Assembly (NCBI RefSeq): GCF_047739415.1
Contig: NZ_JBIQOE010000218.1
Coordinates: 15,254 to 79,253, forward strand
DNA: 64,000 nt
Direction of reading: 5' to 3'
From: Mesobacillus sp.
GTDB lineage: Bacteria; Bacillota; Bacilli; Bacillales; Cytobacillaceae
Shown: in pieces, positions 1 through 64,000 of the stretch
Layout of the letters: every line of letters begins with the position of its first letter
Numbering within the stretch: position 1 is the stretch's first letter
Program-made: the position numbers and the translations under genes
Notes under the pieces: generated by a model
What the model saw: the letters and a program-made list of their open reading frames with translations, nothing else
The model's database searches: none
What the model was told of the DNA's origin: nothing

Positions 1-53
1 AGGTTTTCTAATTGCTCGTCGTTTGTCCATGATTGAGTTAAAACCTCAGCCAT
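1..53 (-). CDS. Partial CDS (N-terminus only, continues beyond left window edge), unknown function
   Basis: Minus-strand ATG at 53-51, preceded by GGGAGGAG (61-68) at 7-nt spacing. Reads MAEVLTQSWTNDEQLEN... and stays open to position 1. Confidence 0.3.
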   Translation of the reverse strand, partial: MAEVLTQSWTNDEQLEN

Positions 54-93
54 TTTGTTTCTCCTCCCGATAATTTGATTAGGATAAGCAAAC

Positions 94-158
94 AAAAAAA
101 GAACGACCACAAGACAATACAAATAGATTCAACATCTATTTGTACGCTTGGGTCGTTC
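94..158 (-). terminator. Compound hairpin with a minus-strand U-run (intrinsic terminator or attenuator)
   Basis: Outer stem gaacgacc (101-108) / ggtcgttc (151-158). Inner stem acaaatagat (119-128) / atctatttgt (134-143). The A7 run at 94-100 gives a U-run on the minus strand. Confidence 0.45.
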
Positions 159-281
159 CCATTTTAAAGTATTCGGTTGACGTTCTTGCTATCCTTACCA
201 AAAAGTGTATAACACAATACAGTTTATTTCAACAAAAAATTATGAAAGGCCCGTTAGAGCAAAAAGATAGAAAAACCACCT

Positions 282-310
282 AAAAAAATACAGGGATTAT
301 CTCCCTGTAT
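282..310 (-). terminator. Intrinsic terminator downstream of the coupling-protein gene
   Basis: Stem atacaggga (288-296) / tccctgtat (302-310), followed on the minus strand by a T-run (A-run 282-288 on plus). It begins 4 nt after the stop at 314. Confidence 0.7.
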
Positions 311-313
311 CAA

Positions 314-3058
314 TCAGTTTTCTTCAAAATCACTATAGAGCTTAGCGGCTGCCGCTTCTTTTGAGGAGGGTACTTTATCAACCTCTTTTAAAAGTTCATC
401 CATAAGTTGGAGTTCTTTTTCCCCTAATTCCGATTTACTGGCGCTCTCAGACTTGGCTTCAGGAGTATACTTGTTTTGTTGAAATATAGAGTCAAAACTG
501 AATACTTCTAACTCCTCCGTAATTTCGTCTGTCGTTCCACCTTCAGTAATGCCTAATGATTGTCCCTCTTTGTTATCTTCTAGTTCAGATCCTGCTGTTT
601 CGGAATTTTTTTGTGAGTCCATTTCTTGATGATCTAACAGTTCTGAAATTGCATCCTTCTCATCGTCATGTTCAATAGTGTCATATTCCTTTTCTTCTTT
701 ATAGGGAATAACAACAGGCTTCTTTATTTCTGGATAACCAACGAGCGGCTGGTCCCCCTGTGTTTCAACCTCTTGTTCAATTTCCTCTTCTACATCCTCA
801 ACTATTGATTCTTCCACTTCTTCTATACCTTCTTCTACCAGGAACGATTCAATGTGCATTTCACTTCGATTGGCCATCCAAAGCTTTGCTGCTTCCTCAT
901 CTACTTGGATAATCGCTTCTTTAAACTCAGATTTCGGCACGAAGTTGGCATCGATTTGCTTAACCGGTATTGGCCTGTTATTCGATACGATTTTTACTGC
1001 GCACTGAAATGGCTTCTGGTAAATGATATCAGCGGGTGATAAGATAGCTTCTTTGGTTTTTTGATAGCTGTTCCCCATTCTAAGCATCGGCTTCTCTTGC
1101 AACGGACTAACTGCTTGTTCATTGACACTTTCTTCAAACCGCTCTTTCTCCCCGAATATTTTCGAGAACAGTTGTGCATCAAAATCCGGAATATCACCGT
1201 ATACCATTTTATGACGAAGGGTACCTAGCAAAGTATGCATATAAGTTTCCCCATATTTGTCGGCAAGCTGCGTAACTGTCTGCGCGACTACTGTGACAAT
1301 CGCTTTATATTTCCTGGATTGTGCCGGGAATTCACGGAAGGGTTGATAAATATAGTCAGGGAATTCATCCACCAATATATGGTGAAAGTTCGATATATTA
1401 GGTGGCCTGCGGAATACAGCGTTCTGTAAACTCAATAGAATCAATTTCCCGAGGATGTTAGAAAGTCCTCCTAACTCCCCTTTTGCTGTATTGACGAGTA
1501 AAACGCCACCCATTTCGAGATGTTTATCAAAATCAAAATCAGACTTTCCGAATAGGACCCTCCGAATTAGCGGGCTGGCCCCGATATCATTCAGAACATT
1601 TCGCAACCCTTGAACATACTCAGCCTTGGCATCGTAATAAGCGTCTTCGCCGCGGTACTCTCCATGCGTAACCTTTTCGGGTACATTTGCTCCTCCTACT
1701 CTTGAGGTCTTTGGCAAAAGGTTCATATCGAACCACTCATCAATCTGTTTTACGATTGCCCAGTGATTTCGCTTATCTCGATCTTCAATTTCCTCAATGC
1801 TTTTCGGGAAAGTTTCCTTTAGTTTCAAATGCATCCTGCGGACAAGCTGCGGATTATTATACATATTAAGAAGCATATCGAAAGTAACATCCTGGTCAGG
1901 CTCATGAAGTTTCAGAAGATATATATAATGCTTGAGATGGTTCCTTTCACTTTGTTCAAAGAAGAAGTTACCACCATTACCGCCTTCTGCTAATCCTTGG
2001 ATGACCATCGCAAATGCTTCCGCAACCTTCTCGACCGGTCCCTGCATTGGATTAATGCTCGGAGTGTTTGGATTGGTAGGGTCTATATAAAAAACAGACT
2101 CCTCCGGAATACCATGCGCTTTGACAAGTTGAAATGCTTTTTGACACAAATCATTTGATGGCTCGATGACACTTATCCCGTTCAAATACATTCCCTTGAC
2201 TTCTTCGGAATGGTAATCCTCACGCTTATGAATTTTCGGGTAATCGTTTATAAATCTGCTCATCCAATGAAGGTCCTGATTAAGAATAGGTAAAACCAAA
2301 GCTGCTGTTTTACCAGTACCAATACTACCTACGATGATATTATTAAGGGTTCTATCGCGGCCTGGTTGAATGAGAAGTTCCTTTGTTTCTGATTCGGGAC
2401 CTAAAGCCACGTCTGGCCAATGTTCTTTCACTTCTAACTTAAACCATTTTTGAAGGAAAACATTTTTAAATTCAAACTCGCTGAAGGCTTCCTTCAAATC
2501 TGCGGAATACTGAGAATATTGTCCACTTAACCACAAAAGGAGAGCGGCTGAAACAACAGTTGGGATGAACATGATAGTGATAAGTAAGGTGTTTACATCC
2601 CCTACAGCTATTGCATGCCAAACATTCTCGATTTCCAGTTCATTAATTCTACCGCCCAGGTATGGTAGCAATACGTTATACACGGGAGCGGAAATCAACC
2701 AAAGATAATAAAATATAACTCCGACAAACATATTCCAGAACCATAAATTCCGAAACAGTCGGGTTTGAAACTTTTTAAATTTTGTACTGATCAACCACCC
2801 CACTATCAACCAAATGGATGCAAACATAAAACCCAAGAAAGTAGGTTGGGTAGAATCTCCGAACAGAACAAAACTCGGAATAGCCCCCATAAATTGCCCT
2901 GCCATCAAGAATAGATAATTAAAGCCCGCTTTTAAAGATAGAAACAAAGAAACGATAGCTGTGATTAACATCGAAACCATTGGAAGCTTCGGAACTACTT
3001 TATGTTTCATATAGGGTATCAATTTACTTTTCCAAAATTCCACGAGTTTATCTTCCAT
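314..3058 (-). CDS. Type IV coupling protein (VirD4/TraG/TraD family ATPase) with N-terminal polytopic membrane domain and long acidic C-terminal tail
   Basis: 914 aa. About 170 hydrophobic N-terminal residues forming several TM segments. Walker A GSIGTGKTAALVLP and Walker B HHILVDEFPDY. Asp/Glu-rich C-terminus. Overlaps the relaxase-candidate gene by 11 nt. Confidence 0.8.
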   Translation of the reverse strand: MEDKLVEFWKSKLIPYMKHKVVPKLPMVSMLITAIVSLFLSLKAGFNYLFLMAGQFMGAIPSFVLFGDSTQPTFLGFMFASIWLIVGWLISTKFKKFQTRLFRNLWFWNMFVGVIFYYLWLISAPVYNVLLPYLGGRINELEIENVWHAIAVGDVNTLLITIMFIPTVVSAALLLWLSGQYSQYSADLKEAFSEFEFKNVFLQKWFKLEVKEHWPDVALGPESETKELLIQPGRDRTLNNIIVGSIGTGKTAALVLPILNQDLHWMSRFINDYPKIHKREDYHSEEVKGMYLNGISVIEPSNDLCQKAFQLVKAHGIPEESVFYIDPTNPNTPSINPMQGPVEKVAEAFAMVIQGLAEGGNGGNFFFEQSERNHLKHYIYLLKLHEPDQDVTFDMLLNMYNNPQLVRRMHLKLKETFPKSIEEIEDRDKRNHWAIVKQIDEWFDMNLLPKTSRVGGANVPEKVTHGEYRGEDAYYDAKAEYVQGLRNVLNDIGASPLIRRVLFGKSDFDFDKHLEMGGVLLVNTAKGELGGLSNILGKLILLSLQNAVFRRPPNISNFHHILVDEFPDYIYQPFREFPAQSRKYKAIVTVVAQTVTQLADKYGETYMHTLLGTLRHKMVYGDIPDFDAQLFSKIFGEKERFEESVNEQAVSPLQEKPMLRMGNSYQKTKEAILSPADIIYQKPFQCAVKIVSNNRPIPVKQIDANFVPKSEFKEAIIQVDEEAAKLWMANRSEMHIESFLVEEGIEEVEESIVEDVEEEIEQEVETQGDQPLVGYPEIKKPVVIPYKEEKEYDTIEHDDEKDAISELLDHQEMDSQKNSETAGSELEDNKEGQSLGITEGGTTDEITEELEVFSFDSIFQQNKYTPEAKSESASKSELGEKELQLMDELLKEVDKVPSSKEAAAAKLYSDFEEN

Positions 3059-4337
3059 ACAACAACACTCCCTCTTTCTTAGATGTGTTAACTGTCTTAA
3101 AAAATAGAGGGTGAGTTTCTAAATCAATAGAAAGCTGCTCTTTACTGGTAAAATGAACATTCGGAAGCAATTTGCCCAACACATCGGAATGCAGTTCTTC
3201 ATTGCTTTGATAAATCGCTAAAATCTTATCCACTTTAATCTTGAACCTGTTTTCAGAAGATAGGAGGTTAAGATACTGTATTTGATCCAGACACTTTACA
3301 TCTCCCTCTTCCATGGTTTTAATTAGTACCGTTTCACACTTGTCTTTACCCACAAAGCGGAAATGGCCATCCGCATACAAGGATTCCTTCACTTCCGCTA
3401 GATAAAACTCGCTCGCGTCCATAGGCTCAATCATGTAATTGAAAGTGTCGTTAAGTTCCAAGAGCTTTGTAGCGGCTATGATTGAATTTGAACGCTGGCG
3501 TTCCAGAAGAGGCAATTCTCCCGTCATTATTTTATAAGCAATATTCCCAACTCTACTGATAGTTACAACATAAAAATTTAAATTTGAATGCACATGAGCG
3601 TTTGCCTGAATTATTAATTCCTTAAGGTTAGCCACCCTGCCACTGCGGTCTTTTGAATATTCGTTGTCATATAACAAAGCAGGATCATTCTCATCCAAAA
3701 CCACTAAGAGAACGTGATGGATTTCATTTGGACGTTGTTGAGCGTAATTTACGTATTTTATGACTTTCTCATTGATCTTAAGAAATTTCTCAGTGCCAGT
3801 ATCCAACTCTATATTCAGGAAACCGCAGGAATTAACAAGTACCCAATCAGGAACGACCGAAGGTTTAGAACCTTCGAAACCTGATTCATAATAAGGCATC
3901 TCCGACGGAGAAAACGAGGTGACTTCCCTGTTTTTCTTTTTTAACTCAATGAGAGTTAATAATACAGCGTCCCGGATGGCGAAGAAATGATCATAATTTC
4001 TCCTGCCCGATATATCTTCCAAAAGAACCTTGCTCGAAGGACTTATTAGCCCAGCCTTCTTCAGAACGACCACTCCTTCTGGCCCCACTCTGTAGAAAAC
4101 TTTTGCAGCTGGGGGTTTCGTATACCTTTTCGCCACAAGAACCTCAGCATCCCTCCATCTTCTCAGCTTCATTTCCAAGGAGCCTGGCTTTAAACCGTGC
4201 AGTCTTTCACAATAATACTTAATTTGATATAGCGATAAATATTTAAAGTCCCATATCAATTGTAAAAGTTCAAGATCTTGCTCAGAAAACCAAACAGCGT
4301 TCTTCTTACTAGTTTTCACTTGATGCTTTAGCGTCAT
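3048..4337 (-). CDS. Replication-relaxation (Replic_Relax) / MOB_L-like relaxase candidate
   Basis: 429 aa. The N-terminal pattern FSEQDLELLQLIWDFKYLSLYQIKYY is typical of the winged-helix start of Replic_Relax proteins. A PD-(D/E)xK-like stretch VVPDWVLV...NIELDTGTEK follows. Coupled to the T4CP gene and adjacent to an iteron/palindrome region. Confidence 0.5.
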   Translation of the reverse strand: MTLKHQVKTSKKNAVWFSEQDLELLQLIWDFKYLSLYQIKYYCERLHGLKPGSLEMKLRRWRDAEVLVAKRYTKPPAAKVFYRVGPEGVVVLKKAGLISPSSKVLLEDISGRRNYDHFFAIRDAVLLTLIELKKKNREVTSFSPSEMPYYESGFEGSKPSVVPDWVLVNSCGFLNIELDTGTEKFLKINEKVIKYVNYAQQRPNEIHHVLLVVLDENDPALLYDNEYSKDRSGRVANLKELIIQANAHVHSNLNFYVVTISRVGNIAYKIMTGELPLLERQRSNSIIAATKLLELNDTFNYMIEPMDASEFYLAEVKESLYADGHFRFVGKDKCETVLIKTMEEGDVKCLDQIQYLNLLSSENRFKIKVDKILAIYQSNEELHSDVLGKLLPNVHFTSKEQLSIDLETHPLFFKTVNTSKKEGVLLYGR

Positions 4338-4516
4338 TAACTTATCGCCTCCAAAACAAAAAGCACCCAGGACAAACAGAGCTATAGATTAAGCTCTAGC
4401 ATCCAGGGTGCTTCCCTCTGATATAAAGTTTCTTTCAAAGTATACCATTATTCAATGTTACCCAACAATATGGAATCAACAATAAACCCTGAATAAATAT
4501 AAACTTTATACAAAGA

Positions 4517-4768
4517 AAATTAGGGTACGGATTAGGGATGGAGATTAACTGAGGATAAAAAATACCTCTGTAAATTAGGGTACAAAATGAGTGCCTAGTT
4601 ACTAGTGGTTTTATGGGCATATCCCCCTCCGAACCGGGGGTGCGAAATAGGGTTGAAGTTACCATTCAAAATCAGCCTTTAGTCCTTGATATTATAGGGT
4701 TTATATTGTTCGGTTAATCACACAACCTATATCGAACAGGTTATCTTGTTCGGTAAAAGTTGTTCGGT
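4517..4768. repeat. Iteron cluster: AAATTAGGGTAC x2 plus degenerate TAGGG(T/A) copies; TTGTTCGGT x3 direct plus one partial inverted copy
   Basis: The exact 12-mer aaattagggtac sits at 4517-4528 and 4572-4583 (55-bp spacing). Related attaggga is at 4531-4538, aatagggtt at about 4646 and atagggttt at about 4693. The exact 9-mer ttgttcggt sits at 4707-4715, 4747-4755 and 4760-4768. An inverted cgaacagg is at 4733-4740. Confidence 0.7.
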
Positions 4769-5285
4769 ATACACCTGTTTTTAGCTTCTGCGGACTTATT
4801 GTAAAGAGCTTATTGGAAGAACAAGGACATGTATAGAAAAGTGAATAACAAATTAAGGCAGCTTCGCATAAAAGTACAATTAGACACTTCCTATCGTTGT
4901 TCAGAAAACATTGTTTACAAGGAATTTTACGTTAATTTAAAATCATTCACTTTCAAGATTCAATCTCGTAATTGAATGGCCATTTAAACGATTACCATAC
5001 ATAGCGGTAGTGATTTTTAGCCAGCGCATAAAGAAGAGATCTTATTCCCCTTACCAGTTCCGAAGGGTTAGGAACTATTAACGAAGGAGGCAATCACTTG
5101 GAATGAAAGTCCATTAAAAGAAGAACAAATGCATTGAGCCTTGTATACTGAAAGTGAACATTGGAGAATTATATAATTTTTCATGCAAACGAAATCGCGG
5201 ACCTCAATTGTGTATCTTAAAGGTTTGTAAGTTTAAAACGGAACCCTTGGGTCTTTAGAATGTCAACAATATCAAGGGTTCTTTT

Positions 5286-5307
5286 GTGGTCCGCAATTGC
5301 GGACCAC
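5286..5307. promoter_or_regulatory. Perfect 22-bp palindrome (candidate protein-binding site or oriT inverted repeat)
   Basis: gtggtccgcaattgcggaccac is self-complementary and is followed by a G8 run (5311-5318). A related half-site gcggacctcaattg lies at 5197-5210. Just upstream is the hairpin gaacccttg (5241-5249) / caagggttc (5273-5281) followed by tttt. Confidence 0.5.
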
Positions 5308-5392
5308 ATGGGGGGGGCGTAACAATGAAAACCTATTAAAAATTACACGTTTTTTATCTTTCTGATTGCTATAATTTGCTTATTTAACTATA

Positions 5393-5435
5393 ATGTACCT
5401 TAAAGGTACATATTTATGGGGCGTAAAGGTACATA
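5393..5435 (+). promoter_or_regulatory. Operator-like repeats over the tubR start region
   Basis: Inverted repeat atgtacc-N5-ggtacat (5393-5411). The direct repeat taaaggtaca occurs at 5401-5410 and 5424-5433. TATAAT-like boxes lie at about 5370 and about 5389. Confidence 0.45.
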
Positions 5436-5449
5436 AAGGTGGTGTGAAG

Positions 5450-5803
5450 ATGAATGACAAAACGTCCATAAAGGTTGGTTATAAAGACTTAGACTTGCTT
5501 GAATACGATGAAGACACTCTAAGGTTTTTACGTAAAAAACTAGATGATTTTACTATCGATGTATTCAGAAGAATTATTACGGAAAACAAGTTACATAGAG
5601 GGCTTATTAAAGCCAGGCTTGAGGATTTCCACAGCATGAGGAAAAAGTATGATGCATCATTTCTGATTTTAGAGGCACAAGGATTTATAGAAAAAAAGGA
5701 AGATGGTACAGCTACCCCGTATTTTGTTACAGTTCGGGGTAGGCAACTTGGACAGTTATTAAAAATGGAAAAGTTAGAGCGAGAGGAGCTTGTAAATGAT
5801 TAA
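5450..5803 (+). CDS. tubR: TubR-like winged-helix centromere-binding protein (assigned mainly by position)
   Basis: 117 aa from the ATG at 5450, with RBS AAAGGTGG upstream. The ORF-track start at 5393 lies inside the repeats. A wing-like segment is FIEKKEDGTATPYFVTVRGRQL. The gene overlaps the tubZ start by 8 nt. Confidence 0.55.
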   Translation: MNDKTSIKVGYKDLDLLEYDEDTLRFLRKKLDDFTIDVFRRIITENKLHRGLIKARLEDFHSMRKKYDASFLILEAQGFIEKKEDGTATPYFVTVRGRQLGQLLKMEKLEREELVND

Positions 5804-7154
5804 ACCATTTGCTGAAAATGAAAAACTAGGGGCAATTAAAGCTTTGCTATCCCCACATTTGTTGTCTGATGAAGTTAAAAAGGAAATGAATCGTTTTCCT
5901 TCTCAAGCCATTATTGGCTTAGGACAAGGTGGAGGACGTATTGCAGCAGAATTATCAAGGTTTGGTTTTCCTACATTTTTATTAAATTCCTCAAAGTCTG
6001 ATATGGAAGAACATAAAAATTTGATCCCTGAGAATAGACGGATTGTGACTTCAAGTAAGGACTACCCAGAGCTTGAAGGAACCGACAAAGATGCACGATT
6101 AGGCTTTGAAATCGCAAAGGAAAATAAAGATCTGTACGCTAGTGTTGCTTTAGATGACGCAATTCAAGATGCTGAGTTTGTTTGGGTGTGTGTAAGCCTT
6201 GGTGGCGGGACTGGTAATGGAGCACTAAAAGTCGCATTAACGTATCTTTCGAAGGTAAGGCAGAACAGAGCACTTCCGGGCGGAAAAATCCCTCTTGGTG
6301 TCATCTGTTCACTCCCATCTTCCGATGAAAAGGGGTCAGCTTTTAGAAAAAATGCACTTGCCGGTATCAGTGTCATCCAACAATTAATGAACGAAAGTAA
6401 AATGGGTACTGCCATTGTTATAGACAACGAGAAAATGAATGACTACTATGCTCACAGCCCTCTCAAGACCTACGGAGGAACAGAAATTGATGCGAAGTCA
6501 TATAGTAACATGGTAATTGCAAGTGCGTTGGCAGAAGTTTCTTCTCTTCCTTTACTTGATGGTCGATCCGTTTTTGATAAGACAGAATTGCTGACTACAC
6601 TATCAACTCCAGGATGGCTCTCCATATCGAAGCATAAAGATTTAAAAAATGATGAAGATATTGAATCTGTCATCGGTAATCTTTTTAATAATAACGAGGT
6701 TCTTGCGAATTACAAGGTCCAGAACGCCATAGCTGGAGCTGTCGCAGTATTGTATCCTACAACTAAAAATATATCACCTAAAATTGCTGATGATGTTTAT
6801 CGATATACTTCCAAGCTATTAAATACAAAAGTGAACCTATCAATCTCTAAAAATAGCAAGATGGAGAGCCTAGCTTTGTATGGTTTGGCGGTTTATTTGA
6901 CCCCTTCTATACGTATTCAGCAGTTGAAAGAAGAACTAAAACAATGGGAACAAATCGAAAAAGAACAAGAAGAAGCCAAAAAGCAAGCGGCTTCCAGTAT
7001 AGGTCTTGATGAATTTGAAGATTTCTTCTCTTCTCCTAATATGGCAAAGGGAAGAAAAAAATTAACTCTCACTGATTTGGATGAGGACTTCGAAGAAACT
7101 ATGAAGGAGTCAAAAAAAATTATAGCTGCGGATCTAAATGACATAGATTTTTAA
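5796..7154 (+). CDS. tubZ: TubZ-like tubulin/FtsZ-superfamily GTPase (type III plasmid partition)
   Basis: 452 aa. Tubulin signature motif SLGGGTGNG and T1-loop-like GLGQGGGRIA. Charged, flexible C-terminal tail. Preceded by a small DNA-binding gene. Confidence 0.8.
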   Translation: MIKPFAENEKLGAIKALLSPHLLSDEVKKEMNRFPSQAIIGLGQGGGRIAAELSRFGFPTFLLNSSKSDMEEHKNLIPENRRIVTSSKDYPELEGTDKDARLGFEIAKENKDLYASVALDDAIQDAEFVWVCVSLGGGTGNGALKVALTYLSKVRQNRALPGGKIPLGVICSLPSSDEKGSAFRKNALAGISVIQQLMNESKMGTAIVIDNEKMNDYYAHSPLKTYGGTEIDAKSYSNMVIASALAEVSSLPLLDGRSVFDKTELLTTLSTPGWLSISKHKDLKNDEDIESVIGNLFNNNEVLANYKVQNAIAGAVAVLYPTTKNISPKIADDVYRYTSKLLNTKVNLSISKNSKMESLALYGLAVYLTPSIRIQQLKEELKQWEQIEKEQEEAKKQAASSIGLDEFEDFFSSPNMAKGRKKLTLTDLDEDFEETMKESKKIIAADLNDIDF

Positions 7155-7157
7155 TAG

Positions 7158-7181
7158 GCCAAGCGTTGCTTGGCTTTTTTT
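7158..7181 (+). terminator. Intrinsic terminator after tubZ
   Basis: Stem gccaagc (7158-7164) / gcttggc (7168-7174) followed by T7. Confidence 0.75.
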
Positions 7182-7306
7182 GCGTTCAAGTACACTCAGA
7201 GAAAATCGTCACGCTCCTAAAAAGCGATTTATTGTTATGACAGGCGTTAAAGCACATCGGACGTTCCTGATCGCAATCGTCCGAGAATCATAATTATTTC
7301 AATCAA

Positions 7307-7360
7307 GTTGATTCAATTACATAAAAGAATGATTCAAACTATTTAATGAATCAATTACGT
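7307..7360. repeat. Short repeats (G/A)ATTCAA / ATCAATTAC in the tubZ-downstream intergenic region
   Basis: ttgattcaattac (7308-7320), gattcaaact (7331-7340) and gaatcaattac (7348-7358), followed by gaatggatgaaat. Confidence 0.4.
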
Positions 7361-7549
7361 AAATGAATGGATGAAATGCGATTTTGAAAAAATCAGCTAT
7401 ACATCGTTTGCTTGCCTTAACGCTAACGCTGCACATTGTCCGGATTGAGTTAACGCCTATAAAAACAAAGGATTTTTGTTGATTTGTCTTGATGAGAGAG
7501 GTATGCTTTATTAAAGATTGTAGATTTCTACAATAGGAGGTGAATTCGA

Positions 7550-8464
7550 GTGGAAGAAATCGATATTAGAGAATTGCTCGAAGACGATTTTAAAAATGAT
7601 CCAATTTATCGGTTAATCTTATTGAATGGTTTGCGAAATGACCTCTTTACTGAAGGGATACTTTCTTTACATCCCGATTTAACCTATAGCACCGTAGAAA
7701 CTGGAAGGATCATTGAACGATCGGATTCAACCATAAGGAATCATTTTCGTTCTGATTTGATTGAATACATAGCGCCAGAAAGGTTCGGGAAGTATTATCG
7801 ACTTAATTATCAAAGTGTTTTCCGCTTGCATATGATCTTTCTGTTAATGGAAAAGGCTTCAAAGTCTACGGTTGATCTCCTAGCTGAGCTAGGTATGCAA
7901 CCAGCGATTTCGATGGGGAATTTTAGAAGACAAAATTCTAATAAAGAAGGGGGGGCTAATACTGGACTAATACAACATGATTCCAAGAATGAGGAAAGGT
8001 TTTTAAGTCTTGAAAAATCTATAGCATTACAACGTTTGTTACTAAATATCTATGAGTATGAAAAAGAAATAGCCGATATCAATAGAAAAATCGACTTAAA
8101 CGAGTTTTCGATTAGACAAATTAAATCTGAAACTCATATGAAGTACTTGGAAGAGAAACAATCTCAACTTCTGACAAATTCTCTTAAGAAAACTATAAAA
8201 AAACAATCGTTTCTTGGCTTCTTCAAGAAGAATGAAGAGATCGATATTGAAGAAATCTCTGCTCAAATTGACTCAACATTAAAGGAAAAATATTTGTTAG
8301 AGTCTAACGAAAAGATAAAAGAATACGAGGAACAAAACTCTATTCTAGAAGAAAAAAAGAGGACGCTTTTAGAAACTATAGGCAACCGGAGGGATATGTT
8401 GTCGCAACTCCAATCAGAGAGCAAAAAAGCAACTTTTATCGATTCTAGCAAAATAAATAATTGA
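7550..8464 (+). CDS. MerR-like HTH plus long coiled-coil protein (possible TubY-like partition modulator)
   Basis: 304 aa. GTG start after AGGAGGTG. The N-terminal YSTVETGRIIERSDSTIRNHF...YYRLNYQSVFRL resembles a MerR-type HTH. The C-terminal half is Lys/Glu-rich heptad-like sequence. The gene lies immediately downstream of tubRZ. Confidence 0.4.
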   Translation: MEEIDIRELLEDDFKNDPIYRLILLNGLRNDLFTEGILSLHPDLTYSTVETGRIIERSDSTIRNHFRSDLIEYIAPERFGKYYRLNYQSVFRLHMIFLLMEKASKSTVDLLAELGMQPAISMGNFRRQNSNKEGGANTGLIQHDSKNEERFLSLEKSIALQRLLLNIYEYEKEIADINRKIDLNEFSIRQIKSETHMKYLEEKQSQLLTNSLKKTIKKQSFLGFFKKNEEIDIEEISAQIDSTLKEKYLLESNEKIKEYEEQNSILEEKKRTLLETIGNRRDMLSQLQSESKKATFIDSSKINN

Positions 8465-8519
8465 ATATTACGAACATATGTTTTATAATATAAGAAAACA
8501 TATTTAGGGGTTGATCTAC

Positions 8520-8633
8520 ATGTTCCTTTTGATGAAAGAAAAAACTGAACACGCTTTAAATAACATTATTGTAGGTCTTGCAACAATGGCCCTTCTAACT
8601 GCAATTGTAATTACAATTTTAGATCGCATATAA
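8520..8633 (+). CDS. 37-aa single-TM peptide (candidate type I toxin or small membrane protein)
   Basis: MFLLMKEKTEHALNNIIVGLATMALLTAIVITILDRI. A hairpin plus T-run terminator at about 8634-8668 follows directly. An inverted repeat acatatgtttt/aaaacatat spans a TATAAT box upstream. Confidence 0.4.
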   Translation: MFLLMKEKTEHALNNIIVGLATMALLTAIVITILDRI

Positions 8634-8853
8634 AAATCCTTTCCAATACGGGGAGGATTTTTTATAATTCCTTAGCTGCTATTTTTTGCTTTTTTTTTAA
8701 AAACTTAGGGTATGAATGTACCCTAAGTTTCGGAAGCCAATTATATAGGCAGCTAAGGGAAATTTTAAAACTCTTCCTCATATGATTCAACTTTTTTTGA
8801 AAATACGTTAAAATAATGGTTAATAGTCTTGTGAATAAAGGAGGGGATACACG

Positions 8854-9723
8854 ATGCCATATGGGTTTATACGACACATTGAAAATAAGGGATACAGTGT
8901 TGAAACGGTGCGAAGTTATGAGAAAGTTTTAAATCAGTTTTTCGCTTTTCTCTCAAAAAAGTATAAAAAGCACATAGAGCCATCCGAAATTAACCCCTCC
9001 GATATTAAAGGGTATATGAAAGACCAAAAGGAGCAAGGAAAGAGTAATTCCACTATAAATAAGGAATTAGCAATCTTAAAAACCTTTTTCAATTTTCTCT
9101 GGGAAAGCAGTACGGTCGCCGTAGATCCATCTGTAAAAATCAAAAGGTATAAAGACATAAAAAATCTTACTGTCGGAATATCCTATGAGGAAATTTTAAA
9201 ATTGCGCGACAATGTACTAAACAACGAAACATACTCAAATATTAGGAAAGCAATCTTTATCTTAGCAGCAAGAGGATTAAAAACTTCAGACTTTCGTTTT
9301 AAGAAAGATGACGTTATTGATAATTCTGAAGATGAAACTGTTGAAATAAAGTTAAAAAACCGTAGAATTTTATTACAAGGCCAAGAGGCGGATTGTTTTT
9401 TGGAATACTTTTATGAAACCCTACTTAACGGAAGTGATTATGTATTCCTTACTAAATCCCATGGTGAAGATGTTGGTGAACCTATTCAAGTTATGTCCAT
9501 ACTCACTCATTTAAGGAATATCGCTCAGGATTACTTGCCAGAGGATTCTTCACCACTGACACTTATTTTGATTAGAAGAGCCATTGCATATGATCGGTAT
9601 ACTAACAAGGTCCCTATCCAGAGAATAGCTCAGGAATTAGGAATCGAAGAAGCTTCTGCATCAAACTATATCAAGATACTACTTGAAGGGAATACTCAAA
9701 AAGTTCTTGAAGGAGAAATATAG
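8854..9723 (+). CDS. Tyrosine-recombinase-like protein with divergent catalytic residues
   Basis: 289 aa. RBS AGGAGGGG. SAM-like N-terminal domain (GYSVETVRSYEKVLNQFF...INKELAILKTFFNFL). Arg-I context AARGLKTSDF is present. The HxxR box reads LIRR and the LGH box reads LGI. A candidate Tyr sits in SNYIK. Confidence 0.55.
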   Translation: MPYGFIRHIENKGYSVETVRSYEKVLNQFFAFLSKKYKKHIEPSEINPSDIKGYMKDQKEQGKSNSTINKELAILKTFFNFLWESSTVAVDPSVKIKRYKDIKNLTVGISYEEILKLRDNVLNNETYSNIRKAIFILAARGLKTSDFRFKKDDVIDNSEDETVEIKLKNRRILLQGQEADCFLEYFYETLLNGSDYVFLTKSHGEDVGEPIQVMSILTHLRNIAQDYLPEDSSPLTLILIRRAIAYDRYTNKVPIQRIAQELGIEEASASNYIKILLEGNTQKVLEGEI

Positions 9724-9766
9724 GCTAGTGTATAATTTTATCAATAATGCTTATATCTAATGGGAA

Positions 9767-9818
9767 AAACCCAGGGAGAACTTAACTTTCTATGTTAGGT
9801 TCTTTCTGGGTTTTTGTT
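9767..9818 (+). terminator. Intrinsic terminator after the recombinase-like gene
   Basis: Stem aaacccagggagaac / gttctttctgggttt (includes G-U pairs), followed by tttttgtttt. Confidence 0.6.
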
Positions 9819-9836
9819 TTTGGGGGGAGTACTAAT

Positions 9837-10421
9837 GTGGAAGATAGAAAATTAACTAAAAGTCTTTATAATCTAGCAATCGCAGGACTAATTGGTGAAG
9901 GAGAATTTGATCACCTTGCCAAAGATATACCATTAAAAATACCTTTTTCTAGAAAAAAAGGATTTTACTTAGCGGATTTATTAAAAGATGGGAACCTAAA
10001 CTCTAATTTAAGAATTGATCCCCAAAAAGGACAATTTACTATTCATTCCCATAAAATTTTACAATCCTTAAAAAAGCAATGGTACAAGGATAACACAAAA
10101 ATTTTCAGCAATATACTCGATCCAAAGTTAATTAATCTTGATGCCATTATTATCAGTATTAATTTGTTCGGAAGTCGTAAATTAGAAAGCATTTCTATAC
10201 CAACGAGCATTGATAAAGATTATGTTAAAGCGATTTCTTATTGCATTGAGCAGCATTTAAAAGTTCCTGTTATTCCTGGTGCTAACCAAATTAAAATAAC
10301 AAACATTCCTCAGTTTATTGATTCTGTAATTACCGAGATACCAACTATTCATAGTGCAGAGTTGATCAACTTTTTAACTGTAAAAGAAAAAAAACGCTTA
10401 GTAGAAGGTGTTTCGTTATGA
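9837..10421 (+). CDS. Hypothetical protein with one LAGLIDADG-like motif
   Basis: GTG at 9837 after GGGGGGAG. The ORF-track start at 9792 lies inside the upstream terminator. The motif YNLAIAGLIGEGEF resembles LAGLIDADG; no clear second motif was seen. Confidence 0.4.
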   Translation: MEDRKLTKSLYNLAIAGLIGEGEFDHLAKDIPLKIPFSRKKGFYLADLLKDGNLNSNLRIDPQKGQFTIHSHKILQSLKKQWYKDNTKIFSNILDPKLINLDAIIISINLFGSRKLESISIPTSIDKDYVKAISYCIEQHLKVPVIPGANQIKITNIPQFIDSVITEIPTIHSAELINFLTVKEKKRLVEGVSL

Positions 10422-11110
10422 AGAAAAAATCACGTTTTGTTGTTCCGCTACTAATTGGAGCGCTAATATTAAGCGGGTGTTCCGGAGGGAAGTTTGCTGA
10501 AGAAGCTAAAAAAAATGAAGAAAGAAATGCTGAATTAAAAGACTATCAGAAAAAAAAGGAAGCTGAAGAAGAAAAAGTACAAAAAGAATTTTATGAAAAT
10601 CATAAAAAGCCCTTAAATGAGGTTATCCAAGAAAATGATTTGGATTCTGAACAGATAGTGGACACCATTGAATTTGAACCTCAAGATAGTTACCAGGATG
10701 GAGATCTTTTTTCTAAACACGTTTCTAAAATTTTATTTGAATTCTATACTCTTAAGATCACTGCAGAAGAATATTACAACTTCTTGAGTGCATATGGAAG
10801 TGAAGAAGTTCTAAAGGAGTTACCTACGAAAGAAGATGCCATAACGATTCTCAGCACACTACAAGATATGTATAAAAAACAAAATATTTCAGGAGATAGT
10901 TATACTCTTACTACCGTTACATATGATCGATTGAAAAGAGAAGGAAGGTTCTATAGAAAAGTCTTAACTACGAATGGTGAGGAGTATTTTGTAACGACCA
11001 TAGTAAAAGAAAACGATGTATGGAAATTTAGTGAGGATAGTCCGTCACCACCTTTTATAGACAGCAGCAATGGCAGTCAATTTCAAACGACCGATAAAAA
11101 CGATAATTAA
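10418..11110 (+). CDS. Lipoprotein, unknown function
   Basis: Signal peptide with lipobox LILSGC. The start overlaps the previous stop by 4 nt. Confidence 0.6.
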   Translation: MKKKSRFVVPLLIGALILSGCSGGKFAEEAKKNEERNAELKDYQKKKEAEEEKVQKEFYENHKKPLNEVIQENDLDSEQIVDTIEFEPQDSYQDGDLFSKHVSKILFEFYTLKITAEEYYNFLSAYGSEEVLKELPTKEDAITILSTLQDMYKKQNISGDSYTLTTVTYDRLKREGRFYRKVLTTNGEEYFVTTIVKENDVWKFSEDSPSPPFIDSSNGSQFQTTDKNDN

Positions 11111-11125
11111 AGGAGTTGCATACTG

Positions 11126-11986
11126 ATGGAAACTATTTCAGATGTAAACATTTACGAGTACACAGACCAAAAGCTAAAAGCTCACTTTCAAAATAACGAA
11201 CAGTTTAACTTTGAATTAGCCCAAACTTTCAATTTTTATAAAGAACTTCTCCAGGATCTCATTAATGATTCCGATAGAGAACGGCTGGAAAAAGATCTGT
11301 TTCAAAGCGTAAAGGCTCAAATATTTAACGGATACTATATGGCGCAAGAATTACTTCAAAGTGAAGAAGCTAACTTTAATGATGAATGGTTTAAACAATC
11401 CAAAGGAATGATCGCACAGCAGTTACCGGATATGCTAAGAATGGCTACCAATTATGACATAGACGGAATAATTACTCATGAGCCGCTAAAAGCTCTAGCT
11501 AGTTGGCTTGTAATTGAATACGAAGGGGTTTATCCTCTATTGATGGATATCTCCATAAATACGGCTTGTATGGGGGCAAAATGGGCCTTTATTGATGAAG
11601 GGGAGAAGAGGGGGATACCGACCTATCAATCCCAATATCTTGGCTTATTATCCCACATTGATGATGTATTGTTTATTGACCCTCAAACCTATCTCAGCTG
11701 TGAATACACTAACGATAGCAGTGAAGTTTGGAATGCCATCACATCCAAACATACAGGTCTTGATAAAATCGCTGAAGTAACAATCATTAAAGTTACAAGC
11801 GGCGAAACCACTGAAAATTACTATATGAACCTTAATATCAAGAACAGTCTATCGATTACAGAGCAGCAAATTCTTATTGATAACCTCGCTGTTAGATTGA
11901 TGCTGAACAAAGAGATAGAAAGAAACCAACTGATTCTCGCAGCTGCTTCAGTTGAAGAATTTTATGTGATTAATAATAATCTTTAG
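11126..11986 (+). CDS. Hypothetical protein
   Basis: 286-aa ORF with RBS AAGGAG upstream, co-directional with the two preceding genes. Confidence 0.5.
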   Translation: METISDVNIYEYTDQKLKAHFQNNEQFNFELAQTFNFYKELLQDLINDSDRERLEKDLFQSVKAQIFNGYYMAQELLQSEEANFNDEWFKQSKGMIAQQLPDMLRMATNYDIDGIITHEPLKALASWLVIEYEGVYPLLMDISINTACMGAKWAFIDEGEKRGIPTYQSQYLGLLSHIDDVLFIDPQTYLSCEYTNDSSEVWNAITSKHTGLDKIAEVTIIKVTSGETTENYYMNLNIKNSLSITEQQILIDNLAVRLMLNKEIERNQLILAAASVEEFYVINNNL

Positions 11987-11995
11987 GATAAACAT

Positions 11996-12044
11996 AAAAA
12001 GCCGCTCTCCTAATACTAATACATGTACTAAGAGGGCGGCTTTT
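11996..12044. terminator. Bidirectional terminator between convergent genes
   Basis: Stem gccgctctc (12001-12009) / gagggcggc (12032-12040), flanked by an A-run and a T-run. Confidence 0.6.
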
Positions 12045-12052
12045 ATTCTATT

Positions 12053-12319
12053 CTAGTTACTCAATTCAAAATCATTCATCTCTACTTCGCCTTTTAACCA
12101 TTTAAGGCATAAATCCTCTGTAATGAACTCTTCAACCCAACACTCCCCGGATGAATTGTCAATACCAATGTAATGGCCGTTTTCCTCAACCATGAATAAC
12201 CCTATAGGTTTATAATTATTCATAATATCAGAAGCTTCTCTTTTATCAATCTTTTTTATTTTATTTCTGTTCTCTTTAATATCTGTGGTTTCTGGATTTC
12301 TCTCCGCAATGTTATTCAT
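12053..12319 (-). CDS. Small hypothetical protein, last gene of the E1/E2/JAB array
   Basis: 88 aa. RBS-like AGAGGGA upstream. Lies 38 nt downstream of the E1-like gene on the same strand. Confidence 0.45.
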   Translation of the reverse strand: MNNIAERNPETTDIKENRNKIKKIDKREASDIMNNYKPIGLFMVEENGHYIGIDNSSGECWVEEFITEDLCLKWLKGEVEMNDFELSN

Positions 12320-12357
12320 AATAAGTCCCTCTTTCTCACAAAATTATTATCTCTCTC

Positions 12358-13257
12358 CTAAGATGCAATCGTTAATTTCTCTGATGACTGCACATCAGTC
12401 GAACGCATATAACCTTTCTTCGCATGAAAAAAAGTGATGTGTGAGTTAATATTATAATCCTCAATAAGGATTGTAAGTATGTTTGCAATTGACAAGGCTG
12501 CTAATTTGTTCACTATTAATCTTTGAGGTTCAGAAGCAGTTAGTTCGGTACAAGAAAGCTCACTCGGCCGAATATCGTCTTGGTCCTGAAGAACATCAGG
12601 GAACATTTCAGCCATTGGTGCTTGTTTGAATAAATTCATCCTTACACCAGTGACTACCTGACCGCTCCATCCACTTTCACGGTAATCCCGTAACTCTTCT
12701 TCGGTCCATCTCTCTTTTGGCCTCGTTCTCCAATCATCAGGTACCTTTGTTGACTCATTTCCTGCATCGATATATACTACAGTCTTCATTTTCTTAAACA
12801 GTTCATGAATGACTCGGCGAGTATAGTTATTGTCCACACAGCCCACAATTATCGGCAAAAACAATTTATTACATTGTCGCTCTCCCTCATCATACATGGA
12901 CATGTATTCCATTGAAAAAAGAGCCCGCAAGTCTTTCTCTGATTCGATATAAGAATCGCTAAAAGAGCCAATGTCAATTCCATAAGCAGCCGAATAGCGG
13001 CTTGCCAAAACATCAGCCTTTTTCAAACCTACCTCCTGTGGCAGAAATAACTGATTTCCTAAATTTTTTTCTTCAATAACGTCAGGGTCAGCAATTACAT
13101 ACGCCGCTTTTGTCTTCGTTGTCCCTAATAGTTGAGCGATATGTTGAACAACATAACCACCCGTGCCTCCAGCTCCGACCTGCACAATAAAGGGGAAAAC
13201 ACCTTGATAGTCGTACCAATTATCTTTAGCTGCTTTTAGAATGTTAATTCCGTTCAT
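12358..13257 (-). CDS. ThiF/MoeB/E1-like adenylyltransferase (ubiquitin-activating-enzyme-like)
   Basis: 299 aa. Rossmann motif VQVGAGGTGGYVV, ThiF-type box DPDVIEEKNLGNQLF and the downstream VGCVDNNYTRRVI. Candidate catalytic Cys in LSCTELT. The start overlaps the JAB gene stop (ATGA). Confidence 0.75.
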   Translation of the reverse strand: MNGINILKAAKDNWYDYQGVFPFIVQVGAGGTGGYVVQHIAQLLGTTKTKAAYVIADPDVIEEKNLGNQLFLPQEVGLKKADVLASRYSAAYGIDIGSFSDSYIESEKDLRALFSMEYMSMYDEGERQCNKLFLPIIVGCVDNNYTRRVIHELFKKMKTVVYIDAGNESTKVPDDWRTRPKERWTEEELRDYRESGWSGQVVTGVRMNLFKQAPMAEMFPDVLQDQDDIRPSELSCTELTASEPQRLIVNKLAALSIANILTILIEDYNINSHITFFHAKKGYMRSTDVQSSEKLTIAS

Positions 13258-14195
13258 GCTACCACAACCTCAACTTTTGACATATCAAAGGCTGGAAGCG
13301 ATTTAAACGGATCCTCAAACACCAGATGAAAAGGCACTGGTTTATGGCCTTCATCCTCAGAAATAAAGCAACGAATTGTTATATCCGGCAATGGCTTTTG
13401 CAAACCTCCTACGATAGCATAAATCATCCCAGGAAGCCGTTCTGATTCGTTATCTTGAGTAGAGGGGAGGGGAGCCATACAATGGTGAGAATGAATCTCT
13501 AAAACCTTTATGGCATCTTCAACTCTCTCTGCAATATCGTATGAAGATTCGCTAACTTCACACCAATATTTATGAACCCGCTGTGCCGGAACATCTAAAA
13601 AGAAATGCCCTGTTGCACTTTTGTAAATGTCAGCATGGATTTCTAGAGATTGTTCAGCGTACAAACGGGCCAAGCTTATAAATTGGCTTAATACATTGAA
13701 CGGAACGGGAAAAGAAACGCCTTCTTGCGAAGACGTTTCTCTACAATTCCCTTTCTTTTTTGCTTTCATGACTGGAATGACAATATTCTTGTCCTTCAAA
13801 TAAACCATCTCCGTCATGTCCTTTACAAGTTCAGGAAAATCCTTTTCCATTCTTTTGCGAAGTAATTCTCCATCCAATGGACGTCTTTCTGTTTCTCCGT
13901 CTTTCTTTTTGACTAGCAAGCCTTCAGCTAATTCCTCTGAAGTAAAATAGGAAATGATTTCGATGGATTCACCAAAGTAACGAATCACTGTATCCTGGTT
14001 TACTTCAAAAAGATCTTTTTCCGTCCCCTTATTTTCGGCGCTAGTAGCAGCCTTCTTATTTTCCACCTGTTTACGCAATTCTTCGGCTTTTCGAGCCCTT
14101 TCTTCTTCCTCCTGCTTTTTTTGCTCAGCGTATTCATCAACAATCCCAAACATTGAAAAAATATCTTCCTGCCCTGCGATTACATTCTTAGTCAT
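13254..14195 (-). CDS. JAB/MPN+ (JAMM) metalloprotease with N-terminal coiled-coil and a Ubl-like segment
   Basis: 313 aa. Exact JAMM motif H235-S-H237-x7-S245-x2-D248 (EIHSHHCMAPLPSTQD). Candidate upstream Glu at WCEVSES. Residues about 62-149 (VIRYFGESIEI...DFPELVKDMTEMVYLKDKNIVIPVMKAKKKG) look like a beta-grasp ending in Gly. Confidence 0.75.
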   Translation of the reverse strand: MTKNVIAGQEDIFSMFGIVDEYAEQKKQEEEERARKAEELRKQVENKKAATSAENKGTEKDLFEVNQDTVIRYFGESIEIISYFTSEELAEGLLVKKKDGETERRPLDGELLRKRMEKDFPELVKDMTEMVYLKDKNIVIPVMKAKKKGNCRETSSQEGVSFPVPFNVLSQFISLARLYAEQSLEIHADIYKSATGHFFLDVPAQRVHKYWCEVSESSYDIAERVEDAIKVLEIHSHHCMAPLPSTQDNESERLPGMIYAIVGGLQKPLPDITIRCFISEDEGHKPVPFHLVFEDPFKSLPAFDMSKVEVVVA

Positions 14196-14212
14196 TAAAA
14201 TCCACTCCTAAT

Positions 14213-14932
14213 CTAATTATTTTTTTTGAATAGATCTCCAAACTTATTGTTACTTGGCATAAGCCAGTCATCATCAAAAGGTTGTTCTTTAATTCGCTCG
14301 ATTAAAGCTCGGAATCTGGATATCCCCAAGGTTGTACGCACACCGTGATCTTCGTTAAACGGAGAGGCAACAAACCACCTAAAGGCACGCTCTAGTTCAA
14401 CGATATCCTTAATTTCTAACCTTTGATTCAACCCCCAGCATACGATCCCATTGCTCTTACCGACATTAGGATATGGGAATACAAACAAAGGGGTATCATC
14501 AGTAACTGGACACCCGTTGTCCTGAACTGCATAGATTCTCATTTCAGATATCTTTAATCCCCTATTTCCAAATGGTACAAGAAGATATTGTAAAACCATT
14601 CGAGGAAACCCAATGGTAAAAAAATTTTCTTCTTCTCCATATCGGATTTCCCACATCTTCTTTTCTAATAGCATTGTAACGCGCTGCTTACTACCAGATT
14701 CATTTGAAGAGTAGCGAATGCATCTTGCAGGAAGGGTAGGAGTGCTCTTTTCTTCGTTGCGTTTTGCATCTGCATCGTAAGCATTTTCTGGAGCCTGCTG
14801 TAACGCTTGGATAATATCTTCAACCCGATAATAAAATGGACCTTTCCGCACACCATTGTCACCAATTTGAAAAGCTTCTATTGGGAATTCAGACGATTTT
14901 GGAACATCTGACAGTTCAAATTGCCACCGCAT
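14213..14932 (-). CDS. Prokaryotic E2/UBC-like protein
   Basis: Start taken at the ATG at 14932, which follows AAGGAG at 9-nt spacing; the ORF track begins 20 codons earlier. The E2-like active-site context is FPYPNVGKSNGIVCWG (HPN-like YPN, then Gly-x-x-Cys). Confidence 0.6.
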   Translation of the reverse strand: MRWQFELSDVPKSSEFPIEAFQIGDNGVRKGPFYYRVEDIIQALQQAPENAYDADAKRNEEKSTPTLPARCIRYSSNESGSKQRVTMLLEKKMWEIRYGEEENFFTIGFPRMVLQYLLVPFGNRGLKISEMRIYAVQDNGCPVTDDTPLFVFPYPNVGKSNGIVCWGLNQRLEIKDIVELERAFRWFVASPFNEDHGVRTTLGISRFRALIERIKEQPFDDDWLMPSNNKFGDLFKKNN

Positions 14933-15437
14933 TTGATTCTTGCTCCTTTCTAGTCGGTAATATGTCCAGAAGGACATACAGAACATCAACAAGGTCTATA
15001 GGTCCGTCATCTTCATACCATGTCAAAATTACTCCATTTTCAATTGAAGTAATCTCACCATAGCCACAATAAAAATCCGCGCCTCCACCGATGGTTCCTG
15101 AGCGAATTTTTGTATGGTCAATACGATCATCCAGGATAACAATAATTCCCGTGCCTTCCAGGTCATCATGATGGTGAGAAAGGCCGGCACGTTCGCACCA
15201 ATATGTTTTATCAGGAATCTCTTCTTCACCGCTATGAGGAAACCAATAATCTACGATAGTAAAGACGGAATTCACTGTATGCATGAAAATGTCCCAGTCA
15301 TATTCCTGTCCAAAATCATAATTAACCACATAGTGGGGGAACTTTTTTAAATCCACACCATAGTCAAATGCTAGTTTCATTAGCATAAGATTTTGAACTG
15401 TCCCCTTAAGACTATAGTAATCATCATGTGACTCCAT
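14916..15437 (-). CDS. Acidic hypothetical protein (173 aa) in the Ubl-system array
   Basis: RBS GGAGGGA. Lies 10 nt after the upstream gene and overlaps the E2-like start by 17 nt. No family recognised. Confidence 0.5.
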   Translation of the reverse strand: MESHDDYYSLKGTVQNLMLMKLAFDYGVDLKKFPHYVVNYDFGQEYDWDIFMHTVNSVFTIVDYWFPHSGEEEIPDKTYWCERAGLSHHHDDLEGTGIIVILDDRIDHTKIRSGTIGGGADFYCGYGEITSIENGVILTWYEDDGPIDLVDVLYVLLDILPTRKEQESNAVAI

Positions 15438-15447
15438 AATTTCCCTC

Positions 15448-15786
15448 CTACAGAAATAAGAAAGGGGAAGGTGGCCTCTGTTTCGGCAACTTCCCCAGAC
15501 TGTATATTTTATTAGATAGAGCCATTATCCGCGTATATGGATGATTAGGATCAATGCAAATACGTCCCTCTGTGTCTTCATCAGAAAGAACAGAATCTAA
15601 TCCTTCATACACTTCGATTAGATCCTCGAATTCAAACTTTGAGAAGTTTATATCCTCCGTACATAACTGGTTCTGAATCACCATAAGCACATAGTTTTGT
15701 CCGATTTGCTCTTCAACACTTCCTTGTCCCTTATCGTTAATAAGTTCGGAGAAGGTGGAGAAACTAAATCCATTTCTCATTGTCAT
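15448..15786 (-). CDS. Hypothetical protein (112 aa) in the Ubl-system array
   Basis: RBS GGAGG. Lies 35 nt downstream of dnaN. No family recognised. Confidence 0.5.
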   Translation of the reverse strand: MTMRNGFSFSTFSELINDKGQGSVEEQIGQNYVLMVIQNQLCTEDINFSKFEFEDLIEVYEGLDSVLSDEDTEGRICIDPNHPYTRIMALSNKIYSLGKLPKQRPPSPFLFL

Positions 15787-15821
15787 ACCTCCTTAAAAAC
15801 AGGAAGGAATCCTCCCTGTCT

Positions 15822-16949
15822 TTATGTTGTTCTTACCGGCAACACAAGCTGAAGCTCTTCGTAGGTTGATGAACATGGAGTAACCAGAAAAGGCCTCATG
15901 TTACCCTGGTATTTAAAGTTGATATATTCATCATCTATCGCTTTTAGAGCGTCAATCATGTATTTGGAAGAGAAAGAAATGGTAAAATCGTCTTCACCGC
16001 TCAATTCCTCGTAATCAACCACTTCTACACCTTTACCAATTTGCGATTGGTGAGTGGAGATTGTGGCTGCTCCATTAACGTGAAGTTTTACCACTCCGCC
16101 TTTTCCATTGTCTGCTCCATTGGCCAATCCGCTTATACGATCAAGACTCTCCAAAAATTCTTTGCGACTTATTTTCATTTCCGCTCTGAACTCTGTAGGG
16201 ATAAGACGTGAAGTATCAGGATAATTGCCTTCTAACAAGCGGCTATAAAAGAATAACGCTCCATTTTTAAACACCACTTGATTATCAGATTCACAATATA
16301 GGCTAACATCCTCTTGTAAATCGAAGGTTTTGGCCAGTTTATCTAATGACTTTGCTGGAATAACCAATCTTAAGTCTTTCTTTCCTTCCACCTTTGACTT
16401 AACTTGGCCCAAACGGTGAGAATCCGTACAGACCAGCTGCATACAATCTTCCGTGATAGATAGATTGACGCCTGTTAGGATAGGCCGAATTTCCGAATCT
16501 GATGCAGCGAAAGATGTTTTCTTTACAAAAGAATTGAAATCTGTACCTTTCAATGTGAAGGTAGGTTTTTCAATATCAAAAGTAGGTAGTTTCGGATATT
16601 CTTCCGGATCAAAAGTGTTAAGATTGAATTCTGATTTTTTACCATATTTAATGGTCAAATTAAAGTCGATTAGTTTTAATTCCAAATTCTTCTTCAGCTT
16701 TTTCGAGATATCCGATACTTGCTTCGGTAGAACAGTCTTGCCTGGAACAAACACATCGACATTTTCACCATCAACCGGAATATGATAACGGAAAGATTCC
16801 GTGCTGTCAGAACCAACCAAGATGATCTCTTGTTCATTAACTTCCATAAAGACGCCTTGAAGAATGGGAATACTGTGCTTAGCATTTACCACTTTCTCCA
16901 CCTTTTTTAGTGCTTCAGCAAAAAGTTGACTATCGATTTTAAAATGCAT
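15822..16949 (-). CDS. dnaN: DNA polymerase III beta sliding clamp, extra-chromosomal copy
   Basis: 375 aa. DnaN-like N-terminus MHFKIDSQLFAEALKKVEKVV...IPILQGVFMEV. Typical length and three-domain layout, with C-terminus MRPFLVTP...LVLPVR. Confidence 0.85.
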   Translation of the reverse strand: MHFKIDSQLFAEALKKVEKVVNAKHSIPILQGVFMEVNEQEIILVGSDSTESFRYHIPVDGENVDVFVPGKTVLPKQVSDISKKLKKNLELKLIDFNLTIKYGKKSEFNLNTFDPEEYPKLPTFDIEKPTFTLKGTDFNSFVKKTSFAASDSEIRPILTGVNLSITEDCMQLVCTDSHRLGQVKSKVEGKKDLRLVIPAKSLDKLAKTFDLQEDVSLYCESDNQVVFKNGALFFYSRLLEGNYPDTSRLIPTEFRAEMKISRKEFLESLDRISGLANGADNGKGGVVKLHVNGAATISTHQSQIGKGVEVVDYEELSGEDDFTISFSSKYMIDALKAIDDEYINFKYQGNMRPFLVTPCSSTYEELQLVLPVRTT

Positions 16950-16980
16950 AATAACTGCCCCCTAGAAAGTTTTTTAATAA

Positions 16981-17014
16981 AAAAGTACAAAAGGATTATC
17001 CTTTTGTACTTTTG
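16981..17014 (-). terminator. Hairpin between the Rad52-like gene and dnaN
   Basis: Stem aaaagtacaaaagga (16981-16995) / tccttttgtactttt (17000-17014), about 15 bp, with U-rich sequence after it on the minus strand. Confidence 0.55.
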
Positions 17015-17026
17015 CCCCGCTTAATA

Positions 17027-18025
17027 TTAAGCTATTTGTTTGATATGCCCTTGTTTTAAGTCCTCTTTAACAAATTGAACGATCTCTTTTACCTGTTCCA
17101 AAGTGACATGGGTAAAGCAGGAAAAAAGATTTTCAACTCTGATTTTGGGATTTAAAATCTGCACATAATTTAAGACATCATCCATTGAAATTTTATAATG
17201 ATTAGCAACCACGGTTAAATCATTGACTGGCCGCAACACATTGTAATACTGCCTAAACTCAGCTTCAGATGCTTTTTCAAAGACCTCAGTAATAGTTGTT
17301 TGTTGGATACTCGGATTGATTCGTTTGAACAAAGGCATGATCCAATTAGAATGTTCAGTAAGCCCGGTATTTTTTAGATATTCCGTAATCACTTTAACAG
17401 CTGTACCGCGATTAAATTCGGATTTTTCATCTGACATTTGCGGTTTTTGCTGTTGTTGACTAGATGTTTGATTATTAGGGTTTCTCCTTTGTTCGTTTCC
17501 TTCGGAAAAAGAATGCTTTTTTTCATTTTCAGGTAACGCCCATATCGGTAACTTGGGAGGAAGCCAATAACCATAAACATTATTCTTTTTATCGTTTATT
17601 CGTATTGCTCCATCCCGTTTGTCGTCAAAAACTTCCACAAACATGGATTCAAGCTTATACAGATATCGTCCAATACCCCACTGTACAGCTGCTCTTTTCA
17701 TGGCGCCTGAAAGTCCGCCTTTAAGCGATTCAATCTCTGTCTGTTCAGCACCGTCCGATTTTTCAACCCATTCACCATCTATGAAGCAAGAGATAGTGCA
17801 TAAAATTCCATCTTTGAAATCCTTGTAGCTGTTCTTCCAGCCGGCAGGACCGAAGACTTCATCAAGGCGGTTTTGAATTGCCCTGTTTGTTACATAAGCC
17901 AATACCATTGCCCACTTCTTTCCATTTTTAATACCTGAATGACTGACACGCCATTCGATATCCTTAGATGGAAATGGAGCCTGCAGCTTACTGATAACTT
18001 CTTCCATACTACAATCTTGTTTCAT
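17027..18025 (-). CDS. Rad52/Rad22-family single-strand annealing protein with Q-rich linker and extra C-terminal domain
   Basis: 332 aa. DIEWRV...GLSGAMKRAAVQWGIGRYLY matches the Rad52-like SSAP signature. A TSSQQQQKPQ linker is followed by about 120 aa of unknown domain. Confidence 0.7.
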   Translation of the reverse strand: MKQDCSMEEVISKLQAPFPSKDIEWRVSHSGIKNGKKWAMVLAYVTNRAIQNRLDEVFGPAGWKNSYKDFKDGILCTISCFIDGEWVEKSDGAEQTEIESLKGGLSGAMKRAAVQWGIGRYLYKLESMFVEVFDDKRDGAIRINDKKNNVYGYWLPPKLPIWALPENEKKHSFSEGNEQRRNPNNQTSSQQQQKPQMSDEKSEFNRGTAVKVITEYLKNTGLTEHSNWIMPLFKRINPSIQQTTITEVFEKASEAEFRQYYNVLRPVNDLTVVANHYKISMDDVLNYVQILNPKIRVENLFSCFTHVTLEQVKEIVQFVKEDLKQGHIKQIA

Positions 18026-18441
18026 TGAAAACAGCCCCTCTTAAAGTATTTATAACCTTCCACCTCATTTTTTTGCTGAAAACACAAAAAAACCTTTGAG
18101 ATTTGATATAGGACAGAAAAGCATAGAAATGCTTATCTATCATTCATCAACCTCAAAGGTTGCAGTGTTTGTTAGAAACCGCTAATCCAAAATAGGATTG
18201 CAAAAAAATTAAAAAGAAAAAGGTTATAGGAAAATTATACATTTGATATGAGGAAAGGACAACTGAAAATTTATTGCATAGTTGAATTTAGTTTAAATGG
18301 AGCTTTAATTCGGAATAAATTATGCTATAATTGAAACTAACTAAATTATTTTAAAGCGACGACCGCTAGGCACCCCCCTCATTTTAGGGGGATGTTTAGT
18401 GGTTTTTTTGTTTTCACTAAATAAAAGAAGGAGGAAAGATT

Positions 18442-18678
18442 GTGGTTGAATTTAAGAAGATAAAGCCATTAAACGATGCCGAAAGGCTGATTATTCTACG
18501 AAAAAGATTGAATCTCAGTCAATTTCAATTCGCCCAGGAACTAGGGATTAGTTCAAGTTACTTGGGGCAAGCAGAACGCGGAAACTGCTCATTTAGCCCT
18601 TTCTTAAAAGAGCGAATAAATGAATACCTAAAACGGGAGAAAGAAATTAATGAAAAAGATTTATTTGGCAATAAGTGA
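18442..18678 (+). CDS. XRE-family HTH transcriptional regulator
   Basis: 78 aa with LRKRLNLSQFQFAQELGISSSYLGQAERG. RBS AAGGAGG. Divergent from the Rad52-like gene. Confidence 0.7.
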   Translation: MVEFKKIKPLNDAERLIILRKRLNLSQFQFAQELGISSSYLGQAERGNCSFSPFLKERINEYLKREKEINEKDLFGNK

Positions 18679-20083
18679 AGAGGAATCCCTCGGGATTAAA
18701 CCTGTACTATATAAAAAAATACCCAATAGCGAAATCCTTTTTATATCTGACCAGGAAATAGAAGAGGTCTTATCCTCCTCTTTCCATATGCTTATTGTTC
18801 CGTCACATAAAATTGATTTATCCGAAATAAACACATCTGATTTGGCCGGAACGCTTGTTATATTGGATCCATCTCATACTGAATCTTTTTCTGTAAGTAG
18901 AAATGTTGATACATATAATTCGATAGATAACTTTAAAGTAGCTATCCTTACTAAGGATTTAGAAAATCAGGATTTAAAAATAGAAAACAACACATTGAGT
19001 TTAAAGCAAAACTTTGACCATGGGGAAGAAAAGGCCCAACACAAAGAGCCATCCACTCAAAAAAATGAAGTCAGGACGTTTGAAGGTTCAAAACTTACTA
19101 AAGAAACGCGAAAAGCTATGAACAATGTTAATGAAACGGAAGAGGGGAACCTCAGTAAGCCAGTAAACCTGGAAGTTCTTCCTTCTGCACCATTTTCAAA
19201 GGAAGATCCTATTCTTTCTTTGGAACCAGAACATGAGTTGAAAACAAATAGAGCAAAGTTAATAAGAGAAAATAATTTCAATTTTGGAAAATGGAAAGGA
19301 AATAAAATAATAGGAGTATGGTCGCCTCTTGCGACAAATGGTGTTTCTACTTTTGTAATGAATTACGCTATGTTTCTAAGTGATTTTGATATCGACATAA
19401 TGGTGTTGGAGCCTCTAAAAAAGGACCCTGTTCTAAAAAGCAAATTAACGCGTTATCAATCAGTCCCGGATAACTGGGTATCATTTTTTGAAGCTCTTCA
19501 TAATGAAGAGCTTGATATTAATTTAGTTAAGTGGTTTTTTAGAGGGGTTTACTGGCTTCCACTTCAAAAGAATGACTATCTGGGCGAGAAATGGACAAAT
19601 CGAGATATCAATGAATACATGAAGAACCTAAAGAAGTGCGATATCGGTTTTGTAGACTTACCTTCTAAAGAAATAGAGTCCTTTACTGTAGAAGTATTGA
19701 AGCATTTAGATGAATTATGGATCATCATAGACAATAGATATGATCAAACTCTGGAGGAAATAGAAGAGTTTAATAGGATTAGACAGTATAGTTCAACTTT
19801 TAACTTTGCCACTAAATTGATAGTCACGCGGTGCCCTGATGAGGAATGGGCAAAGGATTTAGCCAAAGAACTTGATTTCCCTTTAATAGGGGTACTACCT
19901 TCCATGGATGCGGAAATACAGATGTCTGAGAGAGGTCACAAGCCGCTCCTAGATTATTTTCGTAGCAGGAAAAAATTAACCCCTATCTTTGAGGTCATTA
20001 CAACTCATTTACTTGGTTCTTATTTCGATAAATATAAACCTACTCCTTGGAAAAGAATGAAAAGAATTCTTTCGAAAGGTTGA
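18650..20083 (+). CDS. Hypothetical protein; C-terminal ParA/MinD/CpaE-like fold with a degenerate Walker A
   Basis: 477 aa. IIGVWSPLATNGVSTFVMNYA occupies the P-loop position, and CDIGFVDLPS is Walker-B-like. The N-terminal approximately 90 aa have receiver-like alternation. Overlaps the XRE gene by 29 nt. Confidence 0.35.
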   Translation: MKKIYLAISEEESLGIKPVLYKKIPNSEILFISDQEIEEVLSSSFHMLIVPSHKIDLSEINTSDLAGTLVILDPSHTESFSVSRNVDTYNSIDNFKVAILTKDLENQDLKIENNTLSLKQNFDHGEEKAQHKEPSTQKNEVRTFEGSKLTKETRKAMNNVNETEEGNLSKPVNLEVLPSAPFSKEDPILSLEPEHELKTNRAKLIRENNFNFGKWKGNKIIGVWSPLATNGVSTFVMNYAMFLSDFDIDIMVLEPLKKDPVLKSKLTRYQSVPDNWVSFFEALHNEELDINLVKWFFRGVYWLPLQKNDYLGEKWTNRDINEYMKNLKKCDIGFVDLPSKEIESFTVEVLKHLDELWIIIDNRYDQTLEEIEEFNRIRQYSSTFNFATKLIVTRCPDEEWAKDLAKELDFPLIGVLPSMDAEIQMSERGHKPLLDYFRSRKKLTPIFEVITTHLLGSYFDKYKPTPWKRMKRILSKG

Positions 20084-20269
20084 TTTGATTTTAATTGAGA
20101 TGCTATGATGATAGTAATCTACTTTATAATTTTTTCGTTTTTTGTGCTATCTTTCGAAGATATGCGGGATTCTATCAAAATAGCGGTCTTTGGATCGTAG
20201 GCAAGGGGTATTTATGCTCTTACTACAATCCATTGGCTGCTTTTTTATTTTCCAATGGAGGTGATTATC

Positions 20270-20563
20270 ATGAATTTAAAAGAGATTAAAAAGGTTCTTA
20301 TGACCGGCAAGGGAAAAATTATTATTGGGGGACACACACAGGGGCGCTTAGCTAAGAGAGGATATTCAAAGGGGGATATTGTCACAGCAATCTTTAATGG
20401 TCAGATAGTCGAACGGCAAGGTGCTCAAAAGATTGCGATAGCCGGCCGCGATATGGATGATAATCCAATCGTAATAGTCATCGCTAAACTTTCAGCATTA
20501 TCTTTCAAAGTCGTTACAGTTATGCCACCTATAGACCATCACCGATTTAAAGACTGCGTATGA
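20270..20563 (+). CDS. DUF4258-like small protein (putative toxin-fold)
   Basis: ATG at 20270 after GGAGGTG. GGHTQGRLAKRGYSKGDIVTAIFNGQIVERQ resembles the DUF4258 signature. Confidence 0.5.
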   Translation: MNLKEIKKVLMTGKGKIIIGGHTQGRLAKRGYSKGDIVTAIFNGQIVERQGAQKIAIAGRDMDDNPIVIVIAKLSALSFKVVTVMPPIDHHRFKDCV

Positions 20564-20587
20564 CAAAAAGTACTTTAAGAGAGGCGG

Positions 20588-21853
20588 ATGCAGATTATGA
20601 AATTTATGCGAAAGACAAGATTATCAGGCTGGTACGAATATTACCGTACCCCATGTCCTATTTGTGGTCATACTGGCGGTTGTATGGCGCATGAAGATGG
20701 TAATGTAGTTGCTTGTATTAGAGTGGAGAGCGAGAAGGTCTTTTCAAAAAATTCAGCCCTACCAAGCTTTTTGCACTTTCTTAATGGAAACAAGAAGCAG
20801 AAAATCAACAAAAGTGAGGTAGAGGAATTTAAAGGAAATCCTAAGCGGGATTCTAACGAATTGAACAAGGTCTTCAGAACATTTCTTGATAATCTTGAAC
20901 TAGAAGATGATCACTATGCTCACCTTACCTCTCCTCAACGACAACTGTCGGATAAACAGGTTATGATTCGGGAGTATCAAAGTTTTCCTGAAAAGCCTTG
21001 GGAGGTAGCAAGAGTAATTAGTGATGAGCTGGATATAGAGGATTTTACCGGCATACCGGGTTTCTATGTTCGTGATAACAAATACTGGACAATAGCAGGC
21101 AATAATGGAATATTAATCCCTTTTCGGAACCATTATAATCAAATTGTCGGATTTCAGTACCGAATCGACAATCCTCCTAATGTTATTGAAATCAAACCAA
21201 ATCGTCCTGGATTGAACGCCCGTATTAAAGAGCAACCAAATTTAGTCCAAGTGACTTTCGAAGGGGAAATCATACTCGAAAAAACTATTGAACTAAACAA
21301 AACATGGACCACCATTACCCATAATGGAGATATCAAGGGGTGGGTGAGAGTTGTAAAAGGTAACCGTTATTACTGGCTAAGTTCAGCAAATAAACCGCAA
21401 GGAACAGGGTCGGGCGATCCCGCTCCTATACACGTTTCAGTGCCATCTTCAAAACTCAAAAAATGGGAATCAGGAACTTTACAAAAAGCTCGTACCGTGT
21501 GGCTATCTGAAGGTCCTCTAAAATGTGATATAGCGTCTGATTGTATCGAGAAACTATATGATCCGCTAGAATTAGAGGATATTGGAACAACCTTCATAGC
21601 CCTTCCAGGAGTCGGTGCGTGGAGATTAGCAATCCCTGTTATGAAAGAGATGGGAGTTGAGCAAGTGAATTTATGCTTTGACGCTGATGCAGTTTCAAAC
21701 GCGCAAGTAAAGAAACATCTTATGGAGTGTGCGAAAGAATTGAAGCAGCATGGGTTCAAAGCAAATTTAATTTTATGGAATGAGGAAGAAGCTAAAGGCC
21801 TTGATGATTTATTGCTAAAAAATAGGTTGCCTCACATAAAAAAATTATTTTAG
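20588..21853 (+). CDS. Zn-ribbon plus Toprim-domain protein (plasmid primase-like, DUF3854-like)
   Basis: 421 aa. N-terminal CPICGHTGGC...VACIR. C-terminal Toprim-like VWLSEGPLKCDI and LCFDADAVSN. Confidence 0.55.
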   Translation: MQIMKFMRKTRLSGWYEYYRTPCPICGHTGGCMAHEDGNVVACIRVESEKVFSKNSALPSFLHFLNGNKKQKINKSEVEEFKGNPKRDSNELNKVFRTFLDNLELEDDHYAHLTSPQRQLSDKQVMIREYQSFPEKPWEVARVISDELDIEDFTGIPGFYVRDNKYWTIAGNNGILIPFRNHYNQIVGFQYRIDNPPNVIEIKPNRPGLNARIKEQPNLVQVTFEGEIILEKTIELNKTWTTITHNGDIKGWVRVVKGNRYYWLSSANKPQGTGSGDPAPIHVSVPSSKLKKWESGTLQKARTVWLSEGPLKCDIASDCIEKLYDPLELEDIGTTFIALPGVGAWRLAIPVMKEMGVEQVNLCFDADAVSNAQVKKHLMECAKELKQHGFKANLILWNEEEAKGLDDLLLKNRLPHIKKLF

Positions 21854-21863
21854 TTTTTTAGCT

Positions 21864-21902
21864 AGTCCTTTGAGAAAACATTCTCGAAGGACTTCTTTTT
21901 TT
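21864..21902 (+). terminator. Intrinsic terminator after the primase-like gene
   Basis: Stem agtcctt-gaga / tctc-aaggact (21864-21893), followed by cttttttttg. Confidence 0.7.
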
Positions 21903-22011
21903 GTTTAAATGCCCCACTAAAAACCAACTAAACAAAATGGATTATATTCCCTTTCAAAAGTAATAGAATTTATTTTAGAATAAAAACGGATACTATTTAC
22001 AGGAGATAAAA

Positions 22012-22041
22012 ATGAGAAAATATACAAAAAAAGTACTATTA
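22012..22041 (+). pseudogene. 5' fragment (10 codons) of the HNH-repeat gene split by the transposon
   Basis: AGGAGA RBS, then ATG at 22012 reading MRKYTKKVLL. Continues in frame at 31513 once the transposon and one TATTA copy are removed. Confidence 0.7.
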
Positions 22042-22079
22042 GGGGTTCCGTCAGGAAAATGCGGATTTACAACGCTAAG
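22042..22079. repeat. Left terminal inverted repeat of the Tn3-family element
   Basis: ggggttccgtcaggaaaatgcggatttacaacgctaag. As I recall it, this closely resembles the Tn1546 IR (GGGGTAGCGTCAGGAAAATGCGGATTTACAACGCTAAG). Confidence 0.9.
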
Positions 22080-22115
22080 CACATTTTCGAGACGGTTCCC
22101 CCTTTTTTAACAACG

Positions 22116-24863
22116 TTAAGAAAGTTTTAGTGGTCTTAAAGAGCCTATAGAGATTACCTTCTCCGGATTAAAGTGATATTCTCCTAGTAAATTAATATGT
22201 TCCCAACCTAGAGGCGACATATGGTGCAATAATTCTTCATTAAAACTACGAGACTGTTTTTGATATTCGACTGCTTTTGTTAGATGTAAGGTATTCCAGA
22301 TACCGCATTAATGATTATATTTAAGGCACTGGCCCTTTGCAATTGATGCTGTATGGTTCGTTCCCTAAGCTCACCTTGTTTTCCAAAGAAAATAGCCCTT
22401 GCCAATCCATTCATGGCTTCTCCTTTATTCAATCCTCGTTGTATTTTTCTTCTTAATGATTCATCCGATATATAATTCAAAATAAAGATCGTTTTTTCTA
22501 TTCGGCCCATCTCACGTAAGGTGGTAGCTAAGCTGTTTTGTCTTGAATAGGAACCTAGTTTCCCCATAATAAGGGATGTTGAAACTGTTCCTTCCTTTAT
22601 AGAATGAGCTAATCGCAAAACATCTTCATAATTTTCTTTAATGACCTTTGTATTTATTTGTCCACGTAAAATGGCTTCTAATTTTGGATATTCACTTGCT
22701 TTATCTATTGTAAATAATTTTGAATCTGATAAATCTCTTATTCTTGGAGCAAATTTAAATCCTAATAAATGAGTAAGCCCAAATATTTGGTCTGTGTAAC
22801 CAGCTGTGTCTGTATAATGCTCTTCTATATTTAGATCCGTCTCATGGTGACAATTGTAATTTATGGAAATTTACTAATATGGCTTGTGCCTTATTCATTG
22901 CATCTTCATACAGACGCCATTGAGATACATTGGCTAGTTGCTTATATGTAAGTCCGGGTGTGGCTTCGGCCATCTTGCTTAAGCCAATATTCATTCCCAT
23001 TCCTAAAAGGGCAGCCATGATAATGATTGTTTCCTCCTTATCTGGTTTTCGATTATTGGAAGCATGAGTGAATTGCTCATGAAATCCTGTTATATGAGCA
23101 ACATCCATAAGTAAATCAGTTAATTTTATTCTTGGTAGCATTTGATAAAGGCTTGCGCTAAATTTTTTTGCTTCTTCTGGAACATCTTTTTCTAAGCGTG
23201 CAAGTGACAGTTTTCCTTTTTCAAGAGAAACCCCATCTAACTTGTTGGAATTGGCAGCTAACCATTTTAACTTTTCATTAAGGCTACTGGTTCTCTTTGT
23301 TATATAATCTTTGAATGATAAACTAACTGATAATCTCGTATTCCCCTTCGATTGATTCCATATATCTTCCGAAAACAAATATTCCTCAAAATCCCTATAT
23401 TGTCTGCTGCCAACAATAGAAACATCTCCTGCCCGAACATGCTCCCGAAGTTCTGTTAAAACAGCCATTTCATAGTAATGACGATTAATTGTTGTACCAT
23501 CATCCTCGTATAAATGCTTTTTCCATCGTTTTGAAATAAAATCCACAGGTGAGTCATCAGGCACTTTTCGCTTTCCGGATTCGTTCATTCCTCGAATAAT
23601 CTCAACAGCCTGTAAAAGTGGCTCATTTGCCTTTGTAGAATGGAATTCCAATACTCTTAATAGCGTTGGCGTATATTTTCTTAGTGAATAAAACCGTTTT
23701 TGCAGTAAGTCCAAATAATCATAGTCGGCAGGACGGGCAAGCTTTTGAGCATCTTCTACTGAAGAGACAAAGGTATCCCATTCAATAATCGATTCTAAAA
23801 CCTTAAAAACGTCTAATTTTTCCTCTCTTGCTTTAATTAATGCTTGTCCGATGTTCGTAAAGTGTATAACTTTCTCATTTAGTTTTTTACCGTTTTGTTT
23901 CTGGATTTCCTCTTGAGCCTTACGACCTTTTGATAACAAACTAAGTATTTGCCTATCATGAATTTCAAACGCATTATCTGTTAGCTCCTGAGTAAGTTGT
24001 AATAAATAGACGGTTAATATCGAATAACGTTTATTTTCTTGAAAGTCACGGAATGCATACGGCTCGTATCTTGAACCTAAGCGAGATAGCTGTAATAGGC
24101 GGTTGCGATGCAAATGGCTAATTTTTACCGTCTCTAATTCTATTCCCCGAATGTATTCGAGTCGTTCTATTACTTTCAGAAATGTTTCGGGTGAAGGATG
24201 ACCCGGTGGTTCCTTTAACCAACCCAATAACGTTTTATTGGATTCGGATGGATGCTGCGAAGTAATGATCTCTTCAAGTTTTACTTTTTGCTCATTTGTT
24301 AGGGACTGACTAACCGTATTAAATAGCTTCTTTTCGGCCATTGCTCTTGCCTCCCACACCATTCTCTCAAGTGTAGTGATAGCAGGTAGTATGATTTTGT
24401 TTTTTCTTAGGAGGTCGATACATTCATGTAGTAGATGAATGGCATCACCATTTTCCAAAGCTAATTGATGAAGATGCTTAAAGGTCATTCGATATTCTTT
24501 TAGGGTAAAAGTTACAAAATCGTATTCACTTCGAATTTCTTTCAAATGATCCCAAAGTGTATTTTCTCTTTGAGGATAAAGACTAAGTGAAGATGGACTA
24601 GCACCGATTTGTTTTGATATATAATGTATGAGCGAATCTGGGATGCTTTTGATATGAGTGTACGGCCAACCAGGGTACCGAAGAACGGCTAATTGAACGG
24701 CGAACCCTAACCGGTTTTCTTCTCTTCTTCGTTTATTTATAATTTCTAAATCTCGTTTGGAAAAAGTGTAGTAGGTTCCTAGCACCCAGTCATCTTCTGG
24801 AATTTGCATAAGAGCCTCTCTCTGTTCGGGTGTAAGCAATTCCCTACCTCTCGCAATTTTCAT
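22116..24863 (-). pseudogene. tnpA: Tn3-family transposase TnpA, disrupted by at least two frameshifts
   Basis: A 673-aa N-terminal ORF (22842-24863), a 112-aa fragment (22280-22618), and a further C-terminal segment in another frame (WNTLHLTKAVEYQK...LRPLKLS, stop at 22116). Together these span about 915 codons. Confidence 0.8.
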
Positions 24864-25010
24864 TCAGCATCATCCCATTTCTATAATTTCTCAATTTATT
24901 ACTTCAATTATATATCAATAGAGTGTACTCTATTGATACAAGTATAGTAGACTGATAAAATCATAGTTAAGAGTGTCTCATAAGACTTGTCTCAATAACG
25001 AGGTGAAATT
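24864..25010. promoter_or_regulatory. res region between tnpA and tnpR
   Basis: Palindrome tatcaatagag-tgta-ctctattgata at 24913-24938. TGTCTCA repeats lie at about 24975-24995. The position is typical for res sites and divergent promoters. Confidence 0.6.
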
Positions 25011-25586
25011 TTGCAGAAAATCGGTTATGTACGCGTCAGTTCGACTAGCCAAAATCCTTCAAGACAATTTCGGCAATTGAACGAAATTGGAATGGATATT
25101 ATTTATGAAGAAAAAACTTCAGGAGCCACAAAAGATCGTGAACAACTTCAAAAAATGTTAGAGGATTTACAGGAAGGTGACATTATTTATGTTACAGATT
25201 TAACTCGGATCACTCGAAGTACGCAAGATTTATTTGAATTGATTGATTTAATACGAAATAAAAAGGCAAGCTTAAAATCACTTAAGGATACATGGCTAGA
25301 TTTATCAGAAGATAATCCATATAGCCAATTCTTAATTACGGTAATGGCTGGTGTTAACCAATTAGAGCGAGACCTTATTCGTATGCGTCAGCGTGAAGGA
25401 ATTGAGCTCGCAAAGAAAGAAGGGAAGTTTAAAGGACGGTTAAAGAAATATCATAAAAATCACGCAGGAATGAATTATGCAGTAAAGCTATATAAAGAAG
25501 GAAATATGACTGTAAATCAAATTTGTGAAATTACAAATGTATCTAGAGCTTCTTTATATAGAAAGCTATCGGAAGGAAAAAAATAA
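25011..25586 (+). CDS. tnpR: Serine recombinase (resolvase)
   Basis: 191 aa. The N-terminus MQKIGYVRVSSTSQNPSRQ carries the catalytic Ser context. C-terminal HTH NQICEITNVSRASLYRKL. Confidence 0.85.
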   Translation: MQKIGYVRVSSTSQNPSRQFRQLNEIGMDIIYEEKTSGATKDREQLQKMLEDLQEGDIIYVTDLTRITRSTQDLFELIDLIRNKKASLKSLKDTWLDLSEDNPYSQFLITVMAGVNQLERDLIRMRQREGIELAKKEGKFKGRLKKYHKNHAGMNYAVKLYKEGNMTVNQICEITNVSRASLYRKLSEGKK

Positions 25587-25840
25587 GCATTCATTACTTA
25601 TATTAAAAATTTCCGGGGATTGTGAAACAACGTACCTAACCAAGCAGGCTATTTCTATAAGGAAGTATCAATATTTGTTTATCTAACTAGGCACGATCAT
25701 CAAAGGGTTCCGAGTACATTTTAACGGAGATATACGCTAAACTCAGATTTAAAGCAAGGCTGTATTTTCCGAGAACACTTTATAAAAAACAACCTTAGTC
25801 AATCACAAACGAAGGTTGTTTTTATAAAGTCATGGTCTAA

Positions 25841-26293
25841 TTAAAACAATTGCTGTCCCAAGAGCATACTTGAGACTGAAAAGGCACCAGCAGGTGGTAA
25901 AACATTAGTATATATGGGAGGTCCCAAACGGGGTGTAAAGGTTGTAGCAATCCAATTTCCATATTCACCAGCCAGCAAAGAGGGAGGTTTCATTATAAAC
26001 CGTCCACTTAAAACGAAATGCCGAATGCTTATAGCGGTCTCATCAAATATTGTCAAGTTGCCAAAAAAGGAGGCATATGGTGAATCGAAACTTATTTGTT
26101 TAGCGCTTTCGTCCCAATACCCATTAATCGGAATAGGTATACCACGAAAATTAACTGTACCTACTACTTTGTTGTCTACAATGGAATCAATGGTAAGTAT
26201 ACCTCTAATAATGGATCTCCCCGCAATAGAAGCATCAATCCCCCATACGGATGGAAAGGGGATACTAACTTTGGCTGTCTTTGGAATTTTCAA
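25841..26293 (-). CDS. Hypothetical protein (transposon cargo)
   Basis: 150 aa. TTG start after AAGGAGAGG. Followed by the hairpin aacaacctt...aaggttgtt at about 25786-25822. Preferred over the overlapping plus-strand ORF. Confidence 0.45.
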   Translation of the reverse strand: MKIPKTAKVSIPFPSVWGIDASIAGRSIIRGILTIDSIVDNKVVGTVNFRGIPIPINGYWDESAKQISFDSPYASFFGNLTIFDETAISIRHFVLSGRFIMKPPSLLAGEYGNWIATTFTPRLGPPIYTNVLPPAGAFSVSSMLLGQQLF

Positions 26294-26657
26294 AATTAAC
26301 CTCTCCTTGATTATTTTATGTATGGATTGAGTTGTATTTAATCATAATCCTGTAGTAATGATACAGTATATGCACAGAGAATCACTTAGGTGTTTTGTTA
26401 AGAAAGAAGCATCAATAATCAATCAGCCTACTGTCTAGATGAACAAGAGTTTGCCTGACCCACGAAAAATATGGAACATTAATTCCTGCTGCTCATACAT
26501 ATGGTCTCGCATTTGGAAAATTTCTTAGCTTTAAAATAAATCATCTGATTCAATGAAATGTAATGCCTATCATCACCTATTTTTATATGTACCTCAGAAG
26601 AATTCCTATACCTCCGTTACTCTTCGATCATATTGCATTTGTACGAGGTGGTGTAAA

Positions 26658-27348
26658 ATGTTTAAATTATATTTAGATCCTGGTCACAGGGGAGTGGACC
26701 CAGGAGCTATTGGCAATGGGATGCAGGAAAAAGAAATTACCTTAAATATTTCCCATAGCATTCGAAATCTCTCGGAAAACCATTATGAAGGCCTGCAAAT
26801 TAAAATGAGTAGAACAGCAGATATTACGCGCAGCTTAAAAGAACGTACAGATGATGCGAATGCTTGGGGTGCAGATTATTTTCTATCCATCCACGTTAAT
26901 GCATTTAACGGTTCAGCTCATGGGTATGAAGATTATATTCATAACAGTTTGTCTGATTCATCGAGAACAGCGTTCATTCGGGACATTAGAAATTGTCAAA
27001 GTAAATAACTTGCATAACCGTGGCAAAAAAAAGGCCAATTTCCATGTACTGCGAGAAACCAGAATGCCCGCTTTATTAACGGAGAACGGATTTATTGATC
27101 ATGCAAGCGATGCCCAAAAATTAAGAGACCCGAATTGGCGGCAAGCGGTTGTCCAAGGGCATGTTAATGGGTTAGCACGCGCGTTTAATTTGAAGAGAAA
27201 ATCGACTAATCTGAAAAGCAATATGGCTATTAAACGTGTAATTGTTGACGGTGTGCAAGTAGGTGCTTACGCAGAAGAAGAAAATGTGTTGAGAACTGTA
27301 CAACGCAACCTGAGAACAGCACAAAGGATTATTATTGAAAATGTGTAG
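26658..27348 (+). pseudogene. N-acetylmuramoyl-L-alanine amidase (Amidase_3 type), frameshifted
   Basis: The N-terminal part reads MFKLYLDPGHRGVDPGAIGNG...LSIHVNAF in one frame. The C-terminal part reads NRGKKKANFHVLRETRMPALLTENGFIDH in another. The switch is near 26960-26990. Confidence 0.7.
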
Positions 27349-27432
27349 TTTCGTTGGGATAACGGTTGCTTGACTGCAAGCACGTTAAAGTTTTATCAAA
27401 ATGGATAACTAGGCTGGATGAACAAAATATAC

Positions 27433-27468
27433 GCTAAGCCTTTGATGTGACGGGCTTAGCATTTTTTT
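27433..27468 (+). terminator. Intrinsic terminator after the amidase gene
   Basis: Stem gctaagcc / gggcttagc followed by T7. Confidence 0.7.
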
Positions 27469-27596
27469 CTTGCTCTAAGTTGGTCCGGCCGATATAAGCC
27501 AGGACTAGCTTAATATCAGATGAATAGAACGAAGTTGTTGAGGGAATTATAGCTCATGATGTTTCTATTTCCAATTGTTGGATTTGAGGTGAGTTT

Positions 27597-28670
27597 TTGC
27601 CTAAGATTACTCCTATTCAGTCATACATGATTATTATGCTTTCGGTTGGATTAATGAACCACGTGATTATTATCCCTTTACTACTCGAAGCATCAAAGCG
27701 AGATGCCTGGCTCGTAGTGCTTCTTGTTTTTGTCGCTTCACCTGTTTGGATTGGTTGCTTGAACTACATCATTCAAAACATGAACAATCAACACATGAAA
27801 AAGTGGCTAGATCAGCACTTTGGAAAGTTTTTATCTGCAATCTTAGTGATTATTTATAGTTTGTTATTATGGCTCATGGGCTTTATTTCCTTAAAAGATA
27901 CTCTAACATGGACAATCGCATCTTACTTGCCGCAAACACCGATACTAGTTCTTGCGGGAACCACACTTGTTGCATGCTTCTTTGCTGCTTTTCAAGGACT
28001 CCGTACAATTGCAATTGTGAGCGGAATATTGTTGCCATTTGTTGTTATTCTAGGTCATCTTGTGGCGATTGCCAATTTTCAGTTTAAAGATTATACCCTG
28101 CTTTTTCCTTTGTTAGAAAACGGGACAGCTCCATTATGGAAAGGTGTTCCTTACGTTGCCGGGGGATTGCTGGAGTTGTCTTTCTTGATGTTGCTGATTC
28201 AGCACAAATTAACAAAAAAACCAGGATTTAAAAGCTTGATGTTGATGTGCTTCATCCTTACAGGACTTACGTTAGGACCATTGATGGGATCGATTGCGAT
28301 ATTTGGCCCTGATGAAGCGGCTAACCAGAGATACCCAGCTTACGCTCAATGGAGAATCGTTAGACTGGGAGAATATGTGGAGCATGTCGATTTTTTTTCG
28401 ATTTACCAGTGGCTATCCGGTACATTCATTCGTGTGTCCCTTTCTATCTATCTCTTGGGAGAATTGTGGAATTTACAAAAACGCAGTTGGTTACCCGTGT
28501 TATTTGGCGCATTGGCCATGCTTGTTGCCATTTTGCTGCCGATGAGCGACATGGCTTTTCTAGACTTGTTAGGAAGGTTTTATTTTCCTTCATTTTGTAT
28601 CTTTACAGTAGGGACCTTGATCCTGTATGTTGGTCGAATGATCATCTCAAGAATTCGCCAAAAGGAGTGA
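27597..28670 (+). CDS. Spore germination protein, GerAB/GerKB-type permease subunit
   Basis: 357 aa, about 10 TM segments. Sits directly upstream of the GerA-family subunit. RBS GAGGTGAG with a TTG start. Confidence 0.75.
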   Translation: MPKITPIQSYMIIMLSVGLMNHVIIIPLLLEASKRDAWLVVLLVFVASPVWIGCLNYIIQNMNNQHMKKWLDQHFGKFLSAILVIIYSLLLWLMGFISLKDTLTWTIASYLPQTPILVLAGTTLVACFFAAFQGLRTIAIVSGILLPFVVILGHLVAIANFQFKDYTLLFPLLENGTAPLWKGVPYVAGGLLELSFLMLLIQHKLTKKPGFKSLMLMCFILTGLTLGPLMGSIAIFGPDEAANQRYPAYAQWRIVRLGEYVEHVDFFSIYQWLSGTFIRVSLSIYLLGELWNLQKRSWLPVLFGALAMLVAILLPMSDMAFLDLLGRFYFPSFCIFTVGTLILYVGRMIISRIRQKE

Positions 28671-28679
28671 CTAGCTAGG

Positions 28680-30221
28680 ATGAATAAACTATTCCGACGA
28701 ATGAAAAGAATATTTGGAAATCAGGGGGCAGAAAGCAAGAGGCCATCGCCTAATACAGAGGCAACAGTCTTGCAACCGCTTAATGAACAATCACTCATCC
28801 AACACTTTAAAATGTGTCAAGATGTTAAGCGCCATGTTTACAAATTAAACCCTGATGATGAACAATCGAGAATCCTATTGCTTTATTGTGAGGGGTTAAG
28901 TGACAACCAAACATTCATTCATGAAACTGTGCTTCCTCATTTGACCCGATTTTATGAAAACAATGGTTTTCACCATCAGGAGGAAATAGTCGAGTCGAGC
29001 CAACTACAATTAGAGTTCGTTACTCTTGAGGAGTGGGAGCAAACGGCCGAAACGGATATTTTTGAAGGCAAACTGCTTTTGTTTATTCCGACCCTACGTT
29101 CCTTGTTCTCCCTCGATATCTCAAAAAAACCGGCGCGAAATCCGGAAGAATCCAGTATTGAGGTCTCGGTACGGGGGCCAAAGGATGGATTTGTGGAAGA
29201 AGTGGGAGTCAATGTGGCGTTAATTCGGAAACGAATCAAATCAACCAGCATGGTTTATGAAACGAAAAAAGTAGGCGTTCGCACGAAAACAACCGTTGCA
29301 ATTCTTTACATGCGTGACATTGTTGATCCTAAGATTGTTCAAGATGTAAAGAATAAATTAGATGATCTTCACATTGACGGAGCGTTTAGCGCCACTCAGC
29401 TAGAAGAATTAATGGAACCGACAAAAGCATTGTTTCCTTTGATGGGGTATACAGGCAGACCAGACTTTACCGCTAACTGTATGCTAAATGGCCGTGTAGC
29501 GTTGATTGTGGATGGTACACCAGCTGCGTTGATTGCGCCTGCCAATTTATTTTTGCTTGTGAAAGCACCCGAAGATATCCACTTTACTGCTTTGTCAGCT
29601 ACATTTGGTCAAACGCTTCGTTTACTTGGTTTGTCCGTATCGCTACTGCTTCCTGCATTTTTTGTTGCCATTCTTTCCTATCATCAAGATCAGCTGCCCT
29701 ATTATCTGCTTGCCACTTTGGGGATTAACCGGTTGGGAATCCCTTTTGATTCGGCAACTGAAATGATTATTGTACTTATCTTTTTAGAAATCCTGCGGGA
29801 ATCTGGTATCCGATTGCCTACTGCGGTCGGCTCCACGATAACGGTTGTAGGCGGACTTATCCTCGGGGATGCGGCCATTCGTGCTGGATTCTTATCCCCA
29901 GGTACCGTTGTCATCGGAGCAATTACACACATCTTTGGTTCAACTTTATCGAGCCTATCATTGGCTGGAACAATTAGTATCTTACGCTTTTTTCATTTCA
30001 TTCTGTCTGCCATGCTTGGCATTTATGGCTTCTTCCTTGGAATATTTATTTTACTCAGCCATTTAGCCTCTTTGCGTTCATGCGGCTTGCCTTACTTAGC
30101 CCCAATATCACCTCCATTTAAAGACTTTTTCAACGCTTTGTTCCGATTACCTTGGCAATGGCGAAACACTCGACCGGACATGTTGAAGACACAAGATTCT
30201 ACAAGGAAGAGGGACAGGTAA
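28680..30221 (+). CDS. Spore germination protein, GerAA/GerKA-type subunit
   Basis: 513 aa. A soluble N-terminal domain plus a C-terminal membrane domain, with the typical SVRGPKDGFVEEVGVNVALIRKRIK box. Confidence 0.8.
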   Translation: MNKLFRRMKRIFGNQGAESKRPSPNTEATVLQPLNEQSLIQHFKMCQDVKRHVYKLNPDDEQSRILLLYCEGLSDNQTFIHETVLPHLTRFYENNGFHHQEEIVESSQLQLEFVTLEEWEQTAETDIFEGKLLLFIPTLRSLFSLDISKKPARNPEESSIEVSVRGPKDGFVEEVGVNVALIRKRIKSTSMVYETKKVGVRTKTTVAILYMRDIVDPKIVQDVKNKLDDLHIDGAFSATQLEELMEPTKALFPLMGYTGRPDFTANCMLNGRVALIVDGTPAALIAPANLFLLVKAPEDIHFTALSATFGQTLRLLGLSVSLLLPAFFVAILSYHQDQLPYYLLATLGINRLGIPFDSATEMIIVLIFLEILRESGIRLPTAVGSTITVVGGLILGDAAIRAGFLSPGTVVIGAITHIFGSTLSSLSLAGTISILRFFHFILSAMLGIYGFFLGIFILLSHLASLRSCGLPYLAPISPPFKDFFNALFRLPWQWRNTRPDMLKTQDSTRKRDR

Positions 30222-30223
30222 AA

Positions 30224-31387
30224 ATGAGGAGATATAAAAGTATCGTTGCATTTTTCCTTCTTCTCACCCTTACCGGTTGCTGGGGCAAAAATGAAGTGCA
30301 AAACACAAACTATGCTACGGCTGTTGGAATAGACTATGTAGATGGCCAATACACCTTATATGTGCAATTGCTTGATTTCTCGACAGTGGCCAAGCTGGAG
30401 GGACAGCAAAAAGCGGAGCAACCCCCAGTTTGGATTGGCAAAGGCGAAGGTTCCTCGTTTACGGAGGCGGCAAATGATATGTACAGTACATCACAACAGC
30501 GCTTATACTGGGGACAAGTCTCAGCCATCTTGTTCAGCGAGAGATTGATGAAGGAAAACAAAGTCGGAGAAGTGCTGGAATTGATCAACCGTTATCGTGA
30601 AATAAGGGAGTTGACCTGGGTGTTTAGCACGAGAGAGCCTCCTGAAGAAATCTTGCTGGCAACCCCATTTTTTAGATTATCGCCAAAGGCATCCATTCTT
30701 CACAATCCCGAGCAAAATTTCAGACAGCTTTCTATCCTTGCTCCGGTCCGCTTGCAACAATTTTTACTGGACTCAAACGAAAAGGCAAGAACCAGTTATA
30801 TACCGGAATTATCGCTTCGTAAAGGTCAATGGCAGGAAAGTCAAAAACCAAAAGAGCTGCTTAGATATTCAGGCGTACAAGTATATGATCTAAACAATTA
30901 TTATGGACGAATGGATCTTAAGGATTTGTCCGGATTGCCTTGGCTAAGTACTCACACGATCCGAGTACCTCTTGATTTATTTACCAAAGAGAAGCTTGCG
31001 GCTGTTCTTGTCATAGAAAAACCCAAATATGAAGTGACTCCTATTGTGAAATTGAACAAGGCGTATTTCGATATTTCAGTAAAAGTGAAGGCAGAAATCA
31101 ATGAATTGCATACGGACCTTACCGAAAAGGAACTCACACAAATGGCTCAGGAAAAAATAGAGGAACAAATTCGTAAAACGTATCAAACTGCTTTTAAAAA
31201 TGAAATAGATATTTACGATTTGGGCGAATCTTTGTATCGCAAACACCCACATCAATGGAAGAGCATTGCCACAGGAAAACAGCAACTCGTTTTAAACCAA
31301 GATTCCCTGCGTCATGTAAAGGTTGAGGTGAATATTGTTTACCCTGGAAGATATAAATTACATGAATATGGGGAATCCACCTCGTGA
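30224..31387 (+). CDS. Spore germination protein, Ger(x)C-type lipoprotein subunit
   Basis: ATG at 30224, 2 nt after the gerA-type stop. Lipobox LTLTGCWG. Typical NYATAVGIDY start of GerxC proteins. Confidence 0.8.
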   Translation: MRRYKSIVAFFLLLTLTGCWGKNEVQNTNYATAVGIDYVDGQYTLYVQLLDFSTVAKLEGQQKAEQPPVWIGKGEGSSFTEAANDMYSTSQQRLYWGQVSAILFSERLMKENKVGEVLELINRYREIRELTWVFSTREPPEEILLATPFFRLSPKASILHNPEQNFRQLSILAPVRLQQFLLDSNEKARTSYIPELSLRKGQWQESQKPKELLRYSGVQVYDLNNYYGRMDLKDLSGLPWLSTHTIRVPLDLFTKEKLAAVLVIEKPKYEVTPIVKLNKAYFDISVKVKAEINELHTDLTEKELTQMAQEKIEEQIRKTYQTAFKNEIDIYDLGESLYRKHPHQWKSIATGKQQLVLNQDSLRHVKVEVNIVYPGRYKLHEYGESTS

Positions 31388-31416
31388 TTCTGGTAAGGGA
31401 AATTATTGCCCTCACC

Positions 31417-31454
31417 CTGCTTCTTCTGCTTAGCGTTGAAGAAGCAGAGTTTTT
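31417..31454 (+). terminator. Intrinsic terminator after the ger operon
   Basis: Stem ctgcttcttc (31417-31426) / gaagaagcag (31438-31447), followed by agttttt. Confidence 0.7.
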
Positions 31455-31469
31455 GTATACAAAAAATAG

Positions 31470-31507
31470 TTTAACGTTGTAAATCCGCATTTTCCTGACG
31501 GAACCCC
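31470..31507. repeat. Right terminal inverted repeat of the Tn3-family element
   Basis: The reverse complement reads ggggttccgtcaggaaaatgcggatttacaacgttaaa, a 36/38 match to the left IR. Confidence 0.9.
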
Positions 31508-31512
31508 TATTA

Positions 31513-32265
31513 GAATTTGCTCAAGAAAATCGTGAATTTTTTACGTCTGCTTCCAAATGGAATGAATACGCTAAAGAATATAGCCTGCCAAGTGTAGGTT
31601 GTTATAAGCGGTACTTTGGCTCGTGGAATAATGCCAAAAAATTAATTGGTTCCCCCATCTCTAATCCAACAAAAATAGAGTATAAATATTCTGAAAACCA
31701 AATAATAGAGGCATTGCAACAAAATGAAGAAATTGCTGTGAAGTCTACTCTTTGGCAGGCATACGCACAAGAAAAGGGCCTTCCATCATTTGAAACAATC
31801 GTCGGAAGATTTGGTTCTTGGAAAGCTGCCTTGTTATCAGCAGGTTTATCAAGTGACAAAGGAATGCCAACTCCACATACACCTGACAAGATGTATTCGA
31901 AGGAAGAATTAATTACCATTGCAAAAAAGCATAAATCTTCCTTTGTAAACAAAACACAATGGGATGAATACTCTAAGCTTCATAAATTGCCCTGCAGTTC
32001 GACATACACTAAACACTTTGGTTCTTGGGGCCTATCTTTGAGAGCTGTTGGAATCAATCCAGTTATAGAGCGAACCAAGAAATACACAAAAAACGACCTG
32101 ATTAAACTTGCTGCTCAAAATCTAGATCTTTTATCAAGTTCCAAGCGTTGGAGAGGATGCGCTGCTTCAAGAAATCTTCCAACCTATAGAACCTATATTA
32201 TCTACTTTGGTTCTTGGAAAAATGTGCAAAAATCCGTTGAATTATATTTACGTAAAGCAAATTAA
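31513..32265 (+). pseudogene. 3' part of the transposon-split gene encoding homing-endonuclease-associated (HNH_repeat-like) repeats
   Basis: Open frame from 31513, in frame with 22012-22041. Repeats of the form W(N/D/Q)EYAK..LPS....(Y/H)FGSW are present. No nuclease domain was seen. Confidence 0.7.
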
Positions 32266-32321
32266 CCATTCAAAAACTTTACATCCCATTTTTCTGAGAG
32301 TAGAAATTTTTCCATTAAGTA

Positions 32322-32350
32322 TTGACCACATAGGAGGATTCCATTAATAT
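32322..32350 (+). promoter_or_regulatory. Candidate sigma-A promoter for the T4SS block
   Basis: TTGACC (32322-32327), a 17-nt spacer, then TAATAT (32345-32350). Confidence 0.45.
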
Positions 32351-32380
32351 AAAGACATACAAATTAATAGTAACGGGACG

Positions 32381-32442
32381 GCCCCGAGGAAACTGTATGA
32401 AACACTATTTATCGTGATTCATACAGTTCTTCGGGGCTTTTT
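32381..32442 (+). terminator. Long hairpin plus T-run in the leader of the T4SS operon (attenuator, or terminator of the upstream gene)
   Basis: gccccgaggaaactgtatgaa / ttcatacagttcttcggggc form a stem of about 20 bp with one bulge and a 15-nt loop, followed by ttttt. The first T4SS gene starts 27 nt further on. Confidence 0.6.
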
Positions 32443-32468
32443 GTGTTGCATTAAAAGGAGGTGAATAC

Positions 32469-32840
32469 ATGAAAAAGCTAAATTCTAAAAAAATCATTTC
32501 TTTCGTCACTATGGCGGCGGTTTTCGCATTTGTGTTTATGGTCTTCTCCCCAGAGGAAGCAGCTGCTGCTTGGAAAAAAGCCGGTATCACTCCTTCAGGG
32601 GATATCAAAAACAGCACTATTTATAAAGATTTAGACACGATTGTTTACCTAGTTATGGCTGTTGGTGGTTTCTGGGTACTGCTATGCTTACTGTTTGCCG
32701 GTATGAAACTAGCTGCTGCTCAAGGGAATCCTCAAGCAAGGACTCAAGGGTTTGTCGGTCTAGCGATGAGCGCACTCGGCTTATTTATTATTGTTAAGGC
32801 ATATGATATTGCAGGTTGGGTAGCAGGTTTCGGAAGCTAA
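32469..32840 (+). CDS. VirB2/TrbC-like small membrane protein (pilin-like topology)
   Basis: 123 aa. Signal peptide ending AAAAW, then two hydrophobic helices separated by AAQGNPQARTQG. RBS AAAGGAGGTG. First gene of the T4SS block. Confidence 0.5.
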   Translation: MKKLNSKKIISFVTMAAVFAFVFMVFSPEEAAAAWKKAGITPSGDIKNSTIYKDLDTIVYLVMAVGGFWVLLCLLFAGMKLAAAQGNPQARTQGFVGLAMSALGLFIIVKAYDIAGWVAGFGS

Positions 32841-32884
32841 TCCAATATCATCTTTTAAAAAGCTGAAAATTCCCCTTACATAAC

Positions 32885-32920
32885 ACCCCTCTAATTTAAT
32901 TTTTAGAGGGGTTATGTTTT
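32885..32920 (+). terminator. Hairpin after the pilin-like gene (partial terminator?)
   Basis: 10-bp stem acccctctaa (32885-32894) / ttagaggggt (32903-32912), followed by tatgtttt. Confidence 0.5.
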
Positions 32921-32945
32921 AAGGTTCGAAAAAGGAGTGGTTTTA

Positions 32946-33287
32946 ATGAGAAAAGTAACCGTGCCGATCGATATGGCCTCCGAGCAAAAAACCATTCTCG
33001 GCGTTCTTTCAAAACGACAAATGATTTACTTAATTGCCGGGGGATCCCTCCTCTACGCATACATTCCTGTCGTCTTCAATTTATTTCCCAATATTGTTTT
33101 AGGATTAATTTTCAGCTTTGTATCTGCTTTACCAACTCTAGGTGCCGTTCTGGTACTAGGGTTTATAAAAAAGAACAAATACCATTTGAATTATGATCAA
33201 TATCTATTAATCAAATTAGGATATAAAAATCAAATTGGCATTTGGAGAAAAGGGACTACACCCAAGGATTGGATGGTGAACAAATAA
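32946..33287 (+). CDS. PrgI-family (VirB3-like) T4SS membrane protein
   Basis: ATG at 32946 after AAGGAG. EQKTILGVLSKRQMIYLIAGG is followed by two TM segments, as in PrgI-type proteins. Confidence 0.55.
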   Translation: MRKVTVPIDMASEQKTILGVLSKRQMIYLIAGGSLLYAYIPVVFNLFPNIVLGLIFSFVSALPTLGAVLVLGFIKKNKYHLNYDQYLLIKLGYKNQIGIWRKGTTPKDWMVNK

Positions 33288-34198
33288 TGAAAGACCTTCT
33301 TATCATGGGAATTTTCGGTATCGCGTTATATGTGTTTTTTAAAGTAATGACAAAGGAACCGATTTTACCCTGGAAAGAAAAAGACACATCTAGTGATACG
33401 AATACGAACGTAAAGCGGAAAAGCAAGAAGAAAAAACATGAAGTTCAAATGGAACAAGAAGCCCAATTATTTGAAGATTTGTTTAAAGATGTAAAAGATA
33501 TATCTAACCATATGATTCGCTTCAACGATAACTCTTTCACCCTCATTGGTGAAGTTGAGCCGGTGAACTACTTCCTAAAAAGTCAAAGTGAACAAGAAGC
33601 GATTGACACAGTGTTCGAAAGCTGGCTTGCTTCACTGAATTATCATGTTGGGTTTTATCTTCAAAATAGATTCATTGATATTTCAGAACCTATTGAGAAT
33701 ATGACCAAAAGCATGAAAGATTCGGAGGACCTGAATGAAGCAGCTCTTAGTTTTGGTCAGTCAATGATTGAAGACCTGGTCAAGTGGCAAACCAGTTCTC
33801 CTAGATACGAAACAAAAAGATATCTGATTTTCACACATAAAGTAAATATTGGCGAAATTAATGCAGATTCAAAAGAAGAATTAGAAGAAAAAATAATCGA
33901 AAAGGCTTTTGCAGAATTAATGAGACGCTTAAACTCCGCAAAAGCTCAATTAAGGAAAGCGGAAATCAATGTAACACTTCTTCCTACCGAAGGTATTTAT
34001 GATTTGCTCTATCACACTTTCAATAGACGTAAAGCAGTGAAGCAACGATTTAAAGATATGGTGGAACAAGAAAAAAATTCACTCTATGTCACAGCTGATC
34101 AATCCGACGAAAGAATTGAAGCAGTCAAGGAGGCTATTGAAGAAAATGAAATTCAAGAAAACCGACAAGAAACAACCCAGCAAGAAAGAGCCAGCTAA
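33287..34198 (+). CDS. T4SS-associated membrane-anchored protein
   Basis: The ATG at 33287 overlaps the previous stop (TAATG). One N-terminal TM, then a domain (IRFNDNSFTLIGEVEPVNYFLKSQSEQEAIDTVFESWL) reminiscent of VirB4 N-terminal regions. Confidence 0.45.
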   Translation: MKDLLIMGIFGIALYVFFKVMTKEPILPWKEKDTSSDTNTNVKRKSKKKKHEVQMEQEAQLFEDLFKDVKDISNHMIRFNDNSFTLIGEVEPVNYFLKSQSEQEAIDTVFESWLASLNYHVGFYLQNRFIDISEPIENMTKSMKDSEDLNEAALSFGQSMIEDLVKWQTSSPRYETKRYLIFTHKVNIGEINADSKEELEEKIIEKAFAELMRRLNSAKAQLRKAEINVTLLPTEGIYDLLYHTFNRRKAVKQRFKDMVEQEKNSLYVTADQSDERIEAVKEAIEENEIQENRQETTQQERAS

Positions 34199-36239
34199 AA
34201 ATGTCAAAAAGTCAAAATCGACAGTTCGTAATAATAATACTGAAGATCCTGATTATCAATTAGATACAAAACCTAATATGTGGGAAATAATCTCGCCAGA
34301 AGGCCTGAAAATCGATTCCGAAGACTTTGGTATCATCAAGCAATCGCTTGGAACCAAAACATATTTCAGACCGGTTTACATACCCAGAGATGGTTATCCA
34401 CGAAAGACAGTAACAAACTGGCTCTACAATATAACATCAAGCGGGGAAGTAGATGTTTTCGTTGATGTTCATAAAGTGGGGAAATCCGATGCAGTACGAA
34501 CCTTGCAAAGGCAAATAACTATGCTTGAATCAAATCTAACCTTCCAGACCAAACGTGGAAATATCGACCAAATAAATGATTTGACAAGCAAAATTAGAGA
34601 TACCGATCAATTAATGTCTGAAATTCAGTTTTCTGAAAATGATATGTATAACGTAGGAACGCTAGCCGTTCTTTATGGTCAAAGCGAAAAGGAATTGAAT
34701 CGGTACAGCGAAGCATTAGAGGATGAAATGACGAGTATGTTTTTCTCGCTAACCTCTACATGGGGAAGAGTAAAAAAAGGCTTCCGCAGCGTCCTACCTT
34801 TCGGTAAGAACGAAATCACTGATTCCCTTAGAAATATTGACCGACGAGCCCTTTCTACTTTCTCGCCTTTCATCAGCGGCAGCGGTAAATATATGGGTGG
34901 TGTCCCTCTCGGTGTTAATAAAATTACTGGCCAGCTTGAATTTATCAATTCATTCGGCAATGAAGAATACAGACCGCAAAACTACAATATGTTCGTTGTC
35001 GGTATTTCAGGTAGCGGTAAGTCCGTAACTCTTAAACTTCTAATAGCCCGGGAGCTTACAGGGGCAAATATTTACTCTAGATTAATAGATCCAGAAGGTG
35101 AATTTGTTAGGATCACTAAGCGCCTTGGCGGCATCAACTTAAATATCAGTGAAGAGGAAGACATTTGCATTAATCCTCTTGCCATCAATTACACAGACAT
35201 TCCTCTTGATGAGAATGATGAAGAATTGGAACAACTGGAAGATTCGGATGAAAAAGAAATCGTTGAAAAAGAAGGAAAGAAATATATTCGCTTTGTTCCG
35301 CTCCGTGAAAAAATGAATGACATTTTAGATTTCTTTGACATAATCTGTCGCGGAAAAAATGCCGAAGATCGCGGGCTTGATGTTTTTGAACGAAACTTCT
35401 TAGAAGAAGCGGTACAGTTTATTTTTAATGAAAAGCTTGCGCTAACTTCCCATCCTGAATCTTTATTTGAAAATAAGGTTGTTCAAATTGACAACCAATT
35501 AATCCAATCCAGAGTGAGGAAGCCAGAGCCCACTATCTCCGATATCTTTGAGTATTTAAAAACGCACTATGAAAAAGAACCAAAGGCACTCCGTTTAATT
35601 GCAGCTATCCGTCCTTTCCTAAGAGATGGCTCAAAACCTATTTTTGATGGCCAAACATATTTAGGTAAGGGTGTTACACAATCTTTGGAAGATGCTCGTC
35701 TTGTAAATTTTAACATCAGTCAAATGGAAGAAGGGTTTTTGCGGCCAATTGCTTATCACGTTATTCTCAACTATTTATGGGAGCATTTTGTTAAAAACCT
35801 CGATAATGCGACCAAAAAGAAATTTGTATACGCTGATGAAGCTTGGACCCTGGTAGACAGTGATCAAACTGTAAGCTTCTTAGAAAAGATGGCAAGACGT
35901 GCACGCAAACGGAATGCTGGTTTACGACTGGCTTCTCAAGACTTTGTTCGATTTGTAACTAACGATAAGGCTCGAGGAATTTTACAGAACACTCACTCTT
36001 ATTTATTCCTTCAACAGAATAAGATCGATTTAAAAGCCATCAAAGAAAACTTCGATCTTAGTGCCGGTGAAATTGATATTTTGTTTGGAATGCCTGATAA
36101 GGGTGAGGGAATCCTCCGGATTGGTAAAAGCTCTGTTTGGCTTCAAACCAATCCGAGTGATGAAGAATTATTCTTTATTGAATCGAACCAGGCTGTATAT
36201 GAAGAGAAAATGCGGCAGAAACAACTTATGCAGCATTGA
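34146..36239 (+). CDS. VirB4-family T4SS ATPase
   Basis: Walker A GISGSGKSVTLK and Walker B FVYADEAW. AAGGAGG lies at 34127-34133, before the ATG at 34146. The ORF track allows 34086. Confidence 0.8.
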   Translation: MKFKKTDKKQPSKKEPAKNVKKSKSTVRNNNTEDPDYQLDTKPNMWEIISPEGLKIDSEDFGIIKQSLGTKTYFRPVYIPRDGYPRKTVTNWLYNITSSGEVDVFVDVHKVGKSDAVRTLQRQITMLESNLTFQTKRGNIDQINDLTSKIRDTDQLMSEIQFSENDMYNVGTLAVLYGQSEKELNRYSEALEDEMTSMFFSLTSTWGRVKKGFRSVLPFGKNEITDSLRNIDRRALSTFSPFISGSGKYMGGVPLGVNKITGQLEFINSFGNEEYRPQNYNMFVVGISGSGKSVTLKLLIARELTGANIYSRLIDPEGEFVRITKRLGGINLNISEEEDICINPLAINYTDIPLDENDEELEQLEDSDEKEIVEKEGKKYIRFVPLREKMNDILDFFDIICRGKNAEDRGLDVFERNFLEEAVQFIFNEKLALTSHPESLFENKVVQIDNQLIQSRVRKPEPTISDIFEYLKTHYEKEPKALRLIAAIRPFLRDGSKPIFDGQTYLGKGVTQSLEDARLVNFNISQMEEGFLRPIAYHVILNYLWEHFVKNLDNATKKKFVYADEAWTLVDSDQTVSFLEKMARRARKRNAGLRLASQDFVRFVTNDKARGILQNTHSYLFLQQNKIDLKAIKENFDLSAGEIDILFGMPDKGEGILRIGKSSVWLQTNPSDEELFFIESNQAVYEEKMRQKQLMQH

Positions 36240-36254
36240 TAGAAGGGTGGGCTT

Positions 36255-39200
36255 TTGTTGTTAAACGACAAAATAATGGACTTATTCCAGGCTCTGTTCG
36301 GGAAGATTTGGGAATGGCTTCTAGGTCCATTTAAAGACTTAAGAGGCTTTAAAGAATTAATCTATGGAAAGGATGGTGATACGAACCTTGCATACGGCAT
36401 TTTCACTTCTGATGAAATATCAAAAATATATACACCTGGGCTAAATGCTTTTGTTGCCTTAGCGGTAACAGCCATTTTAGTCGGAATTGTTATAGCGGGT
36501 ATGCGAATTTCATCTTCAGGTATAAATCCATCAAATCGTACCTATGTAATTGAATTTTTTAAAGACTTACTGATTGTTGGAATCTTGCTTTTCAATCTAT
36601 CTACCCTGTATCACGTTATCTTTGGATTAAACTACACTATTGTCAATCTTTTTGCAGGTGTTGATAAAGAGTTAATTGATATGAAAGATAGCTTAGATAC
36701 TTCCAAAGGAGTTCTTGGTGAACTCATCATACAACTTTCACTTTTAGGATTAGCAATTTGGGCTAACTTCTACTACATGATGAGAAGACTGACCCTTTTA
36801 CTACTTATGATAATGGGACCGCTTATGCTCGCCCTATATCTCATTCCTCAGACTAAAGGGATTACAATGGGGTGGTTAAAGGAACTAACCGGTACTGTGT
36901 TTGTTCAGGCGGTTCATGCGGCTTTATATTGGATGGTTGCATTAATGTCTGCAACCACTTCGGGAATAGAAGGAGTAATTCTCTACATTATTTTCATTCC
37001 TGTTGCCGAATCAATTCGAGCCTTGCTAGGGCTTGGTGGGCAAATGAATGACCGTCTAACTAAATCGGCTGCAATGTTTGGTGGGGCAGCATTAGCTGGT
37101 ATGTACGGTTCTGTTCGTGGAGCCTTAGGAGGTAAGTCTGTAACTGAAGCTCTTCGGAATGTAGCTGGAAAAGCGACTAAGGCGGTATCGGGAAAAGGCG
37201 GTTCCGGAGAAGAAGAAGATGGAGCAAAAGGTTTACTCTCTAACGCAGGCACTGATATTGGTTCAACTTCCCGCGCTGAGCGAATGCTTAAAGCTGGAGA
37301 AATTCTATCCAAGAGTGGTAAAGCAGTTTTCGGCGCTGCAGGCGCAATTGCCGGTTCCCCAATGGGCCCTATGGGGGCAATCGCAGGTTCTACTATAGGT
37401 TTTAATGCCGGTGGCGTTGTTGGCGGAGTAGCAGGACGAGCCGGTATGGCAATCGCAGAGGGTGGCGGCAAAAGGATAGCCGCGGGAGTTAAGGCTGGTG
37501 TTGATAAATTCAAGGGGATCAAAAATGCTGAATCTGCAGCTGATGAGAAATTGGCCAAATCAATAGCTGAAGATGACACCACGAAATGGGCTAGTGAAAA
37601 TCAGGAAAGTTTCATGAAAGATTTAAAAGAACGTTTCCCGGATGCTCATCAATCTTCACTAAATAAAATGTGGGACAACGAGGTTTCAGCTAAACATGGA
37701 GAATACCTGGAAAAAGCAAGAGCAACGGTTGGACAAATAAAGAAAACAAATGGACAACATGCTAAAGCTTCTGATCTCGTTAATTCCACCGTTGATAATT
37801 TGACAAATGATTGGGCTAAAAATAATAAAGACCAGTTCATAAAGGATTATGATACTAAGAATCCGCTTCCAGCAAATCCAACTGAAGGAGACATTTTAAA
37901 ACATAACCAAAACCGGGAAGCCGCTTGGCAGACGGCTGTTGCAGGGAAAAGAGCAGCTATAAGTACAGCTGCTGCTGCAACTGCTGTGAAATTGGGGCAA
38001 AGCGGTGCAGCGTTAGTCAATAACCTTACAAATGATTGGGCTAAGACCAACAAAGACCAGTTCATGAAGGATTACGATTCTAAGAATCCGCTCCCTTCAA
38101 ATGCAACGCAAGAGGATATTCAAAAGCACAATCAAAATAAGGAAGCCGCTTGGCAAGCAACTGTGGCAGATAAGAAACAAGCGATTAGTAATATCACTTC
38201 TTTAAGCCCGTCAAGTTTAAGTAAAGGGGTTTCCTCTGTAGTTAGTAATTTAACCAATGAGTGGGCAAACAAGAACAAAGATCAATTTATGAAAGACTAC
38301 GATGCAAACCATCCGCTTCCGGCCAACGCAACAAAAGGAGAAGTTACTAAACACAACCAGAACAAGGAAGCAGCCTGGCAGAATGCTGTTTCTAGTAAAA
38401 AGGATTCTATTGGCAATACCGTTTCATCTGTATTACCTAAAATTAACAATGCTGAATCTATGAATCTTTCCTATATAAATAAAGAGGATTTCGCTAACAC
38501 TGTAGGACAAGAAGTGAGTTCGGTGGTGGGCACGGGAGGAAGAGAAGCAGTTACAGCCGTAAAAGCTGCAACTGCCAATGTTAAAAATGCATCTTTGTAT
38601 TCAGGAAAATCCGTAAATACACCATACCTCGCTAATCAGTTAGCTAGTATAAAAACCGCCGCGGGTAAAGCTCAGTTCATTAAAAATGGCCTTAATTCAG
38701 GAGAGTTTGCCTCTGAACATGAAGCTACCCAGCAATGGAATCAAGTAGAGGCTCCAAAGAGGTATGCTCAAAATATGAGCCAGGTATCTCAAAGCATGCC
38801 GCGGCATATACCATTAGACCATGCTGTCATTGGCAATAAGGTACTAAGGGCTGGTGGAGCAGTTGCGGGCAGTGTTTCTTCATTTGTCACAGGCACAGCT
38901 GGCGTAAAAGAAGTTGGACAATTTTTATCCGATACTAAAATCGGACAGGGTGCGATTGGTGCGGCAATGGGGCTTAAACAAGGAGCCAATTTCGACCTGT
39001 CGCAGGGTGTTATCACGGGTACTGTATCCGGTGTAGGTTCAGCATTAAAAACTGCTGGCACAACCGCTGTATCAAACTTTAAAAATCATGTTCCTTCAAA
39101 TGTTGTTGAAAAACAGGCAGGTTTCAAAAATTCAGCTGCCTATGCATCTGGAATCGTTGGTGGCGTAGGTGGATATAAAGCTGGAGCGAATTTTGGAGCC

Positions 39201-39992
39201 AAATATAACCCTTATAATAATGCCGCGAATCAGCAAATAGCAGAAATTGCGGAAATTGCACATATGGCCCAAACCATTACTGGACCAAATGGGGAAAGTA
39301 TAGTCGCTAATGGAGCGGTTCGCATGGTAACAACCGCCAACCAAACCGTTCTTCAAGTAAAAGATAAGGCTGGTCAAGTACAAACAGTGTCCCGAATAGC
39401 CTCCGGCGATTCGAGCTTGCAAAAAGGGCAAACCGTATACCAAGACCTAACCATTCAAGACGGTCAACTTATAACTGCTTCTAATGCATATAAGGAAGAT
39501 AGCGGCGGCGGCAGGGTTGCGCTTAATCGAAATATAAATGTGAATCCTAATAAGCTTGTCGCAAACCGAAATACACCTCAATCACCGCGGGTAGTCCAAG
39601 AAGTTCAAAGCTACAACCAAAAGGTTGATAGTGGGCAATACTACTTGAAAGATGCTATGAATGAAATGACAAATATTCATATGGTGGTGGATCGGAATAG
39701 AAGTTATTTGGTTGGGAATAAAGGTGGAAAAGAATATCGCATTTCTCAATATGGTCCGGGTGACGCACGCTTAAATACTGACGAAATTGTATACAGGAAA
39801 ACAGAAGTCCGTAATAAGAGTCTGGTTGTTACAACAGCACACCGCAATGAAATTGGCGGGGAAGAAATTGAATATCATAATTCCGCGCGTCCCGAAGATC
39901 TCGCTCCAAAAATTCCACCTAATAAGCGGAGTATTGCAAGGAAACAAAATGAAAAATTTAGAAATAAATCTTTCACAGAGCCTTTGAGGTGA
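36255..39992 (+). CDS. Large polytopic T4SS membrane protein (VirB6-like N-terminus) with Gly/Ala-rich region, three 75-aa repeats and a long C-terminal domain
   Basis: 1245 aa. At least 6 TM segments in the first approximately 260 aa. Residues about 270-420 are Gly/Ala-rich. The position matches VirB6-type proteins of Gram-positive T4SS. Confidence 0.55.
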   Translation: MLLNDKIMDLFQALFGKIWEWLLGPFKDLRGFKELIYGKDGDTNLAYGIFTSDEISKIYTPGLNAFVALAVTAILVGIVIAGMRISSSGINPSNRTYVIEFFKDLLIVGILLFNLSTLYHVIFGLNYTIVNLFAGVDKELIDMKDSLDTSKGVLGELIIQLSLLGLAIWANFYYMMRRLTLLLLMIMGPLMLALYLIPQTKGITMGWLKELTGTVFVQAVHAALYWMVALMSATTSGIEGVILYIIFIPVAESIRALLGLGGQMNDRLTKSAAMFGGAALAGMYGSVRGALGGKSVTEALRNVAGKATKAVSGKGGSGEEEDGAKGLLSNAGTDIGSTSRAERMLKAGEILSKSGKAVFGAAGAIAGSPMGPMGAIAGSTIGFNAGGVVGGVAGRAGMAIAEGGGKRIAAGVKAGVDKFKGIKNAESAADEKLAKSIAEDDTTKWASENQESFMKDLKERFPDAHQSSLNKMWDNEVSAKHGEYLEKARATVGQIKKTNGQHAKASDLVNSTVDNLTNDWAKNNKDQFIKDYDTKNPLPANPTEGDILKHNQNREAAWQTAVAGKRAAISTAAAATAVKLGQSGAALVNNLTNDWAKTNKDQFMKDYDSKNPLPSNATQEDIQKHNQNKEAAWQATVADKKQAISNITSLSPSSLSKGVSSVVSNLTNEWANKNKDQFMKDYDANHPLPANATKGEVTKHNQNKEAAWQNAVSSKKDSIGNTVSSVLPKINNAESMNLSYINKEDFANTVGQEVSSVVGTGGREAVTAVKAATANVKNASLYSGKSVNTPYLANQLASIKTAAGKAQFIKNGLNSGEFASEHEATQQWNQVEAPKRYAQNMSQVSQSMPRHIPLDHAVIGNKVLRAGGAVAGSVSSFVTGTAGVKEVGQFLSDTKIGQGAIGAAMGLKQGANFDLSQGVITGTVSGVGSALKTAGTTAVSNFKNHVPSNVVEKQAGFKNSAAYASGIVGGVGGYKAGANFGAKYNPYNNAANQQIAEIAEIAHMAQTITGPNGESIVANGAVRMVTTANQTVLQVKDKAGQVQTVSRIASGDSSLQKGQTVYQDLTIQDGQLITASNAYKEDSGGGRVALNRNINVNPNKLVANRNTPQSPRVVQEVQSYNQKVDSGQYYLKDAMNEMTNIHMVVDRNRSYLVGNKGGKEYRISQYGPGDARLNTDEIVYRKTEVRNKSLVVTTAHRNEIGGEEIEYHNSARPEDLAPKIPPNKRSIARKQNEKFRNKSFTEPLR
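37791..38465 (+). repeat. Three tandem 225-bp (75-aa) in-frame repeats
   Basis: Units start at 37791, 38016 and 38241. Each encodes LTN(D/E)WA(K/N).NKDQF(I/M)KDYD..(N/H)PLP.N.T.....KHNQN(R/K)EAAWQ. A weaker fourth copy lies upstream at about 37570. Confidence 0.85.
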
Positions 39993-39997
39993 TATAG

Positions 39998-42112
39998 ATG
40001 CTACCTCAACCTGAACAGAGAGAGAAGTCCGCTATTAGGAACTATGCAGAAAAAAAGGCTCAACAACAAGGGAGAAAATTAACAAAGAAACTAGCAAAAA
40101 AAGGAGCCAAGGTTGCTCTAAAATTGATCAAGGCGGCAGCGATGAAGTTCGTTGCCCTCTTGTCCAAACTCCTAATATGGTTAGCCGGAACAATAGGATT
40201 ACCAGTAATCGGCATTGGCCTTTTGATAATTGTAGCTTTAATTGTAATCTCGTTGTCCTGGTCCTTCCTTTTTGGTACAGGAGAAGGGTTGGAAGGGGAT
40301 GATAAAGCCACGCATGAGTACATTATTCAACAAGCAAATGGCACAGTGGACATGAACAGTTCCCTGGAACGTCCTTACCGTGTACCCGAAAAATTAATTG
40401 CAGCAACAATACAGCTAGAAGCATTTCAAAAAAATGATGATATAAAAGAAATCATCCGTAAAATGGCTAATTCCTTAGCTCCTCGATTCGATTACGGGAA
40501 ATACAACGAATGGAAAGAAAAACAAGTCTTAGTTTACGAAGATGGAAAACTTGTGAAGGAAGGAAAAGTCCAGCATACCGATAACTATGTTTCAAAATTA
40601 GATCATGTTGAATACTGGAATGGCTCTACAACATTCAAGTATACACCAAAAATTACACCATGGAAGACCACTGAAAAAATCACTTATAGAGAAGAAAAGT
40701 ATACGGAAACAGTTCAACAATCCTATACAGAAACAGTTAAAGAAAATTACACAGTATATGAAACAAATCCTGTCTATAAAACAACTAAGGTGCCTTATCA
40801 AGAAAGACGATTGGTAAAGTCAGTGGATGAGAATGGAAGAAGGATTCTCACCTGGGTAACCGAAACAAAATATCGGGAAGAAACAGTCGTGGAATATGTA
40901 AAGGTTCCAGTAGTTCAAACACGCGACAAACAAATTACCAAAGTTAGAGATGTGGAAGTAGAAAAAACCCGAAAAATTAAAGTCAGAACTGTGACAAAAA
41001 CCCGTCAGCAATACTTCGAATCTTCTAAATCTACAACAACAGATTATGCTACTTTTGATAATGTCTTAAATTCATATTCTCTTGGGATAAAAGACAAACA
41101 GCTTATTGAGGCAAACTATCTATTTTTAGGCGGTAACATCGCTTATACAGACTGGCTAAAAACTATGGGCGGGGGCGATTTAGGTTTCATTTCTTTCGAT
41201 GGAAATATTATTCCAGGATCTGGGGTGCCGCCTCAATTCATGCCTTTTTATCGTTCTGCCGAAAAAAAATATGGAGTTCATTGGTATGTGCTTGCTGCTA
41301 TTCACTTTGTAGAAACTGGTTTTTCAACTCACCCTACTATGATGTCATCAGTTGGAGCGGTTGGCCACATGCAATTTATGCCTGCAACATGGGTGGGTTG
41401 GTCATATAACATTGGTGGAGGATTAGTGTCGTCTAGTACAGATATTACAAGTGTAGCAGTAATATCTCAAGGGAGAGGGTATGGAAGAGATGCCAACGGT
41501 GATGGAAAAGCAGATCCGTGGGATGTCGAGGATGCTGTACATACAGCCGCTTATTATTTATCCAAGAATGGTTATGCATCTGATCCGCGGGGTGCAGTAT
41601 GGCAATACAATCATGCTGATTGGTATGTAAACAAGGTTCTTTCTAATGCTGAGAAGTTTAAAAACGAGGCGACTTATGAAGGCGGAGGTCAAACTCCCCA
41701 ATTGCAACCAGGAGGATTCATGCGTCCCGCTGTAGGTCCAGTTAACTCCCCATTCGGCTCCCGCAGTGGAGGAATGCATTTCGGGATAGACATCGGACAT
41801 GGCGGGAAGACGAACGTACCTATCGTTGCTGCGGCAGACGGGGTTGTAAACCGCTCATATTACTCTTCCTCGTATGGGAATGTGGTTTATATTAAGCACA
41901 ATATAAACGGTCAAGCCTTTGAAACAGTCTATGCCCATATGCAAAACCGAGCTGTTGCCGCTGGAACCGCTGTAAAGCAGGGACAATTTTTAGGCTATAT
42001 GGGTACCACAGGTGATTCTACTGGTGTCCATCTACATTTTGAGGTTCACAGAAATCAATGGACGTCAAATAAGGGGAATGCTTTAAACCCCGCTTTATTA
42101 ATACCATTCTAA
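39998..42112 (+). CDS. Bifunctional cell-wall hydrolase (lytic transglycosylase SLT domain plus M23 peptidase), VirB1 analogue
   Basis: 704 aa. N-terminal TM. SLT-like IHFVETGFS...GAVGHMQFMPATW. M23 motifs GMHFGIDIG and GVHLHFEV. Confidence 0.8.
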   Translation: MLPQPEQREKSAIRNYAEKKAQQQGRKLTKKLAKKGAKVALKLIKAAAMKFVALLSKLLIWLAGTIGLPVIGIGLLIIVALIVISLSWSFLFGTGEGLEGDDKATHEYIIQQANGTVDMNSSLERPYRVPEKLIAATIQLEAFQKNDDIKEIIRKMANSLAPRFDYGKYNEWKEKQVLVYEDGKLVKEGKVQHTDNYVSKLDHVEYWNGSTTFKYTPKITPWKTTEKITYREEKYTETVQQSYTETVKENYTVYETNPVYKTTKVPYQERRLVKSVDENGRRILTWVTETKYREETVVEYVKVPVVQTRDKQITKVRDVEVEKTRKIKVRTVTKTRQQYFESSKSTTTDYATFDNVLNSYSLGIKDKQLIEANYLFLGGNIAYTDWLKTMGGGDLGFISFDGNIIPGSGVPPQFMPFYRSAEKKYGVHWYVLAAIHFVETGFSTHPTMMSSVGAVGHMQFMPATWVGWSYNIGGGLVSSSTDITSVAVISQGRGYGRDANGDGKADPWDVEDAVHTAAYYLSKNGYASDPRGAVWQYNHADWYVNKVLSNAEKFKNEATYEGGGQTPQLQPGGFMRPAVGPVNSPFGSRSGGMHFGIDIGHGGKTNVPIVAAADGVVNRSYYSSSYGNVVYIKHNINGQAFETVYAHMQNRAVAAGTAVKQGQFLGYMGTTGDSTGVHLHFEVHRNQWTSNKGNALNPALLIPF

Positions 42113-42153
42113 CAACCGGGGGTACGCCCCCCAAAAAAAAGGAGGAATTATTT

Positions 42154-42699
42154 ATGAAAAAGTGGTTCGTACTCTTAACATTGGTATTGAGCATGACCTT
42201 GTTGGGTGCTTGTTCTTCGAAAGAAAAAACCACATCTGCTGAAAGTAAAATAAAAGTTACTGAAGAAAATAAATCCTATTTAGAAGTCTATGATAAATCA
42301 TTACAAGGGTTTATTAACGAAATGACAAGCATTTTAAAAACGTTTAACGACTCCCTGGATGGAATCTATACTCAGGAGTATAGCAAGGATCAATTTGCTC
42401 AGGCTATCACCTCAAGTATCGAAAAGTCAAATAAGCTTGTTACTGATGTGGAATCAGTCGATGTCAAACCTGAATTATTTGAAGCTCACCAAAATCTTAT
42501 CGTGCTTATAAATCGATCTCATCAACTTTTGCTGGACGCTGTTGATATGGCCAAATCAGAAGATCGGGAAATAGAAAAAGACGTACTTCGAATGGAGTTT
42601 ATTGAAATTAAAACAGAACAGGCGAAAATCGCTAACCAGTGGAAAATCCTAAGAGAAGAACTAGAAGCATCTGAACAGGAAGCAAAAAGCAATGGATAA
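42154..42699 (+). CDS. Lipoprotein, unknown function
   Basis: Lipobox TLLGAC. RBS AAGGAGG. Confidence 0.6.
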   Translation: MKKWFVLLTLVLSMTLLGACSSKEKTTSAESKIKVTEENKSYLEVYDKSLQGFINEMTSILKTFNDSLDGIYTQEYSKDQFAQAITSSIEKSNKLVTDVESVDVKPELFEAHQNLIVLINRSHQLLLDAVDMAKSEDREIEKDVLRMEFIEIKTEQAKIANQWKILREELEASEQEAKSNG

Positions 42700-43321
42700 A
42701 AAAAAGATTTCGGCTATTGCTTTACTATTGTTTTTAATCGGGCTCCTCTTCTATTTAATTGTTGCCCCAGAAGGGGAGCAGGAAGATATGGATTTAGACA
42801 AGACAAAAGAAGAGGTATTGAAGGAAATCAATTCTTCCGAAGAATATGTGAAAAACACAGTAGATTGGGCAGACAAGGATACTGAAATTGCTTATTTTAA
42901 CCCTCCACACGTGGAAGAATCAAACTATGATCCAAAAAAAGATGTGGCTAAATACTTTATTGCTGGATTGCTGACAAACGACATAGATATCTTTCTCTCC
43001 AGTTTTTATGTGCAAACTATATCTGAGGATTTATTTAGAAGTAAAGAACCTGATAAAATGTTAGTAACTAAAGAAATTATGCGACAAATCACCCGGGATA
43101 ATCAATTAAAGGAAATTAAATACTCTGATAAAAAAGGAGTATTTAATACAGAAACCAATAAGCTTTCCCTTACTCTAATCTATAAAGATAATAAAGAGGC
43201 CAGAATTAATTTACAAGCCATTCTACTCGAGGACGCTCATGGAGATCATGAAGAAAAAGTCTATGTTATTACGACATCAGTTTGGGATATTATAGAACAA
43301 ATAAAGACCCGCATTCAGTAA
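42692..43321 (+). CDS. Membrane-anchored hypothetical protein
   Basis: 209 aa with one N-terminal TM. Overlaps the previous gene by 8 nt. Confidence 0.5.
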   Translation: MDKKKISAIALLLFLIGLLFYLIVAPEGEQEDMDLDKTKEEVLKEINSSEEYVKNTVDWADKDTEIAYFNPPHVEESNYDPKKDVAKYFIAGLLTNDIDIFLSSFYVQTISEDLFRSKEPDKMLVTKEIMRQITRDNQLKEIKYSDKKGVFNTETNKLSLTLIYKDNKEARINLQAILLEDAHGDHEEKVYVITTSVWDIIEQIKTRIQ

Positions 43322-43331
43322 AATGCGGGTC
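43307..43331. terminator. Bidirectional terminator at the end of the T4SS block
   Basis: Stem gacccgcatt (43307-43316) / aatgcgggtc (43322-43331). It sits between convergent genes. Confidence 0.65.
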
Positions 43332-43332
43332 T

Positions 43333-44052
43333 TTATGTGCGTAAAGTAATTTCATTTTTTGCCTTATTCCAAGAACCAAATACTCTAAAATATACTTGAC
43401 TAGAGGGTAAGTGGTTTTCAGAAGCATAGTCATCCCATCGAGTCATACTACTGTGCAGGAAACGCTCTTTATGGCACTTAGTGAGATTGATTAACTCTTC
43501 TTTTGTTATTACATACCTATTTCTCTTATTGACGATAGAAAGGATATCATTATAATCAAAATGCTTTTTTATAGTTTTATAAGTCGGCAGTTTATTCTCC
43601 TTTGCATATTCATCCCATTGTTTACGGTTTTCATAATGTTCAGCATGAGTTGTCAATATTTTCTCGATATCTTCTCTAGAGTATAGATCGTCCTTCCTCT
43701 TTTCATCCCCTAAACCAATATGCACTTTGAGTTTTTGCCAACTACCAAAAGCTTTTATAAAAGTCGCGGAAGCAGGCAATCCATTTTTTTTAGAATATTC
43801 ATCCCATATTGATTTTCTGCGAAATTTATCCTTATGAAGAAAGGCGATTTCCTCCAATTCCGAAAACTTATAGCTTCTATACTTATTAGGCACCCCCAAA
43901 GTTCTTTTTACGTTAGACCAGGATTTAAAGTGATAAATCAAGGTGACAGAAGGGGGAAGCCCCTGATTTTTCGCGTACGCGTCCCAAGCCTTTATTGTCG
44001 TAATATGTTCTTTATGTGGTTCCAGAATCTCTAAAAATGCTTTTTTATTCAT
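43333..44052 (-). CDS. Protein built of four homing-endonuclease-associated (HNH_repeat-like) repeats, no nuclease domain seen
   Basis: 239 aa. Repeats WDAYAKNQGLPPSVTLIYHFKSW, WDEYSKKNGLPASATFIKAFGSW, WDEYAKENKLPTYKTIKKHF and WDDYASENHLPSSQVYFRVFGSW. Paralogue of the split gene at 31513-32265. Confidence 0.65.
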   Translation of the reverse strand: MNKKAFLEILEPHKEHITTIKAWDAYAKNQGLPPSVTLIYHFKSWSNVKRTLGVPNKYRSYKFSELEEIAFLHKDKFRRKSIWDEYSKKNGLPASATFIKAFGSWQKLKVHIGLGDEKRKDDLYSREDIEKILTTHAEHYENRKQWDEYAKENKLPTYKTIKKHFDYNDILSIVNKRNRYVITKEELINLTKCHKERFLHSSMTRWDDYASENHLPSSQVYFRVFGSWNKAKNEITLRT

Positions 44053-45086
44053 TCATGCTCCTTCATTTCCTTTTCTGAATCAAGCATCATTTTTACAACA
44101 TCTTCGTTATTCGCATCGAACATTTTCATTCGATTTACAAGATTGTTGAAAATACGCTTCTCGGTTGTTTTTTTTAGGTTGTTTAGAATAGTTTCTTTAG
44201 TGCTGAAATATTCGGTTTGAGTATCCTTTACATAGTTCGCATATTCTATGGTATGCCTGTAATTCTTAAAACTCCGTTTTACGTCCTCACTGTTCGAATG
44301 AAGAAATTTTTTTATTTTTACAGAAGGTGCAACAATCCTGTCGTGTTTATTAAATCGAACGATAAATTGACTAGGTAAGATTTCAAACATGGATGTTTTT
44401 TTATATTTTTGTGGTTCATACCCCTCTACAAAAAGTGGTATCATCTCGATATCCCCAGCATCATATTTTCCTGTTTCGAAATTAATTGGCCTTGGCAACA
44501 ACATATAAAGGTGATTTTCTTCAGTTAAGCCAAGTAGAAATAAATCATCCCCTAATGTCGGAATGCGATTCAGCCGACCTAACGCTTGCTCTCTTGGAAC
44601 TTCAAGAGTGTACTCCCTTAATAATTGGTCTTGGGGATTCCCGAGTAACATTCTCCTTTCCGCTTCTTCCCCGTGCTTTTTACGGTTAAAGATTAACTGG
44701 TAAAGGCCATACAACAGAGCAATAGGAAAGCCCACTATATAGATAATAGGCATCATAATCGCCAAGGCTGTCTTTTCGTTTGTAAAAACAAAAGTTAAGA
44801 TTAAGGTGATAAACATTAACAGGATCAACGTGGCAATGAACAGGATAGACAATTTGAAAACAAACATGAATACAGCTAAACCCGTTAATCCAGCTTCTCC
44901 TTCATACACCAATCCAGCATTCCTGAAAAAATCCACTATTCCCATAGCATCCAAAAAAGGGGAAATTCGTTCCCATTGGTATGCTACCAAAAGGGCAACT
45001 GCTATCCCAAATAGTCCAGCAAGCCCTGTTTGCTTGCCTCTGTGATATTGAAGGGCTCCGTTTGCTATACTTAGCAATGTGTTCAT
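44049..45086 (-). CDS. Membrane protein, unknown function
   Basis: 345 aa. About 4 TM segments in the N-terminal 130 aa, then a soluble domain. The stop overlaps the start of the downstream gene (ATGA). Confidence 0.5.
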   Translation of the reverse strand: MNTLLSIANGALQYHRGKQTGLAGLFGIAVALLVAYQWERISPFLDAMGIVDFFRNAGLVYEGEAGLTGLAVFMFVFKLSILFIATLILLMFITLILTFVFTNEKTALAIMMPIIYIVGFPIALLYGLYQLIFNRKKHGEEAERRMLLGNPQDQLLREYTLEVPREQALGRLNRIPTLGDDLFLLGLTEENHLYMLLPRPINFETGKYDAGDIEMIPLFVEGYEPQKYKKTSMFEILPSQFIVRFNKHDRIVAPSVKIKKFLHSNSEDVKRSFKNYRHTIEYANYVKDTQTEYFSTKETILNNLKKTTEKRIFNNLVNRMKMFDANNEDVVKMMLDSEKEMKEHE

Positions 45087-45247
45087 AAATTCTCACCGCC
45101 AGATTATAAAATCAATACTAAATATTACACTTTATATTATCATTATAATACCTGAATTTGGTAAGGTCAATATGCTTTATACTATATAACGGGTTCATAT
45201 TTATTAGCAATATGCGCAAGTTTCCAGGAAGGGAGTTTTAGGGTTCA

Positions 45248-45481
45248 ATGGCTATATTGATTACAATTAAATACGATTCCCCAGCGGGTTTGGTTACCCA
45301 GCAAGGAATATTCCAGACAAAAGGAAAAAGGCCAGAAGAACTCGCATTCAATTGGTGGCAAGAAATTAAACGAACGGTATTCTTCGACAGGCTGATTAAA
45401 GTGGAATTGAATGAGTCTGAGAACATCACTGAAACAATTTTACAAATGGAAAAAGCCCCGGGGGCAGCAGGGCTTAATTAG
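45248..45481 (+). CDS. Small hypothetical protein
   Basis: 77-aa ORF with a weak GGGAG RBS. Confidence 0.3.
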   Translation: MAILITIKYDSPAGLVTQQGIFQTKGKRPEELAFNWWQEIKRTVFFDRLIKVELNESENITETILQMEKAPGAAGLN

Positions 45482-46887
45482 TATCCGAATATGAACTTCT
45501 TGGAAAGACCACGGGCAACAGCAAAAATAATGCTCTCCCTATTTTTCGGAGAACATTCAACTTCACATGGCGATTGGACATTAAGACTGTTTCCTTTCGG
45601 AAGTAACAGTCCTGATCCAGCGTGTATATGCCAATTAGAATCATCCAGAAAAAAGTAAAAATCATCACAGTAATCTAGATACTGGGTCCATTTCTTGTCG
45701 GATAAATAATCTCTGCGCGAAGCCTTTACCTCTACTGCAATTATATGGCCATGTTCGTTGTAGCCAATTACATCTATTCTTTTACCGCTATCGAGCGTAA
45801 ACTCCGTTAAACATGCATACCCTTGGTGGAATAACCATTTAAGGGCAATATCCTGTAATTCGCCATGTCTTTTAATTTCCCTCATAGAAAGTTTATTACT
45901 TGCTTCCACTTGTTCAAAGAACGATTTGGGGGAATTTTTTCTGAGAGAACTCATTTCTTCTTGTATTTCTTCTCTCTCTAATTGAATAGCTCTAATACCC
46001 TCCTTCAACTGAGCAATTTCGTCTTCATAGTCACTTAATAATCCTCTTACTCCTTTGTAGCCTGGATTTCTTGGAATATCCCAATTTCTTGTGAATTCGT
46101 TATTTTCACCCCTTCGAGATTCCTTTTCATAATTCCAGGAGCAATCCCATCCTCGTTTCCACCGCTTCAGCAGATCTGCTGCGATCATATCTAGGTCCTT
46201 GATTAGAAAGATGTATTGGGCATTAGCATTCTCGTTCATCCAATCATCATAATGAGGATTCATTATTGATGGTGGCTTGTTAAAAAAAATGGCGCCCTTT
46301 TCCTGTAGGTTCTTTTGCCATCTGTAATCCAATCTTTTTGCTAAACAGAGTCTGCCGTCTTTGGTGACTCCTAAGTGTTCCAGTAAAAAATCTCTGACTG
46401 ACTTTTCGTATTTATTAAGATAGCTTTCTTTATTAGCGATTTCATTCTGCATTTGACTTAACTCTTCTTGCTTTTTTAGCAAGATTTTTTCGTTATGGTC
46501 CAGCCTGGAAAGTTTTAAATCGACCTCATTTTGAAATTTATTAATCCTTGCCATCTTTTCCCTCAATGCCGGAATATGTTTGCTTAATTCATCTCTCGTT
46601 ATAGAAGGGGAAACGGAATGAAGAATTTCATTTAACCCCGGCCAATCCTTTTCCTTAGCTAGAGAGGTAAGAACTAATGCCTTTGTCCCCAGCTTAGTTA
46701 AAAGAACCCAGGCTTCTTCACTAACTTTTCCATTGGTTAAAGAAAGCAAGTTTTTATATCTGGACAGCCGCTTGGCCTGATCTAAAGATATTCCGAACAT
46801 CTTAGGGATTTCTTTTACTTTCACACCGTTTTTTAGTGCTTCTAAGACTTTAAGACTAAGAGGATCCATACCATTAATCCCAACCAC
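45478..46887 (-). CDS. HTH / coiled-coil / MmcB-like PD-(D/E)xK nuclease-fold fusion protein
   Basis: Probable GTG start at 46887 after GGGGAG; the ORF track begins at 46902. The N-terminal LKVLEALKNGVKVKEIPKMFGISLDQAKRL is HTH-like. A long coiled coil occupies the middle. The C-terminal RIDVIGYNEHGHIIAVEVKASRRDYLSDKKWTQYLDYCDDFYFF matches the MmcB-family pattern. Confidence 0.55.
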   Translation of the reverse strand: MVGINGMDPLSLKVLEALKNGVKVKEIPKMFGISLDQAKRLSRYKNLLSLTNGKVSEEAWVLLTKLGTKALVLTSLAKEKDWPGLNEILHSVSPSITRDELSKHIPALREKMARINKFQNEVDLKLSRLDHNEKILLKKQEELSQMQNEIANKESYLNKYEKSVRDFLLEHLGVTKDGRLCLAKRLDYRWQKNLQEKGAIFFNKPPSIMNPHYDDWMNENANAQYIFLIKDLDMIAADLLKRWKRGWDCSWNYEKESRRGENNEFTRNWDIPRNPGYKGVRGLLSDYEDEIAQLKEGIRAIQLEREEIQEEMSSLRKNSPKSFFEQVEASNKLSMREIKRHGELQDIALKWLFHQGYACLTEFTLDSGKRIDVIGYNEHGHIIAVEVKASRRDYLSDKKWTQYLDYCDDFYFFLDDSNWHIHAGSGLLLPKGNSLNVQSPCEVECSPKNRESIIFAVARGLSKKFIFGY

Positions 46888-47030
46888 AAAATCACTCCCC
46901 AAAAAGTGTACCGTACACTACACTTATTATAGCTAACCAGCTGGAAAAAGTCCAAGCAAAATAGAGCTATTTTGTCCTGTTTAAGGGAGCATGGATAAAT
47001 CTATATACCAGGAATTAAAGAATATACATA

Positions 47031-47135
47031 TTATTTTACTCTGACTTTTACAACCTTAAAGCCTGCTTTTTTAGCTTTTTCAGACGCTTCTTTCATTGCT
47101 TTCAATTCTTTCTCCTGTCGTTTCTTCTTTAGCAT
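47031..47135 (-). CDS. Small Lys-rich peptide (34 aa)
   Basis: AAGGAGG lies 7 nt before the ATG. Reads MLKKKRQEKELKAMKEASEKAKKAGFKVVKVRVK. The longer ORF-track start has no RBS. Confidence 0.3.
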   Translation of the reverse strand: MLKKKRQEKELKAMKEASEKAKKAGFKVVKVRVK

Positions 47136-47306
47136 CATGCATCCTCCTTCGTACAACTTTCTTAGCTGCATTATTAACCAAATCACTATTAAATATACAA
47201 GAATAAGTTCTAACCTTGTCCTCCCCTGATTATATATATCGTAAGAATGGAAATGTGGAAAAGTGACCATGGAATACAACAAAAAAATGAAGAGGTGGGG
47301 GAGAGG

Positions 47307-47780
47307 ATGGGGTACATCAACCCTTTATTTGAAAATAATAAAATAGTAAAAAATGAAACTCAAACCAAGATTGATAAGCCGGAACCAATAATACCGAGAT
47401 CCATTCGCAAAGACAAAACCCATTCGATAAAGTTTCCCGTAACCCCTTTAATGCAAATGAAACTAAAGAGTCAATTTAAACAAGCTAAACGACTAGGGAT
47501 GTCAGGAAAGAGAGGCGAACTTACTCAAACGAAATTCAACACTTACCTGCTACACTTCGGTCTGCAGCATCCGCACATCATTTGGTGGAAGGATAAATAC
47601 AGTGATACCAAGACTTATATGCATACAAATATCCTGGAAACAATATATGAAGCAGAAATAGGGGGGCCTCATGGTTTAGCAATACAAAAAAACCTCTCGG
47701 AGCGAAAGGTGGTATACCACATTATTAACTCGGTTTTAAAATGGCTGGAAGGAGAGGGGAGTATTGAAAAGATCTTATAG
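47307..47780 (+). CDS. Hypothetical protein
   Basis: ATG at 47307 after GAGGTGGGGGAGAGG. 157 aa. Confidence 0.45.
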   Translation: MGYINPLFENNKIVKNETQTKIDKPEPIIPRSIRKDKTHSIKFPVTPLMQMKLKSQFKQAKRLGMSGKRGELTQTKFNTYLLHFGLQHPHIIWWKDKYSDTKTYMHTNILETIYEAEIGGPHGLAIQKNLSERKVVYHIINSVLKWLEGEGSIEKIL

Positions 47781-48390
47781 CCAGTTAAATATGTTGCAGA
47801 ATCATTTGTCAAACACCATGGAATCGCCTCGGTTCTTTAAGCGACTCTTTTTGAGCGATAGACAGCTTATAACTGTTGAAATTCCGTATTATGACTTTAT
47901 CCGCGGGAAAGTCTTTATTGATGATTTAAGGGATAACTTCACCGAAGACGTACCATTCCAGTTTGGGATAAGCGAGTTACTCTATATGTTATATGACGAC
48001 TTCCTTAATCAAGTGAAAAGGGGAGCTAAAAACGACCAAATTGCCGGCTACCTTAAATCCGGAATCCAGCGCCATTTTACAAGCAAAAAAAGAGAGAAAC
48101 GAATCTTAAAACCTTTAACTAACCACGTTTTTGAATTTGAAACTATCGAAGAAGATGATTCGCCATCCCAGAAGGTGAAAACGGCTTATCTAGACATCCG
48201 AATGAAAGAATCTGAGGTTTTACGTGCGGAAGTGCTTTTATTCGATTTAGAGCCATTTCTGGGCGATACAGAACTGTCCATAGAACAAATGATTGCTATT
48301 GTATATTTAGACTTTATTGACAATGTAAAGGCGGAAGGGAACTCTTTGAAAGTCCAAAAGTCAATCCTTGCACATCTGAAAAAGCTTTAA
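47764..48390 (+). CDS. Hypothetical protein
   Basis: 208 aa. Overlaps the previous gene by 17 nt. Confidence 0.45.
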   Translation: MKRSYSQLNMLQNHLSNTMESPRFFKRLFLSDRQLITVEIPYYDFIRGKVFIDDLRDNFTEDVPFQFGISELLYMLYDDFLNQVKRGAKNDQIAGYLKSGIQRHFTSKKREKRILKPLTNHVFEFETIEEDDSPSQKVKTAYLDIRMKESEVLRAEVLLFDLEPFLGDTELSIEQMIAIVYLDFIDNVKAEGNSLKVQKSILAHLKKL

Positions 48391-48440
48391 AGACATCCTA
48401 ATCCCAAAGAAAGCCGCTTTTCACACGAAAAGTGGCTTCA

Positions 48441-48776
48441 CTAGTTAATCGTAATATCAACTATTTCAGTCAACTTAATTTCAATCCATTCCCCAAACTT
48501 ATCGACAATTTTAAGCGTTCTTTTCATTTCATTGTAATAGTGAAAATGGCCAATGATCAATTTGTATTGCCGCTTCGTATAGTAAGTGACGGCCGCGGTT
48601 TGGTTGAATTCCATGCTTTTATAAATAATTTCATTAAGTTGTTCAAGCTGTTGTTCATCTAATAGTGGTTTTTTTACCTCTTCTAGCTCTTCGTACATTC
48701 GATTAAGTTTAGATGAAAGGTCTGGTTGAAAGGAAACCATCCTGAACTTCATTTTTCCTCGATCTTTGATTGACAT
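48441..48776 (-). CDS. YolD-like protein
   Basis: 111 aa. The pattern KKPLLDEQQLEQLNEII...AVTYYTKRQYKLIIGHFHYYNEMKRTLKIVD...IKLTEIVDI is typical of YolD-like proteins. No Y-family polymerase gene lies adjacent. Confidence 0.5.
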   Translation of the reverse strand: MSIKDRGKMKFRMVSFQPDLSSKLNRMYEELEEVKKPLLDEQQLEQLNEIIYKSMEFNQTAAVTYYTKRQYKLIIGHFHYYNEMKRTLKIVDKFGEWIEIKLTEIVDITIN

Positions 48777-48951
48777 TAGTACTCACCCTTCGGAACGTTT
48801 GTTCTAATTTTACCCATTCAGTGACAATATAACAACAGATTTTAAACTTAAACCGGTGTTAAGGCCTATCTCTCAATAAACCGATGGAGGATATGGCTTC
48901 CTATACAACTTAAGTGTTTTTAAGTAAGATGAAAGAGGGGGGCGATTTTGT

Positions 48952-49119
48952 ATGAACAACAAGGAATTTATTGACTTTTTGCACAGCTTAGAGAAAAAAG
49001 AATTGACTGAGTTGACTATTTATCTTACTGGTTATTACGAGAAACAGGGATTCAAAGAGGTAGCATTAGATTTTCTTAGTCGAACAAAAGATATCGAAGA
49101 AAGAACAATGAAGAAATGA
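48952..49119 (+). CDS. Small hypothetical protein (55 aa)
   Basis: ATG after AAAGAGGGGGG. Reads MNNKEFIDFLHSLEKKELTELTIYLTGYYEKQGF... Below the ORF-track size cutoff. Confidence 0.3.
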   Translation: MNNKEFIDFLHSLEKKELTELTIYLTGYYEKQGFKEVALDFLSRTKDIEERTMKK

Positions 49120-49224
49120 AAAGGAAAACTATTGCGTACTACTTATTTTGCCTGAGGATTGCACTTTTTCTCTGACTCAAAAGAAACTTGCACAATATAA
49201 GAACTGAGGCCTCGAGTTAAAGCC

Positions 49225-50352
49225 TCAGTTTTTATTTCTGGATTTATCCATCCTGTCTATGACTTTCTTACTTTCCGCTGCTGATAAGTTTGTATATTTG
49301 CTTGTCGCTTCCATAGAACTGTGACCTAATTGATCTCTTAGCAAAACCAGATTTCCGCCTGTGCGAATCCACTCACTTGCGAAAGTGTGACGGAATTTAT
49401 GTGGACTTAGCGCTTGACCTGTTGAGTCACCTTGTGAGTTAAAAGCGACTGTATATTTCGCGACAAGGTTTTGTATGGCCCGTACCGATATAGGATGAGC
49501 ATTACCCTTATAGCGAGTAACAAAGACATAAGGTACGCTATTAGCGCTCTTATAACGCTCTTCTCTAACCTGAAGGTAACTTTTTAATGCTTTAAGAGCA
49601 GAAGGGAGGACCAGTACCGTATCTTCTTTGTTTCCCTTACGTATGATGTCGATCTGTTCTTTTTTGAAGTTGATATCATGAATCAGTAGATTAGCAATTT
49701 CACTTACGCGAACTCCGCTGCCTAGCAAGACGCTTATAATGGCAATATCCCGTTCTTTGTCCCGCAAAAATAAGGACAGCTGGTGTTTGCTGAGGTTCTT
49801 TTCATACTCAACTTCTAAAAAATACAAAAAATCATCAATTTCCTGGTCCGAAAGAATAATTGAACTTATTTTTTTTGCGCGCCGGTTGGCCGTAATCTTT
49901 TCTTTACTCAACTTGATTTTGCTGAAAACATTTCGATAAAAGTAGCACTCACCGTCCTGATTTTCGGTTTCTTGAGTGAGATAGTTAAACAGCGATTTAA
50001 GTGCATTAATGTTTCTCAACACAGCATCATTTGATCTTTTCTTAGGGACTCCATTCCTCTCCTGAATGACTTCTTCTTCTAAGTGCTCTTTATAATACTC
50101 CACATTCTCTTTACTGAGCTTTTCCAGTGTTTCAAGAGAAGTTTCCCTAATAAGTTCTACATTTGAAATCCCCTCTTGCCGAAGCCATTGAAAGAACTTA
50201 TAGAAATCATGCACATATCCAAGAAGGGTAGAAGCGGAATATTTACTTCGTTTTTTTGCCCTTATATATTCCACAACATAAGGCGGCATATCAGCTAATT
50301 TAGCTTCTAGCCGCTTTTCGTGTACCATCTTTTCTCTTGATGGAGCAGGCAT
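49225..50352 (-). CDS. Tyrosine recombinase/integrase (XerC/XerD-like)
   Basis: 375 aa with the full catalytic set: GSGVRVSEI, HKFRHTFAS and LGHSSMEATSKYT. Confidence 0.85.
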   Translation of the reverse strand: MPAPSREKMVHEKRLEAKLADMPPYVVEYIRAKKRSKYSASTLLGYVHDFYKFFQWLRQEGISNVELIRETSLETLEKLSKENVEYYKEHLEEEVIQERNGVPKKRSNDAVLRNINALKSLFNYLTQETENQDGECYFYRNVFSKIKLSKEKITANRRAKKISSIILSDQEIDDFLYFLEVEYEKNLSKHQLSLFLRDKERDIAIISVLLGSGVRVSEIANLLIHDINFKKEQIDIIRKGNKEDTVLVLPSALKALKSYLQVREERYKSANSVPYVFVTRYKGNAHPISVRAIQNLVAKYTVAFNSQGDSTGQALSPHKFRHTFASEWIRTGGNLVLLRDQLGHSSMEATSKYTNLSAAESKKVIDRMDKSRNKN

Positions 50353-50379
50353 CGCATACCATCCTTTCTAAGATAGATT

Positions 50380-51099
50380 TTAAACTGACCGCTTGTAATC
50401 GCCATATAAATTCGGATAAATTTCTTCTTTGACCCTCTTGAAATTCTTAGTGATTGTATACTGATAATAAGAAACTATAAGCATTAATAATAAAAGCAAT
50501 CCATAAATAGAAAAGAAAATACTATGTATCTCTGTTATGTTTAAAACCATGAATCCGGTCCCAACCGATAGTAAGAAAGAAAGAGCTCTAGAAACGAAAA
50601 AGATTATCTTCAAACGATTTTCTAAACAAAAGTAAACCTCAAAAGAGGAATATGCATTTTTAGCCTGCAGACGCCAGGAATCTTTAGCCTTTTCCATTCG
50701 CTCCTTGAACTCAGTTAAAAGCTTATCTTCGCGGCTTTTTATTGGTTCTATTGCTCGATCAAACAAAATTTGCTTTTGAATCATTTGAAATTCATCCTTG
50801 TGTGCTTCCAGTACAGTTTTTTTCCAACTATTATTTTCAGAGGTAATCACTTTTTTATTAATGCCTGTAAGCGCAGTAAAGAGGGCTGCTGCATTAGTAA
50901 AACAGAACAAGGCAATTAGCAGGGATACATTGTTGCTAATGTAATTAGGATATAGAAGTCGGTTTAAAAAAAGGAGCCCGGAAGCAAAAGCTATCCAGGT
51001 CATTATCAGAATAAACCACCTAAAGCTGAAGTAGTGGGACATTAAAGTAACACTTCCATTCTTTTTGTCGATTTTTGTCGAATTGTGCGTGAAATACAA
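50380..51099 (-). CDS. Four-TM membrane protein with central helical cytoplasmic segment, unknown function
   Basis: 239 aa (or about 220 aa from Met20). Two N-terminal and two C-terminal TM helices. Lies 26 nt downstream of the MmeI-like gene and 27 nt upstream of the recombinase gene, all on the same strand. Confidence 0.5.
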   Translation of the reverse strand: MYFTHNSTKIDKKNGSVTLMSHYFSFRWFILIMTWIAFASGLLFLNRLLYPNYISNNVSLLIALFCFTNAAALFTALTGINKKVITSENNSWKKTVLEAHKDEFQMIQKQILFDRAIEPIKSREDKLLTEFKERMEKAKDSWRLQAKNAYSSFEVYFCLENRLKIIFFVSRALSFLLSVGTGFMVLNITEIHSIFFSIYGLLLLLMLIVSYYQYTITKNFKRVKEEIYPNLYGDYKRSV

Positions 51100-51125
51100 T
51101 TTTAATGAACATTTATTTCAGTTTA

Positions 51126-53834
51126 TTATTTTCTTGCCTTTTGAACATATAGATCGAAAAGGTGGGCAACTCGCTCTTCATCAGTTTTGAAGGTCTTACC
51201 ATAGGCTTTTTCTACCGCTTTATCTAATTCATAGTGAGCTTTCAACAAATCTGGGGGAGTGGACAAAGGATCATATAAATCTGCTAGTGTACTATCAGGA
51301 TACTTACTCCGTACATCCAAAATCCTTTTTGCCTTTTTCACTATTTCATCTTTCTGCTTCTCTGTTGGCTCTGGAAATACAAAGTTGTTGTAAACCAGTG
51401 TATTGGAATATCTATATCGACTTTCTAAGCGTCCGCAAACTGTCCGCATCCAAGCCATATGCATGGAAGAATTCAAAATGCCAAACAAAAACAAATCCGC
51501 ATTAGCAACTTGAATAGCTGAATCACCGCAGATTGTAGGGGATTTGAAATAACCAATTGGAATAATTTTTCGATTTTCAGAAGTGTGTCTAGGAATAATT
51601 AAAATATCTTCATCGGTGGTTCTATCTTCTGTCAATCGAGTAGGAAAATCCGCCCATTTTCTTGTGGCAGCTTTTTTACTTAATGACCGCATTCTTTTTA
51701 CGTTCTCAACCCGCTCTAACACATGGGGCATTTTTCTTAATTCTTCTGGTGGGCAATCCGCTAGATATAAACAATAACGTTGATAACCGTTGATCAATTC
51801 ATGACTTCCCACCCAGGGTCTAAAATATTTTTCTGACAAAGGCTCCTTGACAATAAACTCCTTCATTTCCTCTTCCTTGAATAAGTAGTTACCACCATCG
51901 GTAGGTTGGCTACCTTTAGTCATTGATGGTGCATTACTGATGGGTTCTCTTCGTTTTTCTATAAATACAACGGGTGCTTCCAATAAGTATTGATTAATCA
52001 TCTCCACCGATTTGGAAGTGGGTTCTCCAATGATACTAGGATAAGAAAATAAAGTTTTCGGAAGGCCTCTCATGCTGCTAAAGCCAATAATCACGCAGTA
52101 AACCGCCGCTTTCCCCTTGGCCTCGTTATTCCATCTAAAAGTTTGGTGGGCAAAGTGAATCTCCACGTCTTTTTGTAACATTAAATATCTCCAAAGAATA
52201 ATCGCTTGCTCGCCCTGAACCACCGAGTTAGTGGATACCAGGCCAACTTTTATTTTTGTTCCTCTAATGTAATCTGCTGCTTTAACATACCATCCTGTTA
52301 CAAAGTCGAGCGAACCAGCCTTCGGTATCACTTTCGTAACTTGTTTCAAATCCTCTTTTTGCTCTGATGTCATCAAACTTGAGCCTATAAAGGGTGGATT
52401 CCCCAAAATGTAATTTAGTTGATTCTTGGCAATAACATCACTCCAATCAAGATGGAGGGCGTTACCATGCACAATATGAGGTCGTTTCCTTAACGGCAAA
52501 CGGACAAAATATTCTCCAAATTCATTGCTCACCTTCATGTTCATTTGATGGTCAATGAGCCATAAGGCCACTTGAGCAATTTGTGAGGCAAATTCATCAA
52601 TTTCAATGCCGTAAAATTGATCTACGTCTACTTTTACCCACAAATCAATATTTAGAGTCATTTGTCCTCGGAGTAATTCTCGTATGACTTCTAGTTCCAA
52701 GATTCGAATTTCACGATATGAAATAATCAGGAAATTTCCACAACCACAAGCAGGATCCAAAAATTTCAGTAATGCCAACTTATCGTGGAATTCATGAAGT
52801 CTTTCCTCTCGGCGCGTCTTAATGTTTTTGATTTTCTCAAACTCTTCCCAAAGCTCATCCAAAAAAAGAGGCTTAATCACTTTTAAGATGTTTTCTTCAC
52901 TTGTATAATGAGCACCTAAGGTTCGGCGCTGCCCTGCATCCATCACACTTTGAAATAAAGATCCAAAAACGGCAGGGGAGATAAGCCCCCAATCTAACGC
53001 AGCACTTTCAAGTAGTAATTCTCTCATTTCAGAATCAAAGGTAGCTATTCCTAGCCTTTCCGCAAATAAACTGCCGTTTACATATGGAAATTTATTAAGT
53101 ATTTCATCAATGTTTTTTGCCCGGTTTTCAACTGGTGTGTTAAGCGTTTCATATAGACCGGCAAGGTATAGACCGAGGTCGTGACCATCCTCCGAAGTTT
53201 CATGTTCTATGTAATCACGGAAGAGATTTTTTTCAAAAATACCGGTATCATCAGCAAATAAGCAGAATAAAAGCCTAACTAGGAATACTTCTAAATCGTG
53301 GCCAGCATAACCTACGGATTTTAACTTATCATGCAGTTCTCCCATTTTTTCCGCTGCTTTAATATTAACAGGATCTTGTTCCTTTATTTCTTGCTTTTGG
53401 TATCCGGCAATGAATCCAAATAATTCAATATTTTGAGCAAACTGATTTAACTTAAACCGTCTGTCTCCACCTTGTTCCAAATCATATAAAACAAAGTTTT
53501 CAAAGTCAGACACCAATATGTACTTTGGCAACTCTGATTCTTTTAATCCAGGAAAGTAATCTGTGGCTTGTTTATATGCCCGCTCAAGATCTTTTCCTTT
53601 TGATTTGTGTTCAATCAGAAGGACACCTTTCCAAAGCAAGTCAATGAACCCTTGGCCATTTAAGGTTTTTACGTGTTTTTCGAAAGCGGCAACTCGGCGG
53701 CGAGAAATGCCAAAAACATCAAAAAAGTCATCCCAAAAACTTTTAGCTTCAGCATGTTCCCGGGTTTCATCTTTCCACTCATTTTGAAACCGAATGGCCC
53801 TCGTTCGGATTTCCTGCCATGAAAGATTAGCCAT
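51126..53834 (-). CDS. MmeI-family Type IIL restriction-modification enzyme (fused endonuclease / N6-adenine methyltransferase / TRD)
   Basis: Start taken at MANLSWQEIRTRAIRF. The N-terminal FWDDFFDVFGISRRRVAAFEKHV...GFIDLLWKGVLLIEHKSKGKDLERAYKQATDYF closely parallels the MmeI N-terminal PD-ExK region as I recall it. SAM motif LDPACGCGNFL. Catalytic motif GNPPFIG. Confidence 0.8.
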   Translation of the reverse strand: MANLSWQEIRTRAIRFQNEWKDETREHAEAKSFWDDFFDVFGISRRRVAAFEKHVKTLNGQGFIDLLWKGVLLIEHKSKGKDLERAYKQATDYFPGLKESELPKYILVSDFENFVLYDLEQGGDRRFKLNQFAQNIELFGFIAGYQKQEIKEQDPVNIKAAEKMGELHDKLKSVGYAGHDLEVFLVRLLFCLFADDTGIFEKNLFRDYIEHETSEDGHDLGLYLAGLYETLNTPVENRAKNIDEILNKFPYVNGSLFAERLGIATFDSEMRELLLESAALDWGLISPAVFGSLFQSVMDAGQRRTLGAHYTSEENILKVIKPLFLDELWEEFEKIKNIKTRREERLHEFHDKLALLKFLDPACGCGNFLIISYREIRILELEVIRELLRGQMTLNIDLWVKVDVDQFYGIEIDEFASQIAQVALWLIDHQMNMKVSNEFGEYFVRLPLRKRPHIVHGNALHLDWSDVIAKNQLNYILGNPPFIGSSLMTSEQKEDLKQVTKVIPKAGSLDFVTGWYVKAADYIRGTKIKVGLVSTNSVVQGEQAIILWRYLMLQKDVEIHFAHQTFRWNNEAKGKAAVYCVIIGFSSMRGLPKTLFSYPSIIGEPTSKSVEMINQYLLEAPVVFIEKRREPISNAPSMTKGSQPTDGGNYLFKEEEMKEFIVKEPLSEKYFRPWVGSHELINGYQRYCLYLADCPPEELRKMPHVLERVENVKRMRSLSKKAATRKWADFPTRLTEDRTTDEDILIIPRHTSENRKIIPIGYFKSPTICGDSAIQVANADLFLFGILNSSMHMAWMRTVCGRLESRYRYSNTLVYNNFVFPEPTEKQKDEIVKKAKRILDVRSKYPDSTLADLYDPLSTPPDLLKAHYELDKAVEKAYGKTFKTDEERVAHLFDLYVQKARK

Positions 53835-53876
53835 TTTTTCAACTCCATTCAATACAAGATGGTTTTTATCAGATGC

Positions 53877-54158
53877 TTAATAACTTTTTCTTTTACCCCC
53901 ATTGAGATAAATTATAGCAACTACAACACCGGTCATACTCAAAAAATAGCTGGCAATATTGAAGTTTGAGAAATTGAAATATGGAGAAAGAATTGTAGAA
54001 AGTTCCTCACTATAAACAGTTAATAGCATCGCCAGAAAAATTAAAGAAAATGATCTTATAACTCTTTTATTTACTCCTTTTGTAATTGCCAAGAACCCTG
54101 TGAATACCATAGATAACCCCATGGTTACAGAGGTTAAAATTTTTAAAGTTTCTATCAT
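53877..54158 (-). CDS. Small three-TM membrane protein
   Basis: 93 aa, hydrophobic. RBS AAGGAGG. First gene of the minus-strand array that ends with the recombinase. Confidence 0.45.
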   Translation of the reverse strand: MIETLKILTSVTMGLSMVFTGFLAITKGVNKRVIRSFSLIFLAMLLTVYSEELSTILSPYFNFSNFNIASYFLSMTGVVVAIIYLNGGKRKSY

Positions 54159-54651
54159 TACACAACCGCCTCCTTTAAATAATGATGTACGTTGAAGAAA
54201 ATCGTCCTACATTCAAATATTAGAAAATCGCCTAAATAACAGGCTTTATTTATTAATGTAGGTATATTCTCTTCAAAAAATAAATGAAAAGAATACGCCT
54301 ACATAATGTTAAAATGAAGAAAAACAACCAACATAACTAACATAACCTTAGCATTAATCCATTTGGTATGTATAGTACACACGAATAACAGTATTTGTCA
54401 TCGATAAATAACATTTTCTTTGTTATTAACTAATGACCTTAAGATACTTCTCTTACTGACTTCTATATTTAATAGTTCCCGAATTTTTCTGTGGTTGATA
54501 AAAAAATTGCCTCCTTTGTATTTCCCTCTAATTAGTAAAATAAATTCAAATTATGCCTTGCCTCTTAAACAAAATAATTCAATAAATAGCAGGAAAATTT
54601 ACTTTTTGTAAAGAATTGTATTTTTATGTATATGTATAGGAGGTGATTTCT

Positions 54652-55731
54652 TTGGTATTTTCAAAATTTGCTGAAGATGTTTTCTCAAAAAATCCAGTGT
54701 TTGTAGTTGGTAGTGGGACTTCTTCCGGAGCCGGAATATCAGGAATGTGGTCACTTGGTAATTATCTGGTTGGAAATGTAAAAACCAACGATTTTGAAGC
54801 TGAGGACCTACGTCATTGGGAGGTTTTCATAGAAAAAATATCTGAAGGAATTGGATTAGAGGAAGCATTACAGAGTCTCGGTGATATTTCAGAAAAGTTT
54901 ACTGATTCCATTGTTCAAGCTACTTGGAATTGCATTCTTATGGATGAAATGACACCTTTTTTGAAAATTTCAAGTGGGGAAGATATAACAGGCTTTAGTC
55001 GATTATTTAAAAGGTTTAGAAGCACAAACATTGATAGCATAAATATTATTACCACTAATTATGACCACCTAATTGAAGTATCAGCTGCATTCGAAAATTG
55101 GGAAGTATGGGATGGGTTTGGTAATGGAGTATTATCTCGACCAATGAATTCAGTCTTATTTAAAAGTAAAATGAGGAAATTAATAAGACCTGGAAGTAAG
55201 CCAATATTTGAAACTACTAAGCATGTCAAAATCTATAAACCTCATGGGTCATTGTCATGGTTTAAGCTTGAAAACAATTCCTTTATTAAGATACCTTCAA
55301 TTTCTTCCCAGCAAATTGAAAATCTCAAGAATCTAGGTATAAAGCCAGTAATTGTTACACCAGGTATAGGTAAATACCTTGAAACTCATTATGAACCCTA
55401 TAATAATGTTATGGCTGAAATGCAACAAAGCATACATGATGCAAAGGCAATGATATTTTTAGGTTTTGGATTTAATGATATACATATTCAAGCTAGTTTT
55501 CAATCTATATTAAGAAACGAAAATATCCCCAAGTTGATTGCAACTAGAACGTTAACTCCTAGTTTTTTTTCCTTAATTCAAAGAAATGAATTGAAAAACT
55601 TTTATGCAATAGAAAAATTTGAGGATAGCTCTAGAGTCATTTCTGATCTCCAAGATGAGCAGGTGTTTTCTACCTCTAATGAGGCTTGGAGTTTACATGG
55701 GTTATTAAATATGATTTGGGGAGAAGAATAA
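54652..55731 (+). CDS. SIR2-family (SIR2_2-like) protein, partner of HerA
   Basis: PVFVVGSGTSSGAGISGMW is the Rossmann / SIR2-like start, and IFLGFGFNDIHI is the C-terminal box. The probable TTG start at 54652 lies 8 nt after AGGAGG; the ORF track has GTG at 54643. Confidence 0.7.
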   Translation: MVFSKFAEDVFSKNPVFVVGSGTSSGAGISGMWSLGNYLVGNVKTNDFEAEDLRHWEVFIEKISEGIGLEEALQSLGDISEKFTDSIVQATWNCILMDEMTPFLKISSGEDITGFSRLFKRFRSTNIDSINIITTNYDHLIEVSAAFENWEVWDGFGNGVLSRPMNSVLFKSKMRKLIRPGSKPIFETTKHVKIYKPHGSLSWFKLENNSFIKIPSISSQQIENLKNLGIKPVIVTPGIGKYLETHYEPYNNVMAEMQQSIHDAKAMIFLGFGFNDIHIQASFQSILRNENIPKLIATRTLTPSFFSLIQRNELKNFYAIEKFEDSSRVISDLQDEQVFSTSNEAWSLHGLLNMIWGEE

Positions 55732-55734
55732 TAA

Positions 55735-57492
55735 ATGACTAACGAGATATTGTTTACAATTGATGGAGAAGAGAGTATTGGGCAAGTTACAAAAGTTGAT
55801 AGTTATAGTGTTTCCGTTTCTGTTATTGAGGAAAATAAGTTAGAACAAGTAAATGTAAATGGTTTTGTTATTCTATTTACTTCTAATCCAAATATAAGAC
55901 TCATAGGAAGAATTGACAGGGTATTGCAATCTGGAGTAGATTATTTTCAAAATGATGATGGAATAGAAGAAGTATTTAATAACGCAGAGGTATACATTAA
56001 TGTATTAGGAACCTTAAAAGGTGTGGGAGCAGGTAGGGAATTTACAACGTTTAATAGATCAGTGGATACACTGCCTGCAATTGGGTCACGGTGCTTTTTA
56101 TTGAACAGTGAGCGTCTAACTGCTTTTACAAGACTTATAGGAGATGAAACAACAGCTCAGGGAACTCCTTTGACAATCGGTTCATTTACCATGGCAAATG
56201 ATGCTGACGCAATATTGGATGGGAATGCTTTTTTTCAAAGACATGCTATGATTGTTGGGTCAACTGGATCAGGAAAGTCTTGGACCACTGCAACTATAAT
56301 TGAACAGGTAGCAGATTTACCAAATGCTAATATGATCGTCTTTGATCTACACTCCGAATACAGCCCATTAAGCGGCCATGAAAATATTAAAGTTTATCGG
56401 ATTGCAGGACCAGGTGACCTAAATAACCCGGGTGATGACGTTATTTTTCTTCCTTATTGGCTGTTAGGATATGAGGATATGTTAGCTTTAATCTTAGATA
56501 GAACAGATGAAAATGCACCTAATCAAGCAATGGCTTTCTCGAACATAGTGGTTGAAGCAAAGAGACGCATTTTGGTAGCCGAGGGATTGAATGAAGAACT
56601 AGAGACCTTTACAATTGACAGTCCTGTTCCTTATGATCTAACCTTTGTCATTGATGAATTAACCCGATTAAATAACGAAAGAGTTATAAACCCTGGAACA
56701 AATAGGGAAATAAATGGCCCATTTAATGGGAAGTTCAGTAGGTTTCTACCTCGTCTTTATGCCAAAAAAAGTGATAGAAGATACGGTTTCTTATTTAATC
56801 TAAATGAAGAACATCTACATACAAGCTATCTTTTATCTTTGGTAAATAAGCTAATGAGAATGGCAGATCATGAATCGACTGGGGTCAAGATTATTGACTT
56901 TTCAGAAGTCCCCTCTGATATTTTACCGATTGTAATTAGTTTGGTGGCCAGATTGGTGTTTCAAGTCCAACAGTGGTCTCCATATGACCAAAGGCATCCA
57001 ATAGCATTAATATGCGATGAAGCTCATTTATACTTACCATCAAGGCAAAATGCAGACGCTTCAGAAGGTCGGGCTTTATCGCATTTCGAAAGAATTGCTA
57101 AGGAAGGTAGGAAATATGGTGTAAGTTTATTAATAATAAGCCAAAGACCTTCTGAGCTAAATACAACTATTATGAGCCAATGTAATAATGTAATTTCATT
57201 GAGATTATCAAATCAATCCGATAAAACAGCAGTATGTAATCTTTTGCCAGAAAATCTTGGGGGAATACAAGATTTACTTCCAACGCTTGGAATAGGAGAA
57301 GCAATAGTAGTTGGGGATTCGTGCTTACTACCGAGTAGGATTAGAATTAAAGAACCTATATTTAAACCTAATTCCAATTCTGTGAAGTTCTGGAATGAAT
57401 GGTGTAACAGTATTAACGAACAAAACTTAAATAACTCTGTTCAAAATATGAGGAGACAAACAATGGAGGAAGCTTTAGTTGTCCAAGATTAA
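55735..57492 (+). CDS. HerA-like (DUF87) FtsK/HerA-superfamily ATPase
   Basis: 585 aa. Walker A GSTGSGKSW and Walker B ALICDEAHLY. LLIISQRPSEL box. The start is 3 nt after the SIR2 stop. Confidence 0.8.
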   Translation: MTNEILFTIDGEESIGQVTKVDSYSVSVSVIEENKLEQVNVNGFVILFTSNPNIRLIGRIDRVLQSGVDYFQNDDGIEEVFNNAEVYINVLGTLKGVGAGREFTTFNRSVDTLPAIGSRCFLLNSERLTAFTRLIGDETTAQGTPLTIGSFTMANDADAILDGNAFFQRHAMIVGSTGSGKSWTTATIIEQVADLPNANMIVFDLHSEYSPLSGHENIKVYRIAGPGDLNNPGDDVIFLPYWLLGYEDMLALILDRTDENAPNQAMAFSNIVVEAKRRILVAEGLNEELETFTIDSPVPYDLTFVIDELTRLNNERVINPGTNREINGPFNGKFSRFLPRLYAKKSDRRYGFLFNLNEEHLHTSYLLSLVNKLMRMADHESTGVKIIDFSEVPSDILPIVISLVARLVFQVQQWSPYDQRHPIALICDEAHLYLPSRQNADASEGRALSHFERIAKEGRKYGVSLLIISQRPSELNTTIMSQCNNVISLRLSNQSDKTAVCNLLPENLGGIQDLLPTLGIGEAIVVGDSCLLPSRIRIKEPIFKPNSNSVKFWNEWCNSINEQNLNNSVQNMRRQTMEEALVVQD

Positions 57493-57720
57493 AAATAATT
57501 ATATTGTAAGTTAGTTTTCACCATCATGGTTTTAAAAGTTGCAATAATATTAAAGGATTCTTGGTAGAAAGCCCCCGCATATTGTTTAAAAAAAGTAAAA
57601 AGTTATGTCTTTTGCATTGCTCGATAAAACTTGAAATTACTTTTTTAAAACGGCAATTTTACCTATTTCTTTTTTTAAAAGGAATAGATCAATAAATATA
57701 AATTTTTAAGTGGTTTATCT

Positions 57721-57744
57721 CAACGTCTACATTTGTAGACGTTT
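57721..57744. repeat. Left copy of the 24-bp palindromic direct repeat flanking the IS
   Basis: caacgtctacatttgtagacgttt is identical to 59485-59508. It contains the hairpin aacgtctaca/tgtagacgtt. Confidence 0.85.
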
Positions 57745-57804
57745 CAGACTGTAGACAAACTCGATGAAAATCGTGTTTGTTTACAGTCTTTTTTTGGTTG
57801 GTGG

Positions 57805-57960
57805 TTGAATGTGGCTGTTGATTTCCGTTCCAGGCGCTTCGCTTTCCGCGGGGCCGGCGCTGAGCCTCCTCGTCGCCGCTGGCGCCTGCGGGGTCTCACC
57901 TGTCCAGCTGATCCCGCAGGAGTCTACGCGCCTTCCACTACAATCAACAGGACTTCAAAA
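57805..57960. other. GC-rich module (about 150 bp) inside the IS left end
   Basis: Visibly GC-rich (cgcttcgctttccgcggggccggcgctgagcctcctcgtcgccgctggcgcctgcgggg...) against an AT-rich background. Contains the hairpin ctgcgggg...tcccgcag at about 57886-57921. Confidence 0.6.
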
Positions 57961-58025
57961 TTTATTGTGGAGTGGTACGGACGTTTATTTTAAAATGGAC
58001 TTATATAACGCATGAGGTGATGGAG

Positions 58026-59384
58026 ATGTTGTCAAAAAAGAGTTTGGCCGCACGATATCAAGTAGAGATGGCCGCCGTTGATGAACTTGTTCCCCAGGAT
58101 CATTTGGTCCGGAAGTTGGAGGCTGCCATCGACTTCTCTTTCATCTATGATCGAGTAAGGGATCTCTATTCTGAAGTGGGCCGCCCAAGTATCGATGCGG
58201 TTATGTTAATCAAACTTCCATTCATTCAATATATTTTCGGCATCCGCTCCATGCGCCAGACTATCAAGGAAACACAAACCAATATGGCTTATCGCTGGTT
58301 TCTGGGATTGGGCTTCCATGATCCGATTCCTCACTTCTCCACCTTCGGGAAGAATTACGAACGTCGCTTTGAGGAAAGCACACTGTTTGAGGAAATCTTC
58401 ATGGAAATTCTTGAGATAGCGATTGAAAAGAAACTGCTCAATGCCGACCACGTCTTCATTGATTCTACACATGTAAAAGCCAGTGCCAATAAGCATAAAT
58501 TCGAAAAGAAAATGGTTGAAAAGGAGACTCGAGCTTATCAGGAACAGCTCCAGAAAGAAATCAACCAGGATCGCGAAGAACATGGGAAGAAGCCAATTCC
58601 ACCAGAAAAGTTTGAAAAGGAAGAAACAAAGGAGATCAAGGAGAGCACTACCGATCCTGAGAGCGGGTACTATGTGAAGGATGAACGGACGAAACAGTTC
58701 GCCTATTCCTTTCATGCGGCATCTGACCGAAATGGGTTCGTACTTGGAACTATTGTGACTCCTGGAAATACTCATGACAGTCTCATCTTGGAGCCATTGG
58801 TAAAGCGAGTAACCGAGAATGTAGGGAAGCCAAAGGCCGTCGCAGCTGATGCAGCGTATAAGACTCCCGCTATTGCGAAGTATTTATTTGATCAGGAGAT
58901 AACGCCGGTCCTTCCATATACCAGGCCGCGGACCAAGGATGGTTTCTTCCGGAAACATGAGTATGTGTATGATGAGTATTACGACTGTTATCTATGTCCT
59001 GCAGGCGAGGTTCTCAAGTATTCGACCACCACCAAGGAAGGGTACCGTGAATATAAATCACCAAAGCACGTTTGTGCCCATTGCCCGTTTTTAGCCCAAT
59101 GCACAGAAAGCAAGGACCATCAAAAAGTGATTACCCGTCATATCTGGCAAGAGTACCTAGAAGAAGCAGAGCATCTCAGGCATAAGCCAGAGATCAAAGA
59201 GATTTATTCAAAGCGAAAGGAAACCATCGAGCGGGTATTCGCAGATGCAAAAGAAAAGCATGGCATGCGCTGGACAACCCTTAGGGGGCTGAAAAAATTG
59301 TCCATGCAGGCGATGCTTACTTTCGCTGCCTTGAATCTTAAAAAGATCGCCAACTGGACTTGGAAGGGTCCGATTAAAGCCTAA
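58026..59384 (+). CDS. IS1182-family DDE transposase
   Basis: ATG at 58026, 6 nt after GAGGTG. N-terminal LVPQDHLVRKLEAAIDFSFIYDRVRDLYSEVGRPSID. Cys-rich YDCYLCPAGE...CAHCPFLAQC. C-terminal ERVFADAKEKHGMRW. Confidence 0.8.
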   Translation: MLSKKSLAARYQVEMAAVDELVPQDHLVRKLEAAIDFSFIYDRVRDLYSEVGRPSIDAVMLIKLPFIQYIFGIRSMRQTIKETQTNMAYRWFLGLGFHDPIPHFSTFGKNYERRFEESTLFEEIFMEILEIAIEKKLLNADHVFIDSTHVKASANKHKFEKKMVEKETRAYQEQLQKEINQDREEHGKKPIPPEKFEKEETKEIKESTTDPESGYYVKDERTKQFAYSFHAASDRNGFVLGTIVTPGNTHDSLILEPLVKRVTENVGKPKAVAADAAYKTPAIAKYLFDQEITPVLPYTRPRTKDGFFRKHEYVYDEYYDCYLCPAGEVLKYSTTTKEGYREYKSPKHVCAHCPFLAQCTESKDHQKVITRHIWQEYLEEAEHLRHKPEIKEIYSKRKETIERVFADAKEKHGMRWTTLRGLKKLSMQAMLTFAALNLKKIANWTWKGPIKA

Positions 59385-59484
59385 AAAGATTAGTTAAGTG
59401 GAGTCTGTCCACTTGAGAAATGCAATAAAAAGACAAAAAAGGTTCGGAATGAGAGAATTCCGAACCCTATTTGTCGACAAACTG

Positions 59485-59508
59485 CAACGTCTACATTTGT
59501 AGACGTTT
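59485..59508. repeat. Right copy of the 24-bp palindromic direct repeat flanking the IS
   Basis: caacgtctacatttgtagacgttt followed by a T-run. Without the IS it would read as a single hairpin terminator downstream of herA. Confidence 0.85.
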
Positions 59509-59590
59509 TTCTTTTTTTAATCTAGTACAGAGAGTATAAATATCTAAATATTGGAGAACATAAAAATATAAAAATATGAGGTGATAAATT

Positions 59591-59776
59591 ATGAAATTCA
59601 TAGAAATCAAGCTAACTAAACATTCTATTTTTCTTACAGAAAAAGAAATCCGTACGTTATTATCTCATCATCCTGAAGTGTACATTGAAGGAATCAATAG
59701 AGGTAAAGCTTTCAAGAGAAGCGGCCAAATGAAGGAGAGAATCAAAAATAAAGTTAACAATGAGGAAATAAATTGA
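59591..59776 (+). CDS. Small hypothetical protein upstream of tnsA
   Basis: 61 aa. RBS GAGGTGA at good spacing. Confidence 0.4.
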   Translation: MKFIEIKLTKHSIFLTEKEIRTLLSHHPEVYIEGINRGKAFKRSGQMKERIKNKVNNEEIN

Positions 59777-59857
59777 GATTTTCCCATTACTTTATATATT
59801 CATAGATATTTAAAATTAGAGTAAGCTATATGTAATTTATGAATTGAGGTGTGACAC

Positions 59858-60532
59858 TTGTATGAACCGCATCCGATAAAGAGGAACAGCTCTTTTTATA
59901 AGAATTATTGGGAGGCCTATAGTCCTAAATTAAAACGTGATGTCTGCTACCTTGGACAAGCCAATTATGAAGTATGGCTGCTGATAGAACTAAATCATGA
60001 AATAATATCATTTTGTGAACGTCCTTTAGTAATATCGGGTGTTTTTAATAAGAAAAAAATCGAAGTTATTCCTAACTTCTGGCTAAAATACAAAAATGGC
60101 CAGGAAAGCCTTGTAATAATTGAAGCAAGCAAAAGTGATAAACAAAAAAGAGAAATTACCTTTTTAGCAGAATGGTGCAAGAATAATAACAGACAATTAG
60201 AGGTAAAAGATTATTCTTATCTATTACAAAATCAATTATCAATAAATAATGCAAAAAGGTTAATTCCTTATCTTTCTAATTCTAATCCCTTAGATTTAGA
60301 TATACATAAAGTTAGTAAATGTATATTTTTTGAGAAAAGGACAATTAAAACGATCCTGACTGAATTAAAAGGTTCAATCACTGAGCAAAGAATCATTGTA
60401 GCTCTTTATAACTTAATATTCAACAACAAAATAGCATCCAATATACACTTAAAACCATTAAATATAAATACGGAGGTGTGGCTCCATTGTCCAGAAGGCG
60501 AATCACAGAATCATTCGACAACGAATTATTAA
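59858..60532 (+). CDS. tnsA: TnsA-like endonuclease (Tn7-like transposition protein A)
   Basis: 224 aa. Restriction-endonuclease-like core (E)...IPNFWLKYKNGQESLVIIEASKS. The gene sits immediately upstream of, and overlaps, a TnsB-like gene. Confidence 0.55.
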   Translation: MYEPHPIKRNSSFYKNYWEAYSPKLKRDVCYLGQANYEVWLLIELNHEIISFCERPLVISGVFNKKKIEVIPNFWLKYKNGQESLVIIEASKSDKQKREITFLAEWCKNNNRQLEVKDYSYLLQNQLSINNAKRLIPYLSNSNPLDLDIHKVSKCIFFEKRTIKTILTELKGSITEQRIIVALYNLIFNNKIASNIHLKPLNINTEVWLHCPEGESQNHSTTNY

Positions 60533-62316
60533 ATACAGCCAATTGGCCAAGGGCAAATTTAAATGTCATGACCGATCAAGATTTGGAGACTTATAAAAAA
60601 AGAAAAAAAGCTGTAGAGATGTTTATAAGAGGCGATTCTCTTAATGAAATAAAGATAGAAACTGGCATAGATAGGAAAGAAATTAATAATTTTTTCAAGA
60701 AGTGCTTATTTGAAGATAAGTTTGGAATGATTTATGGATTTAATGCATTAATACCTGGAAAGACAATTAAACAATATAACAGAAAAGAGTTACCAAACTC
60801 TACTTCAAAGAAGCACTACAATCAGCAGACTGGGGCATTTACACTTTTGTTAAAAACCTATCCTGTATTACAAGAATTGATCGATACTTTATTTTTCAAA
60901 AATAAAAATAAGTCTCTAACCGACCCTGTTATGAAAAAAAACAGAATACATAAAAGGTTTATTGAGAAATGTAGAGAGTTAGGAATAAAAGCGCCTTTTG
61001 ATTACCCCTTTAACACTAAAGAGTTAGCAAGAAGATCTTTATATAGATATCTTCAAAAATTAGAAGAAGATAAAATGTCTGATGCAAGCTATAGATACAA
61101 CAGTGAAAATGAAAATCTTGATAACATAAATACTCACTTTAACGAACAAGCACCTACCTACTTAAAACCATACGAGAGGGTACAATTCGATGGACACAAA
61201 ATTGACCTTTCCCTCTCATTAACTTTCGAAACACCTTCTGGAGATGAAGTTACTAAGGTTTTAGATCGAATTTGGTTATTAGTGATCATAGATGTAGCAT
61301 CAAGAGCAGTTCTCGGATATCACATTTCGTTAAATAAAGAGTACAATTCAAACGATGTTCTGCAATGTGTGAAAAAATCAATAGAACCTTGGAAGCCTCT
61401 TAACTTGACTATTCCAGGTTTAAAATATCCACCAAATGGAGGAATACCTTCCGGACTTATAAAAGAATCAAAGTGGGCTTTATGGGATGAATTTTATTAT
61501 GACAATGCAAAAGCCAATTTATCCATCATAGTAAGGGACAGAGTAAAAAGAATCATAAACTGCAGAGTAAACGCTGGTCCAGTTAAATCCCCAACAAAAA
61601 GGTCTTTAATAGAGAGATTTTTTGGATTACTTGAGGAAAATGGGTTCCACCGACTAATAAATACAACAGGCAGCAATCCAAAGGATCCTAGAAGAAATAA
61701 CCCAGAAAAACAAGCTCTTAAATTCAAGATGAATATAAACGACCTTGAAGAATTAACAGATGTGTTAATTGCCGATTATAATTCTACGCCTAATGAAGGA
61801 ACCAGTTTTTCAACCCCATTAGAAGCATTACAACACAGAATAAATAAAGACCCAATTATTCGCCAACTTCAGGAAGAGGAGCGAGACAATATTCCATTTT
61901 TATGTGTTGAAGCTAAACGGGAAGTTAAGGGAAGTATAGAGCAGGGAAGAAGACCGTATATTCAGTTTGAAAACGTACGATATACAAATGAACTTTTACT
62001 TAGGTCCCCAGGCTTAATAGGAAAAACACTTGATTTAGTTATAAATATTGATGATGTAAGGTTTTTAACTGCATATTTACCAGATGGATCAGAACTTGGA
62101 AAATTAGTAGGGAGCGGTTATTGGGGTAAAACAAAGCATAGCCTGGCTTTAAGAAAAGAGATTTTTAGTTTGAGAAATAAAAAACTCATTCACTTTACCA
62201 CAAAAGATGACCCGATTAAGGCTTTTCAACAGTATTTAAAAGAAAAAGCGATCACACATAAAAGATATAGAAATAAATTAAATTCGTTAGAAAAAACTTT
62301 AGCAAATGAACAGTGA
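60487..62316 (+). CDS. tnsB: TnsB-like DDE (rve/Mu-type) transposase
   Basis: VQFDGHKIDL...LLVIIDVASRAVLGYHIS...YYDNAKANLS is a DDE integrase core. The probable TTG start at 60487 lies 10 nt after GGAGG; the ORF track has 60478. Confidence 0.65.
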   Translation: MSRRRITESFDNELLNTANWPRANLNVMTDQDLETYKKRKKAVEMFIRGDSLNEIKIETGIDRKEINNFFKKCLFEDKFGMIYGFNALIPGKTIKQYNRKELPNSTSKKHYNQQTGAFTLLLKTYPVLQELIDTLFFKNKNKSLTDPVMKKNRIHKRFIEKCRELGIKAPFDYPFNTKELARRSLYRYLQKLEEDKMSDASYRYNSENENLDNINTHFNEQAPTYLKPYERVQFDGHKIDLSLSLTFETPSGDEVTKVLDRIWLLVIIDVASRAVLGYHISLNKEYNSNDVLQCVKKSIEPWKPLNLTIPGLKYPPNGGIPSGLIKESKWALWDEFYYDNAKANLSIIVRDRVKRIINCRVNAGPVKSPTKRSLIERFFGLLEENGFHRLINTTGSNPKDPRRNNPEKQALKFKMNINDLEELTDVLIADYNSTPNEGTSFSTPLEALQHRINKDPIIRQLQEEERDNIPFLCVEAKREVKGSIEQGRRPYIQFENVRYTNELLLRSPGLIGKTLDLVINIDDVRFLTAYLPDGSELGKLVGSGYWGKTKHSLALRKEIFSLRNKKLIHFTTKDDPIKAFQQYLKEKAITHKRYRNKLNSLEKTLANEQ

Positions 62317-62420
62317 TTACGGCCATAGGATCTTACCACCTCTGCCATCTTTTTTACCACTCAATGACAGAGAATTTACCGGCAAGTGCCAAGTTGTTTA
62401 CCAACTTAAATTTAATTAGA

Positions 62421-62454
62421 ATACCCCTGCCTATTCGACCAATGGCAGGGGTAT
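62421..62454. terminator. Bidirectional hairpin terminator
   Basis: Stem atacccctgcc (62421-62431) / ggcaggggtat (62444-62454). It lies 20 nt beyond the stop of the minus-strand 99-aa gene. Confidence 0.65.
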
Positions 62455-62473
62455 TCTTTAACCTAATGGTGCT

Positions 62474-62773
62474 TTACTTCATCGAGGATAACTTTTGACT
62501 TAGTTTTTTGTTTTCCTTCTCTAACTGTTTGTTTTCCTGAATGAGCCTACTTATTTTTGTTTCATCACTTATTCCAATTTCATATGATGTGCCTTTCCAA
62601 AGTAATTCGAGGAATTCATAAACATCATCTTGATCCATTTTGTAAACTCTATTTTCGTGTTTAGCTTTTATTTTCCCCTCTACTGCCCATTTCTTAACAT
62701 CATGCCAATGACATTCTATTCCATAAGATTGTAAGAGTGCGGCAGCTTCCTGAATCGTTAATAAATCCCTCAT
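62474..62773 (-). CDS. Excisionase/MerR-like HTH protein translationally coupled to istB
   Basis: 99 aa. LLTIQEAAALLQSYGI is an HTH start, and the C-terminus is a coiled coil. The start overlaps the istB stop (ATGA at 62770-62773). Confidence 0.6.
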   Translation of the reverse strand: MRDLLTIQEAAALLQSYGIECHWHDVKKWAVEGKIKAKHENRVYKMDQDDVYEFLELLWKGTSYEIGISDETKISRLIQENKQLEKENKKLSQKLSSMK

Positions 62774-63531
62774 TCCTCAACCTCTCTGCCCAATCCATGA
62801 CGTTCCCTCATGGAAATGTCCCCATCTAATAATAACTGGTAGGAGTCATGGACAATGCGGTCTAAAATGGCTTCTGCCATCGTACCGTTCCCCAATTTGA
62901 TATGCCAACCGCTCGGATCAATTTGGGAACAATAAATGGTGGAAACAGTTTTGTGCCGGGCTTCTGTAATCTCCAACAGGATATTTGCTTCTTCCTTCGA
63001 AAGATCCGTAAGGAGCCACTCGTCAAGAATGAGTAGATCTGTTTTTGTGTATTTTTTGATTATCTTTCGATAGCTGCCGTCGGCAGCCAATTTAGCCAGT
63101 GACAGTTCATCCAGTAATTCCGGAAGGCGGACATATTTCACTTTATACTGCTGACGGCAAGCGGAAACACCAAGCGCACACGCCATAAAGGTTTTGCCTG
63201 AGCCAGTAGGGCCTTTTAAAATGATGTTATGATGATCTTGGATATAAAGGCCGCTGCCCAATTTTAAAATGAGTTCCTTCTTAAGTCTTCGATCCTCATG
63301 ATACTCAATATCCTCAATGCTGGCTTTGGAGTCTGAAAATGTGGCATTTTTAATTAATCGATTTAAATGATTGCTTTTCCGACGTGAATATTCCAGGTCG
63401 ACAAGCAAGGAGAACCGATCTTCAAATCTCATGGACTGGTATTCTCTGTTTAAGGATTGTTCTTTGAATGCTTCAGCCATCCCTCCTAAATTCATCTCCT
63501 GCAGCTTGGATAACACATGCTCGTTTAACAT
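62770..63531 (-). CDS. istB: IS21-family helper ATPase IstB
   Basis: 253 aa. Walker A GPTGSGKTF and Walker B LLILDEWL. Typical IstB N-terminus. Confidence 0.85.
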   Translation of the reverse strand: MLNEHVLSKLQEMNLGGMAEAFKEQSLNREYQSMRFEDRFSLLVDLEYSRRKSNHLNRLIKNATFSDSKASIEDIEYHEDRRLKKELILKLGSGLYIQDHHNIILKGPTGSGKTFMACALGVSACRQQYKVKYVRLPELLDELSLAKLAADGSYRKIIKKYTKTDLLILDEWLLTDLSKEEANILLEITEARHKTVSTIYCSQIDPSGWHIKLGNGTMAEAILDRIVHDSYQLLLDGDISMRERHGLGREVEE

Positions 63532-64000
63532 TATTCTTTTCCTCCATAATATGAAGCTCCACGGGTGAAGCCGAAATTAGTCTCGTTTACTTCTGTATTT
63601 TGTTTTAATTCTTGTTCAGCGTCTTTTTTCTTGTTGCTTTTCAATATGGTCTGAATGCTTTTTACCGTCGGTCTTCCTGTCATGGAAAGCACCATTTTAC
63701 AAGCGATTTCTATCTCATATTTGGTATAACGATGCTCGAGTTTCTTTAAAGAAAAGATAGATTGCAATGCTTGTCTTTCAGATTGATAGGAATCTAAAAG
63801 GTATTTCACCACAATGGAAGTGGAAGAGCCAATGCTGCTGGCCCACTCAATCGCCACTTCTGGCGTGTGCTCTATATATAACTTATGATTATCTGGCATA
63901 TGTTCCGGAAGGGTTGATGGCTGACCGAATCTCCCATATAATCGTTTGTGTGAAGTTAGCCACATATGCTTAAAATAGACAACAACCATATCATCGGAAA
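63531..64000 (-). CDS. istA: IS21-family transposase IstA, C-terminal part (truncated by the window edge)
   Basis: The frame stays open to position 64000 (...SDDMVVVYFKHMWLTSHKRLYG...). The stop overlaps the istB start. Confidence 0.75.
   Translation of the reverse strand, partial: SDDMVVVYFKHMWLTSHKRLYGRFGQPSTLPEHMPDNHKLYIEHTPEVAIEWASSIGSSTSIVVKYLLDSYQSERQALQSIFSLKKLEHRYTKYEIEIACKMVLSMTGRPTVKSIQTILKSNKKKDAEQELKQNTEVNETNFGFTRGASYYGGKE

Follow-up and report, generated by a model that had tools for sequence, protein, structure and literature searches.

A Tn1546-like transposon with a transposase pseudogene and a germinant-receptor operon within an HNH_repeat gene of a likely conjugative plasmid

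Tn1546 ends in 38-bp terminal inverted repeats (IRs) and is flanked by a direct repeat of 5 bp (PMC2920175). The spoVA2mob transposons of the Bacillus subtilis group (Berendsen et al., PMC5133452), among them that of B. velezensis pDMB05-2 (L016), use the same transposition module as the element described here; the only ger genes described for the B. subtilis element are gerKA and ger(X)C, and some Bacillus copies of Tn1546 carry a pseudogenised tnpA and pseudogenised cargo genes (PMC5133452). Here we examine a member of this group in a 64-kb stretch of DNA, which we call the window. In common with vanA Tn1546 of Enterococcus faecium pIP816 (NC_011140.1), the element has 38-bp IRs, a 5-bp duplication and tnpA and tnpR genes that diverge around a conserved intergenic region; at the nucleotide level the two are 92% identical over tnpA-tnpR, and TnpA is 95% identical. 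It differs in that its cargo is an amidase gene and gerXBAC instead of vanRSHAXYZ, its tnpA is a pseudogene and its host is a Bacillaceae conjugative element. The insertion event is real, but elements of this kind are already known and this one is ordinary among them.

Element ends, target gene and matched empty site

Measured between and including both IRs, the element spans 9,466 bp (Table 1). The left IR (GGGGTTCCGTCAGGAAAATGCGGATTTACAACGCTAAG) and the reverse complement of the right IR (GGGGTTCCGTCAGGAAAATGCGGATTTACAACGTTAAA) are identical over bases 1-33, begin with GGGG and are homologous to those of Tn1546; the left one differs from the IRL of pIP816 at 2 of 38 positions. With up to three mismatches allowed, these were the only two IR sites in the 64 kb, against an expectation of 0 from 100 shuffles. 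The TATTA duplication is exactly 5 bp, extension to 6 bp giving a mismatch (CTATTA versus TATTAG), and by our own arithmetic a chance 5-mer match has a probability of ~0.0013 (window GC 37.6%).

Table 1. Positions of the features of the element and its target site in the window
Feature	Position	Strand	Basis or remark
HNH_repeat gene, 5' fragment, codons 1-10 (MRKYTKKVLL)	22012-22041	+	identical to start of P0021
Target-site duplication TATTA, left copy	22037-22041		abuts outer end of left IR; empty site has one TATTA
Left 38-bp terminal IR (tnpA-proximal)	22042-22079	+	36/38 versus right IR
Left-end segment, different ancestry	22042-22848		9.7% divergent from C. firmus copy L019
tnpA pseudogene (Tn3-family DDE transposase), three reading frames	22119-24863	-	three-frame translation, Pfam, tblastn
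tnpA-tnpR intergenic region, putative res	24864-25010		aligns to Tn1546 intergenic region
tnpR, intact 191-aa serine resolvase	25011-25586	+	Pfam Resolvase and HTH_7
150-aa conserved ORF, no assigned function	25841-26293	-	occurs in Bacillus Tn1546-like elements
N-acetylmuramoyl-L-alanine amidase pseudogene	26658-27348	+	Pfam Amidase_3 split over two frames
gerXB-like, B subunit (spore permease), intact, 357 aa	27597-28670	+	Pfam Spore_permease
gerXA-like, A subunit, intact, 513 aa	28680-30221	+	Pfam GerA, E = 7e-136
gerXC-like, C subunit (lipoprotein), 387 aa from ATG 30224	30224-31387	+	Pfam Spore_GerAC_N and Spore_GerAC
Terminator-like hairpin and U-run after gerXC	31417-31455	+	fold of 31400-31470
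Right 38-bp terminal IR (cargo-proximal)	31470-31507	-	36/38 versus left IR
Target-site duplication TATTA, right copy	31508-31512		abuts outer end of right IR
HNH_repeat gene, 3' part, codons 11-260	31513-32265	+	identical to P0021 residues 11-260
Long hairpin and U-run, HNH_repeat gene to T4SS pilin gene	32373-32444	+	terminator-like fold

The insertion point lies at codons 9-10 of a 260-codon HNH_repeat gene. Joining the two parts of this gene gives 783 nt (260 codons and a stop) with no internal stop, and the reconstructed product matches Pfam PF18780 (HNH_repeat, E = 8.5e-22, three scored stretches). Alignment and modelling both resolve four FGSW-containing helical modules, the tandem ~54-residue repeat associated with homing endonucleases; PF18780 was the sole Pfam match of the 260-aa protein, an HNH nuclease domain being absent, and this stand-alone architecture is common to homologues of 266-274 aa. 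Homologues at 50-54% identity start with MRKYTKQQLL, matching the N-terminus of the interrupted gene. The gene is inactivated by the insertion, and the earliest in-frame start in its remaining 3' part is a TTG at 31714 (183 aa).

An uninterrupted allele, P0021 (260 aa), has exactly the sequence of the reconstructed protein and is located on contigs of two public assemblies (L011 and L012) in the same gene neighbourhood without the transposon. Both contigs agree with the reconstructed empty site at 2000 of 2000 positions across the joint, where they have a single TATTA, and their backbone differs from that of the window by two mismatches and no gaps over 19,892 bp. Occupied copies in other assemblies are 100% identical, deletions included. 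Direct reading and computation thus agree with the initial annotation on the IRs and their 36 matching positions, on the flanking TATTA pentamers and on the in-frame gene of about 260 codons, of HNH-repeat type, that is restored on removal of the element. Its proposed search of related plasmids for an uninterrupted allele yielded the two empty contigs, and this matched site with so little backbone divergence bears out the clean, relatively recent transposition that it had claimed; the likeness of the IRs to Tn1546, which it had pointed out, is likewise confirmed.

The target gene sits between a DUF3854 gene and a type IV secretion (T4SS) operon. Together with the T4SS, the coupling protein, relaxase-like and TubZ-like genes of this backbone make a conjugative plasmid-like element of a Bacillaceae host the likely carrier; the plasmid assumed at the outset is probable, with an integrative conjugative element as the alternative. 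Downstream of the target gene, the 86 nt at 32360-32445 fold at -41.1 kcal/mol (z = -8.7) into a terminator-like hairpin that matched no Rfam family and would keep the target gene separate from the transfer operon.

Transposition module and cargo

The tnpA gene has lost 212 bp after 22848 (out of frame), 4 bp after 22304 and 3 bp after 22862 (in frame); tblastn with an intact 988-aa TnpA found residues 674-742 absent and two frame changes. The reading frame stops after 673 of the 988 residues, and Pfam recovers DUF4158 and fragments of DDE_Tnp_Tn3, with DDE profile positions 87 onward missing or out of frame. A large DDE transposase (~988 aa, Tn1546-related) is recognizable here by homology only, the first 673 residues having 95% amino acid identity to 'Transposase for transposon Tn1546' and TnpA being 96-97% identical to the intact TnpA of Cytobacillus firmus. 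With most of the DDE domain gone, this tnpA is incapable of yielding an active enzyme; the element encodes no functional transposase and, judged from its sequence, is a Tn1546-subgroup member by descent and non-autonomous.

The left end of the element appears to be chimeric. Against the C. firmus copy L019 there are 78 mismatches in 22042-22848 (807 bp) and 12 in 22849-24100 (~1,250 bp, 1%), a comparison that draws on a handful of reference copies in a highly mosaic family, and the jump in divergence from 1% to 9.7% coincides with the joint of the 212-bp deletion. The best match to 22042-22848 among plasmid records was just 94%.

The tnpR gene is ~100% identical at the nucleotide level to those of C. 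firmus and B. velezensis. Alignment of the adjoining intergenic region, the palindrome TCAATAGAGTGTACTCTATTGA included, to its Tn1546 counterpart needs a single 2-nt gap and shows few substitutions. By homology and position this region is a putative res site, so that a serine resolvase and res would lie next to tnpA, with resolution activity predicted from sequence. The 150-aa ORF had no Pfam or NCBIfam matches; copies of the element in B. cereus, B. velezensis and C. firmus have it at the corresponding position, annotated as a hypothetical protein of 453 bp.

Downstream of tnpR, the cargo runs in the order Amidase_3 pseudogene, Spore_permease, GerA and GerAC, which is the amidase and GerA-family layout of 'operon 1' in the Figure 1 legend of PMC5133452, with the amidase as a pseudogene. 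This amidase gene is of the sporulation type, and its lesion is an 8-bp deletion between 26987 and 26988 (missing letters ATGCATGA), called by comparison with the undamaged 232-aa counterpart on B. cereus pDQ01B. The three ger genes are adjacent and supply the A, B and C subunits of a GerA-family receptor, in the B-A-C order of the pXO1 gerX operon. The gerXB-like and gerXC-like products score above the cutoffs of TIGR00912 and TIGR02887, respectively. For the former, GerXB is the best NCBIfam model but falls below its equivalog cutoff; the GerXA, GerXB and GerXC equivalog models are all best but below cutoff, and by this measure the genes are not strict GerX orthologues. The gerXA-like 90%-identity cluster has 94 members from many Bacillaceae genera, and the same 387-aa gerXC-like gene is called in L009 and L017. 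No strict match to a sigma-G-type promoter was found upstream of the ger operon. The amidase pseudogene and gerXB-gerXA-gerXC each have a terminator-like hairpin behind them; for the one after gerXC, the 71 nt at 31400-31470 fold at -18.5 kcal/mol (z = -3.6). Genes of a spoVA2mob operon (DUF1657, YhcN/YlaJ, SpoVAC/D/Eb, DUF1657, DUF421) were absent between the IRs. The identification of a Tn1546-like element in the initial annotation therefore stands, with the refinement that tnpA and the amidase gene are both pseudogenes, which it had missed. The Bacillus cargo it had listed (amidase, ger genes and spoVA2mob) agrees with PMC5133452; here the amidase and a full gerXB-A-C set are present and spoVA2mob is not.

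Arrival of the element

It is very probable that a Tn1546-branch, Tn3-family unit transposon inserted into the HNH_repeat gene of a conjugative plasmid-like element and duplicated TATTA. This 9,466-bp unit entered codons 9-10 at an AT-rich pentamer; in metagenome contigs, the same gerXC-side end abuts five different AT-rich flanks (AATAT, TAGAG, ATAGA, TAATA and TTATA). The 212-bp deletion may be the joint of two diverged Tn1546-like sequences, predating the move. The backbone has hardly diverged since the insertion, from which we take the element's defects to predate its move; a defective element would have needed a related Tn1546-family transposase, supplied in trans and acting on both intact IRs, to catalyse the insertion. 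Any cointegrate could then be resolved by the element's intact resolvase at res. The element would now be immobile unless a helper transposase is present, and the conjugative backbone could still carry the germinant-receptor operon into new hosts. We consider this combination (defective and chimeric before moving, moved in trans, immobile without a helper but spread by conjugation) to be reasonably probable. For the full proposition, that a chimeric, transposase-dead element moved in trans very recently and that a complete germinant-receptor operon thereby gained a self-transmissible carrier, we see even chances.

The principal rival is that an autonomous, intact copy was inserted by its own transposase and that the deletions in tnpA (212, 4 and 3 bp) and the amidase gene (8 bp) followed. 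This is in keeping with the pseudogenised Bacillus copies noted above and with the failure to detect a helper or a second site: a single tnpA locus and no helper transposase were seen in the 64-kb window by tblastn, a 32-mer spanning the joint had 0 matches in the metagenome collection, and the exact 673-aa TnpA product occurs at this site only. However, the split between occupied and empty alleles has been followed by only two substitutions and no indels in 19.9 kb of backbone, and four independent deletions in 9.5 kb over that time would be a large excess. Moreover, the coincidence of the 212-bp deletion with the step in divergence is the pattern of a two-element joint, which is hard to make in place while keeping both IRs and a matching duplication. 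Later decay is thus an unlikely explanation, and prior damage followed by mobilization in trans is the reading we prefer.

Precise excision from an ancestral occupied allele would also produce the empty contigs, and the alleles are so near-identical that divergence alone gives no direction. Such a loss would, however, require recombination across a 5-bp repeat, and Tn3-family elements transpose replicatively and are not known to excise; the full-length homologues of 266-274 aa (50-54% identity) further mark the uninterrupted gene as ancestral, leaving excision very improbable. Least credible of all is misjoining of a repeat into the plasmid during assembly: short-read assemblies do break at the IRs, with L014 consisting of nothing but the element and L010 beginning inside the right IR, but such breaks are expected from a 33-bp perfect inverted repeat at what we take to be a k-mer of ~31, a contig of the NCBI assembly (L009/L013) runs through both junctions with no sequence difference, and an exact 5-bp duplication with perfect in-frame restoration is the outcome of real transposition.

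Significance and comparison with related elements

Outside the enterococci, a Tn1546-family element is documented here by an occupied site together with its matching empty counterpart, which is the cleanest evidence of recent transposition. Current understanding of the family is unchanged by these findings. Among Bacillaceae, the module known for the spread of vancomycin resistance is also a vehicle for a complete germinant-receptor operon, delivered in this case to a conjugative backbone. Spore germination behaviour is relevant to food spoilage and spore control. The broken transposase suggests that the cargo can keep travelling as a passenger of related elements. This natural pair of backbones, with two SNPs in 19.9 kb, is suited to testing the effect of the acquired receptor on germination and of HNH_repeat gene loss on transfer.

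In the B. velezensis pDMB05-2 transposon, tnpR is likewise followed by the 150-aa ORF and by cargo of the 'operon 1' type, but a spoVA2mob operon is present as well; unlike the spoVA2mob transposons, our element lacks the Mn-catalase operon, yetF and cardiolipin synthase and ends right after gerXC. Our element has B, A and C ger subunits, against the gerKA and ger(X)C described for B. subtilis. A C. firmus sister element (GCA_015844915.1 LDGM01000131.1, L017; also L018) has the identical order tnpA-tnpR-orf150-amidase-gerXB-gerXA-gerXC and 96.7% identity over 8.6 kb (~100% over 24042-28000), but only 88% in the left 800 bp. In that sister all genes are intact and the right IR is cut to its inner ~24 nt, whereas the window copy has both IRs and broken genes. 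Remnants on B. cereus-group megaplasmids (for example pMRY14-0074_2, pBc239, pDQ01B and pCER270-type) share tnpA, tnpR, orf150, amidase and ger fragments at ~94% nucleotide identity over shared parts. They are rearranged, with a duplicated resolvase beside an AraC gene, IS insertions and 2.3-kb deletions that have taken out gerXB together with some of gerXA; none of these copies matched end to end, no record covering at least 80% of the element.

Finally, TIMEs and similar non-autonomous Tn3-family derivatives have family-type IRs and no working transposase gene and are mobilized in trans. The window element resembles them in its intact family-type IRs, missing transposase function and normal 5-bp duplication; it differs in that we infer its mobilization in trans, and in being full-sized and keeping its resolvase, res-like region and cargo.

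The insertion and its empty site

The 9,466-bp element is a recent, sharply bounded insertion of the Tn1546 family that carries spore-germination genes and has an HNH_repeat gene as its target. Occupied and empty alleles of the site are both on record, and the initial annotation, which had claimed a recent and precisely delimited insertion of this family, had both recognized and interpreted it rightly. When both junctions were read and the ends compared by script, the left inverted repeat (IR) agreed with the reverse complement of the right IR at 36 of 38 positions, without a mismatch in the initial 33. The TATTA duplication touches both outer ends and is exactly 5 bp long, as had been noted. 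A search of the 64-kb window for this IR, allowing up to three mismatches, returned two sites only, both of them element ends, and none in 100 shuffles. The proposed in-frame restoration also holds: the two gene parts join into a 783-nt open frame (260 codons and a stop) whose product matches Pfam PF18780, HNH_repeat (E = 8.5e-22).

An uninterrupted allele, the comparison suggested by the initial annotation, was found by a protein route. In the window the C-terminal part is called as a 183-aa fragment, and this belongs to the same 90% cluster as a 260-aa protein that is identical to the reconstructed protein at every residue and is encoded on two assembled contigs, L011 (SRR28220598) and L012 (SRR28220596). 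Both have the gene order of the window with the transposon absent, running through ThiF-like, Prok-E2-like, DnaN-like, Rad52-like, HTH, 477-aa, DUF4258, DUF3854, HNH_repeat, T4SS pilin, PrgI and VirB4-like genes, and the empty site reads ...AAAAAAGTACTATTAGAATTTGCT..., with a single TATTA. With the element and one pentamer taken out, the window matches both contigs at 2000/2000 positions across the joint. Over 19,892 bp the empty and occupied backbones align without gaps and differ by two mismatches, at window 16050 and 18144. Distant full-length HNH_repeat homologues (266-274 aa, 50-54% identity, N-terminus MRKYTKQQLL) align without a gap over the joint, which makes the uninterrupted form of the gene ancestral. 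Two such homologues (P0002 and P0005, 50-54% identity) were rejected as evidence on this particular site, as they lie in other contexts with adjoining SinI and VanY genes.

The occupied copies in GCA_047739335.1 and SRR30877662 are 100% identical to the window element. The second of these is an element-only contig, which we do not take as a sign of multiple element copies: it falls short by only 3 nt at each end, which is what an assembly break at the 33-bp perfect inverted repeat would produce. At the far end of the two empty-site contigs (19893-19922; window about 41374), the match to the window ends inside an SLT/M23 cell-wall hydrolase gene, which is called there with a length of 462 aa rather than 704 aa; 30 nt further on the contigs stop. 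Those strains may have a further insertion here, or the point may mark the edge of a repeat.

Other searches for the site were negative. Megablast with the 2-kb reconstruction of the empty site gave no hit among plasmid or phage records, and backbone 32300-44000 had no match in plasmid records, indicating that this backbone is absent from the collections searched. Among species-representative genome contigs the reconstructed protein had only a 39% relative, from Fredinandcohnia, with an uninformative gene context.

The target gene and the conjugative backbone

The insertion parts codons 1-10 and the ribosome-binding site from the other 250 codons. A TAA stop (31480-31482) ends the frame that runs in from the right IR, and the first remaining in-frame start is a TTG at 31714. 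The most that the gene could still yield is therefore an unprogrammed fragment of 183 aa, and it is inactivated. The modelled target protein consists of four helical modules with flexible linkers (pLDDT 84, pTM 0.31); a Foldseek search of the PDB had no match at E <= 0.001, and none of the papers in the collection searched contains the phrase 'homing endonuclease associated repeat'. Between the HNH_repeat gene and the T4SS pilin gene lies a strong hairpin with a U-run (predicted fold of 32360-32445, -41.1 kcal/mol, z = -8.7; no Rfam family), which may act as an ordinary terminator or have a regulatory role in the transfer operon. Given this hairpin and the terminator-like hairpin of gerXC itself, a polar effect of the insertion on the transfer operon is unlikely.

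The window also encodes a coupling protein, a Replic_Relax-type relaxase, a TubZ-like protein, a T4SS and an MmeI-type restriction-modification enzyme. What the initial annotation had called a plasmid backbone is thus a conjugative backbone, a point that was new to this analysis. The T4SS, relaxase, coupling protein and TubZ-like protein fit a conjugative plasmid, although the same backbone could belong to an integrative conjugative element. The TubZ-like gene has a weak match to the Tubulin/FtsZ GTPase domain (E = 8e-07, under the Pfam cutoff), which suggests a TubZ-type plasmid partition protein, and this candidate supports a plasmid over an integrated element. Nearly all backbone protein clusters are confined to this lineage; relatives of one protein occur in Mesobacillus subterraneus and Bacillus sp. 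ISL-55.

Two further backbone loci were observed. The MmeI-type single-polypeptide enzyme is complete, with five of five MmeI Pfam domains, and has 908 aa in the window and 902 aa in a variant on the longest related contig. A four-gene cluster, with domains assigned from the gene tables of the empty-site contigs, encodes a ThiF-like E1 (PF00899), a 313-aa protein of no family, a Prok-E2_D-type E2 (PF14460) and a 173-aa protein next to plasmid-borne DnaN-like and Rad52-like genes. It resembles a bacterial ubiquitin-like conjugation system; some such systems act in phage defence.

Features of the element, its target and the backbone (window coordinates)
Feature	Position	Strand	Description
TubZ-like gene	5796-7154		candidate partition gene
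E1/E2 cluster	12358-15437	minus	four genes
HNH_repeat gene, 5' part	22012-22041
TATTA, left	22037-22041		target duplication
Element	22042-31507
Left IR	22042-22079		38 bp
tnpA		minus	leftmost gene; DUF4158 and DDE_Tnp_Tn3 domains (Pfam)
tnpA-tnpR intergenic region			147 bp
tnpR			intact; 191-aa serine resolvase
orf150	25841-26293	minus	150 aa; no Pfam or NCBIfam match
Amidase gene			Amidase_3; right of orf150
Terminator-like hairpin	about 27433-27467		after amidase gene; predicted fold
gerXB-like			B subunit; Spore_permease, 357 aa; intact
gerXA-like			A subunit; GerA, 513 aa; intact
gerXC-like	ATG at 30224		C subunit; GerAC lipoprotein, 387 aa; intact
Terminator-like hairpin	31417-31455		after gerXC; predicted fold
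Right IR	31470-31507		38 bp
TATTA, right	31508-31512		target duplication
HNH_repeat gene, 3' part	31513-32265
Hairpin with U-run	32373-32444		after HNH_repeat gene
MmeI-type gene	51126-53852	minus	restriction-modification enzyme

Cargo, broken genes and mode of movement

The ger genes run B, A, C from left to right and are nearest in NCBIfam to GerXB, GerXA and GerXC, yet fall under the equivalog cutoffs; they pass the cutoffs of the endospore permease and Ger(x)C subfamily models. A strict sigma-G-type pattern was absent upstream of the amidase gene and gerXB, a sigma-70 promoter scan gave 15 sites against 18 expected, and no Rfam family was found in the whole window. Tn1546-like elements in B. 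cereus, B. velezensis and C. firmus also have orf150 after tnpR, with a product ~100% identical, and a 138-aa ORF overlaps orf150 on the opposite strand.

Scored against intact 988-aa tnpA genes, the window tnpA has lost 212 bp after 22848, 4 bp after 22304 and, in frame, 3 bp after 22862; the reading frame therefore stops after 673 residues and the remaining DDE-domain sequence is spread over two other frames. Set against the intact 232-aa gene of B. cereus pDQ01B, the amidase gene is missing 8 bp (ATGCATGA) between 26987 and 26988. At 26685-26687 this pseudogene also has a substitution in a conserved-looking motif, DPGHRG in place of the DPGHGG of the intact homologue from B. cereus. All four deletions are multi-base changes with no homopolymer slips, and since they are identical in independent assemblies they are real; with the deleted bases restored, the intact element would measure about 9,693 bp.

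A comparison with L019, a further copy from C. firmus, gives 78 mismatches over 22042-22848 (9.7%) and 12 over 22849-24100 (1%), and this switch coincides exactly with the 212-bp deletion. Nothing above 94% to the left segment (22042-22848) was found in the plasmid collection. Other mosaic boundaries in the family are clean (~100% to a C. firmus sister element, L017, over 24042-28000; 98-100% to L019 over 22842-24042), as would be expected from homologous exchange between elements, whereas a boundary at an out-of-frame deletion looks like an illegitimate joint of two diverged elements. One target duplication flanks both the left IR, which lies in the foreign segment, and the right IR, so the two acted together when the element inserted here. 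The joint-like boundary, the jointly used IRs and a backbone with two substitutions and no indels in 19.9 kb argue that the defects are older than the insertion.

Two diverged Tn1546-like elements would thus have been joined illegitimately into a chimeric, transposase-dead copy, which a related transposase, acting in trans, would then have inserted at the TATTA site. Such mobilization in trans is established for non-autonomous Tn3-family derivatives. That the defects came first and a related transposase supplied the activity is, in our judgement, reasonably likely. Movement in trans stays an inference, since the 64-kb window has no helper transposase gene and no second site of the exact element was found: a joint-spanning 32-mer had no match in metagenome contigs, and the exact 673-aa TnpA fragment occurs only at this site or on the element-only contig. 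Beyond the first reading, the element is a chimeric, transposase-dead copy, probably moved with outside help.

Relatives and comparison with known elements

The C. firmus sister element (L017/L018) has the gene order of the window element with every gene intact, but its right, cargo-side IR is reduced to the inner ~24 nt, so that it too is probably immobile as a unit, and the window copy is therefore the one showing both complete ends of the variant. The truncated IR (L017 about 2600-2680) adjoins a tyrosine recombinase and DUF6262 gene pair.

A 36-mer of the gerXC-side end occurs in six metagenome contigs, where ...GGAACCCC is followed by five different AT-rich flanks (AATAT, TAGAG, ATAGA, TAATA twice, and TTATA) and the internal sequence is 89-94% identical to the window gerXC end. 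The differing flanks indicate that many AT-rich sites have received insertions of the short variant ending in gerX. GerXA falls in a cluster at 90% identity whose 94 members come from Heyndrickxia, Cytobacillus, Priestia, Niallia, Sutcliffiella, Ornithinibacillus, Paenibacillus and other genera, a range that fits horizontal spread.

The same module carries other cargo elsewhere: spoVA2mob in B. velezensis pDMB05-2, and a heavy-metal P-type ATPase with an ArsR-type regulator in further C. firmus copies (L019-L022). The TnpA of the latter (P0040) is 97% identical to the window fragment, and theirs is a third cargo type on this transposition module. B. cereus-group megaplasmids hold rearranged remnants at about 94% identity.

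The IRs of Tn1546 itself are 38 bp long, and its direct repeat is 5 bp (PMC2920175). Its tnpA-tnpR module (pIP816, NC_011140.1) is 92% identical to that of the element, the intergenic regions align with a sole gap of 2 nt, and the left IRs differ at 2 of 38 positions, in keeping with the near-Tn1546 IR described initially; the TnpA fragment is 95% identical to the UniRef entry 'Transposase for transposon Tn1546'. The spore-related cargo that the initial annotation named for Bacillus elements likewise agrees with the B. subtilis Tn1546 transposon, which carries tnpA, a resolvase gene, an operon made up of an amidase gene, gerKA and ger(X)C, a spoVA2mob operon, yetF and a cardiolipin synthase gene, with pseudogenes in some of the described copies (PMC5133452). 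Compared with this type, the window element stops directly after gerXC, lacks spoVA2mob and has a B subunit gene, and is thus, as the first reading had not recognized, a short gerXBAC-only variant.
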